Below, in pieces: positions 1 through 64,000 of a DNA stretch of 64,000 bases. The position numbers and the translations under genes are program-made. This stretch comes from a virus. The stretch's first letter is position 1, and every line of letters starts with the position of its first letter. Location of the stretch: positions 239,971 through 303,970 of IMG/VR virus record IMGVR_UViG_3300045996_002337; one strand, 5' to 3'. The notes under the pieces are model-generated. The model made no database searches. It saw only the letters and a list, made by a program, of their open reading frames with translations, and was not told the origin of the DNA.

Positions 1-8552: not shown

Positions 8553-8640
8553 TTGAACGACGGGATTCGAACCCGCACATTGCGCCGGTGATTAGCCGGT
8601 GCTAAGTATACCAATTCCTCACGTTATGCAAACACGTTCA
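8553..8640 (-). tRNA. tRNA-like (T-arm gcgggTTCGAATcccgt; acceptor and anticodon ambiguous)
   Basis: T-arm and D-like gaattggtatac present. A possible 5' acceptor ttgaacg pairs with the 3' cgttcaa only if the gene is 89 nt. Confidence 0.3.
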
Positions 8641-8695
8641 ACAAAATCAACCATGCGCGGCTACCAATTACGCCACGAGTGCATTAAAACAAGAG

Positions 8696-8829
8696 CAACA
8701 AAGGGCGATAACGAAAAGCCTTTCGGCGAGCCGGCTGCCTTACCACTTGGCGACTATCAATTGCTCGATAGGTAGGATTCGAACCTACGTTTAGCTGGAT
8801 AGATAATCATCATCAACGGTTGCTAATTC
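8696..8829. repeat. R2: second copy of the diverged 134-bp direct repeat (T-arm ggattcgaacctac)
   Basis: Aligns with 5469-5602 at about 70% identity. Too short between its T-arm (8771-8790) and the next tRNA (8832) to hold a full tRNA. Confidence 0.6.
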
Positions 8830-8831
8830 TG

Positions 8832-8905
8832 TGGTGCCCCGTGGGTGAATCGAACACCCGACACCGGGTTACAAAGCCAGTGTTATACCACTTAACTAAC
8901 GGGGC
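8832..8905 (-). tRNA. tRNA, anticodon loop tttgtaa (TGT, Thr-like)
   Basis: Acceptor gccccgt/acggggc, D-arm tagttaagtggtataac, T-arm gggtgTTCGATTcaccc, encoded CCA. Terminal C-C mismatch in anticodon stem. Confidence 0.6.
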
Positions 8906-8931
8906 AAAATTTGATATGCAAAAGTGTAACC

Positions 8932-9008
8932 TGGAGTGCGAGGCCGGAATTGAACCGATGCGTCTCTTGTTTTGCAGACAAGCGGAAGGACCACTCTCCC
9001 ACTCGCAC
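8932..9008 (-). tRNA. tRNA-Cys(GCA)
   Basis: Acceptor gtgcgag/ctcgcac, anticodon arm cttgt-ctGCAaa-acaag, T-loop TTCAATT, encoded CCA. Confidence 0.7.
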
Positions 9009-9153
9009 ATAAAAATTGATGATCGTGAAGAGCTTTCCGAGGTGCGTCCCATGTCTATTAGGTCTAAGCATTCCCCTCGGCAATTCGTGGATTCCCCTTG
9101 CAACTTTTCGAGGGTTGCAAGCTCTTCTTGGCGCCGTCACTTACGATCAAACT

Positions 9154-9246
9154 TGGCGGAGACGGTGAGACTCGAACTCACACACCCATTTCTGAGCCTT
9201 CTGCTTTCAAGGCAGCTGCCGCTATGCCGATTCGGCTAACGTCTCC
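9154..9246 (-). tRNA. tRNA-Ser(TGA)
   Basis: Acceptor ggagacg/cgtctcc, anticodon loop ctTGAaa, long variable region, T-arm gtgagTTCGAGTctcac, encoded CCA. Confidence 0.7.
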
Positions 9247-9251
9247 ATATT

Positions 9252-9327
9252 TGGTGGAGGCGACAGGGATCGAACCTGCGACCTGATGCTTGCAAAGCAC
9301 CTGCTCTCCCAGCTGAGCTACACCCCC
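9252..9327 (-). tRNA. tRNA-Ala(TGC), second copy
   Basis: G3:U70, D-arm tagctcagctgggagagc, anticodon arm ggtgc-ttTGCaa-gcatc, T-arm gcaggTTCGATCcctgt, encoded CCA. Confidence 0.8.
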
Positions 9328-9344
9328 GTTATTCATTGAACTCA

Positions 9345-9436
9345 TTTGGATAGGACTCGAACCTACACGAGGACCTCGCGGTTTGCTCTGCTCCTACTAC
9401 GGAGCCGCGTCTACCAATTCCGCCAGCTTCAGAGTT
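9345..9436 (-). tRNA. tRNA-Leu-like, degenerate (Leu-type D-arm tggcggaattggtagacgcg; 3' acceptor does not pair)
   Basis: D-arm identical to bacterial tRNA-Leu. Anticodon region ctccgTAGtagg. T-arm gtaggTTCGAGTcctat. The 5' ctgaagc has no complementary 3' strand. Confidence 0.35.
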
Positions 9437-9584
9437 CGCCGGGGTAATTAAGCCCGACAGCTGCTAGAAGGAGCGACCCTCTTCGCGACATTTGTTTTGC
9501 TCTGAACTCCGGGTTTTCTCCGGCAAAGGTTCCAGCTTCGGCAGTAAAGATACTCTTTCCAACGTCAGGCCAGACAGCATTCAA

Positions 9585-9680
9585 GCTGAGGGGAATCGAA
9601 CCCCCAATCGGATTTTTCTCACATAACGTGTCAGTTAGGTCCTAGTCCTGGACGACTGCTATTTCCCCTTCACGCTGATG
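9585..9680 (-). tRNA. tRNA-like fragment (T-arm gggggTTCGATTcccc only)
   Basis: Strong T-arm. No pairing acceptor found. Confidence 0.25.
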
Positions 9681-9811
9681 TCTGCTAGTTCAGAGCAAAA
9701 CAAACATGTTGAACAGTTTCATCCGTAGGATAACTGAAAACCTACCACCGCGGGTTGCATCCCGTTTCTCTTCGTGTATGGTGACACTAGCTGATGCTAA
9801 TCAGCACGTAT

Positions 9812-9901
9812 TGGTGGATGCTGTCCGAATCGAACGGACCTTAATGCTCAAAGCATTCATAAGCAAGTAACTTATGCCCACTCGTACCAACTACCACATC
9901 C
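9812..9901 (-). tRNA. tRNA, type II (long variable hairpin), anticodon unresolved (loop ttacttg)
   Basis: Acceptor ggatgtg/agcatcc, T-arm gtccgTTCGATTcggac, encoded CCA. Two internal hairpins (cataag/cttatg and aatgc/gcatt). Confidence 0.55.
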
Positions 9902-9906
9902 AATAC

Positions 9907-9982
9907 TGGTGGACCTAGAGGGAATCGAACCCTACCCACAGATCACTTGCAAGGCGATCCGGCAACCCCAATGCTTAAGCCC
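9907..9982 (-). tRNA. tRNA, Ala-like (G3:U70; anticodon loop ctTGCaa)
   Basis: Acceptor gggctta/taggtcc with G3:U70, anticodon stem atcgc/gtgat, T-arm tagggTTCGATTccctc, encoded CCA. Confidence 0.5.
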
Positions 9983-10102
9983 ATGTTGAATCAGGAATTC
10001 TTGTCAGCGTCCCGACTGAATAGGCAAGAAATCGAATCTTGCAATACCGATCCTTGTAGATCGTCGCTGTCCCATTCGCGTTCTATTCAGAACTCCTAAA
10101 CT

Positions 10103-10186
10103 TGGTGGTGTCGGCTGGATTCGAACCAGCGCGTCCTAGGAATCGGGTTTACAATCCGACGGTTTCAGCCACTCACCCACGACACC
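10103..10186 (-). tRNA. tRNA, type II, anticodon loop ttGTAaa (Tyr-like)
   Basis: Acceptor ggtgtcg/cgacacc, long variable arm ttcctaggacgcg, T-arm gctggTTCGAATccagc, encoded CCA. Confidence 0.6.
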
Positions 10187-10207
10187 AATATTCTTTCTAC
10201 CATTTCT

Positions 10208-10310
10208 CTATGCACAGGGATAGGACTTGAACCTATCATAACCCGTTCCGGGAATCGAACCCCTTCCGCGAGGATGCGTCCAAGCGTGTACCCCAGTACT
10301 GACTCTATGC
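10208..10310 (-). tRNA. tRNA-like element with two T-arm motifs, flanked by 12-bp direct repeats (ctctatgcacag)
   Basis: gggaatcgaacccc and ggacttgaacctatc. Direct repeat at 10208-10219 and 10298-10309. Confidence 0.25.
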
Positions 10311-10319
10311 ACAGAAAAA

Positions 10320-10394
10320 TGGTACCTCCTGACGGTATCGAACCGCCGACCCGCTCCGTGTAAAGGAGCCGCTCTACCACTGAGCTAAGGAGGC
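10320..10394 (-). tRNA. tRNA-Val(TAC)
   Basis: D-arm tagctcagtggtagagc, anticodon arm gctcc-ttTACac-ggagc, T-loop TTCGATA, encoded CCA. Confidence 0.8.
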
Positions 10395-10825
10395 AATGTG
10401 GATCGGATATTGTGCCTTCGACAGTTCCTCCATTACAGAGGCAGTCTCATTTGCTTGATACCGATCCAGATTTTACGTTGAATTTACGACGAGTTAGTCC
10501 TTAGCCGATCGTACCTTGCGGTCTCCACGGTCTCTTACTGGTCCGCGAGCTCTGACGAGCATTACAGCGGCTGACAGCAGTGAGTCTTAGTCTCAACGGT
10601 TCGTCAGAACCTCAGAGAACTTTCGTCGCTTTCAACGTAAGTTGTTGGCATTCCAAATTGTTAAAGAGCACCTAATGCATAACAATCTACTGACTTTGCT
10701 TTTTCAGCAAGGACTTAGTTTAAGTCGTCCTAGTCTCCACATCTTTTTAACACAAGTCCTGTGGTTGCTTGTGAGTTATGCACTAAGTTTTAAAGAACGT
10801 TTCGGTTTGTTTAACCGATGAAGCT

Positions 10826-10854
10826 ATTATACAACAGCTTCCGAATTTTGTACA
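10826..10854 (-). promoter_or_regulatory. sigma70-like promoter P1 (TGTACA-N17-TATAAT on minus strand) within a 70-bp direct repeat
   Basis: Minus strand reads TGTACAaaattcggaagctgttgTATAAT (extended -10 TGtATAAT). Points into the tRNA array. Confidence 0.55.
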
Positions 10855-11041
10855 CTGATTTTGCAATCAGCATTGTTGAACTCTACCGGCTTTCACTGTT
10901 CCGATTTCTCGGCTTCAGCTTCCCCAATTTATGGTTTTTCCGATTAGTTCCCCAATCCTTGGCTTTTGCTTCAGGCTCTAAGGGGAACTGTTGTCCAACA
11001 AATTTTTAAAGAACATTTCGGTTTGTTTAACCGATGAAGCT

Positions 11042-11070
11042 ATTATACAACAGCTTCCGAATTTTGTACA
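11042..11070 (-). promoter_or_regulatory. sigma70-like promoter P2, second copy of the 70-bp repeat
   Basis: Near-identical to P1 (10788-10856 vs 11004-11075). Confidence 0.55.
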
Positions 11071-11232
11071 ATGATTTTTCAATCATTGCGTTTTTATTCT
11101 GCCAGCTTCATCCACTCTCAAGGAACCCTATCTGGCTGGAAGACCATGCGTACTAACGGGTGGCTCTCCGATCGTTTACCCACTTAAGGGATATTGTGAT
11201 TTGGTTTCCCTCTTCTACAACCGATGAAGCTA

Positions 11233-11269
11233 TTGTATCACAGCCTTACGACTTGTACACAGCTAATTT
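11233..11269 (-). promoter_or_regulatory. sigma70-like promoter P3 (diverged copy; TGTACA-N16-TACAAT)
   Basis: Third copy of the ccgatgaagctatt...tgtaca block. Confidence 0.4.
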
Positions 11270-11509
11270 GTAACCAGATACAACAAAGGGTCCAATCTTT
11301 CGAGAGGACCCTTTGGAGTAAGTTCATTCAACTTTTATCCTTGGGTCCCCTTACGTGTATACACGGCGGGCACGAGCGCGGAGCTACCTGATCCAGGTAG
11401 GCATACGGCGGTCAATGTAAGCAGTGCGTTCACGGAAGTTTAATCCTTGGTTTGGTTGTGTAATTCTATATATGCGTTTCGCCAGAAAGGCGAAGTTTCA
11501 TCAACCTGT

Positions 11510-12163
11510 TTAATCAAGTCGCAGGTCAATGATGCGCCGCGACTTGAGCTTTGGATGGGCTCCACGGTAGAAGCCACCCTCGTAAGGCATGTCTTCGAAG
11601 GTGGCGTAGAAGTCTTCGTTCACTTCAACGACGAGGCCCATGAATGAGTATTTTTGAAACTGCTCACGAGTTGCATTGAAGATCTTCTCATGGCCATCAT
11701 CGTCCATGTCGAAGTCCAATCCGAACGTTTCTTCAAATTGTTTGTCAAAGTCTTGGTTGAAGATTTCTTCATCAAGCCACGCATCGAAACCGATGATGAG
11801 CTTGTTGCCACGCGCGCTGTAACCGACGTAAACTTCCTGGGCCTCAGTGACTGGATAGTCAACATCGTATTCACCGTGCTCGTCAATGTCGGCCACGGTG
11901 CCGTCAAGCTCAAGGCGGATATTAACCGTACTCGATTCGTCCTTTAGAAGGGCTTCAGCTTCTGCGATGGCACGCTCGAGGGCGGGCCCGTATTCTCCGC
12001 TCTTCGTGAAGACAGCTTCGCCACCAAACATCAGGCGACCACTCTTTGCCAGAGTTCTAGCTGCCTTCTCGTAGGTGTTGGGGAAGTACTTGGTCAGTTC
12101 CTTGAGCTCGATGGGTTGGCCAGCAGGAGCTTCTTCTCTGATGATAATGTCGGTAAGTTTCAT
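11510..12163 (-). CDS. hypothetical acidic protein
   Basis: 217 aa ORF, dominant strand. Confidence 0.55.
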   Translation of the reverse strand: MKLTDIIIREEAPAGQPIELKELTKYFPNTYEKAARTLAKSGRLMFGGEAVFTKSGEYGPALERAIAEAEALLKDESSTVNIRLELDGTVADIDEHGEYDVDYPVTEAQEVYVGYSARGNKLIIGFDAWLDEEIFNQDFDKQFEETFGLDFDMDDDGHEKIFNATREQFQKYSFMGLVVEVNEDFYATFEDMPYEGGFYRGAHPKLKSRRIIDLRLD

Positions 12164-12231
12164 AGGTGTCCAATGAAGAAAGGGTCGATCAGTTATTTAT
12201 ACCGATCGACCCTTTAGTTTCTAGAAAGCGT

Positions 12232-12459
12232 TCAGAACAACTGATTGGTGATCGCTTCCGGCAGCCGGTCAATAAGATCGAGCACCTTGTCATCGCCTGC
12301 ATAGCCCACAGAGAAGCGGAGCTCTGTTGCCAGTTCCGTCGATGCCTTAAGCACCTCATCACGTGTTGGGTCCTTAGGGAGCTTTACCTGATTCAGGAGC
12401 TCCTCAAGTTGCAGAGCTACGTTTTGCGGGAGCGCGACGTAAATTTCAGCGAGATCCAT
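12232..12459 (-). CDS. hypothetical protein (75 aa; start at internal Met MDLAEIY)
   Basis: The longer ORF overlaps the upstream gene. The internal ATG abuts the upstream stop. Confidence 0.4.
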   Translation of the reverse strand: MDLAEIYVALPQNVALQLEELLNQVKLPKDPTRDEVLKASTELATELRFSVGYAGDDKVLDLIDRLPEAITNQLF

Positions 12460-12460
12460 T

Positions 12461-12763
12461 TTAGCCCTGCAGAATCTGTGAAGGTGCAGACGAGACGATC
12501 TGAAGGCCCGTGGTATTTTGGATGTAGTTGTCCTCAACGTCCTTGGGCACATCAAATCGTGCTACGATCGAATGCGCTTCCAAAGGAATCTTGCCTTCGG
12601 CGATGATCGTCCATGGGAAGAAGTTGACCATCAGACCTTGTGGGCCTTGAGACATTCTCAGCACCAGTGGGTCCTTTACGAGAACTCGCCCAACGTGATC
12701 TGTTTCGATCACGTTGGCAACGAGCTCTTCACCTGTTACGAGCTTGATTCCTTGGATTGGCAT
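12461..12763 (-). CDS. hypothetical protein (100 aa)
   Basis: ORF on dominant strand. Confidence 0.5.
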   Translation of the reverse strand: MPIQGIKLVTGEELVANVIETDHVGRVLVKDPLVLRMSQGPQGLMVNFFPWTIIAEGKIPLEAHSIVARFDVPKDVEDNYIQNTTGLQIVSSAPSQILQG

Positions 12764-12772
12764 ATTTCCTGC

Positions 12773-13357
12773 TTAGAAGTTATACGAAACGCCGGTCGTG
12801 AGACCGTTTGAAACGAGATCAGCCTGACGCGTGTGGGCGAAGCCAGCGCGGAGGGCGATGGTCTTTGTCACAGCGTAGTCAACGCCGACGGTGTAGCGGT
12901 TTTGGTTTGGTGTGTCGCTGTTCAGGCCATTGCGGTGACGATAGCCAACGAAGCCGTTCAGCGTTGTGGAGACAGGCACGGCACCTTCAACACCGACGCT
13001 GGCGTACGATGCGTTGCCGGTGAAGCCACCACCATTTGGATCGATTTGGTTCAGGCGGCCGTAAGCAACACGGGCCTTGACGCCGTATTGACCAAAGGCG
13101 AAACCGTTACCATAACCAAGTTCGAAGCCATTGGCGTCGTCATGGTTGGATTCGCCCTGATAACGAGCGAGCAGCACTCCACCGTCAAAGGTGCCAAAAC
13201 GGGTGTCTTGAGCAACCGAAAGTTTGACTTCATGTGCAGCATTGAAACCTTCGCCATTGGCGCGGTCAACGTCATATGAAAGGCCAACAACAGGGCCAGC
13301 AGCGGAGGCAGTAGCGGCGGCAAATGCCAGCGTAAAAAGCGCGAAAGTTTTCTTCAT
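12773..13357 (-). CDS. outer-membrane beta-barrel protein (Lom/Ail/OmpX-like)
   Basis: Signal peptide MKKTFALFTLAFAAATASA, alternating beta-strand pattern, C-terminal aromatic ...GVSYNF, size 194 aa. Confidence 0.55.
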   Translation of the reverse strand: MKKTFALFTLAFAAATASAAGPVVGLSYDVDRANGEGFNAAHEVKLSVAQDTRFGTFDGGVLLARYQGESNHDDANGFELGYGNGFAFGQYGVKARVAYGRLNQIDPNGGGFTGNASYASVGVEGAVPVSTTLNGFVGYRHRNGLNSDTPNQNRYTVGVDYAVTKTIALRAGFAHTRQADLVSNGLTTGVSYNF

Positions 13358-13378
13358 CGAGAGGTCCTCTTGTAGTTA

Positions 13379-13798
13379 TCATCCATAGAAATACCAGTCC
13401 AAAGCTTCACTGACGTTCAGCTCTTTTCCGGTGATTGATTCCTTAACGACAATAATGTCGCCAAGGCCAGTAGGGGTAAACGAGTAAGTCAACCCACCAC
13501 CAACAGCACCATAATATGGAGTGTCAGGTGAAATTGTATCAAACTGTTTCCCCTGAGCAGCCATGATTTCAGGACGAAGTGATTCGACCCATTCATCAAC
13601 CACGGCTTGTTCCGCTCTATTTAGCACAAATCGCGTTGCTTCTTTCTTGAATGCAGCACCGTATTTGCGCTTGAGTTCAAGTTCCTTTACTTCGCATTCC
13701 TTATCAAGGTCTGCAAAGATATGTGCGTGTGCTTTGACGACTGCGCGGGCTCTGTCAAGAGCCGTGAGTTGCTCAGTGTCGGGCGGCTTCTTGCTCAC
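13379..13798 (-). CDS. hypothetical protein
   Basis: 139 aa ORF. Confidence 0.5.
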   Translation of the reverse strand: MSKKPPDTEQLTALDRARAVVKAHAHIFADLDKECEVKELELKRKYGAAFKKEATRFVLNRAEQAVVDEWVESLRPEIMAAQGKQFDTISPDTPYYGAVGGGLTYSFTPTGLGDIIVVKESITGKELNVSEALDWYFYG

Positions 13799-14145
13799 AG
13801 CGCTTCTGGCTTCTTGTAGAAGGACTTGACGTTTGCAACTGTGAACGACCGCCAGCCCTCGCGATCAACTGCGTAGACATGAAGCAGGTGTTCTTGTTCG
13901 GGTCTTGCCTTCGTACCATCCTTTGCTGGAGGTAGAAGCTTCGGATCGAGGGTGGCTTCCATGATGGCGGGAGTACCGTCAACCTTGTTGAACTCCACGA
14001 CCCAAACGCCGTGCTCGAGCTTAGAACGGTAGTCTTCCTTCAGGCCGGCTGTGTTGCCTTGCCACTTGTCGAGTAGGATTTGGGCGATGCTGCTCACAGC
14101 GACTTCCCGGCGGCCTCGAAGACTGCATTCGTGAACTCCTCGCAC
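13795..14145 (-). CDS. hypothetical protein
   Basis: 116 aa ORF; 4-nt overlap with the downstream gene (operon-style). Confidence 0.5.
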   Translation of the reverse strand: MRGVHECSLRGRREVAVSSIAQILLDKWQGNTAGLKEDYRSKLEHGVWVVEFNKVDGTPAIMEATLDPKLLPPAKDGTKARPEQEHLLHVYAVDREGWRSFTVANVKSFYKKPEAL

Positions 14146-14291
14146 AGTGCGGCGAGTGCATCCTCGCTGAGGTCAGCAAGCTTAAGCGTCGGAAGAGGCT
14201 TCGCGCCGTCTTCCCTCTTACCAGCCGGCATGTCGATCGTGACTTCAGTTGGTACTGGGAAGGGCTTCAGTGTTAGGTTGATCGTTGCCAT
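14094..14291 (-). CDS. hypothetical small protein
   Basis: 65 aa ORF. Confidence 0.35.
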   Translation of the reverse strand: MATINLTLKPFPVPTEVTIDMPAGKREDGAKPLPTLKLADLSEDALAALCEEFTNAVFEAAGKSL

Positions 14292-14796
14292 TGGGTTCTT
14301 TCATTTCGTCGATGTTGAGGATTCGGCCTTTGACTTGAAGGTTGGGCCATTCGAATGTCTCATTGTATACCGCATCGTCGAGGAGAACAACCTCAACGGA
14401 GGTTTGACCACTCTTCCACATGTGACGCATGTTCAAACGAAAGGCCTCGTGCTTTCCCCAGAAGTCGGACATGTCCGAGAAGGTCAAGCTGTCTTGTGCA
14501 AGCCCCAAGACCCTGCAACAGGTTGGTAGGATTTCACCGTCAACAGTGGGAACTTCCGTGAAGCTCATCCCCAAAGCACGCTCAATCATTGCCCTAGTTC
14601 CCATGTTAAAGCGTTCGCGCTGGGCTTCATCCCAGATCGCGAACGAAAACACATGCATGAAATGTGGCTTGAAATCGGCAATGAAGGATTTTATCTTTGC
14701 AACATTCTTGAGGCGCGTGTTGAACCAGCCATCAATCACCGGCGAAATGATTGTATCTTCGAGATCGAGGAAAAGATGGCGTACCGGTTCAGTCAT
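14245..14796 (-). CDS. hypothetical protein (N-terminal LFLDLEDTII resembles a hydrolase motif but is not a canonical HAD DxDxT)
   Basis: 183 aa ORF. Confidence 0.45.
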   Translation of the reverse strand: MTEPVRHLFLDLEDTIISPVIDGWFNTRLKNVAKIKSFIADFKPHFMHVFSFAIWDEAQRERFNMGTRAMIERALGMSFTEVPTVDGEILPTCCRVLGLAQDSLTFSDMSDFWGKHEAFRLNMRHMWKSGQTSVEVVLLDDAVYNETFEWPNLQVKGRILNIDEMKEPNGNDQPNTEALPSTN

Positions 14797-15101
14797 TTCA
14801 AATTTGCAAATTTTCCATCAGCGATCGTGTCTTGACATTTCGAAAGTGAAATTTTTAGGCCTTCGATGATGGTTGATGCAATGTGCTCTATCAGCCCAGG
14901 GTGCTTCTGAAGTTCCGCATCCAGCCCGGCATTTATGGCTGCCAATTGCGGACTTTCAAGGAACGCTTTTGCCGCTTCTTTCAATTCGCTGGCCGTCGCA
15001 GGGTTACGCTCAAGCAAAAAATGGCCCCAAATCAGTGTCACCTCATCGTAAAAATTCACGATCGTTGCTTGGACACTTTTGATTTTTTCTTGATTTGTCA
15101 T
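14793..15101 (-). CDS. hypothetical protein
   Basis: 102 aa ORF, 4-nt overlap with neighbour. Confidence 0.5.
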   Translation of the reverse strand: MTNQEKIKSVQATIVNFYDEVTLIWGHFLLERNPATASELKEAAKAFLESPQLAAINAGLDAELQKHPGLIEHIASTIIEGLKISLSKCQDTIADGKFANLK

Positions 15102-15409
15102 TAAATCTTCAGGTTTTTACTCAGCTCATTGAGCTTGGCCATCTCAGCCTTCGTTGCCTTCTCACCGGGGATCAAGCACATTTGCGCAAGATCTTTTGTC
15201 ATCATTCGAAGGCCAGCTTCGCTGAGCTTTGAAGCCACAACAACTTTTTGTGCCGTCGGGGTGGTGTCAATTTGCGTGAAGAAAACGTACTGTGCACCGC
15301 TCCCACGTTTGGGAGCTGGGTAGAAGGCCTCAGTGAAGAGGCCGTTCGCCATCGGTGTGAGCTTTGCACGGTACCAAAGTCGTTGTTCGATTTGCTTTTC
15401 GTGTTTCAT
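15101..15409 (-). CDS. hypothetical protein
   Basis: 102 aa ORF. Confidence 0.5.
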   Translation of the reverse strand: MKHEKQIEQRLWYRAKLTPMANGLFTEAFYPAPKRGSGAQYVFFTQIDTTPTAQKVVVASKLSEAGLRMMTKDLAQMCLIPGEKATKAEMAKLNELSKNLKI

Positions 15410-15489
15410 TGTGAGGAGCCGTGTTGTTGAGAGGGCTCCTTATCACATGAGTTGATTATAACACAACCTGAGGGCGATTCGAGAGAAGT

Positions 15490-15978
15490 TTAATCAGGTT
15501 GTTTCTGCTCTTCAATCAGCGGGACCGCTTCCTTTGGAGCCGGCTCAGAGAGCTGAATTACCCGTGGGGCGTATGTCGACTGCGGCCGAGCCTCAATTTC
15601 AATGGTCAGGAGACCATACTTGAGTTCGGCACGCTTTACATCAAGACCTTCAGCAAGTTTGAATAGACGCTTGAAGCTGCGCCCCGCAATGCCCTGCGTG
15701 ATTGACTCACGTTCTTGTTTTTCTGCGGTGTTCTGTTGCCCCTTAATCGTGAGCTCGCGCTGGTGCTCATCGAACTCAATGGTGATGTCCTCTTCCTTGA
15801 AGCCCGCAACTGCGACCTCGATGGTGTAGTTGTCACCGTCTTTGAAGATATTGATTGGAGGAAAGTGGTCGCGTTGTCCGCCGAAGGCGGTACCTGGGTT
15901 CAGGAGGAAATCCAGCTCAGCAAAGAGCGGGTCAAAACCGAGGTGGGTGGAGGCGAGTTTGGAAAAAATTGGATGCAT
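15490..15978 (-). CDS. small heat-shock protein (Hsp20/alpha-crystallin family)
   Basis: GDNYTIEVAVAGFKEEDITIE...LTIKG...LKYGLLTIEI matches the alpha-crystallin domain pattern. Confidence 0.65.
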   Translation of the reverse strand: MHPIFSKLASTHLGFDPLFAELDFLLNPGTAFGGQRDHFPPINIFKDGDNYTIEVAVAGFKEEDITIEFDEHQRELTIKGQQNTAEKQERESITQGIAGRSFKRLFKLAEGLDVKRAELKYGLLTIEIEARPQSTYAPRVIQLSEPAPKEAVPLIEEQKQPD

Positions 15979-16087
15979 AGTACACTCCTTCTTTGAAGCA
16001 AGTTAATTACATGGGCCCCGAAGCGACCCTCTACCAATGCGGACCCGAAGCATCCGCATTGGTATTTATAACATGAACGTTGGAATT

Positions 16088-16627
16088 TTATGCAGAAAAT
16101 TCAGGATGTTTCTGTGGCAATTGATTGATAAGTTTTCGACCCAACTTGTTAAGCGCTTTCCATTTGATCTTGAATGAAGTGCTCTCGATGCCACCAAACA
16201 TAGAAGCGTTCGCATGAAGTTCGGCGAGGGCAGTCAAAAGAAGAGCAGGAGCCAGGTCAATGCGATCATATGTGTCAGCTTCGGCAGGCTTAAGCAGGTG
16301 CATATCCATGTCGCGAGCGATCAGCTCAGCAATTGTAGGATCACCCCCATTCACGCGCCAGATAGAGGCGCTGATCCTTGCGTGGTCTGGGAAATGCCGA
16401 CGACCTTCATCATCAATGGTCAAGCAGTATGGTTTTCCACAATCGTGATAGATGTGGTAAAGTTCCATCGTCTCCAGATCTGGGCACAGGTTAATCAGCT
16501 CAGGATCAAACCAATCTGGCAGTTTCCACCCCAGCTTACGTTCACCAATCAGGTCCTTAAAGTACGTAGCCACCGATTCACCGTGTTGGAGAATGGTTTG
16601 GCCGGGCGTTTGGTAACATGAAGACAT
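16088..16627 (-). CDS. HD-domain phosphohydrolase (minimal, 179 aa)
   Basis: H...HD...D motif (QHGES, YHIYHDCGKP, IARDMDMH). Confidence 0.6.
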   Translation of the reverse strand: MSSCYQTPGQTILQHGESVATYFKDLIGERKLGWKLPDWFDPELINLCPDLETMELYHIYHDCGKPYCLTIDDEGRRHFPDHARISASIWRVNGGDPTIAELIARDMDMHLLKPAEADTYDRIDLAPALLLTALAELHANASMFGGIESTSFKIKWKALNKLGRKLINQLPQKHPEFSA

Positions 16628-16654
16628 CTTCTCACGAAGAGCCTCGAGCTTTCC

Positions 16655-16690
16655 GGCGGCTATCTAGCAACTAATGCTATAATTGTTGGC
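16655..16690. repeat. 30-bp exact repeat copy A (gctatctagcaactaatgctataattgttg), upstream of the HD gene
   Basis: Identical to 40197-40230. Contains palindrome tagca-N5-tgcta and a TATAAT. Confidence 0.7.
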
Positions 16691-16695
16691 GCTGT

Positions 16696-17103
16696 TCATG
16701 CTTGCTCCAGTTGTGCGTTGATTTCTGCGAGTGCGGTGGCGTGTCGAATCACCTCATTTTGGACACCGAAAAGTTTAGCTTCGGTCTCACGCTTTGCTTT
16801 CTCCAGCTTCCACTTGTGGGCAGCTTTCAAAGGATTTTCTGAGTCAACGATGAATGAGGGAATCCGATACTCACTCGTCTGTGAGCATCCACGTGATGAC
16901 CAAGAGGTTTCAATTACGATCCACTTTTGGCCGTTTGATGTCCGCTCATCGATGCTCTCAACGCAGTCGCGCATCAGGCTGCCAACGCCGGCAGCATTCA
17001 GGACCTCTGACATTGCAGGCTTGAACTCGTCGATGTTTGGGTGCTTATAGGTGTCGATCTGCTGCTTGGCATCCTCAAGCAGTTCGCGAAGTTTGGTGGT
17101 CAT
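16696..17103 (-). CDS. hypothetical protein
   Basis: 135 aa ORF. Confidence 0.5.
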   Translation of the reverse strand: MTTKLRELLEDAKQQIDTYKHPNIDEFKPAMSEVLNAAGVGSLMRDCVESIDERTSNGQKWIVIETSWSSRGCSQTSEYRIPSFIVDSENPLKAAHKWKLEKAKRETEAKLFGVQNEVIRHATALAEINAQLEQA

Positions 17104-17348
17104 GCTTGTTCCTTAAAGAGTGTTTCGAGGTTAATGGGTTCAGACGTGTACTCGTAATCACCGCAGCCGATGTAGTTCCTATATGTCGCGGTCAAGTGCT
17201 CAAGGTCGGTCTCAAAGAGGTGGCAGATTGTGTACTGTTCGGGATCGTAATAATCAGGGACCCGAATCTCCTTTGGCAACTTTTCCTGCACGACCTTGCT
17301 GAGTTCGAGGAAGTCACCGTGAATTTTCTTGGCTTGATCGTAGTTCAT
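17100..17348 (-). CDS. hypothetical protein
   Basis: 82 aa ORF, 4-nt overlap. Confidence 0.5.
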   Translation of the reverse strand: MNYDQAKKIHGDFLELSKVVQEKLPKEIRVPDYYDPEQYTICHLFETDLEHLTATYRNYIGCGDYEYTSEPINLETLFKEQA

Positions 17349-17490
17349 TTTTGGTCCTGGGTAGGGAGGCGCCAGAGCTGAAGGCCCTTCATGAGGTGCC
17401 GCTTAGATTCTGGGAGGATGCACGCGATTGCGGTGAGACCCCAGTCCTGGTACGGTTCGTGGAACTCGGCAGTCTGAATACCGGCATCGT

Positions 17491-17727
17491 TCAAGGCGCG
17501 TCGAAACTGCTCGAGACGAGGTTTGTCTCGAATACGTAACTGGATGTAGGAGGGGTGATGGTCAGGAGGACGACCATATTGGAATGCATATTCAATTCCC
17601 GCGTGCGCGGATTGAATTGCCTGTTGAGCGAGTGGGAGGTCGCTGCGAGAGATTGTGTAAAGATAGTGCTTTTCGGAGATCTACGATTGCATGATTTTTC
17701 CTGTATGGTTGGTTCCATTTGCGGCAA
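17491..17727 (-). CDS. hypothetical protein (low-complexity)
   Basis: 78 aa ORF downstream of an attataacc motif at about 17760. Confidence 0.3.
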   Translation of the reverse strand: MPQMEPTIQEKSCNRRSPKSTIFTQSLAATSHSLNRQFNPRTRELNMHSNMVVLLTITPPTSSYVFETNLVSSSFDAP

Positions 17728-17764
17728 GGAACCTTGGCCGAAACTATTTACAGTCGATGAGTGA

Positions 17765-17992
17765 TTATAACCTAACGTTGCCGATAATGAAACCGGTTTG
17801 ATCAGGTTGAGGCAATCTGCTTTTCAGCATTCGGAACTTCGTTTCGCCCTTGGGCTCATGCGAAAGAGGAATGTACAGATCGACCGATTTTTGACGTGGT
17901 TGGCTCAACACGAACTTCACATCATGACGATGCGCAATTTCCTTCAATTGCTCGTAGAACGTTTTCGAGGCTGGCTCGACTGGCATGATCAC
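17765..17992 (-). CDS. hypothetical protein
   Basis: 75 aa ORF. Confidence 0.45.
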   Translation of the reverse strand: MIMPVEPASKTFYEQLKEIAHRHDVKFVLSQPRQKSVDLYIPLSHEPKGETKFRMLKSRLPQPDQTGFIIGNVRL

Positions 17993-18228
17993 TTCCTCAA
18001 GAAGGCGCCACCTTCAAAGATCGACTGGCACTTCACACAACGAATGGCAGATGGATACGCCTTGCGGCGGGCTTCAGGAATCGGCTCGTCGCAGTCATCG
18101 CAATCAGCTTGGCCGCTGCCGATCAAGCCAAGACGTGCAACCGCCATACGGTCCTTCATCGTCTGCTCGATCTGATCTTGAACACCGTCCGCTGCACCCC
18201 AACCTACTGCCATCAACTTTCCTATCAA
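17989..18228 (-). CDS. DksA/TraR-type C4 zinc-finger protein
   Basis: CDDCDEPIPEARRKAYPSAIRCVKCQ is a CxxC...CxxC zinc finger of the TraR/DksA type. Confidence 0.55.
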   Translation of the reverse strand: MIGKLMAVGWGAADGVQDQIEQTMKDRMAVARLGLIGSGQADCDDCDEPIPEARRKAYPSAIRCVKCQSIFEGGAFLRK

Positions 18229-18241
18229 CTAACGATAGTCA

Positions 18242-18270
18242 ATTATAACCATTCTTACGAACGTTGTACA
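18242..18270 (-). promoter_or_regulatory. promoter of the TGTACA-N17-TATAAT family
   Basis: Plus attataaccattcttacgaacgttgtaca. Confidence 0.45.
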
Positions 18271-18632
18271 TCTAGGCGTTCAGAAATTCTTGCACGATTC
18301 AGTTGCTGAGCAGCTTCATCTGGTTCCCAGTCGCACCACCATGATGTGGGCATTTGAGGCAGATCTGGAATCGACATGAATGAAACCCGTCTCCCGCGTC
18401 TGAGACACTCTGAAACGATTTCGTTGTACCGCTTCTGGAGATATCCGAGCCGGGTGTAGAAGAACTTTACATGCCCACCGCCAAGCACATAGGCTGCTGG
18501 AAACTTGGAAGGATCATCACCCCTCGCGTACGAGTTGTAAGCGAGTGTAAAGACACGAGGAAGCTCCCGGTATTCGGCACCCAGATGCTTATCGGTCAAT
18601 TCACTTGGTGGAATGCAGTTGATTCGCGTCAT
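18255..18632 (-). CDS. denV: pyrimidine-dimer DNA glycosylase (T4 endonuclease V family)
   Basis: [28 protein letters not shown]...[30 protein letters not shown] closely parallels T4 DenV ([28 protein letters not shown]...GAGHVTFFYDKLEFLRKR...ECLKRG). Start placed at the internal Met. Confidence 0.8.
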   Translation of the reverse strand: [125 protein letters not shown]

Positions 18633-18640
18633 CGCAATTA

Positions 18641-18717
18641 TGGCCGCCTCGCTGGGGATCGAACCCAGGACCAATCGCTTTTAGAGGGCGCTGCTCTACC
18701 GCTGAGCTACAAGGCGA
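18641..18717 (-). tRNA. tRNA with anticodon-region cctctaaaa (CUA-type, possible amber suppressor); atypical 8-nt T-loop
   Basis: Acceptor cgccttg/cgaggcg, D-arm tagctcagcggtagagc, encoded CCA. Weak anticodon stem. Confidence 0.5.
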
Positions 18718-18723
18718 AAATTT

Positions 18724-18800
18724 GGTGCGTCGTAAGGGATTCGAACCCTTGATCAAGTGTTTTAGAGGCACTAGCTTTAGACCGCTAAGCTAACGACGCG
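18724..18800 (-). tRNA. tRNA with anticodon CTA (amber-reading, suppressor-type)
   Basis: Acceptor gcgtcgt/acgacgc, anticodon region agtgc-cTCTAaa-acact (U33, CUA at 34-36, closing C-A mismatch), T-arm aagggTTCGAATccctt, encoded CCA. Confidence 0.6.
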
Positions 18801-18816
18801 TTGAAGCTATTATACA

Positions 18817-19254
18817 TCAGATCATTAGCGCCGGCTTAAACTTTTTAGCGTCGTTACATACTACATCAAGGTAATCTGTGATGAAGTTACCAGGAATTCT
18901 TGGGTTTTTAATCGCACCCAGCTGGGTGCTTGTTGCCAACGCTTCACCGTCCTCGGCATAGAGGGTGGCCGAGTTCAAAACCAGTTTGTCATCGCGGCAA
19001 ATCGCGGTCACCGAATCGATGAAGTAGGAGCCTTTCTTCTTCGCGCCTTCTACCACTCGCTCTTGGAAGAGCTTCAGACGGAGAGTAGAAGAAACTTCAT
19101 ACCCGCCGTTGTGTTGGCGGATAAAAAGTGACTTCATGTCTACTTCTATTTCAAATGCTGGTGATGCCCCAATTCGAACGAACTCAGTAACGTCTTGGAT
19201 GGGAGTCGTAATGATCCCCAATGCAAGTAGCACATGTGTGAGGAAAGAACCCAT
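18817..19254 (-). CDS. hypothetical protein (N-terminal hydrophobic segment)
   Basis: 145 aa ORF. AGGAG RBS upstream. Confidence 0.5.
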   Translation of the reverse strand: MGSFLTHVLLALGIITTPIQDVTEFVRIGASPAFEIEVDMKSLFIRQHNGGYEVSSTLRLKLFQERVVEGAKKKGSYFIDSVTAICRDDKLVLNSATLYAEDGEALATSTQLGAIKNPRIPGNFITDYLDVVCNDAKKFKPALMI

Positions 19255-19299
19255 CGACGACTCCTGTTAAGCTGATTTCGTATTTACACACATTGGGAG

Positions 19300-19695
19300 C
19301 ACATATGACTGCGGAGCCCGAAGGCTCCGCAGGATGGTTGGTTTACAAGGTGATCAACCCCGCCGTCGAGAGGTTATTAAGCTCTCGACTGCCCTTTCAG
19401 GCAGCCATACGGTAGTTTGCTTCGTTTGCACTTAGCTGTTTTACGCTGATTAGGTCAGTCGTCTCTCCTGCCGCGTATGATCGTCTCCGAAACCCTGTCG
19501 AAACCAGGTCATCCCCATTACAAATTTCTCTGAACTTCCGGGCGCCCAGTTGTTCTTGTTTCCCCAAGCTTTGGTACTGAAAACAGTGTTGGGATGCAGT
19601 AAGAGAAATTTGTGGTGGAGATGGCGGGAATCGAACCCGCGTCCAGAATCCTTCAAGTCACTCCGAATTACGGCAATCAACTGCATTGCTGCAGT
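19300..19695 (-). ncRNA. ssrA: tmRNA (SsrA), circularly permuted two-piece form. Acceptor piece about 19613-19695, intervening about 19517-19612, coding piece about 19300-19516.
   Basis: 3' tRNA-like domain ggacgcgggTTCGATTcccgccatctccACCA matches the E. coli tmRNA 3' end except for two nucleotides. Downstream 5' acceptor ggggatgacctggtttcgacagggtttcgg resembles tmRNA 5' ends and pairs with catctcc giving G3:U70. Tag frame GCA AAC GAA GCA AAC TAC CGT ATG GCT GCC TGA gives ANEANYRMAA (19397-19429). Terminal UUCG hairpin at 19311-19330. Confidence 0.75.
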
Positions 19696-19746
19696 ATGTT
19701 CCTATTATACACTACAATCACTTACCAAAGCTCAAATAAATGTGCT

Positions 19747-20298
19747 TTATTTTACACCGCGGAAGAGAGTCTCTAGAGGATACGTAGCCTCGATTCGCTT
19801 TTTCACCGCTGCGTTCTCGGATTTTGGGATGGTGCCCGCAACGAGGTCTGCCCATTGCTTCCGAGCTTCCTTGCGTTCTTTCTTGAACTCTGCGGCCAGC
19901 TCCGACGGTGTCGCACCTGCTTCCAGCTTTTTCAAGAGCCCCTTCGCTGCCTGAGCAAGTTCTGAGTCCTTGGAGTTGCCGAAGCTGCCTAGGTGGTCAG
20001 CGCTTTTCGCTTCCCATCCAGCCGCGTACTTCTCAAGCTTTTTTTGCCACGCCGTAGATTCGTCTAATGAGAGTAGTTCTTGTAGTAGCATGTATTCTCC
20101 AAATGTTGTTTGTTCGCTGAGCCCTGCTCTGCGCTTCACAATGCCGTTGACGTAGGCCCAAAACCGTGGGCCTTTCTTTTTGAATTTTTTCTTAGCCTGC
20201 TGTTCAGCTTCTTTCCACCAGCCCTCAATGTGCTCAGCGGATTTTCCTGTCTTTTCAGCGTAGCTCTTAACAACTGCGTTTGGCATGTCATCCTCCAA
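19747..20298 (-). CDS. hypothetical Lys/Ala-rich protein
   Basis: 183 aa ORF. Confidence 0.55.
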   Translation of the reverse strand: MEDDMPNAVVKSYAEKTGKSAEHIEGWWKEAEQQAKKKFKKKGPRFWAYVNGIVKRRAGLSEQTTFGEYMLLQELLSLDESTAWQKKLEKYAAGWEAKSADHLGSFGNSKDSELAQAAKGLLKKLEAGATPSELAAEFKKERKEARKQWADLVAGTIPKSENAAVKKRIEATYPLETLFRGVK

Positions 20299-20506
20299 TT
20301 TCTTCTAGCTGCTTTCGAATGCCTTCGAAAACCCGCCGAATATGTTCTTGTTCTTCTGCGGTAAGCGGCAACTCCAGTAACTGGAACTCCTCTAGCCTAC
20401 GCGTTTCAGTAGCTTTTTCAGCCTCTGCTTCGCGAATGCGCTTAGAAACGATTCGCATGGCGTTTCGCAAGCTTAGTTGAGACTGCCTTCTCAAGCTCAC
20501 GCTCAA
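20288..20506 (-). CDS. hypothetical small protein
   Basis: 72 aa ORF. Confidence 0.4.
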   Translation of the reverse strand: MSVSLRRQSQLSLRNAMRIVSKRIREAEAEKATETRRLEEFQLLELPLTAEEQEHIRRVFEGIRKQLEEIGG

Positions 20507-20789
20507 GTTGTTTGCTCCAGCCTGGAAGTTTGGTTACGTTTGTGCCAATTGGCCATGTCTTGACGAGCTCACCGTCTTCGCCAACTTGATCAGCCGGAGA
20601 AGCAAGAGTCGCTACACCAAGTTCAACTGACTCAGGTTGGCGTTCGTCAAACGAAGCATCATCACCATGCCGTGTTACGCTCGCCGCTTCATGCTCATAC
20701 TCAACCTTGATTTCAAGCGAGTCAAAACCATTGTCTTGAACATCAAGAGTGACTACCTCAGTGGGCAACTTAATTTCAAAAAGCTTCAT
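20442..20789 (-). CDS. hypothetical protein
   Basis: 115 aa ORF. Confidence 0.5.
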   Translation of the reverse strand: MKLFEIKLPTEVVTLDVQDNGFDSLEIKVEYEHEAASVTRHGDDASFDERQPESVELGVATLASPADQVGEDGELVKTWPIGTNVTKLPGWSKQLERELEKAVSTKLAKRHANRF

Positions 20790-20827
20790 AGTTGTTCCTA
20801 ATCCAAGGTAGTATTTATTGCCAAATC

Positions 20828-21166
20828 TCAGTCTACGTGAGGATTTTTGAAGACCACCTTCACGCCAAGTCTGTCAGCATGGGCAATTTCGCCAGCCACT
20901 CCAACCGAGGTATCGTGGCCATCAAACTGCAGCACCCACACCTCCTGACAGCAGCCAATAACAGCTCGACAGTAATCACACCATTGTTCCCAGGTGGGCT
21001 CCAGCGGCATGTACGGAAGAAGTTGGTACTGCTGCACCATTGGTGCAATGAGCGCGCAGTCAGGATTCTCCATCTGCAACTTGGCAAGATAGCTCAAGAA
21101 TTCCCCCTTGAGCTTCTCATTTTCAACTGTTCCTTTTGAGGGAATGGAAATGAAGACCGTTTTCAA
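20828..21166 (-). CDS. hypothetical protein
   Basis: 112 aa ORF. Confidence 0.5.
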   Translation of the reverse strand: MKTVFISIPSKGTVENEKLKGEFLSYLAKLQMENPDCALIAPMVQQYQLLPYMPLEPTWEQWCDYCRAVIGCCQEVWVLQFDGHDTSVGVAGEIAHADRLGVKVVFKNPHVD

Positions 21167-22563
21167 AACTCGGTCCTTGCGCGAACCTCAGCGAGAGTCG
21201 TTTCATTCATAATTTTACCATTCTGGTAAACGGTGACCATCTCGTCCTCGAATTCCTCGTTGAGGGTACCTTGATCCGTGCGGAGGGTCATGAGCTCACC
21301 GGTCAGCTTGCTGCGGAACAGGGAGAGGGTGCCTTCTTTCGACTTCTTGCCAGGATCGGTGATTGGATCCTTGGCGATGCCAACCCATTCACCATTTACT
21401 CGTACGGCAGATGCCTTCATGGCGAACTTGTAGGTATCGCGGTTGACCTTCTGCAACAGAGCACCACCAGAACCGAAGACAATGTTGTCAGCGGCGAAAC
21501 CCATTGCTTGGAGATTGCCAAGCAGAGTTTTGATCGAGAGGTGATCGACACCATCGCCCTGCAGCAGACCGACGTGCTTGATCTTCTTGAAGCCCTTGGC
21601 GTTCAGCTCATATCCGAAGGTAGCAGCTTGAAGCTTCAGGAGGCGTGGAACAACTTCCATCATGTCGCCAGAATCGGGGCGGAAGACGACCTTTGCACCA
21701 CTTGCGATGATCTCGTCCTTCAGCGTGGTGCAAAGTTGTTCGGCGGCACGGTACACATCGTAGCCATCGATCACGATCGAAACGATACCACCCGGCTTGC
21801 CGAGGTTCTTGATGACGTGACGAAGATACTCGAGTTCTTGCTCGGGCTCCCGGCCAAACGAGCATTCGACGCTGTGCTCGGTTGCAGGAACCGAAAAGGC
21901 GGCCATCGATTCCTTGTAGTAGAAGTTGGCGGCGCGAACACCTTCAATCGTGTCCGAACCCATGAAGTTCACCAAGTGGGCAGCGCCACCGATTTCAGCC
22001 TGTTCAGCGGAGGTGACACCACGCCCACCGAAGTCATGCAGCGCGAAGGGCAGACCACCAAGATCTGCACCAGTTGCATTGTAGAAGTTGCGAATTTCGC
22101 GCTTGATTGCGTAGTCAAGTGAGGCGATGGTGGTGGCGTACCAGACCGCGCGAAGAATGGCGGTCTCGATGTACGAGCAGAGCCAGAACAGGTCTTCATC
22201 ATCGCACTGCACGGTCACAATGGCGTTGCCAGAGCGAACGGGAGTTCCTTCGCGCACGGCCCGGATGGTCAGGGGCAGAAAACCGCCATACACTTTCACG
22301 ATCTTTTCCCAAGCCGAACGCTTGAATGGTTCGCCATGGCCAGCAGCAAAGGCTTCAGCCTCGTCGATGTGCGCGGTGGTGATTCGAATCGTCAGGAACT
22401 TCTTCAGCCACATTTGTAGGCCGAAGGGAATCATGATGTCACGACCATTGGTGCGGGCCTCGATATACGAGAACATGCCGGTGACGTTCTTCGGGTAGGC
22501 GAAGGCGTGCGACAGCTTGTACGAATCAACAGCGAGAATGGGATTGAAAGTGAGAGTGGTCAA
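21163..22563 (-). CDS. nadV: nicotinamide phosphoribosyltransferase (NAMPT/NadV)
   Basis: ILAVDSYKLSH N-terminus and HDFGGRGVTSAEQAEIGGAAHLVNFMGSDTIEG closely match the NAMPT active-site region. Confidence 0.8.
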   Translation of the reverse strand: MTTLTFNPILAVDSYKLSHAFAYPKNVTGMFSYIEARTNGRDIMIPFGLQMWLKKFLTIRITTAHIDEAEAFAAGHGEPFKRSAWEKIVKVYGGFLPLTIRAVREGTPVRSGNAIVTVQCDDEDLFWLCSYIETAILRAVWYATTIASLDYAIKREIRNFYNATGADLGGLPFALHDFGGRGVTSAEQAEIGGAAHLVNFMGSDTIEGVRAANFYYKESMAAFSVPATEHSVECSFGREPEQELEYLRHVIKNLGKPGGIVSIVIDGYDVYRAAEQLCTTLKDEIIASGAKVVFRPDSGDMMEVVPRLLKLQAATFGYELNAKGFKKIKHVGLLQGDGVDHLSIKTLLGNLQAMGFAADNIVFGSGGALLQKVNRDTYKFAMKASAVRVNGEWVGIAKDPITDPGKKSKEGTLSLFRSKLTGELMTLRTDQGTLNEEFEDEMVTVYQNGKIMNETTLAEVRARTEF

Positions 22564-22648
22564 GATTAGCTCCTAATCAAGTTATAGGCAGTTCACGTCT
22601 ATCGCAAACTGGCAGGTTTTTAGAGGACCCCGCTAACCTCATCTTACA

Positions 22649-23911
22649 TTATAGCATACCCTTATGAAGGCGTACATCCTTTGCTGAGGGACCATGAGAT
22701 GTCAAGCAAACACGAATGCCCATTCGTGCCTCAATGATCGAAGGAAGTTCTGCCGTTAGGATTTCGTGAAGAACATCCTGCATAACCACACGCATCTTCT
22801 CGCCCATTTGGTCAAGACATGTGATCACAATGAGCGGCTGGGCAATCGTGGTGCTGGAGACCTGAGCGTAACTTTTCGCACGATGCATGTCCAACGCGAT
22901 GAAGCGCTGTAGGTTGTCAATATCCAGCGGTGCGTAACGAAGGGTGCCTTGCCATTCGTTGTGAACGTTTGTCTGATCGTTCAGGGGACGATCAGTGATC
23001 ATCTTTCCTTCATGCAATAGAGCCCCATTACCATGACGGGTGGTGTACGCCCGTGTCACGTAGATAGGTTTGACGTTGGTGTAACCACATTCGTTGGCGG
23101 CAGCGATGGAAGACGCTAGACCAGTAACAGAGCGGGTGACGTGCGGAAACTCACCAAAGAACTCGTCAAGCATCAGGCCTTGAGCACCCTCGACGATCAT
23201 GCACTGACGAAAATCGTTGAAGACCTTCGGGTTTTCAAATCGTAGGAAGACGGCCATCCGACGAAGCTCGCCGGCGAGCTTCGTCGTGCTCAGATCAAAC
23301 ATGGAGAAGTAGAGCTGCGCCTTCGCTTGCACATCTGCGCTGGCGTTCGTGAAGCTGGCCATAGAGAGCCCGTACTCGTGAAGCCGCTTCGGCACCCATT
23401 CCTTGCGAATGCGTTGGAGAATGTGCGCAACTTCAAAGCCACTTGACCGTAGCATGTCGAGGGTGAGGAAGTGTCCTGCCTTGTGACGTGTCACGGTCTC
23501 GTTGATACCAAGCCCACATGAACCATGACGGTTGTCGCGTGCGAGCTCGGCAAGAGAATTGATCGCCATGTCGTAGATGGTTGTTACGCGGCAATCACGG
23601 TGGGCGTAGATGTCAGGACGGTGACCGAGCTTCTGAAGAGCGAGCAGCTCCTTCTTCAAGACTGGTGCGTTGAGAATGAAGTTCGACCCGAGGTAGGTGT
23701 TGGCTCCAGCAAATGTACCAGAGCCGACGTGACCGAACACATGACGCTTCTCGCCATCGACCACGGTGTGCCCCGCTTGAGCACCGCCATTGCCACGAGC
23801 AACTAGGGGTGGGACGCCTTGTTCTGTGAACGCGCGGGTGAAGTAGTCCGTTGCCAAACCCTTACCCTCGTCTCCAAACCCGGCCCCAATGATGGCGATT
23901 GCAGTTGTCAT
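22649..23911 (-). CDS. adenylosuccinate synthetase homologue (PurA family; possibly PurZ-type)
   Basis: P-loop IGAGFGDEGKGLATD and GGAQAGHTVV correspond to the PurA GDEGKGK and GGxNAGHT motifs. 420 aa. Confidence 0.75.
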   Translation of the reverse strand: MTTAIAIIGAGFGDEGKGLATDYFTRAFTEQGVPPLVARGNGGAQAGHTVVDGEKRHVFGHVGSGTFAGANTYLGSNFILNAPVLKKELLALQKLGHRPDIYAHRDCRVTTIYDMAINSLAELARDNRHGSCGLGINETVTRHKAGHFLTLDMLRSSGFEVAHILQRIRKEWVPKRLHEYGLSMASFTNASADVQAKAQLYFSMFDLSTTKLAGELRRMAVFLRFENPKVFNDFRQCMIVEGAQGLMLDEFFGEFPHVTRSVTGLASSIAAANECGYTNVKPIYVTRAYTTRHGNGALLHEGKMITDRPLNDQTNVHNEWQGTLRYAPLDIDNLQRFIALDMHRAKSYAQVSSTTIAQPLIVITCLDQMGEKMRVVMQDVLHEILTAELPSIIEARMGIRVCLTSHGPSAKDVRLHKGML

Positions 23912-24162
23912 CCCAGATTCCTGGCCGCGAAGTGATTGAACACAATGACAGCGACTTCCATTTCCGGCGTAACACAGATCAAAGACCCTGAGTTACGTAC
24001 GTGAAACAGAACTTCAGCGCCATCATCATGTTCAGCAGTTAGAGCCACGCGTCGATTTCGAGAATACGTTTCGAAGAGCTCTACGAACCCTTCCTCGTCA
24101 AACTCTTCGCTCATACTGGCAAACACGGTTTCCAACTGCTCTTGGGTAATGGTCATAGTCAT
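23908..24162 (-). CDS. hypothetical protein
   Basis: 84 aa ORF, 4-nt overlap. Confidence 0.45.
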   Translation of the reverse strand: MTMTITQEQLETVFASMSEEFDEEGFVELFETYSRNRRVALTAEHDDGAEVLFHVRNSGSLICVTPEMEVAVIVFNHFAARNLG

Positions 24163-24188
24163 GGTTGATTATAACCTATCTTAAGCAG

Positions 24189-24443
24189 TTAGAACACCAC
24201 TGCGCAGATCACCAAATCAGGATCGTCTACCTCCAGATCCAACTCCTCAAGATCATCAGCGCGGTAGCACTCATCTCCATCGAAGTAATTGGTCTCATCA
24301 CTTCCAGGCGGTGCGAAGTCGATGCCGTTCATGTAGCGATAGCCGTTTCCTTCATCGTCCTTCTGGAGGACGATCAACGTTTCGTCAGGAATGCCCACAA
24401 GCATCGCCTTAAGATCTGCAACTGTAATCATCTCAAACTCCAA
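24189..24443 (-). CDS. hypothetical acidic protein
   Basis: 84 aa ORF. Confidence 0.45.
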   Translation of the reverse strand: MEFEMITVADLKAMLVGIPDETLIVLQKDDEGNGYRYMNGIDFAPPGSDETNYFDGDECYRADDLEELDLEVDDPDLVICAVVF

Positions 24444-25338
24444 TGCTGTTGCTGAAGGCGTAGCGCAGCTCGTTAGGGCAGGTGGATTCGGTCAACACCG
24501 TTTCAAAATCTGCACCGTTTGCGATGGCCATCGTGGCGATCACAATTTCTGTCAGATACTTGCGATTGCGCAAGAAGATGGCGTTCGGACCTAGCATCTC
24601 TGTCCAGCTTTCGCGAACACCGCGGTTGCTAACACCGTGCTCAACGACGATGTGAAAGACCTTGAACTTTTGCTGGGCGGCTCGCAGACTGGCCTCAGGA
24701 GAAGCGCCTTCGTAATTACCTGGGCCAAAAATGATCTCGAGGTCACGCTTCGAGACGTCCTGAAACGGAGCTGGCTCATCACCGAACGTGAAGAGGAAGC
24801 CCTTACGGCCCTGCTTTTCAAAGCCTTCGAGATATGTGTGGTGACCAGCAAAATACCAAGCAAGGTCGTACGACTCGGAGCCATTGCCACCGCCATTACC
24901 GACCAGCCACATTTGACGAAGCTGTTCGACGATCCGCAGATCTGGTTCGAAGTACGAAACCTGCAGCGCTCCATGGCCCTGAGCGAAGACATCATCGATG
25001 CCCATGAACATGACATGCGGGTCAGATACGATACCCGTTTCATGAATGCGCGTCATGAGCTTTGGGAGCTCTTCCTTCGCGATCTGCTCTGCAACCGAGC
25101 CCATCGAACCTGTCACGTCTAGACCGAGAATGATCGGAGTCGGATTCGGGTTCGAGTCGCTGATGATGCTTTCGCGAAGCTGCAGCCCCGTGCGCTCGCC
25201 CTTGCCTACCTTGACATTGCGCGGATCAAGCTTCTCATTCACCCGGTGCGCAAAGACTTCATCGCGCGACTTCGATACGTAGTTTGTGCTACGCGCATAC
25301 GACGTGTAGTCGTCATTGTTCCAGCGGCTGTTACCCAT
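24433..25338 (-). CDS. von Willebrand factor A (VWA) domain protein
   Basis: MIDAS-like ILGLDVTGSMG. Confidence 0.55.
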   Translation of the reverse strand: MGNSRWNNDDYTSYARSTNYVSKSRDEVFAHRVNEKLDPRNVKVGKGERTGLQLRESIISDSNPNPTPIILGLDVTGSMGSVAEQIAKEELPKLMTRIHETGIVSDPHVMFMGIDDVFAQGHGALQVSYFEPDLRIVEQLRQMWLVGNGGGNGSESYDLAWYFAGHHTYLEGFEKQGRKGFLFTFGDEPAPFQDVSKRDLEIIFGPGNYEGASPEASLRAAQQKFKVFHIVVEHGVSNRGVRESWTEMLGPNAIFLRNRKYLTEIVIATMAIANGADFETVLTESTCPNELRYAFSNSIGV

Positions 25339-25340
25339 GT

Positions 25341-25706
25341 TTATTCCTTTTCGTTTTTTGCGGCAAACTTTCGCGCTAGCCGCTCATTCACACGTTGCAT
25401 TCCGTGCACCTTGATGGTAGGAGCTCTCATGAACTCGTCTTCTTGACTAGACCACACCTTCGATATCTTGCACACGACAACTGAATCTTGACCGTCTTCC
25501 TCTGACCACTTTTTCATCAGTTCCCTGATCTGGTGGCATTCTGTCGAAGTAACGCTTCCAAGCTTTTGTCGACCATTATGCAGCATCACCGCATGCGAGT
25601 CATACTTGTTATTGATGTCGGAGACGAGGTAAAGGTGCTGATCGAAGTAGTCGGGAAGTAGTGACGTGTTGTACAGTTCGCGATGTGCCCCTTTGTAGAA
25701 CCGCAT
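25341..25706 (-). CDS. hypothetical protein
   Basis: 121 aa ORF. Confidence 0.5.
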   Translation of the reverse strand: MRFYKGAHRELYNTSLLPDYFDQHLYLVSDINNKYDSHAVMLHNGRQKLGSVTSTECHQIRELMKKWSEEDGQDSVVVCKISKVWSSQEDEFMRAPTIKVHGMQRVNERLARKFAAKNEKE

Positions 25707-25801
25707 GCCGACGATTGTGACTGAGTTCAGAATTCGATGCTCTGACTCAGTCAGATCGCGAAGCCCACTGTGAAACTTCGCGTCTGCATCGCTGTCGTCG
25801 G

Positions 25802-26539
25802 TCAGCCCCTGAAAGGGCCGTTGCCGCTCTTCTTGCCGAAAGGGCTGTTGCCGCCCATCATCTGCATCATCATCATGGCTTGCATCATGTTGCCGTTGCC
25901 GCCTTCACCGCCGCCCATAGCGGACATCAGCATGATTGGCATCAGCTTTTCCATGTCGATGTTGCCTTCGCCGCCGCTCATGGCCGACATCTGCATCATC
26001 ATCATGAGGTTGCTTTGCATACCGCCCAGGGCCTTGTCGCCGCCAGGAAGCATGGTCATCAACGAGCGAATCACCATGACACCGTTGTCGCCCATGCCGA
26101 GCAGCGAGACCTTCGGTGGCTTCCAAGTGGTGCGCTGACCGTCGACCTTCATCAGGACGAATTGGACGTTGGTGCGGTCTTCTTCAGTCGAACCACCAGC
26201 AGGCTTGCGCTTCGCAACGGTTGATCCAGTTGGCTTGACGCCGTACTTGATGTCAATCACCCAGCCTGGCTTTTCAGAAGCACCGAAGAAGATCAGATCT
26301 CCAACGTTGACGCTCGACACTGGCGTCGACTGTGCGAACGCAGGAACTTCCATGCCGAACTGGTCGAACATGTTGATCTGGACTTCAGCGTCATCGCCGC
26401 TGCCAACGAGGGTGGAGATGCCTTCTTTCGAAGAGACACCAACACTGCCCGACATCAGGTCCCACACGACACCTTCGGCACGGCGGAAAAGGCGGTTCAT
26501 CATCTTGTCACTGCCAGGGAATTGCATACCGTTCATCAT
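25802..26539 (-). CDS. hypothetical protein with Met/Gly-rich low-complexity C-terminus
   Basis: 245 aa. C-terminal MMMMQMSAMSGGEGN...MMQAMMMMQMMGGN repeats. Confidence 0.5.
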   Translation of the reverse strand: MMNGMQFPGSDKMMNRLFRRAEGVVWDLMSGSVGVSSKEGISTLVGSGDDAEVQINMFDQFGMEVPAFAQSTPVSSVNVGDLIFFGASEKPGWVIDIKYGVKPTGSTVAKRKPAGGSTEEDRTNVQFVLMKVDGQRTTWKPPKVSLLGMGDNGVMVIRSLMTMLPGGDKALGGMQSNLMMMMQMSAMSGGEGNIDMEKLMPIMLMSAMGGGEGGNGNMMQAMMMMQMMGGNSPFGKKSGNGPFRG

Positions 26540-26588
26540 TTTCTCCTTAAGTTGTCTCGAAAGTTGAGAGGGCTTCGAGGCGTTGCCC

Positions 26589-27698
26589 TTAGTCCTTAAT
26601 CATGCCGAGCATGGTGTCCAAGATCGCGTGGTGATCTTCGAACCAGTTTTGGCTGTTGGCCCGCGCTTCATGAATAGGCAACCAGAAAGCTTTTGCGGTT
26701 TCTACCACTGCTTTGCCACCCGTTTCATGAAGCGGTGCATTCTGTCCCTTGACCTTTGGTAGTGGTTTTGTGTCATCGAGTCGAATCAGAAAGGCGGTAG
26801 TGATGGTGCGTCCGCGGAGACTTCGATCAGGGTGATCAAAGATTTCCTTTGCACGAATCGAGCCACGCAGAATACCTTCTGGTACCTTGATGCCAGTTTC
26901 TTCAACCAGCTCACGAATCGCCGCGCTTTGAAGACGTTCACTTTGATCCACGAAGCCACCAGGCAGCGCCCACAGGCCTTTGCCTGGCAGAGCACCGCGC
27001 TCAACAACCAGCACGTGACCAGATTGAATCACAACGTTATCAACCGTCACGAAGGTCGGAGCATACGGTGCCGCCTTCCAAGCCGACTTGTACTTCTCGA
27101 TGAAGTCGTATTCATCTTGAAGCTGATCGTACGCCTCAGATTCAAGAAACTTGACAAGGAGGAATTTGTACGTGACAGGCGGTACATCTTTCCACGCCGG
27201 AGGTGACATATCCCAAATGCTGCTGCGCTCGAAGAGGCGTCTGCGAAGAGCAGTAGCGCTGAGGTCGCGGCCTTCTGGCACCTTCGGCAGCAGATCGCTC
27301 TTCCACTGCGGGAACGCGGAGAGGTACCAGGTCGAGTCGTCTCGATCAGAGCCGGTCAGCCGAATTTCAACTTCATCACGTTTAAGCCGGGCTTCATCAA
27401 TGGCACGATAGACCTGCTCTTGAACCGATTGAATCCACTTCGCGTCGTTGTACGGCTGATCAGCCAATGGGCAGACCTTAAAATGACCATCGTAGTTCGC
27501 GCCAACTTTCCAGCGCTGAATCAATAATTCGCGTTCCTCATACGTGAATGGATTCTTGATCGTGCGCGCTTGGTGCGCGGAACCTACGAGAACGACGACG
27601 AGGTCCGATTGAGCCAGTGCGTGCTCAAGAACGTGGACGTGTCCGAGGTGGAGAGGTTGGAAGCGACCGATGTAGACGGTCACGATTTTGTTTGCCAT
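26589..27698 (-). CDS. bifunctional NMN adenylyltransferase / Nudix hydrolase (NadM-Nudix)
   Basis: N-terminal GRFQPLHLGH (cytidylyltransferase HxGH). C-terminal Nudix box GGFVDQSERLQSAAIRELVEETGI. Confidence 0.8.
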   Translation of the reverse strand: MANKIVTVYIGRFQPLHLGHVHVLEHALAQSDLVVVLVGSAHQARTIKNPFTYEERELLIQRWKVGANYDGHFKVCPLADQPYNDAKWIQSVQEQVYRAIDEARLKRDEVEIRLTGSDRDDSTWYLSAFPQWKSDLLPKVPEGRDLSATALRRRLFERSSIWDMSPPAWKDVPPVTYKFLLVKFLESEAYDQLQDEYDFIEKYKSAWKAAPYAPTFVTVDNVVIQSGHVLVVERGALPGKGLWALPGGFVDQSERLQSAAIRELVEETGIKVPEGILRGSIRAKEIFDHPDRSLRGRTITTAFLIRLDDTKPLPKVKGQNAPLHETGGKAVVETAKAFWLPIHEARANSQNWFEDHHAILDTMLGMIKD

Positions 27699-27784
27699 AT
27701 CGAACTCCTCGAATAGCGGTTTGAAAGAGTAGGCGTCTATCGCTTACTCGACTTTATTTATTGTAACTCCTAGTAGAGGTACAA

Positions 27785-28120
27785 TTAAATTGTTGTAGGT
27801 TGAACGATGTTGGCAGCCTTGAGCAATCGACCACGACCATCTTGAGAGTGATACACGTAGAAGGTGACTTCCTCACCAATCTTTGGCCACTTGGAATAAT
27901 CAATCCAAGTGGCGTATTGCACGCCATCTATCGTCATCACCTGATTTCCCGCCCCTCCAAACGTAAGGTCGATTTTCTCGAGCTTACCCATGAGGTACTT
28001 CGGCGCAGCTGGCTTCGTGCTAAACAGATTTCGGAGGAAGTTGATCATGTTACTCGGCCTGCAGCGTTTCGGTTGAAGCCTCGGTGCGGGTGACTGCAAC
28101 TCGGCGGACGGTGGCGCCAC
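27785..28120 (-). CDS. hypothetical protein
   Basis: 111 aa ORF. Confidence 0.5.
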   Translation of the reverse strand: MAPPSAELQSPAPRLQPKRCRPSNMINFLRNLFSTKPAAPKYLMGKLEKIDLTFGGAGNQVMTIDGVQYATWIDYSKWPKIGEEVTFYVYHSQDGRGRLLKAANIVQPTTI

Positions 28121-28631
28121 CGGCAGTTTTCTGGATCGTGACGTTCGGGTCCTTCTTCACCGTCTTCTTGACAGTTCCGGCGGCTTTCTTGACCGTGGTC
28201 TTTGCCTTCGTCACCGTCTCTTGAATGCTGCCGGTTTTGTTGTTACCACGATTTGCCTTGGTGGGGACGCCACTCTTGCTCGTCAGGCGTCCACCGACGA
28301 TGCGCGACAGCTCGATGAGTTCCTTCTTGACCGAGCGGAAATTGCTGGAGGACTTGGCAGCTTGAGCGGCTGCAACAAGCTTGGCTTCATTCGGCTTGAT
28401 GAAGTCTGGGTTGACGAAGTTGTAAAGGCGAGGAATGGTGAAGTCGACGGCCCCGAGTTGATCGGTTTCGCTGACAATGATCTCAACGTCATTCCATTGC
28501 GCGGCATGATCGGCAGGACGGTGATCTTTCCAATACCCGATGTGCATCTCGGGAATCAGCACGTCCTTGAGCAAGGCGGCTTGAACGATGGACGAGACAT
28601 AAAGTTTTTTGGTGGTCATGGTAATCCTCAA
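28050..28631 (-). CDS. hypothetical protein with Lys-rich C-terminus
   Basis: 193 aa ORF. Start may be the second Met. Confidence 0.5.
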   Translation of the reverse strand: MRITMTTKKLYVSSIVQAALLKDVLIPEMHIGYWKDHRPADHAAQWNDVEIIVSETDQLGAVDFTIPRLYNFVNPDFIKPNEAKLVAAAQAAKSSSNFRSVKKELIELSRIVGGRLTSKSGVPTKANRGNNKTGSIQETVTKAKTTVKKAAGTVKKTVKKDPNVTIQKTAGGATVRRVAVTRTEASTETLQAE

Positions 28632-28709
28632 AGTTGGTGTTACGCAACCAGCTTGGTTGCTTGAGACAATTCTATCACGCTTTTACAGGTTAGTGTTGTT
28701 CAACCTGAA

Positions 28710-28988
28710 TTAAGCGGTGCGGCCCAGCTTCTTGTCGATGTTCACCATCTTTCGGGCGAGGGCAAGAAGATCTTCTTGCCGACCTTGGATGGCCGCATTT
28801 GACTTGCCAACTGGAGAGCTCTTCAGCTCTTCAATTTGGAGCTGAATTCGCTCACGTTGTGTGAGAAGCTTCTCGCGTTCATTGGAAGCGGGTCGACCGT
28901 TTTGCGTGTCTGCGAGCCAGGTCATAGAACTTCCAGTTTGTTTTGCATAAGCAATTATAACACAACCTGCATTTACTGTACATGCCAT
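28710..28988 (-). CDS. hypothetical protein
   Basis: 92 aa ORF. Confidence 0.45.
   Translation of the reverse strand: MACTVNAGCVIIAYAKQTGSSMTWLADTQNGRPASNEREKLLTQRERIQLQIEELKSSPVGKSNAAIQGRQEDLLALARKMVNIDKKLGRTA
28944..28972 (-). promoter_or_regulatory. promoter of the TGTACA-N17-TATAAT family (with CAGGTTG spacer element)
   Basis: Plus attataacacaacctgcatttactgtaca. Confidence 0.5.
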
Positions 28989-29230
28989 TTAATGCGAAGT
29001 GGCGCATTAAGCAGTGCAGGTCTATTACGATTGAGAATCTTCTTTGCATCCTCCATCGCTGATTCGACGCTGTTGAAGCGCTGCGCCGAATCCATTTCCT
29101 CAATGCTCCATGTCCACTTCGTTTGATCCTTACTCTGGATCACCACTTCAACTTGCGGCACTCGGAACGTGATCATTTGCGCTTTGCCTCCCGCTTGATA
29201 GCTGCCAGTGCAGATGGGTGCACCGCCCAT
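28973..29230 (-). CDS. hypothetical protein
   Basis: 85 aa ORF. Confidence 0.4.
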   Translation of the reverse strand: MGGAPICTGSYQAGGKAQMITFRVPQVEVVIQSKDQTKWTWSIEEMDSAQRFNSVESAMEDAKKILNRNRPALLNAPLRIKWHVQ

Positions 29231-30243
29231 TTAACGCGTTCAATGTCCAGTGGATCTACATCACGCCACTTTGGGTGACCTGACGCTTGAAGTTGATCAA
29301 TGTTCCGGGTGATGCAGGTAACGAGATTGCCAATTTCCTTCTGGTACTGATTCTTGTACGCGAAGGTAGCAAGCACGTTGTTCACCTTGTACGTCGAGAT
29401 TGGTGTACCTTGCCAAGGATAGGTTCCTGTAGGGAGCATTGCCTTTGTGTAGAAGCCAAACTTATCGAGAGCGGGGTGTTGGATAGGAATCAACTTCACA
29501 CCGTTTGCACCAGACAGAACGCGAATCGGTTGGCCAGCAACGATAAACTCCACATCCGCAGCACCGGTTTGGACGGCCTTCAGACCCGCAGCCTGTGATA
29601 GGTTACCTTCAACGGTTTCCCACTGAATGCCAGTTTGCTGCTTGATCAGCTGAACAGTCACCCAAGTTCCAGAACCTTCTGGACCTTCAACCACGCGCTT
29701 ACCAGCGAGGTCGGCCAAGGAATTGATAGGAGAACCATTTGCAACAATTGCGTGCACCTCCACTGAAAAGAATGGAAAAACAGCAACTACGCGCGACATC
29801 ATCTTTGGATCAATCTTCTGCTGATATGCGAGGGCGTCCTCTTGCGCGATACCAAACTGTGAGTTAGGATCAGTGTAGATCTTGTTGATGTTGTCGATTG
29901 AGCCGTCACTGATGACATTACGAAGCGGGTAGTCATCAGTAGAACAGGCTTTTACGATGTCCTCAGCCATGGGCCAATTCGTACCGGTTTTTTGACCCGA
30001 GGCAATGCCGGCGCCGGGAAGCTTGCCACCTGCGTTCAGGACCGGCATTTGCGGCTGAGGTTGCGGCTGAGGTTGCGGCTCGACGTTAGGCGCCACCATA
30101 ATGGCTGGTGCTACCGGTGCAGTCGCGACGATTGCAGCCGTGTCAGCTTGCGTTTTTGGCATGAACTTGTAAGCGACGAACCCAAGAAGGGCCACAACGC
30201 TTCCAACAATGATTGCCTTGGGAAGAGTCTTTAGCTTTGCCAT
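29173..30243 (-). CDS. ABC transporter substrate-binding protein (NitT/TauT- or PhnD-like)
   Basis: Signal anchor, PQPQPQPQ linker, SBP-like core (SLADLAGKRVVEGPEGSGTWVT...). Adjacent to the ABC ATPase. Confidence 0.65.
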   Translation of the reverse strand: MAKLKTLPKAIIVGSVVALLGFVAYKFMPKTQADTAAIVATAPVAPAIMVAPNVEPQPQPQPQPQMPVLNAGGKLPGAGIASGQKTGTNWPMAEDIVKACSTDDYPLRNVISDGSIDNINKIYTDPNSQFGIAQEDALAYQQKIDPKMMSRVVAVFPFFSVEVHAIVANGSPINSLADLAGKRVVEGPEGSGTWVTVQLIKQQTGIQWETVEGNLSQAAGLKAVQTGAADVEFIVAGQPIRVLSGANGVKLIPIQHPALDKFGFYTKAMLPTGTYPWQGTPISTYKVNNVLATFAYKNQYQKEIGNLVTCITRNIDQLQASGHPKWRDVDPLDIERVKWAVHPSALAAIKREAKRK

Positions 30244-30255
30244 ATTTCTCCTGTT

Positions 30256-31041
30256 TTACAAAGTTTTGAAAAGTTCTTTCAGCTCATGCACCGTCGGCCA
30301 GAACTGTGGGTGATTTTCAACATCAGGGTGCCAAGCAAGGCCTCGTTCGATGAGGTCAAACTGCTTGACAACCGTCGCACCAGGTTTTCCCTCTTCACGA
30401 CCCATCACCCAAATGGTGTCTGCAATTTGAACTGCAGATTCAAGATCGTGCGTGGTGAAGACAGTCGTGTTCAGCTCATCGACCAGATTCACTTCATTGA
30501 TCAGCGCGCAGACCTTATCCTTCGCGACCACGTCAAGACCTGAGAACGGTTCGTCCATCAGCAGGAAGTGCTTTGAGCCAAGCATCTGTTGAATGATCGC
30601 GATACGCTGGCGTTGACCACCAGACAGCTGGAGCGGGTATTTCTTTGCGTGTTGCTCAAGTCCAAAGCGGCTAAGCAGTTCATGAATTCGATCGTTGTCC
30701 TTCGACACCAGCTGCAGATTCCCCTCGATCGTCCGATGTTGAAGCAGCGGGTAGTTCTGCTGAACAACACCAACAACTCCAGCCGGAACAGGGTCCTTCG
30801 AGTCATGAATGCGCACCATACCAGCTGAGGGCCGCTGCATGCCAGCAATGCAGCGAAAGAGCTGGGTCTTACCGCAGCCCGATGGGCCGAGGAGGGCGAT
30901 GCACTGGCCCTGATTCATACCAGGACGAACGATGTTGTCGACCTGCAGATTAATGTCGCGAAGGATTTGTTTATCTCCGTACGACAGATTGAGACCTTCA
31001 ACGGTGAGCAGGCGCTCTTTGCGTTCGTATTGTTGTTTCAC
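30256..31041 (-). CDS. ABC transporter ATP-binding protein
   Basis: Walker A GPSGCGKT, signature LSGGQRQR, Walker B LLMDEP. Confidence 0.85.
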   Translation of the reverse strand: MKQQYERKERLLTVEGLNLSYGDKQILRDINLQVDNIVRPGMNQGQCIALLGPSGCGKTQLFRCIAGMQRPSAGMVRIHDSKDPVPAGVVGVVQQNYPLLQHRTIEGNLQLVSKDNDRIHELLSRFGLEQHAKKYPLQLSGGQRQRIAIIQQMLGSKHFLLMDEPFSGLDVVAKDKVCALINEVNLVDELNTTVFTTHDLESAVQIADTIWVMGREEGKPGATVVKQFDLIERGLAWHPDVENHPQFWPTVHELKELFKTL

Positions 31042-31556
31042 TTAACACCTCGTTGTTCCAAGTACACGACAAGCTTTTGCACCGTGTTGTGCTCCTCGAG
31101 GAAGAGGTATGGAGTGCAGGGGATGGCAATGTCAAATTCGAATGCCAGATCTTCCACCAACTCACCATACGCGAAATAGTCACCTTCGAAGCCGGGCTTC
31201 ATGTACTCGGTAAGATCTTCATCGGGCTTCACGTCGCTGAGGCCGAGGCTGATCGCCACAGTTTCTGCAACGCGGTCAGTCAGAGACCGATCCTCATTCT
31301 CCACAGCTCCCATGTTCTGCATCAGGATGTAGCGAACAAGCGCCTGAATCACAACGCCCTTTTCTTGCGCCAGCTTTTGAAGCCGCTCGTGTTCCTGAGT
31401 CGTCACGTAGATCGGTGGCAGCTGCGCCAAACCAAGAGCGGCGCCAATTTGTTCTTCAATCTCTTTCGACGCCCGTGTGGGGATAAGTCCCTTGAGCTTG
31501 TGAACTTCTTCAATGAGAGTGTCAAGCCGTTCGCCGATGGTAAGTTTCTTAGTCAT
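31038..31556 (-). CDS. hypothetical protein
   Basis: 172 aa ORF, 4-nt overlap. Confidence 0.5.
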   Translation of the reverse strand: MTKKLTIGERLDTLIEEVHKLKGLIPTRASKEIEEQIGAALGLAQLPPIYVTTQEHERLQKLAQEKGVVIQALVRYILMQNMGAVENEDRSLTDRVAETVAISLGLSDVKPDEDLTEYMKPGFEGDYFAYGELVEDLAFEFDIAIPCTPYLFLEEHNTVQKLVVYLEQRGVK

Positions 31557-31592
31557 GATGAATTATAACCTACGTTGACACTAGCTTGTTGA

Positions 31593-32405
31593 TTACTTGC
31601 CAAGAACGACAGGGACCTGGCCAATAACGCAGGTGGATTTCGAGCACGCTTCACTGAACCGCTTGATCTGCTCAAGCTGAATGAACTGCTCGGGCGAGAG
31701 ACCGATCGCATTGCGATATGCGTTGTCAGCATCTGCCTTGGCAACCTGCTCCTTCTTCCGCTGAATTTCAGCAGCTTCTGCTTCAATGAGGGTCTTCTTG
31801 CGTTGCTGTTGCGCGGCCGTTTCATTCATCTGCGCGAGGACGTTCGCGTTAGGCTTTGCACGCCCGAGCGATACGCCGATGATTTTGAGCGGCAGTTTCG
31901 ATTCGATGACGAGCTTCTGCAGAGCCAACGTAACTTCAGAGTCGACGTCATTTGCTGCAGCGACATCTGACATCATCTGGGTCATGGTCTTCTTCTTGAC
32001 AGCTTCACGAACGATGGACATGTACTGTCGCTCGACGTTCGCCGCAAACCAATCTTGTGTACCGAAGTTCTTCACGAGAGAGACCGCATCTGTGAACTGA
32101 TATTGAATAGTGGATTCAAAGTCGAGGAGAATGTTGTCAGCCGATGACAGATCGTCGAACTGCACCTGCACGCCCTGCGGCGTCATGCGAACTGCCGTGA
32201 GGGACGAAGTTCGGAAAAGCAGAATGCGGCCGTCTTTCAGAACTTCGTCACGAACGCCAGAGTGGCCGAAGAAGTAGGGTTTGTCGACGATGACACCATG
32301 CTGACCAGGTTCAACGACCTCGGTGTGCATGAAGAAGATCCACGTAAACACGAAGCCGATGATGGCAAGAGCTGCGACCGACAGAGCCGCGATAACGTAT
32401 TTCAT
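31593..32405 (-). CDS. SPFH/band-7 domain membrane protein
   Basis: N-terminal TM helix. Prohibitin/HflC-like core and coiled-coil tail. Confidence 0.6.
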   Translation of the reverse strand: MKYVIAALSVAALAIIGFVFTWIFFMHTEVVEPGQHGVIVDKPYFFGHSGVRDEVLKDGRILLFRTSSLTAVRMTPQGVQVQFDDLSSADNILLDFESTIQYQFTDAVSLVKNFGTQDWFAANVERQYMSIVREAVKKKTMTQMMSDVAAANDVDSEVTLALQKLVIESKLPLKIIGVSLGRAKPNANVLAQMNETAAQQQRKKTLIEAEAAEIQRKKEQVAKADADNAYRNAIGLSPEQFIQLEQIKRFSEACSKSTCVIGQVPVVLGK

Positions 32406-32415
32406 TTATTTTCTT

Positions 32416-32715
32416 TCAGAGTTTAGGTTTGAACGTGTACATGGCAGAGCCGCTTTCATTAAAGGCGGGCTTATCAAAAGTCACCTTCCAACCATAGTTC
32501 CCATACAGCAACTCGAAATCAAGCCACTTTGGATTGAGATACTCAAAGTTGCCGAGCGAGTGCATTTTTTCAGCGACGCGCTCCTTCACTGACGTCAGGG
32601 TCAAACTGAACGAAGACGTACCGTTGAAGTTTTCGTTGATGAGCTCATTGACCGCGTCGATGACGAAATCGGGGATTGGGCGCGAGGCCTCTTGGGGCGT
32701 GATTGGTTTAGTCAT
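32416..32715 (-). CDS. hypothetical protein
   Basis: 99 aa ORF. Confidence 0.5.
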   Translation of the reverse strand: MTKPITPQEASRPIPDFVIDAVNELINENFNGTSSFSLTLTSVKERVAEKMHSLGNFEYLNPKWLDFELLYGNYGWKVTFDKPAFNESGSAMYTFKPKL

Positions 32716-32748
32716 AATGCCATTATAACCTGTTCGGGTGAAAAAGGT

Positions 32749-33111
32749 TCACCAACGAATAACAATTGCGTAGTGCTGATAGAGAGGGCCAGGTTGAAAG
32801 CCATCTACGTCATCAACCGCCAACCCGCGTGGAACATACGCGTTACCGAGCTTTTCAAGGGTAGCGCCGTAGCCGAGTGCCTTCAGCTTCTCAATTAACA
32901 CCTTCATGAATGGTGACACTTCGACGCTATCATATGGCCCAGCATCAATGCTGATCTTGTCATAGGGCATTCCAACTACGTCTGAAAGCACGAGTAACGC
33001 AGCACCGGATTTTGCTGCTGCCTTGATAGGTGCGTCCAGTTTTTCAAGAACGTTCTGTACCGCCGCCTCAGAACGTTCAACAAGGCCACGTGCCTCTTTT
33101 GCGGTGATCAC
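32749..33111 (-). CDS. hypothetical protein
   Basis: 120 aa ORF. Confidence 0.5.
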   Translation of the reverse strand: MITAKEARGLVERSEAAVQNVLEKLDAPIKAAAKSGAALLVLSDVVGMPYDKISIDAGPYDSVEVSPFMKVLIEKLKALGYGATLEKLGNAYVPRGLAVDDVDGFQPGPLYQHYAIVIRW

Positions 33112-33896
33112 CGGTCACTCCTTCCAAGTTCGCTGTATGGGCATACAAGAGCTCGAAGGAAGTTCAATGCCATGTCCTGTACGATGCCGTAGAACAGAAT
33201 GGTGAGCTGAATAGCAAACACCGCGCTGAGGTTGAAGTATTTGGCTTGAACAGCCAACAGCGCACCGATTCCACCGTCACTGCGAACATATGATTCCACC
33301 ATCACGATCAGCGTCCAACCGATTGCGGCGTTCTGGCGGAGAAGGTCAAGCATGACGTGAAGACGGCCGCGAACACCCATTTCCCACGTGATCTGCCAGC
33401 CGCTGAGACCCAAGCTACGTGCGTAGTCGATGCTTTCCAGCGGGATCGATTTGATTTCGTCGACCGTCGACCGCATTAGGAATACCGTCATGCCGAAAGT
33501 GAGCATCGCCAGCTTGAGCATTTGACCATCACCACCCACCCAGAGGGTAAAGAGGAAGGTGAGACCAGCAAAACCGAGGAAGCGCAGCGAGGCAATGAAC
33601 GTTCCAGTCGGTTTGAAAATGTCGGCAGTGGTGAGATAGGCGACGCCAAAGGAAATTAGAGCTGACAGGATTAGAGCCTCCCAGATCACCACTACCGATT
33701 TGAAGAGCTCAAGCAGAAGACCGTTGTTGAGGGCCAACGAGTTCCATGCTTGCGCGATTGAAGAAGGCGAGGGAATGCCTGTGCCATTTGGCAACAGAGT
33801 CCAGATGATCGCCATAATGGCAAGCTGTGTGAGCGCCAGAAACTTCACGCTTAGCTTGCGACCTTGAGAAAAGGGGACGAACATGGATTTGATCAT
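33108..33896 (-). CDS. ABC transporter permease
   Basis: Six hydrophobic segments. Conserved cytoplasmic loop DYARSLGLSGWQITWE (EAA-type). Confidence 0.75.
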   Translation of the reverse strand: MIKSMFVPFSQGRKLSVKFLALTQLAIMAIIWTLLPNGTGIPSPSSIAQAWNSLALNNGLLLELFKSVVVIWEALILSALISFGVAYLTTADIFKPTGTFIASLRFLGFAGLTFLFTLWVGGDGQMLKLAMLTFGMTVFLMRSTVDEIKSIPLESIDYARSLGLSGWQITWEMGVRGRLHVMLDLLRQNAAIGWTLIVMVESYVRSDGGIGALLAVQAKYFNLSAVFAIQLTILFYGIVQDMALNFLRALVCPYSELGRSDR

Positions 33897-34210
33897 TTCT
33901 TGCCTTTGAGAGATGCGAGCGTAATTTCAGGGTCCTTCTCCTGTTTCTTCAGTTGTTGCTGAACGCTCGGGGTGATGAAGCCACCTGGCTCTTCGAGGAT
34001 GACGTGATTGCCGTCGACCTTCACGAGGCGGTATGGCTTCATGCTGTGACCCATACCAAACCTATCACCGAAGGCGCGTTGCTCAGCCGACTTCAGCGAC
34101 TTGTACGCGGCGGCTTTCTGGATGTCGTTCGTAAAGCACCACTCATATGTGGGTTGATGTTTGGCGTAGTAGCCGCGATCAATCCATTCAACAACGTATT
34201 GAACAATCAT
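33893..34210 (-). CDS. hypothetical protein
   Basis: 105 aa ORF. Confidence 0.5.
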   Translation of the reverse strand: MIVQYVVEWIDRGYYAKHQPTYEWCFTNDIQKAAAYKSLKSAEQRAFGDRFGMGHSMKPYRLVKVDGNHVILEEPGGFITPSVQQQLKKQEKDPEITLASLKGKK

Positions 34211-34213
34211 TTC

Positions 34214-34432
34214 TTACTTTCGAATGTGCCCGAACGTACGTTCGAGGGCGATGATGAATACACAGAAAAACCAGCATCCGCCCACAACACCAAATGGAAT
34301 CCGAATAAGGTCATTATGCGAAAAGATATCTGCGATGAAAAGCGGAATCATCCAGCCAAGCATTATGGCCAAGAAAATCAAGAACCTTTTTGGTTCCCGC
34401 AAGCTATCGAACCACATGTTGAATTTCTTCAC
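34214..34432 (-). CDS. small membrane protein
   Basis: 72 aa, two hydrophobic helices. Confidence 0.4.
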   Translation of the reverse strand: MKKFNMWFDSLREPKRFLIFLAIMLGWMIPLFIADIFSHNDLIRIPFGVVGGCWFFCVFIIALERTFGHIRK

Positions 34433-34437
34433 AGCAA

Positions 34438-34671
34438 CTATCCAACAATTTTCTTAGAACGCACCTGCGCATCTTGTTCTTTTTGTTGAGAGACCGCCGC
34501 AACAGCCTCATCGCGTGTTTTGAACCTAAGTGGATAGGGCAAGGACTCTGATGACGCGAACTGCGTTTCCCATGTTCTCCAAAATAGATAGAGTTCCCAT
34601 GCGCCTTTTTCTTGCACTGTGTACCATACACTTTCACCTTCGCGACGTTCCACAATTCGGTATTTCTTCAT
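34438..34671 (-). CDS. hypothetical protein
   Basis: 77 aa ORF. Confidence 0.45.
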   Translation of the reverse strand: MKKYRIVERREGESVWYTVQEKGAWELYLFWRTWETQFASSESLPYPLRFKTRDEAVAAVSQQKEQDAQVRSKKIVG

Positions 34672-34679
34672 GATGATCC

Positions 34680-34943
34680 TTAAACGCGATTCACAAAACC
34701 GCAGTGCTTACACACATCTTCGAAGCGTGAACCCATGAGTGACAGATCACCGCATTCAAAATCATGAGACTCAGTGTCATTACAGATACGCTGTTTGACA
34801 AGTGCATCTGCTGTTTCTTGAAGATTTTTAATGCGCTCCTGCAGATCAATCAACGCTTTCTGAGTCAACCGAATCTGCTGTTGAACAAACACGGACGAAT
34901 CTTCAATTTCGCGGGCGAACAGGTTCTTCATCATTTGATCCAT
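34680..34943 (-). CDS. hypothetical protein with C-terminal zinc-ribbon (CGD...CKHCG)
   Basis: 87 aa ORF. Confidence 0.45.
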   Translation of the reverse strand: MDQMMKNLFAREIEDSSVFVQQQIRLTQKALIDLQERIKNLQETADALVKQRICNDTESHDFECGDLSLMGSRFEDVCKHCGFVNRV

Positions 34944-35031
34944 TGTCTTCCTTCGTTGACTTTCTTCGAGCTAGGCCACATTTGACCCACTTCGAAGAAG
35001 GAAGGAGACTTAAGTCTCCTTCCAGCGTCAC

Positions 35032-36729
35032 TTACTTCGTGGAGAAGAGGACGATTTCAACGCGACGGTTCTGTGCATCCGAACCAATAGGCTGGGTGTC
35101 GCCATAACCACGGGTCACGATGCGCTCTGTCGGGAAGTTCGAGCCGGCGTTGGTCATGAGGAACTGCTTCACTGCTTCAGCACGGGCCTTCGACAGAATC
35201 ATGTTCGACGTAGGGTTACCCTTGGAGTCGGTGTGACCATTGATCTGGACCGAGAGACTCGACACCGCGATGTTGTCGAGAAGGTCATTCAGAACGGCGA
35301 TGGAAGCGGGCTTGATCGTGGACTTACCGCTGTCGAACTCAACCGTGTACGACTTGTTGGCAACGACCTCAGCCTTTTGACCACCGTACGTAGGCACCGC
35401 AGCCGGAGCAACCGTGGTCGAGCCTGCCAGCAGCGCTTGAACATACGTCGTGTCGACCACATCTTCGTAGGGAATCAGCTTGTCGAGCATGTCAGGAAAG
35501 TACTTTACCGCGATGTTGCCATAGACGGTGTAGACCTTCTTGTACAGGTTATCGTTGCCATTCAGGCCAAAGAGAAACGCGTTGTCAGCGAGGCCGTTGG
35601 TCGTCGAACCACCCAAGAAGATCGGGTTGCCAGTCTTGTCGTTCTCAACGACACCACGGTGGTACTTCGCCCAGTATGCGGCGTCCTGTTCACCATAGAC
35701 TTTGGCTTGAACTGCACCAGACTTGAGCAGTGCGTCAGAGTTGGAGCGAACTGCTTCACCACCTTCGAACGCTGCAGCCAAGAGGGCCTTCACGACTTCA
35801 GGGTTCTTCTGCATCCACTGCTTGTTGCCAATGATGGTCGTCGGCATTTGCCATGCGTATTCCTTCGTCGAGGCGAGGACTTTGAGGTTACCACGTTCAC
35901 GTGCCAGCTTCACATCGCCTGGGGTCCAGGTTGCAGAACCGTTCACGCAAACCTTTTGACTCTGTTTGGTAGCGGTGTTCGTGCGCGTTTCGCATGCACC
36001 TGCCATGAACTTTTCATCAGCTTCCGTGAAGGAGCCAGTGCCAGCAAAGTTCATGCCATTCGGGTCATACGTCTTCGGGTCAGAGTTCACGACGATGCCG
36101 TTATCCGCGGCGTACTTGATGCAGATGTTGATGTCACCATCACCGAGGTAACCGGCAATCAGCGAGCCCTTTGCGGTCGCGTTCTTGTCGATGATGCACT
36201 TGTCTTCACCACGGCTGTAGCCGAGGGCACCAACAACGGCAACCGACTGATTGAACGGAGCGAGTGCGTCATTTGCACCCTTGACGAAAGCAGGGTAACC
36301 GTCACCCATGATGATCACGAAGTGCGAGCCCTGCGAGTTGTCTTTTGCGAAGGTGGCGAGGTCAGCAATGAGCTTCGCGTAGTCGTCTTCACGCTTGATG
36401 TTGACCTTCAGGCCGCGCTTGGCCATCAGGGAACCAGATGCGGTCGTTGCATCGCCGTTCGCGAAGTGCAGACCGGCGGTGCCGTTCCACGGAATCGTCT
36501 TGATGCGGATCGTGTCGCTCGAAGAAACGGTGGTTGCAGCGATCGTGGTCGTTGCGGCAGGAGTGGCTGCAGCAGCCGTCGGCAGATCGATCTTGTCAGG
36601 CACGGAGGCCTCAATCGTTGCCTTCGGCTTGAAGTAGCCAGCGTTCATTGCGATGTGGGCGCCGTAGCCCAGGATACCGACAGCCGCAGCGATGAGAATC
36701 GCCTTCGGTGCCGCTTTCAGCTTTGCCAT
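35032..36729 (-). CDS. OmpA-family peptidoglycan-binding protein with large periplasmic N-domain
   Basis: C-terminal NGHTDSKGNPTSNMILSKARAEAVKQFL...TRGYGDTQP...NRRVEIVLF is the OmpA/MotB PG-binding motif. N-terminus MAKLKAAPKAILIAAAVGILG resembles that of the SBP gene at 29173-30243. Confidence 0.7.
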   Translation of the reverse strand: MAKLKAAPKAILIAAAVGILGYGAHIAMNAGYFKPKATIEASVPDKIDLPTAAAATPAATTTIAATTVSSSDTIRIKTIPWNGTAGLHFANGDATTASGSLMAKRGLKVNIKREDDYAKLIADLATFAKDNSQGSHFVIIMGDGYPAFVKGANDALAPFNQSVAVVGALGYSRGEDKCIIDKNATAKGSLIAGYLGDGDINICIKYAADNGIVVNSDPKTYDPNGMNFAGTGSFTEADEKFMAGACETRTNTATKQSQKVCVNGSATWTPGDVKLARERGNLKVLASTKEYAWQMPTTIIGNKQWMQKNPEVVKALLAAAFEGGEAVRSNSDALLKSGAVQAKVYGEQDAAYWAKYHRGVVENDKTGNPIFLGGSTTNGLADNAFLFGLNGNDNLYKKVYTVYGNIAVKYFPDMLDKLIPYEDVVDTTYVQALLAGSTTVAPAAVPTYGGQKAEVVANKSYTVEFDSGKSTIKPASIAVLNDLLDNIAVSSLSVQINGHTDSKGNPTSNMILSKARAEAVKQFLMTNAGSNFPTERIVTRGYGDTQPIGSDAQNRRVEIVLFSTK

Positions 36730-36803
36730 TTGTTTTCCTTCAAAGTTTCAAAATACAAACTAAGTCCTGTCAGACTTTTCTATCCAGTATGGACAGATGA
36801 TGA

Positions 36804-36833
36804 ATTATACACCACCTGTCCATACCTGTACAA
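36804..36833 (-). promoter_or_regulatory. promoter of the TGTACA-N17/18-TATAAT family
   Basis: Plus attatacaccacctgtccatacctgtaca. Confidence 0.45.
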
Positions 36834-36837
36834 CGCT

Positions 36838-37860
36838 TTACTTACGTGAGAGCAGTTCGCTGTAGTCAACTTGACCTGCAGCAGGGACACCGATTCCCAT
36901 GTTGAGCGTGGAGTTCACGGTAGTGTGCTCGAGCATTTGTTGCTTGCTGTTGCCAAGCAGAATGCTGTCGGCTTTGTTTTCCCACTCTTGCAGACGCTTG
37001 AGCGCTTCTTCTTCATAAACGCCGTTCTGAAGATCAAGACCATCAACGAAACCCTTCGAGTTCTCAATGAAGTTCTCGATTTCACCAAGCTTCATGCCGT
37101 AGTCGTTCACTACGTATTCCATGGCTTGGTCGAACAGTTCCTTCTGGTCAGTACCGCCCATCAGAATCTTCTTCGCGGTCATCATCGCCGAGTGCGACTC
37201 AAGGATCAGATTGCGCTGGAGTTCCTGCGACTTGACTTCGTTGTTGAGGTCAGCGATAACGGTGTCAGTTACCTCGCGGTACTTGCGAAGCGCTTTCAAG
37301 TGAACCTGCATTTGGAGAAGCAGCGGTTTCAGAGTTTCTTTGTTCAGCTTCTCCATGCGAATCGCCTGACGACCTGACACCTGCACCGCAGAAACGTTGT
37401 TGCGTTCGCGCGCCACTTTGGCGATGGACATGTTGCGTTCGTACTCAGCTTCATTCGTCTGCACTGCTTTTTCACAGACCTTCACTTGACCTTGGAGCTT
37501 GGCGATGGATTCGTCCATTGTCTCTTGCTTTTTACGAAGGTCCTCAATGTAGGACTTCATGATGCCAATTGGATCGATTTCAACGAAAGCTCCAGTGACC
37601 TTTCGCATGGCGCTCTTGAACGCGTAGCTGATGAGCGTTTGGAACTTCTTGTTCGACAGAATCATGATGATCGCGAAGAGAACTGCACCGAGCACCGTCA
37701 GCGTGATTGCTTGTCCGACCATCGTGATCGCCATACCGAAGATGTTGATCAGCGTAGGGCCAACGAAGAAGACGGTTGCGAGGACACCAAGCCCGATCGC
37801 AATCATACCCGTCGTACCCTCTGGCCGCTCCCAGAAGCTCTTTGGTTTAAAGTCGTTCAT
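36838..37860 (-). CDS. membrane-anchored coiled-coil protein (PspA/IM30-like?)
   Basis: Two N-terminal TM helices then long predicted coiled coil. Confidence 0.45.
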   Translation of the reverse strand: MNDFKPKSFWERPEGTTGMIAIGLGVLATVFFVGPTLINIFGMAITMVGQAITLTVLGAVLFAIIMILSNKKFQTLISYAFKSAMRKVTGAFVEIDPIGIMKSYIEDLRKKQETMDESIAKLQGQVKVCEKAVQTNEAEYERNMSIAKVARERNNVSAVQVSGRQAIRMEKLNKETLKPLLLQMQVHLKALRKYREVTDTVIADLNNEVKSQELQRNLILESHSAMMTAKKILMGGTDQKELFDQAMEYVVNDYGMKLGEIENFIENSKGFVDGLDLQNGVYEEEALKRLQEWENKADSILLGNSKQQMLEHTTVNSTLNMGIGVPAAGQVDYSELLSRK

Positions 37861-37881
37861 TTGTTTAGTTTCCTTTCCGGC

Positions 37882-38529
37882 TTAACCGAGGGTAGAGAGA
37901 ATGGTGCTCTTGTGACCGTTGAGCGTTTCGCGCACGTGCTGAGCTGCTGCCTTGAACTCGACTTCTGCTTGGCGGAGCTCATGTTCTTTCGCTTGTGCTT
38001 CGCCACGAAGTTGGCTTGCCTTGGTCGTCTGCTCGAGAACTTGACCTTGCAGGGACGTGATGCGCTCAGTAAGGCGGCGAATTTCATCATTCGCCGCAGC
38101 GGTTGCTTGCTCGGCAGCGTCGGCTTGTCGCGTAAGACCACCAACCTCAGTTTGAATCTTCGCGTTCAGCGCTTGGCTGAACCGCATTTCTTCGCCATCG
38201 ACGTCGCTCAAGTGAATCGCGACCGCGTCAGCAATCTCCTTTGGGGAACGACCGCCGCCCGCCTTGTGCGCGGCTTTCAGGCGCATTACCTGATCAGGAA
38301 TGACGTCAGCAAGGTTGTCGCTTTGTGCCAGCAGCGCAGTCAGTGCGGTGTTTCGACCAAACGTCGCCTTTTCAATCGCTTGCACCATTGCTGGATTCAG
38401 CGTCGAGGAGGAAGCTGGCGAGGTAGACCCATTGGTCGCTTGCGCTGCGACAGGCTTTTGGGTGGGAGTCGACGTAGTTTCGCCCTCCTCCTCGAGCACC
38501 AAACCCTTAATTGCTTTGAGAAAACTCAT
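37882..38529 (-). CDS. coiled-coil protein, hypothetical
   Basis: 215 aa ORF. Confidence 0.5.
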   Translation of the reverse strand: MSFLKAIKGLVLEEEGETTSTPTQKPVAAQATNGSTSPASSSTLNPAMVQAIEKATFGRNTALTALLAQSDNLADVIPDQVMRLKAAHKAGGGRSPKEIADAVAIHLSDVDGEEMRFSQALNAKIQTEVGGLTRQADAAEQATAAANDEIRRLTERITSLQGQVLEQTTKASQLRGEAQAKEHELRQAEVEFKAAAQHVRETLNGHKSTILSTLG

Positions 38530-38560
38530 GTTCAGTCCTTAAAAATGATGTGTTATCGTA

Positions 38561-38779
38561 TCACGCCGATGGCGGAATGTGAACTTTGTTGGTGGCGATA
38601 TTCAGGTTGATGCGTCGTTCATGGACACTGATCGCCCACTGTCGAACCTCCTTCAGCTCCGCTTCCCAGATCGCTTCCTCTGGGCTGCTCTTTGCAGGTT
38701 TGTTGTCATGCAAAAGGCAGAAGAGCTTGTTGATGGCCCGCAGTGCGGCATCAGTTTTCTCCCACGTATCGTAGTTCAC
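38561..38779 (-). CDS. hypothetical protein
   Basis: 72 aa ORF, 4-nt overlap with the RNA ligase gene. Confidence 0.4.
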   Translation of the reverse strand: MNYDTWEKTDAALRAINKLFCLLHDNKPAKSSPEEAIWEAELKEVRQWAISVHERRINLNIATNKVHIPPSA

Positions 38780-40137
38780 TTCTCGCCTTCAAGCCACTTG
38801 TTGCTGATCACTTTGAACTGGTGCGAACCATCCATCGCCTTGAACACGAGACCTTCGCGCACAGCAGCGACCATACTTGGACCATCAGCGAACTTGAGCA
38901 GATCGTCCATGTTGTGAATGCCGAGTTCGGCGAGGGTCACGTTGAAGTGCAGCACAGGCACATGCTCGATCATCTCGCAACCGAAGAGGTTCTTCGCGCA
39001 TTCATTCGCGCTCTTGATCCAAGCAAGGCGTTGGTCAGGAGTCATGAACTCGCCATTCTTGATGTCGAAGATGTTGTACACGAAGAAGCGGTTTTCTGTG
39101 AAGCGTTCTTGGTTGCCCTGGATTCCGGGGCCCATCAGTTCGCCTTGAAGTGCAACGTCGCCACCTTGTTCCGCGATCAGCTCGAGGAGGTCAGGGCTGG
39201 CCATCTTGACAAACGCGTTGTCCTCGTTGCCTTCCAGCTTGAGGTCGAGATTGCGCGAGCACACGCCCTTGATCTCGAGGCCTTCATCGCACTCGGCGTT
39301 CTTCACGTAGGCGGTCATCGAGCTGCCGTCCATCTTCATGGTCACCTCGTAGCGGGTGTCGCGGCTGGCTTCAGCCTTGCGGACCTTGTGCCACTTGCTG
39401 GTCGATTCGTGCCACACGATGTCACCACGGGCGCACATGGCGTCGAGAGCTTCGTCGGGAATGTTCTCGACGCTGAACTCGTAGGTGACATCCTCGTAAC
39501 CGAAGATTTGGTTGCCCATGTTCTGCGCACGTTCTTGATCGCTCTTCTTCAGGAACGAGGGGAAGTTGCCCTTGGCCAGACCAACAAGCTGAGCGCTGGG
39601 CACAGGCGGTTCCCATTTCATGATGCCGAGAAGGCCCGTGAAGTTATACTGACGAATGTCTTCAAAGTCGTAAGTATGACGGCCGGCATCTCGCTCACGG
39701 TGAAACCCGTCGATGAATTCCTCGACTTCGGGGAAAAGGCTCAGCGGTAGCGCGAGACCTTGCGAGAGCTGCTTGCGGAGGCGGATCGTCTTCAGGCGAG
39801 CACCATCGATTCCGTTCCACGTGATCTTGTTCTTCGCGAGGAAGGCGTAACGTTCATCATCGAGCGGTAGGAAACTGTCGACCTCGAAGAACACGCATGA
39901 ATCTCCAACCTGAAATTCTCCAGCCTTGACCACGACCTTCCAGCCTTCAACTGAAGCAACCTTGATCAGGTCTGCACCAGGGATGTCGTCGATCGCATCG
40001 ATGCGCCTGACGGTCACGAGCTTCCGGCCGTCAGCAACCGCGTCTTGGACGAGACGTTGACGGCGAACAGCTTGAAAAGCCGTATGGTCGCCAATGATTT
40101 GGGCATCTGCTTCATTGTATTCATTCATCGTCATCAT
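38776..40137 (-). CDS. ATP-dependent RNA ligase (Rnl5/DraRnl-like: N-terminal domain plus nucleotidyltransferase domain)
   Basis: Motif I VTMKMDGSS (KxDG), motif IV EGLVFKAMDG, motif V FKVISNKW. N-terminal RRIDAIDDIPGADLIKVASVEGWKVVVKAGEFQVGDSCVFFEVDSFLP matches the DraRnl-type N-domain. Confidence 0.7.
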   Translation of the reverse strand: MMTMNEYNEADAQIIGDHTAFQAVRRQRLVQDAVADGRKLVTVRRIDAIDDIPGADLIKVASVEGWKVVVKAGEFQVGDSCVFFEVDSFLPLDDERYAFLAKNKITWNGIDGARLKTIRLRKQLSQGLALPLSLFPEVEEFIDGFHRERDAGRHTYDFEDIRQYNFTGLLGIMKWEPPVPSAQLVGLAKGNFPSFLKKSDQERAQNMGNQIFGYEDVTYEFSVENIPDEALDAMCARGDIVWHESTSKWHKVRKAEASRDTRYEVTMKMDGSSMTAYVKNAECDEGLEIKGVCSRNLDLKLEGNEDNAFVKMASPDLLELIAEQGGDVALQGELMGPGIQGNQERFTENRFFVYNIFDIKNGEFMTPDQRLAWIKSANECAKNLFGCEMIEHVPVLHFNVTLAELGIHNMDDLLKFADGPSMVAAVREGLVFKAMDGSHQFKVISNKWLEGEK

Positions 40138-40196
40138 TTTCTCCTGGTATGTCTATGGTGTATTGTATCATTATCAGCGCAGGATGTACACCTTTT

Positions 40197-40230
40197 TTCG
40201 CGCCGCTATCTAGCAACTAATGCTATAATT
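40197..40230. repeat. 30-bp exact repeat copy B, upstream of the RNA ligase gene
   Basis: Identical to 16655-16690. Confidence 0.7.
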
Positions 40231-40717
40231 GTTGCGCGTCGGGGGTCTTGACTCTGTGCTCTTCTGCTCGCTTCATTGCTGCCAGTCCTTTGACGACGCG
40301 AACCGGGTCGACGAGATGCGGGTGTGCGGCCATGAACTCCTGCTCTTGAGGAGTCATCTCATTCCCGCGGAGGCCATTGCAGTCAGAGCAGCACGGCCGA
40401 AGGTTCTCGACTGCATCCACCCCGCCGAGTGATTTGGGAATGATATGGTCGCGTGTCATCAGAACAGGCACCCCACAACGCCTCGCATAGAGGTTCAGGC
40501 AAGGTTTGCCCATATGGTTCTTGTGACGATCTGCAATCCAACTGGTGGCTTCACAGCCGCAGTTGTAGCACTTGATGGGGTGTCCGCGGAGGGACAAGAA
40601 GAGAGCTGCACCGCTAGCCGCGGATACAGCTTGGCCTCTCACGAGGCGCTCAGCTTTCGGCTTTGAGAGAATATCGAAGCCGTCTTCCAGTGAAACCTCG
40701 TGATAGAAGATCAGCAT
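40223..40717 (-). CDS. HNH endonuclease
   Basis: CYNCGC...HIIPKSLGGVDAVENLRPCCSDCN is an HNH motif with zinc-binding cysteines. Confidence 0.7.
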   Translation of the reverse strand: MLIFYHEVSLEDGFDILSKPKAERLVRGQAVSAASGAALFLSLRGHPIKCYNCGCEATSWIADRHKNHMGKPCLNLYARRCGVPVLMTRDHIIPKSLGGVDAVENLRPCCSDCNGLRGNEMTPQEQEFMAAHPHLVDPVRVVKGLAAMKRAEEHRVKTPDAQQL

Positions 40718-40775
40718 TCAGGTCGGGGGTTCGTTTGCATAGAAGCATTTTAACACCGACCTGTAAGCTTGTACA

Positions 40776-41111
40776 TCAGTCCGTCGCGCGGCGTCCGCCC
40801 TGCACCTTCACTTCTGGCTTGAACTCGCCACGGTCCGTGCGCCGGCGCGGCTTGAAGGGCGCCGTAACTTGCGTGTTCTCTGCTGAGAGCGTCACAACGA
40901 CCTCGACCATCTTTTCATCTGGGCGAAGATTGATGTCAAATTTGTTGGTGAAGAGCTTCGCATTGAGGACGTCATCAACGATGATTGGTCCTTGCTTTTC
41001 TGGATCAAAGCCTCCGAAGAAGCGGCCGTCAGAATCTCTGACGATGGCGTACAGTGAAATGGTATTCATCTTGGTCTCAATTGATGGAAATACCGTGCTG
41101 CATAAGTTCAC
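40776..41111 (-). CDS. hypothetical protein
   Basis: 111 aa ORF. Confidence 0.45.
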   Translation of the reverse strand: MNLCSTVFPSIETKMNTISLYAIVRDSDGRFFGGFDPEKQGPIIVDDVLNAKLFTNKFDINLRPDEKMVEVVVTLSAENTQVTAPFKPRRRTDRGEFKPEVKVQGGRRATD

Positions 41112-41490
41112 GGCTTAGTTTAAGGAAAAGAAGGATATTAAAGCAACGTGCGTATGCTTCTGAAAACATGAATGGCGTTTCAATCCTAATGCCATTCATG
41201 ATAAAGGAGGCAACCCAGCCAATTTGTTTATTGGACTGGCTAGGCGCCCTCAATTCAAGTGCCAACTTGATCTTCGCCTCAATTTGAGAGAGCGCGTTGA
41301 GGTCAGTCAAGTAGTTAACATTCGGCAGTACCCACAGCGAAATGTTCGAAATAAAATAATCGTTGAGATGGTTGTTCCGAGCAAACTTCTCCCAGTTCGT
41401 TGAAATTTCATCCAACGAAGTTGCAGCAAGTTGTTCAAGTGTTGGCTTGACCTTCTTGTGATGATCTGCAAAGGAGATGATGTCAGCCAT
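41077..41490 (-). CDS. hypothetical protein
   Basis: 137 aa ORF. Confidence 0.45.
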   Translation of the reverse strand: MADIISFADHHKKVKPTLEQLAATSLDEISTNWEKFARNNHLNDYFISNISLWVLPNVNYLTDLNALSQIEAKIKLALELRAPSQSNKQIGWVASFIMNGIRIETPFMFSEAYARCFNILLFLKLSRELMQHGISIN

Positions 41491-41659
41491 TCAGCGTGTC
41501 CTTAATCGACACCAATGGAAGCCATTCAACCCACTGATTCAGTCGCGTGCTGAAGATGAAGGCTTTACGGTGCTGGAACCAAATGACCAGCGTGTCATCT
41601 TCCAATTGCTTTGGCAAAACGGGCTGAAGTGGACATGAGTGGACATAGACCTTCTGCAT

Positions 41660-42475
41660 TTAGACCTCCACGAATTTTGGGCCATACTGATTAAACTCAG
41701 ATGCATGTTCATTGTTGTACCCACTAGGGTTGCACACGACACGTGTGCCCCACATCTCAGTGTCAATCGAATCATGAGTATGGCCGTGAATCCATAGATC
41801 GATTTTTCCACCTGCAAGGAGGGCGTCACAGTTCGACGCAAAACCGCCGTTGATTTCATTACCAAAACGGGGGTGACACAGCCGATATGATGGCATGTGA
41901 TGCGAGATGACCACTGTCCTACCTTCAAATGGCTTCTCAAGGTGCTCCACGATCTTCGCCTTCTGCTTGCGGTGAATCTCGGCCATGTCAGGCACGGTGA
42001 ACCGGCGAGGCGGATCGTTCAAATGTGATTGATCGATCTTGATGACGTAGAAGTCACGAAGAGATGAACCGACCATCCCGCGTTCCGCAATCGATTGACC
42101 GCCATCAGCCCACAGCGTGCTGAAGATGAATCGCGCGTTCTCAAGCTCGAGGTAGCCAACGTCGCAGGTCGCGAACTCAGTCTTCTCGCTTACGCCCAAC
42201 TCGAGGCTGAATTTCGTGGACCACTCCGTCATGTTGTGGCCGTAAAATTCGTGGTTGCCGGGAATGTAGATGACCTTCAGAAACCGTTTCTCAATCTCGC
42301 GGAGAAAGGCAATGAGTTGATCGAACTTGGAGCTGATATCACCCGCCAAAACCAAAACGCTCTCAGCATCGCGCTCGTCGGGGGCAACGAATGTTTTCAC
42401 CAGGAATTCAGCAGTTTGCCCGGTCCATTGCTCAAGATGCAGGTCGCTCGCGACACGAATGTATTTTGGTTTCAT
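41660..42475 (-). CDS. calcineurin-like metallophosphoesterase
   Basis: MPP motifs DLH, GDIS, GNHE, GHTH. Confidence 0.7.
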   Translation of the reverse strand: MKPKYIRVASDLHLEQWTGQTAEFLVKTFVAPDERDAESVLVLAGDISSKFDQLIAFLREIEKRFLKVIYIPGNHEFYGHNMTEWSTKFSLELGVSEKTEFATCDVGYLELENARFIFSTLWADGGQSIAERGMVGSSLRDFYVIKIDQSHLNDPPRRFTVPDMAEIHRKQKAKIVEHLEKPFEGRTVVISHHMPSYRLCHPRFGNEINGGFASNCDALLAGGKIDLWIHGHTHDSIDTEMWGTRVVCNPSGYNNEHASEFNQYGPKFVEV

Positions 42476-42495
42476 CTTACTATTATAGCCTTAAA

Positions 42496-42690
42496 TTAGG
42501 CTAAGTTGGCAACTTTTTTCAGAACTTCCTGATGGAGCATAAACCAGCCATCAACCTTTTGCTTAAGGTCACGCACGGCCCCGGGAGCTTCAATGTGGGC
42601 AATGACTTCTACTACCGCTTCACGAGCAGCATTTTCCCTTTTAATCGCATCACGCCGTTCAGCGTATGCAGAAAAGTCATATAGCCTCAC
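42496..42690 (-). CDS. hypothetical small protein
   Basis: 64 aa ORF. Confidence 0.4.
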   Translation of the reverse strand: MRLYDFSAYAERRDAIKRENAAREAVVEVIAHIEAPGAVRDLKQKVDGWFMLHQEVLKKVANLA

Positions 42691-42701
42691 AAGAAAACTC
42701 C

Positions 42702-42938
42702 TTAAACTTCCGTGTTTCCTGGAGTATTTATGTCGGCAGGCTGCGGTTCAGGGACAACTGTCGTCAATTGCCCGTCGATTACCAGGTCTTCACCATTAAG
42801 CATGCGCTGAACGCGTGCCATGATCGTCTGGTGACCTTGCTGCTTGATCTGGGGCGGCTCGTCCTTAAACAGATCTAGCGCTTGCTTAACGCGGTAGGCT
42901 GCCTGCTTGGCAATTTGGTCGTAGTCTTTTGCGCTCAT
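42702..42938 (-). CDS. hypothetical small protein
   Basis: 78 aa ORF. Confidence 0.4.
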   Translation of the reverse strand: MSAKDYDQIAKQAAYRVKQALDLFKDEPPQIKQQGHQTIMARVQRMLNGEDLVIDGQLTTVVPEPQPADINTPGNTEV

Positions 42939-43210
42939 GTCTGTTTAAAGATTTTTACGGTTACGAGTTCGGTGTACGGTCTGTAGTCTGAATAAAGGCG
43001 TTCGCACTTCATTGGGATGTCAAGAAGCGCTCGGAACCCAGTGTCCTCAATTTCGAGGTAGTAGTTGGTAAACAGCTTCCCGATCTTTTTAGCATTTAGC
43101 TTTTTGGAGAGCCGATTTGCATGGTTCCAGCTCATCAGATATTCATGAACGAGTACACTCATTTTAGCCACCCCGCAACCACAAGAACGGTTATGAAGAT
43201 CCACGCGCAC
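42935..43210 (-). CDS. hypothetical protein
   Basis: 91 aa ORF, 4-nt overlap. Confidence 0.45.
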   Translation of the reverse strand: MRVDLHNRSCGCGVAKMSVLVHEYLMSWNHANRLSKKLNAKKIGKLFTNYYLEIEDTGFRALLDIPMKCERLYSDYRPYTELVTVKIFKQT

Positions 43211-43331
43211 AGCGTGGCGAATTGATTAATTTTCCATTTCCAAAAACCACCAGGGGTTTTCAGGATTTTCAAAACATCAAGAAAATACCACCCGATTGCG
43301 AAGCAAAGGATGTAGTGGAGAGCCAACAGCA

Positions 43332-43520
43332 TCAGAACAACCTCGCCACCCCGTAGGCCAAAAAGAAGGCGGCGATGATGAAGATGAAATAGAGCCAGCC
43401 TGGAAAAGGCACCCCACGCGGAAAGTCAGGCGGCGCATCACCCTCCAAGAAATTACGAGTAAGCCGATTGATGCCGTACATACCGCCAATGAAGATCACG
43501 AGAAAAATAAAAAGCGCCAT
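43332..43520 (-). CDS. small membrane protein
   Basis: 62 aa, hydrophobic. Confidence 0.35.
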   Translation of the reverse strand: MALFIFLVIFIGGMYGINRLTRNFLEGDAPPDFPRGVPFPGWLYFIFIIAAFFLAYGVARLF

Positions 43521-43521
43521 G

Positions 43522-43710
43522 TTAAGCTCTCACTGCGATAAAAATGTTGTAAATGGTGACGATCAGCGTGGTAACCGCAACGGCTTCAAGAAACTCCATC
43601 GTGGCCCTGGCACCAATGTGCATGTTGTCAATTGCTGGATTTCTATTGCCCTGGAAAAAGATAATCAGCCATGACGCAAAGAAGATACCGATGATGACTA
43701 ATGCAGACAT
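43522..43710 (-). CDS. small membrane protein
   Basis: 62 aa, hydrophobic. Confidence 0.35.
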   Translation of the reverse strand: MSALVIIGIFFASWLIIFFQGNRNPAIDNMHIGARATMEFLEAVAVTTLIVTIYNIFIAVRA

Positions 43711-45011
43711 CAGATTTCCACCAACTTATCAGTGCGGCTGTGATTGTAGGTGCAGAAGCGAAGGGAAGCGAACTCCTTGCCTTTGCTCTTCGACACTTCC
43801 TGGTAGGTGATCACGTGAGTACCAGCCAGCCACTTTTCGGGGTTGTTCTTCATGTCCTCACGCATTGCATCGGTGAAACCTGAGCCGACGTTGAAGCGAA
43901 CTTCAGTGCCGTTCTCGAGGAAGGCGATGCAGTTGACGCCGCCGACAGTGTTCTCAAGGCGCGACTTGGGACGACCTGGGTAGAAGCCAACGATTCGGGC
44001 GTCGACGTCGTAGAAGCGCTTGACCTTCACCCACGTGTAGGAGCGGCCCCATTCGTAAACAGCGTCCTCATTCTTGAGAATCAGGCCTTCACGTTCTGCC
44101 TTCTGCTTTGTCTCGTCGTCGATGCGCTCGTTGCAGTACGCGACCATGTCAGCGTAGTTCTGAACCTTGCGACCTTCGGTCAGCTTGATCTTCGTGAGAC
44201 CTTCGAGGAGGGCGGTGAGTGTCTCGCGCGTCTTGCCGTTGGTGATCGTCGTCTTCTGTGCAACCCAGTCGGTGAGCGGCATGATGAAGAAGGCGCGGAA
44301 CATCAGGGACTTCTTGGCGTCCACGTTCTTGCTGCCCTTGGCGTTCATCGTCTGCTCGAACGTCGTGCCGAGGGTTTCACCGTCCAACACGAAGTCTTGC
44401 CCGTAACGCTTGCGAATTTCGAGCAGCTCCTCGTCGAAGATGCCGTTGAGGTGGTCCGAAGGCTTGCCGCCACGCGCACGGTACTCTACGACGCCGTCCT
44501 TGACGAACGCGAATTGGCGGGTGCCGTCGTACTTGATATCCGCTTGGCAGGGGAACGTGACGTACTTTTCGAACTCGTCTTCGTCCTCGCACTTTTCGGC
44601 GAGCTGTTGATCCCAGCTGGGGATCGGATCGTTGGGCCATACCTTGTTGAAGGTGTCAGCCGAGAAGCCTGCTTTGGGGTCCTGATCGATCACACGCTCG
44701 AGATAGTCGGCGGTGTCCTTCGTAAAGTAGCTCAGAATGTTGGTGACAGCGGAGCGGGCTGCATTGCCGCTCAGATCACGCGTAGCGAGCGCATCCAGAA
44801 CGCTGAACACCGGCCCGAGAATGCCGTCCGTTTCGGCGTACTTTGCGGGACGATCGAACTTCTTGACGCCGAACGTGGTGTACGGGTCCATCGCGTAACG
44901 CATGAGCTTGCGGCCGTCGGCGTCCAGCGTGGCGAGCGCGGCTTGAATGGTCTTCTTCGAACCGGCGCCATTCGCGCTTTCGCAGGCTTTCAGGACTTCA
45001 ACGAATTTCAT
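43710..45011 (-). CDS. ATP-dependent DNA ligase
   Basis: Motif I ADIKYDGTR, motif IV EREGLILKNED, motif V YTWVKVKRF. Confidence 0.8.
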   Translation of the reverse strand: MKFVEVLKACESANGAGSKKTIQAALATLDADGRKLMRYAMDPYTTFGVKKFDRPAKYAETDGILGPVFSVLDALATRDLSGNAARSAVTNILSYFTKDTADYLERVIDQDPKAGFSADTFNKVWPNDPIPSWDQQLAEKCEDEDEFEKYVTFPCQADIKYDGTRQFAFVKDGVVEYRARGGKPSDHLNGIFDEELLEIRKRYGQDFVLDGETLGTTFEQTMNAKGSKNVDAKKSLMFRAFFIMPLTDWVAQKTTITNGKTRETLTALLEGLTKIKLTEGRKVQNYADMVAYCNERIDDETKQKAEREGLILKNEDAVYEWGRSYTWVKVKRFYDVDARIVGFYPGRPKSRLENTVGGVNCIAFLENGTEVRFNVGSGFTDAMREDMKNNPEKWLAGTHVITYQEVSKSKGKEFASLRFCTYNHSRTDKLVEI

Positions 45012-45124
45012 TAAGCTCTCCAGGATTTGATAGGTTGATTATAACACAGCTGCACCGCCATGTTACTTTCGTTCATCATTTAGCTCAGATGTAGGAGCGT
45101 CGCATCGCTCCTACATCTCGCGTG

Positions 45125-45514
45125 TTAGGCGATCGGGTTCTTCATGTAGCGGGCCAGGGATTCGGCCGGGTACAGCATGACCTTGCCGTTGATCAGCACG
45201 CCGGCCTTGCTGTTCTTGAGACCAACGAACTTGCACTTCACGAGACCCTTGGAGGTCGGCAGAACAACTTCCTTGTTCAACATCGATTCGTCGAGGCCGT
45301 AGCGGAAACCCTTCAGACGCAGATCACGAAGGTAGATCGGGTCGATTTCATTGGGATTGGCCGTCTTGTCGCCGAAGTTCACGGTGACCTTGAAATCCGT
45401 CGAGCCATAAAGGATCTTCGAAGCGCCAGCAACGAGACCGTTTTCTTCAGCGAATTCCTTCAGAGCGGCGTCAAGCTTGGCGTGGAGAGCGGCGATTTGT
45501 TGCTTGGTGTACAT
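45125..45514 (-). CDS. hypothetical protein
   Basis: 129 aa ORF, directly downstream of the promoter at 45550-45577. Confidence 0.5.
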   Translation of the reverse strand: MYTKQQIAALHAKLDAALKEFAEENGLVAGASKILYGSTDFKVTVNFGDKTANPNEIDPIYLRDLRLKGFRYGLDESMLNKEVVLPTSKGLVKCKFVGLKNSKAGVLINGKVMLYPAESLARYMKNPIA

Positions 45515-45549
45515 TTGAATTCCTTTGCAAGATTGGTTGGTATGATGCT

Positions 45550-45577
45550 ATTATACTCAACCTGCGCTAGATGTACA
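45550..45577 (-). promoter_or_regulatory. promoter of the TGTACA-N16-TATAAT family; about 45-bp block near-identical to 60722-60770
   Basis: Plus ggttggtatgatgctattatactcaacctgcgctagatgtacac. Confidence 0.5.
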
Positions 45578-45593
45578 CAACTAGATGTAGCTG

Positions 45594-45899
45594 TTACAAC
45601 TTAGGCATCTTAAGCTTGCGCTTCGGAAGGTTGCCGCCCTTCAACACCACGTAGATCGTGAGGCACGGAAGGAAGTTGATGCACCAGCGCCGTTCATCCT
45701 TCGAGTAGTGTGCGCCAATCCAGATACCACCGGCTTGGAACAGCGTGCCGATCGTAAGACGATCAACCTTGAGACTTGATATCATGGGCGAGATGCCGTG
45801 CGCCTTCTGGGCACCATGAACGAGAGCTTCCTGCGAGACGTCCCCAAGACGAGGACCTCCTTCAATCACCTTGAGGTTCGTCATCATTCGACCTTGCAA
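45594..45899 (-). CDS. hypothetical protein
   Basis: 101 aa ORF. Confidence 0.4.
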   Translation of the reverse strand: MQGRMMTNLKVIEGGPRLGDVSQEALVHGAQKAHGISPMISSLKVDRLTIGTLFQAGGIWIGAHYSKDERRWCINFLPCLTIYVVLKGGNLPKRKLKMPKL

Positions 45900-46159
45900 C
45901 CGATAGGATGGCCTTCAGCATCAAGATCGATCACGTAGCCGGCACCGTTCGAACGCCCAACGATCTCGACTAACACCTTGCCGTCCATGCAGTGACGGCG
46001 GAAGTTAAGCACATCGCGGTTGGCTGTCTTGCCTTCCACGCCCACGCGCCGGCTTTCCGTAGACACAGAGAATACGATGAGCGCGATGAACGCTACGGCG
46101 AACGCGATGAACCCTATGACGTTGAGAGCTTGCTTGAGGAATTTCATTGTTTGTTCCAA
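45884..46159 (-). CDS. small membrane protein
   Basis: 91 aa with TM helix. Confidence 0.4.
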   Translation of the reverse strand: MEQTMKFLKQALNVIGFIAFAVAFIALIVFSVSTESRRVGVEGKTANRDVLNFRRHCMDGKVLVEIVGRSNGAGYVIDLDAEGHPIGCKVE

Positions 46160-46497
46160 GAACGCAGGAAGTTGGCGCCGACATCAAGGCTGACATAGTT
46201 GAAGCCCTGCATCCCCTGTTCGGAGTAGGCTACGTCAGAGGCATCGTACCCCGCCCGGGTTAGATAGTCGCGAAGCTCGTCCATGAAGCCCTTGTCGGTG
46301 TAGATGAGACCGTGCTGATCCACATCCCACGAGTCCATGGCGAAGTAGACGCGAAGCTCGCCGAACGAGGGTTCCGTTTCGCCGTCTTCCAGTTCTGCGA
46401 CATACGCAACTACAAGACCGGTGCAGGCGACTGCACGTTGTTCGTCCGTCCAGTAACCGACGCCGTTCGTGCTGAGAGATTCGTTCATTGAGCGCAT
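46144..46497 (-). CDS. hypothetical acidic protein
   Basis: 117 aa ORF. Confidence 0.5.
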   Translation of the reverse strand: MRSMNESLSTNGVGYWTDEQRAVACTGLVVAYVAELEDGETEPSFGELRVYFAMDSWDVDQHGLIYTDKGFMDELRDYLTRAGYDASDVAYSEQGMQGFNYVSLDVGANFLRSWNKQ

Positions 46498-46672
46498 TGT
46501 GCGTCCTGCTTTGTCTTCTCGCGGGCAAGCGTTGCTTCAACCTCCTTCTCAACAGCAAACTTATGACCGGCAACGATATGCGAGGTCACACTGTTCACTG
46601 TGATGCCCAGGATAAAAACCGCAAGAACGTAAGCTGTGCTGTTCGGCATGAAGTCTCCAAGAGTTTATAGAT

Positions 46673-46700
46673 GAATTATATCCAACCTGCGCCCAATGTA
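46673..46700 (-). promoter_or_regulatory. promoter of the TGTACA-N16-TATAAT family
   Basis: Plus gaattatatccaacctgcgcccaatgtacac. Confidence 0.45.
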
Positions 46701-46747
46701 CACAACCTGACGGTAAATATGTGTAACGTTCTTCTTAAGGATTTCTA

Positions 46748-47209
46748 GTGGCAAAAAAACGCATCCCAAGCTTGGTGGTTGAACGAGCTGAAGACCAGGG
46801 CAATTACTTCTATTTGAGCGTGCTCGAATATCGGCGCGAGAATTATCTCGTCATCATCGATAACATTACAGAAGATGGCATCGGGGCCTACGTACTTGAT
46901 TACGCGCAGCAAGAAGGTCTTGATCTTCGCCAACTTATGAGCGTCGTGACCGAGTGGTTCTATCGCGGCTCATATCGTTACCCGCTCTCATTTGAGTTTT
47001 CACGTCGTGGCATGGCGCACATGACGAACAGGATTCACAAGAATTTTGAACTTGCGCACGTCACCCGATTGATCGGAAACGACTTTAGGTTTGACCTCAC
47101 AGCCCCACCTAAAGTTCGTCGTCGTCGCGTTTCAATGATCCCGGCTGGAGTTGAGATCAAGCTCAGAAAATCAAGCGAGCGCGTAGAGGTTCTGAAGTTT
47201 CCGAAGTAG
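46748..47209 (+). CDS. hypothetical protein on the minority (plus) strand, GTG start
   Basis: 153 aa ORF with TAAGGA RBS 6 nt upstream of GTG. Convergent 39-nt overlap with the 3' end of the nucleotidyltransferase gene. Confidence 0.4.
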   Translation: MAKKRIPSLVVERAEDQGNYFYLSVLEYRRENYLVIIDNITEDGIGAYVLDYAQQEGLDLRQLMSVVTEWFYRGSYRYPLSFEFSRRGMAHMTNRIHKNFELAHVTRLIGNDFRFDLTAPPKVRRRRVSMIPAGVEIKLRKSSERVEVLKFPK

Positions 47210-48193
47210 CCATTCTTCAGCGGCCGCCTCCAGTTCGGGGGTCCGCTTTTGCAGGGTGGTCTCCTTGAGCTTGCGCTGGACAGTGTCGTCCAGTTCACGT
47301 AGGTGGGCTTCGATCACCGGCATGTCAACAAGGCCCTTCTTCACAGAAAGAAGGTACTCGGCATTGCTGCGCGGGAATGTGATCGCTCCAGTGTCCAATA
47401 GCTCGATGGCCTGCTCATAAACGCGGATGGCGTGGGACATCGACTTGTAATCCACCGCTTTTTCAGCAGCTCCAGTCGTGCGTTCGCCATACCCTGCGAT
47501 AAGCTTCTTCACAGCGGTGTTCAGCGTCTGCAGAGAAGAGGTCTCCAAGTAGCTACGTCCATTCAACTCAAGCGTACGAAGCACCCGGTTGTTGTTCGGC
47601 GTTTCAGAGGTGAGCAGCTCGGCTTCGCGTGCGATCACATCGATCACCTTTTCACCATCGATCAAGTCATCGAGCCGATACTCAGCTTTCTTTTCCTGCA
47701 AGGAAAGCTTAAGCTCTACAGCAGAGATAGCAGCGAGGACCTTGCGAGCTGCATTCAGACGCTCACCGCGTCGAACGTAGTCAAACGTCTGCTTCATCGC
47801 AAACCCGACCATCGAATAGACTTCGGCGTTCGTGAACTTTGCGATCAGTTCCTGAAGAAGCTCTTGCATCTCAGGAGGGGTGCTGGTATTCTTCACCCCG
47901 CCGAAGGCGATTTCAAGTGCGTAAGTTTGCCCTGCCACGAAGTCGCGAACGAACGTTTGAAGTGGGAAGTACTCCGTCTCGACACCATTATCAGGCATCG
48001 ATTTATCGACTGCAACAGGTTCACCGTCAGCGTCAACCCGCGTCTTGAAGATGCGAGGAGCTTTGCCTAGCAGCAAACTGTCGAGTGAGGGGAGGTACAC
48101 GACCTTGTTGTCGGTATCAGAAGTAGGCGTTGAGGTACCGTACAGCTTCGAGCCATATGTCACCTCAAAAAGATTCGTGGTTTGATCTGTCAA
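47171..48193 (-). CDS. predicted nucleotidyltransferase (Pol-beta superfamily)
   Basis: N-terminal YGSKLYGTSTPTSDTDNKVVY fits the hG[GS]x9-13[DE]h[DE] NTase signature. Confidence 0.55.
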   Translation of the reverse strand: MTDQTTNLFEVTYGSKLYGTSTPTSDTDNKVVYLPSLDSLLLGKAPRIFKTRVDADGEPVAVDKSMPDNGVETEYFPLQTFVRDFVAGQTYALEIAFGGVKNTSTPPEMQELLQELIAKFTNAEVYSMVGFAMKQTFDYVRRGERLNAARKVLAAISAVELKLSLQEKKAEYRLDDLIDGEKVIDVIAREAELLTSETPNNNRVLRTLELNGRSYLETSSLQTLNTAVKKLIAGYGERTTGAAEKAVDYKSMSHAIRVYEQAIELLDTGAITFPRSNAEYLLSVKKGLVDMPVIEAHLRELDDTVQRKLKETTLQKRTPELEAAAEEWLLRKLQNLYALA

Positions 48194-48237
48194 CAGAAAC
48201 TCCTAAATTAAGTGCAGCGAAACGTTGCAAGGCTTTT

Positions 48238-48738
48238 TCATTCGACCTCGAGCTCCTCGACGCGGTATGAGTTGTCACGTCTGCGTGAGTAGTCGTAGAC
48301 GTAGTACGGTGCGGAGGCGTAGTGATTACGCTCTTCCACCGGCACGTTCAGCGCGTCGAAGACCTTTGTCGCTGCTTTGCCCAGGTCTTCGAAGTAGACC
48401 TGAAGCTTTGCCTCGTATTCGAAATGTACCGCCTTGTTGTACATCTCAACGCGCTCCTTCTCGTCCCAGTAGGTCTGCGGCCACAGATCTTTCTTCAAAC
48501 CCTTCGGCTGCTTAGGTTGCAGTAACAGGTCTGGCCGTGGGGGTGGGCGGACGGCCACACTAATTGTGCTGAACATGACCGCGAACTTGTCGCGGATTTC
48601 CCAGTAGGCACGATCCGCCTCCTTGAGCATGAGGATGGCGTACTCAGCTTTGGCATGGTCAAGGTAGCCTTTTATCAGCTCCTCACCAGCGTCCTCGTAC
48701 TCTCCCCAGGATTCAATCACAACATAAATTTTGTTCAT
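48238..48738 (-). CDS. hypothetical protein
   Basis: 166 aa ORF. Confidence 0.5.
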   Translation of the reverse strand: MNKIYVVIESWGEYEDAGEELIKGYLDHAKAEYAILMLKEADRAYWEIRDKFAVMFSTISVAVRPPPRPDLLLQPKQPKGLKKDLWPQTYWDEKERVEMYNKAVHFEYEAKLQVYFEDLGKAATKVFDALNVPVEERNHYASAPYYVYDYSRRRDNSYRVEELEVE

Positions 48739-48757
48739 GCTGTGATTATATCACAAA

Positions 48758-49249
48758 TCAACTAACAGCGACTTCTTCGATCACACGATTGAACAGCTCA
48801 TCCATGATGGCGATGAAGCGGGTCTTGATACGCATTTCGTTCTTGATGCCGCGGAAGCCAGCCTCAAAATCAGTGATGGCTGCATCATCACCAAACTCTT
48901 GACGAATCTTCGCAATACCAACGGTGTAGAGCGGGGTCATCGTGGTGCCGGTGTTTGAGCGGGCGCCGTGATAGCCGATCGTATCGAGGAACTGCTGAGT
49001 GGCAATTGACATCATGCGGCCAAGCAGCTCCGGGCTCATGTGCTCCGGGCGATTGTAAAGCGTGGCGTCGTGAATGTACCCTTGAAACTTCGGGTTCTTG
49101 GTCTGCGCCGTGCGAGCACGGGCGCAGTGACCACCCTGCGAAAGGGTTCCATCTTCACGAAGAATGGATGATGCAAAGAATTGCTTTTGCTCAGCAAGAC
49201 CATTGCGTTCGAAATCGGCAGCGGAAACGGGGTTGACTTTAACGGACAT
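48758..49249 (-). CDS. hypothetical protein
   Basis: 163 aa ORF. Confidence 0.5.
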   Translation of the reverse strand: MSVKVNPVSAADFERNGLAEQKQFFASSILREDGTLSQGGHCARARTAQTKNPKFQGYIHDATLYNRPEHMSPELLGRMMSIATQQFLDTIGYHGARSNTGTTMTPLYTVGIAKIRQEFGDDAAITDFEAGFRGIKNEMRIKTRFIAIMDELFNRVIEEVAVS

Positions 49250-49401
49250 AGATTTCTCCAGGATAGCAGGTGGAAGATGCCAGCACTTTGGTATTCCCTA
49301 GGGGAAGTTCCTACTCATGTGGCGGTTTGATATCGGTTACTCTTTGCAACCGATGAAGCTATTATAAGCTCCGGGTATTTATCGTGTTCAGCACGTTTAG
49401 G

Positions 49402-49974
49402 TTACACTCTACCTTGCTCGATCAAGTGTAACTGAAGCCAGACGACGTACGAGTAGGCCAAGGCGTGTGACTTCTTGAAGGAGTAACCGGACTCATCCTT
49501 CGCGTACAGAATCCTTCGTGCAGCTTCGCGGTCCTTCTTGTAGAGGCCGATGAAGTTCTTCTTGCCAGGTCGAATGAGGGCCATGATGTCAGCAACCTCC
49601 ATGATCGACGTTGGCTTCAGATCGCAGAGAAGATCGCCATGCTTGGCCAGCTGAAAAATCTTGTCATGGTTAGACGGAACGAGCAGCAGCTTCCAATCGG
49701 GTTCTTTCTTCAGCAGCTCGTCAATCTCGGCTCTGCTTGTAAAGTGCTTGTACACAGTGAGGTGGAGAAAGTCAACCTTCAGGTAGCCCAGGTCCTCTGC
49801 CTCTTCATATGGGATTGCCGCTAGGCCGGTCACCGGGTCCTTTGCAATTTTTTGTGGATACACTCCACATGGATGTGGAGTCAGCTTGCCGTCTTTCAGC
49901 AAACTGGCCCGCACCCACGTTTTAAAGAGGGTGGTTGGCTTGAAATCGGGGGTGATGTCAATATCGACGTCCAA
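49402..49974 (-). CDS. DnaE-like (Pol III alpha family) polymerase fragment: catalytic DxD and downstream palm/finger motifs
   Basis: MDVDIDITPDF parallels DnaE MPDFDVDF. LGYLKVDFL parallels GLVKFDFLGL. SGYSFKKSHALAYSYVVWLQ parallels GYGFNKSHSAAYALVSYQ. Confidence 0.55.
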   Translation of the reverse strand: MDVDIDITPDFKPTTLFKTWVRASLLKDGKLTPHPCGVYPQKIAKDPVTGLAAIPYEEAEDLGYLKVDFLHLTVYKHFTSRAEIDELLKKEPDWKLLLVPSNHDKIFQLAKHGDLLCDLKPTSIMEVADIMALIRPGKKNFIGLYKKDREAARRILYAKDESGYSFKKSHALAYSYVVWLQLHLIEQGRV

Positions 49975-49975
49975 A

Positions 49976-50218
49976 TTAAATGTCCCTCATGTTGTCAAGC
50001 TTAATCATCATTACGATCTGTGGTACCGCTTCTCGCCATCTTAACATGATCAGTGGGTCATCAGACTCACAAATCAGGATGTCAAAATATCCACGACGGA
50101 CAGCATGGAGGTTCAGTAGCGCAGTATTGAACACACGTGAATAGAAAGCCTTTGAATGCCCATCCATGCCCTCGAAGATCTTTCGAGTCATAGACCCAAT
50201 TCCTTCGTCGCCTTGCAA
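49976..50218 (-). CDS. hypothetical protein
   Basis: 80 aa ORF. Confidence 0.4.
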   Translation of the reverse strand: MQGDEGIGSMTRKIFEGMDGHSKAFYSRVFNTALLNLHAVRRGYFDILICESDDPLIMLRWREAVPQIVMMIKLDNMRDI

Positions 50219-50952
50219 AAATCGGTAAACATGTCGCGTGTCTTTTCAGACTGGTTGATCCGCGAGATCATTGCACCAACCTGAACGGCATCTTCAAGCC
50301 GCAGCGAATCATCAGGAGTTTGGTTCTTAAGCCACTCTCTAAACGCTGTTGATGCTACTAGAAACCACGCAGAGAGCTTTCTTCGTTGCACCAGGTCGAG
50401 CACCTTGTTCACACCAACCGCCGTAAAAACATCACGCAACGGGACCTCATGACTTTGTGAGAGCTCAGTCACCAAATCAATGCTATCAATGAACTGCTTC
50501 GTCGGTGGAACAACCTTGTCATACCCCTGCAGGTACAGGGCGTACACGTTGTCGCGACACCACAATGATGGCTGCACGTTACCATTGTCCACCATTGCCT
50601 TAACGAAAGCCATTGGCGTCGGCATGTTCACGCGAAGAACGTGGTTAGCAAACTTGATGAACGTAGAAAAATACGACGAGGCGCTAAACGTTTCGATTGG
50701 TGGGACTGACCTTCTGTTGAGGCGCATCCACTCGCTGTAATAGGCGTAAGCGGCTTGACCAATTGGGCTTCGTAGCTCGTCAAGCTTCTCACGTTCACGA
50801 CAACGGTGATTCATGAACGTACGCTCACTCACGAAGTCATGATTGCAAAACGTGCAGCCCCACTTCACCTTACGTTGCAGCGGAGCTTCGGCCTCAACGG
50901 TTTGGTTTCTTCTTGCTGCTGCTTGGTTTCTCAGTGCTTCCCGATCCATCAC
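50188..50952 (-). CDS. hypothetical protein with zinc-finger-like CTFCNH...HRC
   Basis: 254 aa ORF. Confidence 0.5.
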   Translation of the reverse strand: MMDREALRNQAAARRNQTVEAEAPLQRKVKWGCTFCNHDFVSERTFMNHRCREREKLDELRSPIGQAAYAYYSEWMRLNRRSVPPIETFSASSYFSTFIKFANHVLRVNMPTPMAFVKAMVDNGNVQPSLWCRDNVYALYLQGYDKVVPPTKQFIDSIDLVTELSQSHEVPLRDVFTAVGVNKVLDLVQRRKLSAWFLVASTAFREWLKNQTPDDSLRLEDAVQVGAMISRINQSEKTRDMFTDFCKATKELGL

Positions 50953-51469
50953 CCACCTCTTTCTTGAGTTTCGTCAGTTCCTCTTTCTCCCACCCAAGTT
51001 CCTCCGCCATCTGCATGATCGTTTCACCATCGATGTTAATCGCATAGAGGGTAGCTTCACGCGTGGACACGTCGTAATACTGCTTGATGGCTTCTAACCG
51101 CAGCTTGGTCGCGCTCTTGGCACCAGGGGCCTTCAGCCATTGATACCTACGACTCTTGCCCGTGGCCGCCGCGGCCAACAGCTTAAACAGCAGTGCCTTC
51201 TCTTGTCCCAGAGAAAACCCATAGGGGTTAACAAACGTATTTAGCCGAATCAGCTGGGCGTGATCAGAAGTTCCAGTCATCCACCTCGCGATTACGAATG
51301 GTGAAGCTGCCTTCTTGTCCTCAGGGCTGAGGCGATCATACCACGTCATGTCCCGCCCGGAGATCTTTTCCAATCCGTCGAATAGATCAAACGCCACGTG
51401 TAATTCTCCAACCTGTAGTCCAAAGATCAACGCGAAAGAACCACTTGCCATCATGCTTTCCGAGACCAA
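50894..51469 (-). CDS. hypothetical protein (possible replication accessory; lies downstream of the clamp loader)
   Basis: 191 aa ORF. Confidence 0.45.
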   Translation of the reverse strand: MVSESMMASGSFALIFGLQVGELHVAFDLFDGLEKISGRDMTWYDRLSPEDKKAASPFVIARWMTGTSDHAQLIRLNTFVNPYGFSLGQEKALLFKLLAAAATGKSRRYQWLKAPGAKSATKLRLEAIKQYYDVSTREATLYAINIDGETIMQMAEELGWEKEELTKLKKEVGDGSGSTEKPSSSKKKPNR

Positions 51470-51511
51470 CCCGTATCATGCGGTTATTTTTATCAAGTGG
51501 TAGCTTTGTAA

Positions 51512-51859
51512 TCATGCGAGCTCAACGATGTACGTAGTTGGTGATGTTTCAGTAATTTTAGCACGAACCTTCCACCCCGCGAAGCTGATGTAAGGACCCT
51601 CGGTTGCAGTGAAGTGAATCTTCAAATCTTCAGTTGCCTCAACAGCGCCATCAATGACGTGCTCCATGAGCGCGCTCTGAATTCCAGCAGGGAGCTGAGT
51701 GAAGAAGCAGGTGCCAATTGGCCATGTATCGGTAATCATAGTTGTTTTTCCTGTAGTTTTAGGCACCGCTGACAGCGACGCCGCGTAAACCAAAAAGAGC
51801 GTCTTCGCTTCTGAAAAGGATTCGACCATGGCGTCCACAAGTGAAAGCCGAGGCGACAC
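51512..51859 (-). CDS. hypothetical protein
   Basis: 115 aa ORF. Confidence 0.45.
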   Translation of the reverse strand: MSPRLSLVDAMVESFSEAKTLFLVYAASLSAVPKTTGKTTMITDTWPIGTCFFTQLPAGIQSALMEHVIDGAVEATEDLKIHFTATEGPYISFAGWKVRAKITETSPTTYIVELA

Positions 51860-51883
51860 CTCCAGTTCATGTCATCGTCTCAA

Positions 51884-52825
51884 TCACAGAAGCGCAGCAA
51901 TCTCAATGAAGAGTGCGGCGATCTGCAGTTCAGGATCTGACACGAATGAGTGTTGATACTGATACTGTGCAATGAGGACGACGGCTTCATCTTGCGCCTT
52001 CAGCTTCTTGCAGCGGTGAAGATTGTCGTAGAGAAAGCGATAGACCTCCAACAGCTCTTCCTTCGTGGCGGTTTCACACACGAGTTTACGGCACGCGCGG
52101 ATGTCTCCAGCTTCAAGTAGGGGTAGGAGCTGGAGCTTCCAGTCGTGTGCGGCCCCACCACCGTCGATCTGCAGTTTGCCACCAATAGAACCGCTCTCAA
52201 GGAGCTGGATGATCTTGCGGAAGTCTGGATAACCGGCGGCGACAACCTTCTCGAGGTCTTCAACTTCAAACGTGATGTCCTCAGCAACAAGGATGTCGGC
52301 AGCCTTGAGCAGCACGTCATCTTTTGACGGAGCCGCGAACACGAACTCTTGAAACCGTGAACGAAGCGCCGGTGTGATCTTGTTGATGTAATTACACGTC
52401 GCGATGTAGCGGCAGGATGTTGAAGTAGATTCAATGAGGTCACGGAGCAGGGCTTGTGCGTCATGACCAAGGTAATCAAACTCCTCTAGGCGGACCACCT
52501 TGAACTTACCAATCGCCATGGTCATGGCGAAGTTCTTCACCTTGTCCCGCATTGCATCAATTTTTTCGTCTGAGCAGTTGACCTTCAGGACATCACTTCG
52601 ATCGACACCGAGGGACCTGATCAACGCCAGTGACATGGAACTTTTGCCAGTCCCTGGGCCCCCCTGCAGAAGCAGGTTTGGAATTTGGCCTTCTGACACA
52701 TAGCTGTCAAATTTCTGACGGTCACGTTCATTAGTAACGATGACATCACTGACCTCTTTAGGCCGATATTTTTCACACCAAAGTTTTTTCACAGTCATGG
52801 TTCCAGATAAAACAAGGCACGACAC
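51884..52825 (-). CDS. clamp-loader ATPase (T4 gp44 / RFC small-subunit family)
   Basis: KYRPK, Walker A GGPGTGKSS, and PDFRK motifs shared with T4 gp44. Confidence 0.8.
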   Translation of the reverse strand: MSCLVLSGTMTVKKLWCEKYRPKEVSDVIVTNERDRQKFDSYVSEGQIPNLLLQGGPGTGKSSMSLALIRSLGVDRSDVLKVNCSDEKIDAMRDKVKNFAMTMAIGKFKVVRLEEFDYLGHDAQALLRDLIESTSTSCRYIATCNYINKITPALRSRFQEFVFAAPSKDDVLLKAADILVAEDITFEVEDLEKVVAAGYPDFRKIIQLLESGSIGGKLQIDGGGAAHDWKLQLLPLLEAGDIRACRKLVCETATKEELLEVYRFLYDNLHRCKKLKAQDEAVVLIAQYQYQHSFVSDPELQIAALFIEIAALL

Positions 52826-52863
52826 CTTCTATGGTGTCATTTTAACATGTAAGACGCGAGGTC

Positions 52864-54078
52864 TTACTTCTTTTCAGGGGTCGTAATTGACGAGGCTCGC
52901 TTGAACCCCGTTGTGGTGCGCGCGTCAACCACAGTGTTCGGATCAGGCTTAATAAGACCTAATGAAGATTTCGTGATCTGCTCCCGAACCGGTGGGGCAT
53001 CAACGCTCACCACGCTTGTTAAGCCAGTCTGTGGCGCTGGCTCTTCGGCCGGCGTAGGAAGGTCAACGTTATCCATTACCTGAACGTCTTCACGTTTTAC
53101 CTCTGGCACTTCCGAGACCTCTAGAAACTCGTCCTCGGGTTCTGGCTGAGGAGGTTCTTCCTTTGATGACTCGACAGGAAAAACCACAGGTGGAAGAGAG
53201 TCCCCTTCTTTCACAGAAGGATAGAGACGTTCGAAAATTGGAGGCTGCGGGTCTTCATTCAGCTTTCGCTGTTGCTCCGCATGAAAGGCTTCTTCCTCTG
53301 GATCTGGAACGTAGTGCTGCGGGCCCAAAGGCTCCTCGACCACGCTGTGCTTCACGGGATCGTAGGCAGCCAGCTTCTCCTGAAGAGGGGTTTCCTTTTG
53401 AGACTTGCGATGGGCCCAGAGGAAGTTGCCAGCGATGATCAGGAAGATGGCCAACGGGTCGAACACGAAGATGATCATGAGGATCACCCACTTCACTGCC
53501 TGCTCTACTGGCACGTCAAAGGCCTTCGCAACGTAGAGAATCGGGCCGGCTTTTGCTTCAGTGCCAATCTGGGTGATCTGCAAAGCGGGCAATTCCCGAT
53601 CAATGGTCGCGAGTTGTTCAGTGACCGCCTTTTGCTCACCTTCAAACTGCTTCATCAGGGTGATTCGCGAACGAGAGTAGTTTGAAGGCAGCTTTGCGAT
53701 CTGATCGTCAATCTGTTTCTTACGTTCAAGCAGTCGTGTTTGCTGTTCCTTCAACACGCTCACCTTCAGCTCACCTTCCTTCGTTCCAAGGATCGCCTTC
53801 TGAAACTCACCGGACAAATATCCGGCGGCGCCCGCAGAAGTAATCGTCATTGTCACCGCCGCGGCTACAAGAGCATACGACTTCATCAGCTTTGAAAGGT
53901 CCTTCCAGTAAGTGTATAGGAGGGACACAACCACGATCTTGCCAACGTCTAGTGCGATAGCGAGTGCGATGATGATTGGATTGGCACCGAAAAGTGCCGA
54001 GATGCCAATGACAGAAACGAGAGAACCGAGCCCTTCGATAAAGAGGGCTGCGGCAAAGGTGAGAATGATGAAGAACAT
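52864..54078 (-). CDS. membrane protein with coiled-coil and Pro/Glu-rich C-terminus
   Basis: 404 aa with several TM helices. Confidence 0.5.
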   Translation of the reverse strand: MFFIILTFAAALFIEGLGSLVSVIGISALFGANPIIIALAIALDVGKIVVVSLLYTYWKDLSKLMKSYALVAAAVTMTITSAGAAGYLSGEFQKAILGTKEGELKVSVLKEQQTRLLERKKQIDDQIAKLPSNYSRSRITLMKQFEGEQKAVTEQLATIDRELPALQITQIGTEAKAGPILYVAKAFDVPVEQAVKWVILMIIFVFDPLAIFLIIAGNFLWAHRKSQKETPLQEKLAAYDPVKHSVVEEPLGPQHYVPDPEEEAFHAEQQRKLNEDPQPPIFERLYPSVKEGDSLPPVVFPVESSKEEPPQPEPEDEFLEVSEVPEVKREDVQVMDNVDLPTPAEEPAPQTGLTSVVSVDAPPVREQITKSSLGLIKPDPNTVVDARTTTGFKRASSITTPEKK

Positions 54079-54096
54079 TAGGGGTCTTTGTAAACT

Positions 54097-54657
54097 TTAG
54101 ACGACGTGGGCGCCGAACTGCAGGGTGACAAAGGAACACTTCTCAATCATTTCAGCAGTCAACACGGTCGTGATACGACGGGGTTTCAATGTTTCTAGAT
54201 CGAAGATCGTACTAACGACTTGATCACCAATTGAGTAGTTTTCCAACACTTCACGGTGCGGCATCTCGAGCCGATACGGAAAAATTGTGACGGTCGAAAA
54301 GCTGTTATATCCCATGTCAAGCACCTCTTTCAGCGCTTGCATATTTGGTTCACCGCGCTCAATTGATTCCAAAACTGAAAGCGAAATTTTCAAGCGCAGG
54401 TTCGCTGTTAATGTTGTCACCTGCTCCTCGAAAGGAATTTCAAAGTCGATTGGGAGAGCCTCAGCCGGAATAAAATTTGGTGGGTTTGAGAATGCCGAAT
54501 CGTCTTCACTCTTGATAATCTTACTTCCACGAACAGTCTCGGCGGGCCCTCGCATCTGCTCACCAATTTGAATTTTTGGGTTGCACAGCTGAAGCCCACG
54601 GATGGATAGATCCATGAGGGCCTTATCCGTGTACTTGATAAGATTGGATTTTGACAT
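54097..54657 (-). CDS. hypothetical protein (start at internal Met MSKSN)
   Basis: Internal start abuts the GroES-like gene stop. Weak N-terminal resemblance to T4 gp45 is not sufficient to call. Confidence 0.35.
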   Translation of the reverse strand: MSKSNLIKYTDKALMDLSIRGLQLCNPKIQIGEQMRGPAETVRGSKIIKSEDDSAFSNPPNFIPAEALPIDFEIPFEEQVTTLTANLRLKISLSVLESIERGEPNMQALKEVLDMGYNSFSTVTIFPYRLEMPHREVLENYSIGDQVVSTIFDLETLKPRRITTVLTAEMIEKCSFVTLQFGAHVV

Positions 54658-54658
54658 T

Positions 54659-54982
54659 TTAGAAGCTTGTCTTGTACGTTTCGGTGACGTCGTCCGTGAC
54701 AAGCACAATCTTCGAGTCGTCGGTTTTCCACATCTTCTCACCGTCAACTTCGGTGCCAAAGGACCACATGAGGGCCTCGATCAGAATGTATTCACCGACG
54801 GCGACTTGGGCGTCAGGTCCGACTGCGACGACCTTACCCCAACGTGGGAGCTTCTGGCTTGAATCAAGGGTGGGCAAGATGATGCCACCTTCGGTCTTGC
54901 GGTCAGTAAACTTTCCCTTGGACCCTGCGGTCTCATCGAGAAATTTGAACATGACGTTGTTCTTGAGGGGAAGGATGTTCAT
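54659..54982 (-). CDS. co-chaperonin GroES / T4 gp31-like
   Basis: MNILPLKNNVMFK...EGGIILP...GKVVAVGP...GEYILIE...KIVLV follows the GroES pattern. Confidence 0.6.
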   Translation of the reverse strand: MNILPLKNNVMFKFLDETAGSKGKFTDRKTEGGIILPTLDSSQKLPRWGKVVAVGPDAQVAVGEYILIEALMWSFGTEVDGEKMWKTDDSKIVLVTDDVTETYKTSF

Positions 54983-55005
54983 ATGAGTATGGTTATGTTA
55001 ACGGA

Positions 55006-55236
55006 TTATTTCCGCTTGAGTTGCTTGGCTTGACCAGACGTGTTCGCAGCCTCGACTGAGACCGCAAGAAAATCAACATCTGCGACGACGTCAGATTTAA
55101 CGCCGTCTTTTACGTCGATTGCATGCTTCCGCTGCTCGACTGCCTTTGGAATTGGTGCTGAGGCAAGTTGCTGCTTGATTGCAAGCAGTTCAAAATCGAT
55201 CAGTTCACCGCGTGCGCTGCGAATGAGTTGTCCCAT
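55006..55236 (-). CDS. hypothetical protein
   Basis: 76 aa ORF. Confidence 0.4.
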   Translation of the reverse strand: MGQLIRSARGELIDFELLAIKQQLASAPIPKAVEQRKHAIDVKDGVKSDVVADVDFLAVSVEAANTSGQAKQLKRK

Positions 55237-55309
55237 TGTATCGTTCTCCGGAGATTTTTAGGCGTGCGTCTATATATTGCACTTCTATATTTATAGGCAC
55301 CCGCGCAGC

Positions 55310-55951
55310 TTATTCGTGGAAAAATTCTTCAGCAGATACGTTCATCTTAACACAATCGACAACATGCAGCCCGATGATAAACAGGAGGTAACATGCACAG
55401 GATGAACCTCGACCAACACCCCAGACGACATCATTTGCCCTGAGCTGATCCAGAATGTAAATGATGGTTCTCATGAACTCCACCATCCCGCGTTGGTTGA
55501 CCTGATCCAGCTCAAAGGCGATGCGATCGATTGCTTCTTCAACCTGCTCGGGCGTGTAATCCGTGGGGCAGCGTTCCTCGAACTGTGAAGCGATGTATTC
55601 TTCAAGATCGAGAGTTTGATACTTTTCGGGCAGTTCCCACCCCATGTCGAGCGCAATTGGTTCCTGCCCGCCGACTTGAATTTGATCCTCGGCCGGCACC
55701 TGCGCATTGAAGGTTACGACATCGGGAGTTTCTTGAAGGACTCGAAGCTTTGAGGGAGGGACGCCCAAAAGCAGAAACCGGCCCAACTGGTCCGGTTCCA
55801 CTTCAGAAACTCCGTCGAAACGGAGTTTTCGGTTCGTCAGTTCAGATTGAAGTGAACGCATGATTCTCGGGTTGAGCTGCCAGGGTGGCAGCTTCTTCTT
55901 TCGAAACGCCAAGCACACTCCGTTCACTGACCTGCAGTTGGTGACGTGCAA
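55310..55951 (-). CDS. DnaE-like polymerase fragment: region ending at the hG[GS] motif, immediately N-terminal to the DxD motif
   Basis: RIAFELDQVNQRGMVEFMRTIIYILDQLRANDVVWGVGRGSSCACYLLFIIGLHVVDCVKMNVSAEEFFHE parallels DnaE [21 protein letters not shown]...[26 protein letters not shown]...ERFLNPER. True start probably internal. Confidence 0.5.
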   Translation of the reverse strand: MHVTNCRSVNGVCLAFRKKKLPPWQLNPRIMRSLQSELTNRKLRFDGVSEVEPDQLGRFLLLGVPPSKLRVLQETPDVVTFNAQVPAEDQIQVGGQEPIALDMGWELPEKYQTLDLEEYIASQFEERCPTDYTPEQVEEAIDRIAFELDQVNQRGMVEFMRTIIYILDQLRANDVVWGVGRGSSCACYLLFIIGLHVVDCVKMNVSAEEFFHE

Positions 55952-56165
55952 ACTTCATCAGCACGGTCATCACGGCATCCGTGAACGGAAACTCAGCGAA
56001 GAACATCGTGTTCTTGTCCCACATGCCCGTTTCGATGTACTTTTTCAACGAGGCCAGGTGGGCCTCGTTCGTCGGGTCGAAGAAGGAGCGGGCCGAGCCA
56101 TGGCGGCGAAGAATCGAAGAACGCGACATGAAATCAGTAGAACCAACATCGACGAATTCAGGCAT
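55842..56165 (-). CDS. hypothetical protein (overlaps the previous gene by about 110 nt; start uncertain)
   Basis: 107 aa ORF. Confidence 0.3.
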   Translation of the reverse strand: MPEFVDVGSTDFMSRSSILRRHGSARSFFDPTNEAHLASLKKYIETGMWDKNTMFFAEFPFTDAVMTVLMKFARHQLQVSERSVLGVSKEEAATLAAQPENHAFTSI

Positions 56166-56194
56166 TTGATTTCCAGTGGAGTTGCAATAGAAGA

Positions 56195-56223
56195 ATTATA
56201 CAATGAACCTGTGTTCTTGTACA
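56195..56223 (-). promoter_or_regulatory. promoter of the TGTACA-N17-TATAAT family
   Basis: Plus gaattatacaatgaacctgtgttcttgtaca. Confidence 0.45.
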
Positions 56224-56646
56224 TCACTTCTTGCGAGGATAGCAAGGACCTTGCGGTAGATGGGTGATGTCGCCATAACGTGGCAACCAATTTGTCACGC
56301 CACACTTCACACACTCGTAGTCATACTCGCCGTTGTGGCCCCCGACTGCACGTGAAATGTCCTTCCACTCGTGCTGCTCAACCGCATCAGTCAAGGTTGG
56401 GATGACGTTAGCTTCGACCCACTTTTGGACGCCCGCAGGCGTTCCGTCACTTCGATTGTCGTGCTGTTCCCGCATCAACTTGCCAAGCATCGAGGCACCA
56501 TCACCTTTGATCGTCACGCCTTCCAAAGTCGGGAAACGCTTCGGGCTGGACAGGTCCAAAAACGGGAGGCACCTCGACCTCACCGTGAGAACCGTCCTGG
56601 ACCAGTTGATGACACTTAACCCCACGCTTTTCGAGCCGCTCAACAC
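56224..56646 (-). CDS. hypothetical protein with C-terminal zinc ribbon (CVKCG...)
   Basis: 140 aa ORF. Its 5' 146 nt overlap the tail of the dCMP deaminase ORF in another frame. Confidence 0.4.
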   Translation of the reverse strand: MLSGSKSVGLSVINWSRTVLTVRSRCLPFLDLSSPKRFPTLEGVTIKGDGASMLGKLMREQHDNRSDGTPAGVQKWVEANVIPTLTDAVEQHEWKDISRAVGGHNGEYDYECVKCGVTNWLPRYGDITHLPQGPCYPRKK

Positions 56647-57058
56647 CTTCAGGTAGACGGTAGTGCTTGCGGTACACTACACGGGAAATCTTGGCCTGCA
56701 CGATCAGTTTCGCACATTCTGGGCAGGGAGAATAGGTGGTGTAGAGTGTCGCCCCGCGAGAGCTCACCCCACCATTGGCTGCAAGTTTGAGAATTGCGTT
56801 GGCCTCAGCGTGGAGAACTTCCTGCTTGGTTCGAACATTGCCATCTTCGTCATACATCTCGCATACATCGTCTTCACCTTCTGCACCCGCAGGCATGCCA
56901 TTGTAGCCATCCGAGATGATCTGACCATCCTTCACGATGAGGGCCCCCACCTGGGCACGGGTGGCTTTGGAGCGCTTTGACCAAACCTCAGCCATTTGCA
57001 TGTAGGCCTCATCGAGCTCGATGCGATTTGTGTTAACTTTGAGAATTGGTTTGTTCAT
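56501..57058 (-). CDS. dCMP deaminase
   Basis: HAEANAI and PCPECAK zinc-ligand motifs of the cytidine/dCMP deaminase family. Confidence 0.8.
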   Translation of the reverse strand: MNKPILKVNTNRIELDEAYMQMAEVWSKRSKATRAQVGALIVKDGQIISDGYNGMPAGAEGEDDVCEMYDEDGNVRTKQEVLHAEANAILKLAANGGVSSRGATLYTTYSPCPECAKLIVQAKISRVVYRKHYRLPEGVERLEKRGVKCHQLVQDGSHGEVEVPPVFGPVQPEAFPDFGRRDDQR

Positions 57059-57101
57059 GCTCCTATTTTAACACAGGAACATGAACGCAACATTTTCGTC
57101 T

Positions 57102-58331
57102 TCAGGTCGTTTTTGGCTTCTGATACACACGAACCCAATCAACCTTCAGGGCCTGAGGAAAGACTGAATCATCAATCCCATGGCGACCTGCCCATTGTCC
57201 GCCCAAAGCAAGGTTCAAGATGATGTGGGCGGGCGCGCCAAGTGTACCATCAGAGTACTTCCAAGGTGATTTTCGGACGTAGATTGCTGTGCCATCTACG
57301 TAGACCTTTGCGTTGTCCCAGTCCCACTCTAGACCTACGGTATGCCACCCTTCAGTGAACTTGTAGTCTGCCGGCCAATAGGTCCACTGCTTGTTGAACT
57401 TTGGATGGGCCCAGTAGAATGGAGCTGGATGTTTAGCGGTTCCAACCACGCCCGAATGAAGCATGTGCGGCCGATCCTCTACTCCGTTATTGACGAACTC
57501 GAAGATGTCGATTTCTGGAGGCCAGCTCAACTTGCCTTTATCCGAAACATCTGAGTTGAGCCAGAACGCCGCTGAGCATCCAACGCCAGGTGGCATCCAA
57601 ACTCGGGCTTCGTAGTAGCCCCAGTAGAAGGTTGCATCTGAGCGAATTAACCCAGATTCATAGTTGACGCCATCGGGGTGATCGTTACGAACCTTGTGAG
57701 CTGTTAGCTCGAGGGCCCCATCTTTAACGATGTGGTTATTGTTGTCACGGTAGCGCTGCACCTCGTCGTTGAGGTAATCACCGGTCCCAGCAGAATAAAT
57801 CGTGCGAGTGTGCCACTTGCTTCGATCAAGCTCAGTTCCATTAAACTCATCGTTAAACACGAGTTCGTACCCTGCAGGCACGAATGAACCTTCAGTGCTG
57901 GTGATTGGTTGCGTGAGAGAAATTGCTTCACATTCCATGAGAGAAATGGAATCAACATGGCAGCGGCTGCCATTTGCGATAACTGCGACAACGCCTTTGG
58001 TAAAGATCGGCGCGATGAAGCGAACTTCATAGTCCTTCCACTCAGTGCCCGTCATCTTCACTTCGTAGCTGCGGAATGTTTCATCGGCGGCTGTTTTGAA
58101 TCTCACCATTCCAGTAGCAAAGCCAGTGGTGGCAGTCATTTTTGCGCGAATCTTCAGAACATATGACGCACGTGCCTTGAGCAGGCCATGATTAAAAAGC
58201 TGCTTGGCGAGATAGCCAATGTTGAGCGCCTTACCACCTGGTCGCTCCGTGCTAGAAATTACAGTTGCGGTGCTTAACGTCCAGTTTGCAGCAACGTTTT
58301 CAAAAGTTCCGTCCTTGACCATTTCAACCAT
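57102..58331 (-). CDS. glycoside hydrolase family 16 (beta-glucanase/laminarinase-like) with N-terminal carbohydrate-binding-like domain
   Basis: GH16 catalytic motif EIDIFEF. Confidence 0.65.
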   Translation of the reverse strand: MVEMVKDGTFENVAANWTLSTATVISSTERPGGKALNIGYLAKQLFNHGLLKARASYVLKIRAKMTATTGFATGMVRFKTAADETFRSYEVKMTGTEWKDYEVRFIAPIFTKGVVAVIANGSRCHVDSISLMECEAISLTQPITSTEGSFVPAGYELVFNDEFNGTELDRSKWHTRTIYSAGTGDYLNDEVQRYRDNNNHIVKDGALELTAHKVRNDHPDGVNYESGLIRSDATFYWGYYEARVWMPPGVGCSAAFWLNSDVSDKGKLSWPPEIDIFEFVNNGVEDRPHMLHSGVVGTAKHPAPFYWAHPKFNKQWTYWPADYKFTEGWHTVGLEWDWDNAKVYVDGTAIYVRKSPWKYSDGTLGAPAHIILNLALGGQWAGRHGIDDSVFPQALKVDWVRVYQKPKTT

Positions 58332-58424
58332 TTCGTCTCCTTGAGGGGCTTCACAGCCAATATTTAAGAGACGATGACTGGGTGTCTGGTTTTTGATTAC
58401 ACTTTGGTCACTTTCTGTACTTGG

Positions 58425-59036
58425 TTAAAAACTGTAGTTGGCGGCCGCGATACGGCATTTTACCTGCCACGTCTTGTTGCTGTCCGGCTTCAAGCAGGCT
58501 TTCAGAGTGGCGTTCGGGTCCTTGAGCACGAGACCTTCATCTTCAGCGCTAAGAGTGTCGAAGAGAGCCGTGAAACCACCGGTGAAGCACTTTGCCAGCG
58601 TGATGCGATCGGCGATGCGGTACTGATCGGACTCTGCTTCACCGCCGAATTTTTGGCGCATTGCAAGAACGCGCGATGCGAAGGTAGTTCCAACGAGGGA
58701 AACGCCATCACGAACGAGCTGATCGAAGATGAAGAGCTCATTCTTCGGCCCGCCGGTGACCTTGCTGTGGAGCAGCTCAGCCGTGTAGACGTTCCAGCCT
58801 TCGGAGCCAGAGAAGAACTTGATGTGGTCAGCTTGTGGGGTCCACAGCTTGTGATCGTCGTTGTGGCGGGTCTTGAAGATGACTTGGTCACCCTTCGCGA
58901 AGATCACCGTGCACGTGCCGTTCTTCTTTTTCTGCGCAACGAAGCCACGCTTCTGGTAAAAGCCAAGCATCGGTTTAGCGATTTTTTGTTCCGGACGAGG
59001 TGGCCACCAATACTGGTACTCGTTGTAATCCATCAC
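58425..59036 (-). CDS. ligase-like nucleotidyltransferase-fold protein (atypical motif I KKNG)
   Basis: Motif-IV-like DEGLVLKD and motif-V-like TWQVKC. 203 aa. Confidence 0.4.
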   Translation of the reverse strand: MMDYNEYQYWWPPRPEQKIAKPMLGFYQKRGFVAQKKKNGTCTVIFAKGDQVIFKTRHNDDHKLWTPQADHIKFFSGSEGWNVYTAELLHSKVTGGPKNELFIFDQLVRDGVSLVGTTFASRVLAMRQKFGGEAESDQYRIADRITLAKCFTGGFTALFDTLSAEDEGLVLKDPNATLKACLKPDSNKTWQVKCRIAAANYSF

Positions 59037-59218
59037 AGACCCTTCTTGAAGATTTCCGTGGCGAGTTCCATGACGAAATCATCCACGAGTTTCCGCTGCT
59101 CCATCATCTTCTCGATGCGTTCGGAAAGATTGGAAGTGGATGCGCTCTCTACTCGCTTGATTGCGAGGTCAAGAGCAGTCCACATTTCAAGAAGTTGGTT
59201 GGCTTGTTCGGTGTGCAT
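59033..59218 (-). CDS. hypothetical protein
   Basis: 61 aa ORF directly downstream of promoter 59224-59253. Confidence 0.4.
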   Translation of the reverse strand: MHTEQANQLLEMWTALDLAIKRVESASTSNLSERIEKMMEQRKLVDDFVMELATEIFKKGL

Positions 59219-59223
59219 GATGC

Positions 59224-59253
59224 ATTATACTCCAACCTGCGGAGCGTGTACAC
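59224..59253 (-). promoter_or_regulatory. promoter of the TGTACA-N18-TATAAT family
   Basis: Plus attatactccaacctgcggagcgtgtaca. Confidence 0.45.
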
Positions 59254-59256
59254 TGA

Positions 59257-59439
59257 TTATTTCTGTTTGCGCCGTTCCCACATCAGTACGTTGTGTAGGA
59301 TATCTGACGCGCGCTGCCAGGGTTTTCGATGATCTTGGCGCGTGAGTGTGCACTCAATCCATTCAAGAATTTCTTCATGCGTTAGCTGCTCGACAGTCTT
59401 CTCTTCCCAAGGTTTGAGCTTATCGATTTCGTTGGTCAT
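59257..59439 (-). CDS. hypothetical protein
   Basis: 60 aa ORF. Confidence 0.4.
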   Translation of the reverse strand: MTNEIDKLKPWEEKTVEQLTHEEILEWIECTLTRQDHRKPWQRASDILHNVLMWERRKQK

Positions 59440-59897
59440 TTCTGTTCGTCCATGTACTTCCAGGAGGCCACCAAGGAATCACCAAGTCGGTTCATGAAGA
59501 CCTTGTCAAAGGACCAGAACACGTGGTTGTCAATGTCCCACCAGAGGTCCGTCACATGATACTTTGAAGGTCGACGACCCGCTTCAAAGTGTGAAGATTC
59601 CTTCAGTCGCAATTTGTTGGCACGCATGGCCACAAGGTGCTGGAAGTACTCCTCAAACTCTGCCTCATCAAAGGTATGAAGAACACGGAGCGATTTCTCA
59701 CCTTCGAGGATGCGGTTGTCAACCGTCAGTTTGATCTTGTCGACGTTTGCCTGCAGCTGACGAAGCGACTGAGGGAGAGCACCGAATTCAAATTCGGCGC
59801 TGCCCATGTAATCGAGGTTTGCGACTTGAGAGAATCGACCTTCCGTCAGAGGACGGCGAATCTCGCAACGTTGAATGAGGTAGGGGGTCTTGATCAT
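59436..59897 (-). CDS. hypothetical protein
   Basis: 153 aa ORF. Confidence 0.5.
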   Translation of the reverse strand: MIKTPYLIQRCEIRRPLTEGRFSQVANLDYMGSAEFEFGALPQSLRQLQANVDKIKLTVDNRILEGEKSLRVLHTFDEAEFEEYFQHLVAMRANKLRLKESSHFEAGRRPSKYHVTDLWWDIDNHVFWSFDKVFMNRLGDSLVASWKYMDEQK

Positions 59898-59908
59898 TTT
59901 CTTTCCTT

Positions 59909-60319
59909 TCAGTAGCCGCGAACACGCTTCTGCAGTTCAGCAGAAACCAGGGTGGTGAGCACCGCGTGGGCGTTGAGCAGCACTTCCAGTTGTTCCTTTG
60001 TGAAGCTTGCCACGACTGCTTGCGCTGCTTCGCGCTTGCGCCGCTCTTCTTCGAAATGGGCCAACGCGGAGGTGAGGTTCTCGAGGAAGCTCTCGAATTC
60101 CCATGGCTCGCAGGCTTCGCCGACGGATTGATCCACGTCGTATCGGTGGCCCGTGTAAGCGGGCATCGTGAGCCGTAGGGAGTCCGTGAGAGAAAGTTCG
60201 GCGTACATACCGTGCTTCTTCAGCTGACCAACCAGACGCATGGCCTTCACGGCGCACTCATCGAATGTCAGGGGCGCCTCTTCAACAGTGACTTCAACTT
60301 GAGCTTTTGCTTTTGCCAT
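59909..60319 (-). CDS. hypothetical protein
   Basis: 136 aa ORF. Confidence 0.5.
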   Translation of the reverse strand: MAKAKAQVEVTVEEAPLTFDECAVKAMRLVGQLKKHGMYAELSLTDSLRLTMPAYTGHRYDVDQSVGEACEPWEFESFLENLTSALAHFEEERRKREAAQAVVASFTKEQLEVLLNAHAVLTTLVSAELQKRVRGY

Positions 60320-60333
60320 TTTTCAGTTCTCCT

Positions 60334-60534
60334 TCAGCAATTGTCTTGAAAGTACTCGCGCACGACTTCAACAGCTTCTTCCATCCACGCTTCATCGATT
60401 CCCTTGGTCGCGAGGAAGGCGCGGATTCGGGAGTCGAGCTCTTCATCTTCGAAGCTTTCGTCGTCATTTTCGTCGTAGTTGGCGTCGAGGAAGTCGTCAG
60501 CGTATTCTTGAAATTTGTTGTTCATGCTCTTCAC
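60334..60534 (-). CDS. hypothetical acidic protein
   Basis: 66 aa ORF. Confidence 0.4.
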   Translation of the reverse strand: MKSMNNKFQEYADDFLDANYDENDDESFEDEELDSRIRAFLATKGIDEAWMEEAVEVVREYFQDNC

Positions 60535-60710
60535 CGGCGGATCACGATGGTGAAGGTTTCGCCGTCGAGCGACTTCGGAGGATCAACTTCGAAACCGAGC
60601 ATCGTGAAAACATCGGCTTGTTCGTACGCCTTGTAAGCATCGTCGAACGTCATTTCGGTTTCCTTGTTAACGTGTTGAAGGCAGGAAACGGTAACTGCGT
60701 TGAATTCCAT
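60532..60710 (-). CDS. hypothetical small protein (59 aa)
   Basis: Minus-strand ORF MEFNAVTVSCLQHVNKETEMTFDDAYKAYEQ... directly downstream of promoter 60740-60767. Not in the ORF track. Confidence 0.4.
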
Positions 60711-60739
60711 GATCGTTCCAGTTTGGTTGGTATGATGCT

Positions 60740-60767
60740 ATTATATCCAACCTGCGCTAGATGTACA
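60740..60767 (-). promoter_or_regulatory. promoter of the TGTACA-N16-TATAAT family (near-identical to 45550-45577)
   Basis: Plus ggttggtatgatgctattatatccaacctgcgctagatgtacac. Confidence 0.5.
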
Positions 60768-60981
60768 CTACTTTTTAGCGCGACAGGAACTCACGGTAGG
60801 TGAATGAATCATTTGCCTCCATCATCTTCCTTTTCGAGAGCATCCAGAAAGATCTTCTTGTACGAGTTAACGCTGCCAACAAAGTTGGTGTGTGGCTCAA
60901 CCTTGTCCTTCTTGCCAAGTGGTTGAACCTCGTGGAGATGGGAGATGAACTTCTCCCAGAGTTCCCCAGCCTCTTCTCGCT

Positions 60982-61173
60982 TCACGCAATCACCAGCGAA
61001 GCGCGCTTTTGGCGGATGGCCTTGGCGACAAGTTCCTCAGCGACTTCGCGGGTCACTCCCTGGGCCACGATGGCCGAGTCCTTGCGCCGCATCACCGAGT
61101 ACAGCTTGATGGCGACAGCCTTGGGTGCGGGGCGGCGAGCGAAGAGGGCGAGCTTGATTTGACGAATCTTCAT
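60982..61173 (-). CDS. hypothetical protein
   Basis: 63 aa ORF. Confidence 0.4.
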   Translation of the reverse strand: MKIRQIKLALFARRPAPKAVAIKLYSVMRRKDSAIVAQGVTREVAEELVAKAIRQKRASLVIA

Positions 61174-61197
61174 GATGTTTCCTTTCGTTATGTGAGA

Positions 61198-61908
61198 TTA
61201 GGCGGCGACCTTCTTGGATTTGGCGATTTCTGCCACGCCTTCAGCTTCCAGTTCAGCGACTTCGTCGGTTTCCGGGACAAGGTAGCTTGCGACGTTCGTC
61301 TGGAGAGCTTCCATCGGGTATTCGGCGTTGAGCTTCGGCTTCAGCGCCATCGTGGTGACGATGCGGAGAGCGGTTTGACGTGCTTCACCTTCGAGCTTGA
61401 AGGCTGCGTCCATGAGTTCATCGCTGACAACCATCTTGGAAACTTCTTCTTGCAGAACGATGAAGTCTTCGGGAACGATCTTCTCGAGGGCCTTCGAAAC
61501 CTTTTCCATGAGCTTCTCATCACCTGCGTACTTCGGGTTGATGCCGAACATTTCGGTGGTTACCACTTGCTTGAAAGCGGTAAGGCCGAGACTTTCGAGA
61601 ACTTCGAGCTCGTCGGCGTTCAGCGCGGAATTGGTGCCGCGCTTGCGCATTTCAACAGAGCAGGTTGCCATGCCATCGACACCCTTGAAGGATTCCGGAC
61701 GAACGTTGGTTTCCATCGCGAGGAACTCGGAGAAACCGGCTTCCTTGATCTCGGTTGCGAGAGTGGACTTCACAGCCTCGAGGTTCTTGATCATCGCTTC
61801 GACTTCAGCGAGAGATTGGATACCAGCCAGAGCAATTTCCTGCTTCGTGGCCTTGGCCTTGGCGGTGGGCTTTGCGGAAACCTTGGCAGCTTTTGCGAAA
61901 ATGCTCAT
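61198..61908 (-). CDS. hypothetical protein (Ala/Lys/Glu-rich)
   Basis: 236 aa ORF downstream of promoter 61942-61970. Confidence 0.55.
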   Translation of the reverse strand: MSIFAKAAKVSAKPTAKAKATKQEIALAGIQSLAEVEAMIKNLEAVKSTLATEIKEAGFSEFLAMETNVRPESFKGVDGMATCSVEMRKRGTNSALNADELEVLESLGLTAFKQVVTTEMFGINPKYAGDEKLMEKVSKALEKIVPEDFIVLQEEVSKMVVSDELMDAAFKLEGEARQTALRIVTTMALKPKLNAEYPMEALQTNVASYLVPETDEVAELEAEGVAEIAKSKKVAA

Positions 61909-61941
61909 TTGAATTCCTTCAAGTTTGGTTGGTATAGATGA

Positions 61942-61970
61942 ATTATATTCAACCTGCGGTTTCTGTACAC
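61942..61970 (-). promoter_or_regulatory. promoter of the TGTACA-N17-TATAAT family
   Basis: Plus gaattatattcaacctgcggtttctgtaca. Confidence 0.5.
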
Positions 61971-62000
61971 ATCTAAAGTGTAACAGTTAGACATGCCCTT

Positions 62001-62309
62001 TCATTTGGCGCTCGAGTTGACAAGCTTGTAGCCCCTATCCGCGAGGTGGAGCACCAGCTCTTGATGGAAACCCTCGGCACGGTCGATGTGCGCGAACGTT
62101 TTCAAGTCACTTGCGTACCGCACCTTACCTTTCTTGAGAATGATTAGGCGGACCACGTACGATGGCCAAGTTTCGTGATGTACGTACCTTGAATGAACTG
62201 TGACATCGCGCCCAGTTTTTTCAAGTTTAGAAAATGAATAGTGGGTAGCCATGTGTCTATTGTAGCTCGAGTTCTTCAACCTGTACAACGTTGAAGTGTA
62301 ACACCCCAC
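62001..62309 (-). CDS. hypothetical protein
   Basis: 102 aa ORF. Confidence 0.45.
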   Translation of the reverse strand: MGCYTSTLYRLKNSSYNRHMATHYSFSKLEKTGRDVTVHSRYVHHETWPSYVVRLIILKKGKVRYASDLKTFAHIDRAEGFHQELVLHLADRGYKLVNSSAK

Positions 62310-62331
62310 AAAGGACCCGCAGGTCCTTTGT

Positions 62332-64000
62332 TTAACTTACTCCGTGACCGAAGCTTGTGAGTCGCATTCGCGTTGCGTCTCCACCTACGTACATCGCGAG
62401 ACCTGGTGAACCACCGGTGAGAGGCGTTCCATCAGTATAATCAATAGCTGCTGTCGTGCTACCGTTTAGATAGACTCGAATCCGTCCGTTCAAGCTAGTG
62501 ATCTTAACCGTGTTTGGCCCAGTGAATGTCAAGCCGTGGGCCGTCGTGTCACTTACCTGTGCGCTTGCTCTGTAAAGCAAGATCGACGAAGAATTAAGGC
62601 GCACGTGGTATCCCTCACCTGCACCGCTCCGATGAATGTACAAGTATAAGGTTTCACCGTTAGCCGTGAACGTCGTACCACCAGCAAGCGTAGCTTGAGC
62701 TGCTTGGTTTGTGCCCGTCACTGAGCTTAGATATGGAGGATCGTTATGCTCAACATAGCCGTTGCCAGTTACCTGCAGCGCCGAGTTTGTTACCGCGTAG
62801 CGAGCGTCGCCACTCCAGTTTGAATCAATCTGCTCAAGTGTTGTGCCATTAGCTTGATTGAAGAGGATGGATGTGCCGATGGTCGGTTCAGTTCCATTTG
62901 GTTCCCCACCACCAGGTTCCCCACCACCAGGTTCCCCACCACCAGGTTCCTCTACTGGTGTGACTCCTGTTTCACCGAGCGCCCAAGATGGCAACGCAAT
63001 CATGTACGATGATTTATCTGAGCGACTGCCTCCTTGGGTCAGTGGCATGTCAGATGCAAACAACACACGCGTAAAGTCGTTGTTTACAGTGCCGTGCGGT
63101 TCAGAGAAGTAATCCTCCTCGTCGGGCCGAACCTCAGTGTACGTGTATGCAAGGCGCTTTGGCGTTTCTGGCGTAGGAGTAAGCTTAGCTGCCATGATAA
63201 CGCCATCTTTCCAAATCATTCCGGTGTTGTTTGGAAGATACCAATCTTTGGTGTAAGAACCAACTAAAACCCAGCCAGGGCGTTTAGTAGCAGTCCCACA
63301 CATGTGCCACGCATAATCAGTACCGCCATAACCAGAGAACATTGGATATGCAACGCCATTGTCGAGGCGACGGTAGAAGAGATATCCATCGGGAACATCA
63401 GGCATATTACCGTCATTATAGTTCACGGATACATACACCTCGTTACCTTCAGCATCAATTGCCGTATCGGCGTGCTCGCCGTAGTAGCTAAGCTGGGTGA
63501 AGTTGCCGGTGTCCTTGTCGTAAGCTCGCGTTCCATCTGTAGTGTTGATGCCTTGTGCAGCTGCTTGCGCCATGGTGTAGCCTGATGCATTTGACCAAGA
63601 CACGATGGCGTACTTGCCCTTAGGGCTCGTAGAAATGTTGTTTGGCTTATTGGTAGTTGGCCAGCTTCTAGCAATTGTGTTTGTTTGACGATCATACATG
63701 ATAAAGCCAATCATGTTGAACTGTTCATCTTGACACGCAAGAGCCCACCAACGACCATCGTCACTCGGCCGACCTTCACCCTGAAATGAAATTCGAGTTA
63801 CGTTGTTCCAACCAAGAGCCGCCATGTGAGACGTAAAATCAAATGCTATCGTGCGAACTTTTGTTGACACATTGAAATCGTAAAAAACTAACCCGCCATT
63901 GATATCGGTGCATGTGATGATGTTTGGATCTGTTGGATGCCACATCGGCTCACAGTCACCTGTTAGCTGCCATGTGTTGCTTGGAAGACCGAGCGCATTG
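62332..64000 (-). CDS. large structural-type protein with PGGGE repeats (partial; reading frame remains open to the window end)
   Basis: 537 aa or more. Triple EPGGG repeat. No stop between 63946 and 64000 in frame. Confidence 0.5.
   Translation of the reverse strand, partial: NALGLPSNTWQLTGDCEPMWHPTDPNIITCTDINGGLVFYDFNVSTKVRTIAFDFTSHMAALGWNNVTRISFQGEGRPSDDGRWWALACQDEQFNMIGFIMYDRQTNTIARSWPTTNKPNNISTSPKGKYAIVSWSNASGYTMAQAAAQGINTTDGTRAYDKDTGNFTQLSYYGEHADTAIDAEGNEVYVSVNYNDGNMPDVPDGYLFYRRLDNGVAYPMFSGYGGTDYAWHMCGTATKRPGWVLVGSYTKDWYLPNNTGMIWKDGVIMAAKLTPTPETPKRLAYTYTEVRPDEEDYFSEPHGTVNNDFTRVLFASDMPLTQGGSRSDKSSYMIALPSWALGETGVTPVEEPGGGEPGGGEPGGGEPNGTEPTIGTSILFNQANGTTLEQIDSNWSGDARYAVTNSALQVTGNGYVEHNDPPYLSSVTGTNQAAQATLAGGTTFTANGETLYLYIHRSGAGEGYHVRLNSSSILLYRASAQVSDTTAHGLTFTGPNTVKITSLNGRIRVYLNGSTTAAIDYTDGTPLTGGSPGLAMYVGGDATRMRLTSFGHGVS

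What the first reader, a model, noticed from the sequence alone, without database searches (positions are those of the whole stretch)
49402..55951. DnaE-type polymerase palm split between two ORFs 5.3 kb apart, exactly between the hG[GS] and DxD motifs
ORF 55310-55951 ends ...VGRGSSCACYLLFIIGLHVVDCVKMNVSAEEFFHE, matching DnaE [16 protein letters not shown]...ERFLNPER. ORF 49402-49974 begins MDVDIDITPDF...LGYLKVDFL...FKKSHALAY, matching DnaE MPDFDVDF...LVKFDFLGL...FNKSHSAAY. The break therefore falls inside the catalytic nucleotidyltransferase fold. Seven or so unrelated genes lie in between (GroES-like, clamp loader and others). No intein-like sequence flanks either end. Both pieces are much shorter than the corresponding DnaE regions. 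The two pieces may be a separately encoded heterodimeric polymerase, or a rearranged relic.
Basis: partly seen in the sequence, partly recalled or inferred. Interest (0 to 1): 0.75.

Follow-up and report, generated by a model that had tools for sequence, protein, structure and literature searches.

The report
Split minimal DnaE polymerase, jumbo phage
Two small genes 5.3 kb apart in this giant-phage genome each encode half of a stripped-down bacterial-type (Pol III alpha) DNA polymerase active site; the split is real and conserved, but it was already described by sequence analysis in 2021 and has never been tested in the laboratory.

Summary

The pieces are not relics. Both are stand-alone genes of uniform length in 92-96 jumbo-phage genomes and in hundreds of metagenomic protein clusters. 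Their motifs are invariant and substitutions are mostly synonymous.

The phenomenon is published: Iyer et al. 2021 (PMC7824862) described this "minimal, split Pol III alpha" of group 2.2 jumbo phages, which accompanies a family-B polymerase. This window is a new, uncultivated member; its closest isolate is Ralstonia phage RsoM2USA, at 50% and 34% identity with the same gene order.

Three additions come from this work:
- Rare natural single-chain forms exist, and one circularly permuted form.
- Some of these sit next to replicase or helicase-like genes.
- Each half is stably linked to replisome genes.

The most likely reading is an obligate heterodimeric accessory DNA polymerase. The biochemistry is untested.

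The parts
55310..55861 (-). N-piece gene (183 aa). It has a lineage-specific N-terminal domain of about 75-88 aa, then the first part of the Pol III alpha palm with the NTP-binding WGVGRGSS motif. The longest ORF reading extends to the TTG at 55951.
   Evidence: PF07733 E=2e-8; phrog_11127 E=6e-33; identical 183-aa protein P0121 on record from JGI
55400..55423 (-). WGVGRGSS, the hG[GS]-type NTP-binding motif. It is invariant in 41 aligned homologues.
49402..49974 (-). C-piece gene (190 aa, TTG start). It encodes the rest of the palm, with all three catalytic aspartates, plus a much-reduced fingers region. The thumb is absent or reduced to a beta-hairpin.
   Evidence: (phrog_11778 E=7e-59)
49957..49971 (-). 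DVDID. D4 and D6 align with Taq Pol III alpha D463/D465, the metal-binding DxD.
49771..49779 (-). KVD. K66 and D68 align with Taq K616/D618, the third catalytic carboxylate.
49465..49479 (-). FKKSH, equivalent to the DnaE FNKSH finger motif. F166, K167, S169 and H170 are invariant.
50188..50952 (-). ORF of 254 aa (phrog_11058, unknown function, C2H2-like Cys/His motif near the N-terminus). It is a conserved upstream neighbour of the C-piece in this window, RsoM2USA, 121Q, PA5oct and contig L010, and is a possible partner (inference only).
51884..52825 (-). Clamp-loader large subunit (RFC/gp44-like AAA+). It belongs to the block that travels with the N-piece in relatives.
   Evidence: (phrog_168 E=6e-74)
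50894..51469 (-). Clamp-loader small subunit (gp62-like).
   Evidence: (phrog_225)
54659..54982 (-). GroES-like co-chaperonin. It lies downstream of the N-piece, mostly after one small ORF, in this window, PA5oct, Vibrio phage 2.275.O, RsoM2USA and L010. This is context and is not claimed as part of the polymerase.

Best explanation
The window comes from an uncultivated jumbo myovirus-type phage (349.7-kb contig) of Iyer et al.'s group 2.2. That group includes the RaK2, 121Q, PA5oct, XacN1 and RsoM2USA lineage. The two ORFs are the two subunits of that group's minimal split C-family (Pol III alpha-like) polymerase.

The N-piece supplies the first strand and helices of the Pol-beta-like nucleotidyltransferase palm, with the GRGS loop that holds the incoming dNTP triphosphate. 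The C-piece supplies the strands with the three metal-binding aspartates (D4, D6, D68), K66, and a short fingers module (FQL, IRPG, FKKSH). Neither chain has a complete active site.

The two chains must therefore associate non-covalently, without protein splicing, to form one composite catalytic centre of about 370 aa. That enzyme has no PHP, thumb, clamp-binding or OB domain.

I infer that it acts as an accessory DNA polymerase at the phage replisome, in a specialised strand, gap-filling or repair role, alongside the family-B replicase found in cultured relatives. The sequence and fold assignments, the conservation and the existence of fusions are shown here. The association of the two chains, the polymerase activity and the biological role are inferred.
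For: Family and fold:
- Pfam PF07733 above its cutoff for the N-piece.
- PHROG 'DNA polymerase' families the size of each piece match over essentially the whole profile.
- The C-piece profile hits Taq Pol III alpha collinearly, with D4/D6 aligned to D463/D465 and K66/D68 to K616/D618.
- The AlphaFold2 models are confident, pLDDT 88.6 and 90.8.

Functional constraint:
- GRGS, DxDxD, KxD, RPG and FKxSH are invariant in 41+41 homologues that are as little as 45-63% identical to the window proteins.
- Lengths are uniform, 188-191 aa and 181-186 aa.
- N-piece dN/dS is about 0.14; C-piece pN is 0.13 against pS 0.81.

The halves work together:
- They are found in nearly equal numbers of phage records, 96 and 92, and lie on the same record in every genome where both positions were read (this window).
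- They lie 4.7 to about 44 kb apart in those genomes.
- Natural single-chain forms exist: P0345 and two relatives (375-376 aa), and P0389 (336 aa).
- One circularly permuted form exists, P0388 (398 aa).

Replication context:
- The N-piece is linked to clamp-loader genes. The C-piece is linked to primase and DnaB in 121Q, PA5oct and Slickus01.
- Fused forms lie beside a PF03090 Replicase gene and an AAA_25 helicase-like gene.

Published description: PMC7824862, sections 3.4.1 and 3.5.
Against: - There is no biochemical or genetic evidence for activity or for heterodimer formation, here or in the literature searched.
- A co-fold of the two chains could not be run.
- The enzyme lacks a thumb, a clamp-binding domain and a proofreading domain, so processive replication is doubtful.
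- PF17657 (fingers) is below its cutoff for the window C-piece, 18.8 against 22 bits.
- Relatives have a complete PolB, so the enzyme may be dispensable.
- The PolB of this particular genome was not located.
Confidence: 0.72

Rival explanations
1. The pieces are a decayed or rearranged relic of a dnaE gene, made redundant by a family-B polymerase.
For: Relatives carry an intact PolB with an exonuclease domain (PMC7824862). The pieces are far shorter than DnaE and lack most of its domains.
Against: Both pieces are intact ORFs of uniform length in 92-96 phage genomes and in hundreds of metagenomic clusters. All catalytic motifs are invariant. Substitutions are mostly synonymous. The AlphaFold2 models are confident and compact.
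Confidence: 0.02
2. The two halves are joined after translation by a split intein, as in cyanobacterial DnaE.
For: Cyanobacterial dnaE is encoded in two distant genes joined by trans-splicing (literature, for example PMC2664965). PolB of the related phage MIJ3 carries a split intein (PMC6892783).
Against: The N-piece stops directly after the DnaE-homologous helix (..EEFFHE, then TAA). The C-piece starts directly with M-D-V-D-I-D. There is no room for the roughly 100-aa N-intein or the roughly 35-aa C-intein, and no Cys/Ser/Thr at +1. Pfam finds no Hint/intein hit at E<=1.
Confidence: 0.01
3. The heterodimer is a Pol-beta-fold nucleotidyltransferase that is not a template-directed DNA polymerase. 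Examples would be a terminal transferase, an RNA or tRNA 3'-end repair enzyme, or a nucleotide-signal synthase.
For: The reduction is extreme, with no thumb and no clamp-binding domain. The window is rich in RNA-repair and tRNA functions close by: an RlaP-like nucleotidyltransferase at 47171-48193, an RNA ligase, 28 tRNAs and a tmRNA.
Against: DnaE-specific finger motifs are invariant (FQL, IRPG, FKKSH; the His is equivalent to the residue proposed as the DnaE sugar gate, from my own knowledge). Conserved linkage is to the clamp loader, primase and helicase, not to RNA-repair genes. Fused homologues lie next to a Replicase gene and a helicase-like gene.
Confidence: 0.12
4. The two proteins act separately and do not form one enzyme. 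For example, the N-piece could be an NTP-binding regulator and the C-piece a metal-dependent DNA-binding factor.
For: The genes lie up to about 44 kb apart in some phages, in different gene blocks. The N-piece N-terminal domain varies between lineages.
Against: The two pieces are found in nearly equal numbers of records (96 and 92) and share a record in every genome checked. The halves are complementary parts of one fold, cut in a loop. Natural fusions exist in both orders. Neither half has a complete active site.
Confidence: 0.05

Closest known systems
Minimal split DNA polymerase III alpha of group 2.2 jumbo phages (Iyer, Anantharaman, Krishnan, Burroughs, Aravind 2021, Viruses 13:63; PMC7824862)
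   Same: The anatomy is the same: two stand-alone genes, an N-terminal NTP-binding half and a C-terminal Mg2+- and template-binding half, with no other Pol III domains, in phages with an RFC-type clamp loader. The window proteins match the piece-sized PHROG families 11127 and 11778. The locus is syntenic with RsoM2USA.
   Different: This is a new, uncultivated phage: no megablast match in the phage collection and at most 50%/34% identity to isolates. Here and in RsoM2USA the halves are only about 5 kb apart and bracket the clamp-loader genes, rather than being 'distantly located'. The passages of the paper retrieved do not mention single-chain or permuted relatives.
Bacterial replicative C-family polymerases (DnaE, PolC)
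   Same: Pol-beta-like palm with a GS motif, three catalytic Asp residues, the KxD motif and the FQL, RPG and FNKSH finger motifs. Fold matches to 2HNH, 5FKU, 2HPI, 3E0D, 5LEW and 3F2B.
   Different: About 370 aa in two chains, against 1160 aa or more in one chain. It has no PHP domain, no recognisable thumb, no beta-clamp-binding or HhH domain, no OB fold and no tau-binding domain.
Cyanobacterial split DnaE with a naturally split intein (Synechocystis, Nostoc)
   Same: dnaE is encoded as two genes at separate loci.
   Different: That system is full-size and is covalently rejoined by trans-splicing, at a split site further downstream in the protein (position from my own knowledge). Here there is no intein and the cut lies between the GS and DxD motifs.
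Split family-B polymerases: two-gene gp43 of some T4-like Aeromonas phages and split PolB of Methanothermobacter (both from my own knowledge); PolB of phage MIJ3, which carries a split intein (PMC6892783)
   Same: A DNA polymerase is assembled from two separately encoded polypeptides, in phages prone to gene fragmentation by homing endonucleases. GIY-YIG and NUMOD3 genes lie between the halves in relative L010.
   Different: These belong to an unrelated polymerase family with a different fold. The MIJ3 PolB split involves a split intein, whereas the present pieces have no intein. In the gp43 and Methanothermobacter cases I believe the cuts fall between domains rather than inside the catalytic nucleotidyltransferase fold (from my own knowledge, not checked).

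Membership tests
C-family DNA polymerase catalytic core (Pol III alpha: PF07733 palm, PF17657 fingers) | Pol-beta-like palm N-terminal part with the hG[GS] NTP-binding motif | tested here: met
C-family DNA polymerase catalytic core (Pol III alpha: PF07733 palm, PF17657 fingers) | Three catalytic carboxylates (DxD plus a third Asp) at positions homologous to those in DnaE | tested here: met
   D4/D6 align with Taq D463/D465 and D68 with D618 in the profile alignment. All are invariant. That these Taq residues are the catalytic ones is from my own knowledge of the Taq and E. coli structures.
C-family DNA polymerase catalytic core (Pol III alpha: PF07733 palm, PF17657 fingers) | Fingers domain | tested here: inconclusive
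   PF17657 scores 18.8 bits against a cutoff of 22 for the window protein, but it is recorded for several homologues. The FQL, RPG and FKKSH motifs align with Taq 608-721 and 809-824. Only about 120 aa are present, against roughly 350 in DnaE.
C-family DNA polymerase catalytic core (Pol III alpha: PF07733 palm, PF17657 fingers) | PHP domain N-terminal to the palm | tested here: not met
   No PHP (PF02811) hit in either piece or in the upstream ORF 55842-56165 at E<=1. Iyer et al. also report its absence.
C-family DNA polymerase catalytic core (Pol III alpha: PF07733 palm, PF17657 fingers) | Thumb, beta-clamp-binding/HhH, OB-fold and tau-binding domains | tested here: not met
   The C-piece ends just after the FNKSH helix. 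Taq 465-608 is replaced by about 52 aa, and everything after about residue 830 is absent.
C-family DNA polymerase catalytic core (Pol III alpha: PF07733 palm, PF17657 fingers) | Template-directed DNA polymerase activity | not testable with these tools
   This needs biochemistry. No published assay was found.
Group 2.2 jumbo-phage minimal split Pol III alpha (Iyer et al. 2021) | Two stand-alone genes, an NTP-binding half and a Mg2+/template-binding half | tested here: met
   description in PMC7824862.
Group 2.2 jumbo-phage minimal split Pol III alpha (Iyer et al. 2021) | Orthology to the pieces found in RaK2, 121Q, PA5oct, XacN1 and Atu_ph07-type phages | tested here: met
   tblastn finds 96 and 92 records in those phages. 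phrog_11778 E=7e-59 and phrog_11127 E=6e-33. Synteny with RsoM2USA.
Group 2.2 jumbo-phage minimal split Pol III alpha (Iyer et al. 2021) | Host genome is a jumbo phage with an RFC-type clamp loader and a family-B polymerase | tested here: inconclusive
   Proteins identical or 99% identical to the two pieces are on record from a 349,660-bp contig. The clamp loader is present in the window. PolB is not in the window and was not retrievable for this genome. It is present in the closest isolate.
Split-intein trans-spliced DnaE | N- and C-intein (Hint) halves at the break, with a nucleophile at +1 | tested here: not met
   No Hint hit at E<=1. The pieces end and begin within DnaE-homologous sequence, and residue +1 is Met/Asp.

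The most novel reading that the evidence does not exclude
The roughly 370-aa two-chain enzyme is a fully competent DNA polymerase with a composite active site, which would make it the smallest C-family polymerase known. It would be an essential replisome component that divides labour with PolB, for example one strand each or a primer hand-off. The conserved 254-aa upstream neighbour of the C-piece (50188-50952) would supply the missing DNA-gripping or clamp-tethering function as a third subunit. The rare single-chain and permuted relatives next to AEP-type Replicase and helicase-like genes would then be the replicases of small mobile elements, showing that minimal DnaE is not specific to jumbo phages.
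Probability: 0.25. Interest if true: 0.7.

Novelty: new member of a known kind. Interest (0 to 1): 0.35.

Why it matters
C-family polymerases are the bacterial replicases and have no close cellular relatives. A naturally minimised, two-chain version marks out the irreducible catalytic core, and Iyer et al. proposed it as a model of the ancestral enzyme. If it is active, it would be a compact polymerase scaffold and a natural example of an active site assembled across a subunit interface. It would also raise the question of why phages that already own a family-B replicase keep a second, bacterial-type polymerase. The idea is already published, so this window mainly adds another, more compactly arranged example. 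It also yields leads for experiments: the single-chain natural fusions are ready-made constructs, and the conserved neighbour is a candidate partner.

Tried and rejected
- Megablast of 49000-56500 against the phage collection found no match, so the phage itself is not in that collection.
- A co-fold of the two halves failed. A MAFFT block alignment of the fused query with unpaired homologues misaligned.
- I tried to find the family-B polymerase of this same genome. The exact-protein look-up found no record. The metagenome scan with the RsoM2USA PolB did not return the 349,660-bp contig.
- The promoter and terminator consensus scan of 48500-57200 was at chance level for promoters and uninformative about operon structure.
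- Literature searches for any experimental work on a split or minimal DnaE polymerase returned only intein papers and Iyer et al. 2021.
- A PDB sequence search for the conserved neighbour ORF 50188-50952 found nothing meaningful.
- The pseudogene, intein and independent-function readings were considered and rejected; see the rival explanations.


Full report
**What is in the sequence**

All genes in the region run on the minus strand. The ORF at 49402-49974 (190 aa, TTG start, TAA stop) begins MDVDIDITPDF and contains KVDFL, FQL, ALIRPG and FKKSHALAY.

The ORF at 55310-55951 ends in WGVGRGSSCACYLLFIIGLHVVDCVKMNVSAEEFFHE, followed by TAA. Its real start is almost certainly the ATG at 55861, giving 183 aa. 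An identical 183-aa protein is on record from JGI, from a 349,660-bp metagenomic contig, and homologues are 181-186 aa.

The two genes are 5335 nt apart. Nine same-strand ORFs lie between them. These include the large and small subunits of an RFC/gp44-gp62-type clamp loader, a GroES-like protein and a predicted 404-aa protein of unknown function.

**Are the pieces really Pol III alpha?**

Yes. For the N-piece:
- It passes Pfam's curated cutoff for PF07733, the Pol III alpha NTPase/palm domain (E=2.1e-8; profile positions 2-95 only).
- Its AlphaFold2 model has pLDDT 88.6.

For the C-piece:
- A 41-sequence profile hits Taq Pol III alpha (3E0D) at E=4e-5, in three collinear segments.
- In that alignment D4/D6 pair with Taq D463/D465, K66/D68 with K616/D618, and FKKSH with FNKSH at 809-824.
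- Its model has pLDDT 90.8.
- Its 12 best Foldseek PDB matches are all Pol III alpha.

Both pieces also hit the full-length phage DnaE family phrog_405, at profile positions 336-428 and 577-685 of 1190.

**Where is the break?**

N-piece residue 211 (213-aa numbering) aligns with E. coli DnaE 392 and Taq 454. C-piece residue 4 aligns with Taq 463. The chain is therefore cut in the short loop between the helix that follows the GS motif and the strand that carries DxD, with only about 3 residues unaccounted for.

Neither end has room for intein halves, and Pfam shows no Hint or PHP domain at E<=1 in the pieces or in ORF 55842-56165.

Compared with DnaE:
- The thumb region (Taq 465-608) is reduced to about 52 residues, including a beta-hairpin.
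- The fingers are cut to about 120 residues.
- Everything after the FNKSH helix is missing.
- The first 75-88 residues of the N-piece form a small beta/alpha domain. It is conserved in this sub-lineage (LRFDGVS motif) but absent or different in others.

**Not a relic**

- tblastn finds the C-piece in 96 phage records and the N-piece in 92. All are jumbo or large myovirus-type phages: RaK2, 121Q, PBECO4, GAP32, CBB, PA5oct, XacN1, Xoo-sp13, RsoM2USA, SCTP-2, Atu_ph07 and the 141-kb Alishewanella phage Slickus01.
- The metagenomic protein database holds 1011 C-piece clusters and 237 N-piece clusters at E<=1e-5. The 120 best hits for each piece are almost all 188-191 aa and 181-186 aa.
- In alignments whose members are as little as 63% (C) and 45% (N) identical to the window proteins, every catalytic or substrate-binding motif is invariant.
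- I compared the window with a relative on an NCBI metagenome-assembled contig (L010; 81% and 63% amino-acid identity). The N-piece has dN/dS of about 0.14. The C-piece has pN 0.13 against a saturated pS of 0.81.

**Evidence that the halves form one enzyme**

Each half lacks part of the active site. GRGS is on one chain, and the three aspartates and the finger motifs are on the other. They are found in nearly equal numbers of phage records and share a record in every genome checked.

An exhaustive profile search of 1.84 billion representative proteins returned almost only stand-alone C-pieces. It also returned three kinds of natural fusion:
- P0345 (375 aa) has the N-piece at 8-181 and the C-piece at 191-374. 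PF07733 runs straight through the junction. Two further 376-aa relatives come from other samples.
- P0389 (336 aa) has the N core at 6-109 and the C-piece at 113-322.
- P0388 (398 aa) is circularly permuted, with the C-piece at 6-193 followed by the N core at 233-309.

Fusions in both orders, joined by short linkers, are what I would expect if the two polypeptides pack into one fold with their cut ends adjacent.

**Genomic context**

In RsoM2USA and in contig L010 the gene order is the same as in the window: dCMP deaminase, N-piece, small ORF, GroES, 404-aa unknown-function ORF, clamp-loader large, clamp-loader small, 254-aa ORF, C-piece.

In PA5oct the same genes form two blocks about 44 kb apart:
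- N-piece, small ORF, GroES, clamp-loader large.
- 254-aa ORF, C-piece, then primase and DnaB after two further genes.

121Q shows the second block as well. Each half is therefore stably embedded in replisome gene clusters. In this window's lineage the two blocks simply abut. In L010, GIY-YIG and NUMOD3 homing-endonuclease genes lie between the halves. This is compatible with, but does not prove, an origin of the split by endonuclease-mediated gene fracture.

The fused homologues lie beside a PF03090 Replicase gene (L009) and an AAA_25 helicase-like gene (L008). This again points to DNA replication.

**Other polymerases**

No ORF in the window exceeds 565 aa, and none of the larger ORFs scanned is a polymerase. 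The closest isolate, RsoM2USA, has an intact 807-aa family-B polymerase with an exonuclease domain, a stand-alone DEDDh (epsilon-like) exonuclease and a FEN-type 5'-3' exonuclease. I could not retrieve the rest of this window's own genome to confirm its PolB.

**What is already known**

Iyer, Anantharaman, Krishnan, Burroughs and Aravind (Viruses 2021; PMC7824862) described this feature. [quoted passage not shown] They suggested that it cooperates with PolB in synthesis of one strand or in repair.

GenBank and PHROGs already label many of these genes "DNA polymerase (III alpha)". I found no experimental follow-up, and the 2026 review of jumbo phages does not mention it.

**Verdict**

The "heterodimeric polymerase" reading is the best supported one, and the "relic" reading is rejected. 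The phenomenon is a known kind, of which this uncultivated phage is a new member.

Three points are not mentioned in the passages of the 2021 paper retrieved:
- The compact arrangement of the two halves around the clamp loader.
- The conserved 254-aa neighbour of the C-piece.
- The natural single-chain and permuted forms outside obvious jumbo-phage context.

Polymerase activity, subunit association and biological role remain inferred.

Noticed in passing
window 1197-10394 and 18641-18799 (minus strand): There is a large tRNA array: ARAGORN tRNA genes. Two adjacent genes have a CUA anticodon (amber-suppressor type, labelled tRNA-Pyl by the tool), and one unusual tRNA-Ser has anticodon ACT.
   Followed up: partly
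window, minus-strand ORFs throughout: TAG is almost never used as a stop codon. Only 2 of 74 likely minus-strand genes end in TAG, against 36 TAA and 36 TGA. The TAG trinucleotide is also depleted (312, against 535 TAA and 1562 TGA). Together with the two tRNA(CUA) genes, this raises the possibility of amber suppression or recoding at some stage of infection. The two polymerase pieces both end in TAA and are not affected.
   Followed up: partly
window 19306-19705 (minus strand): A phage-encoded tmRNA is predicted, flagged by ARAGORN with an asterisk, with tag peptide ANEANYRMAA.
   Followed up: no
window 50188-50952 (minus strand): A 254-aa protein of unknown function (phrog_11058) has a C2H2-like CxxC...HxxC motif near its N-terminus. 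Its gene lies just upstream of the C-piece, directly or after one small gene, in this window, RsoM2USA, 121Q, PA5oct and L010. It is a candidate partner of the split polymerase. It has no structural or family match.
   Followed up: partly
window 21163-22563 and 26589-27698 (minus strand): NAD+ salvage genes are present: a nicotinamide phosphoribosyltransferase and a bifunctional NMN adenylyltransferase/Nudix protein. These are typical of jumbo phages that counter NAD-depleting defences.
   Followed up: no
window 38776-40137, 43710-45011, 47171-48193, 58425-59036 (minus strand): A nucleic-acid end-repair set is present: an RNA ligase, an ATP-dependent DNA ligase, an RlaP-like Pol-beta-fold nucleotidyltransferase just downstream of the C-piece, and a second short ligase-like ORF (PF01068 below its cutoff).
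   Followed up: no
window 4349-5296, 35032-36729, 57102-58331 (minus strand): Cell-envelope enzymes and binding proteins are present: an L,D-transpeptidase (YkuD) with a peptidoglycan-binding domain, a 565-aa protein with a C-terminal OmpA domain, and a GH16 glycosyl hydrolase.
   Followed up: no
L010 5415-5939 and 6903-7439 (NCBI GCA_045628685.1 contig JAZQPV010000069.1): In an 81%/63%-identical relative, binned by NCBI as Acinetobacter sp., GIY-YIG and NUMOD3 homing-endonuclease genes lie between the two polymerase halves. They flank the clamp-loader large subunit gene. The window has no such insertions.
   Followed up: no
L008 871-2067, L009 3171-4181, L007 1066-2193: Single-chain (P0345, P0389) and circularly permuted (P0388) minimal DnaE proteins occur on short metagenomic contigs. 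Two of them lie next to an AEP-type Replicase gene (PF03090) or an AAA_25 helicase-like gene. This suggests that minimal DnaE also serves small mobile elements or smaller phages.
   Followed up: partly
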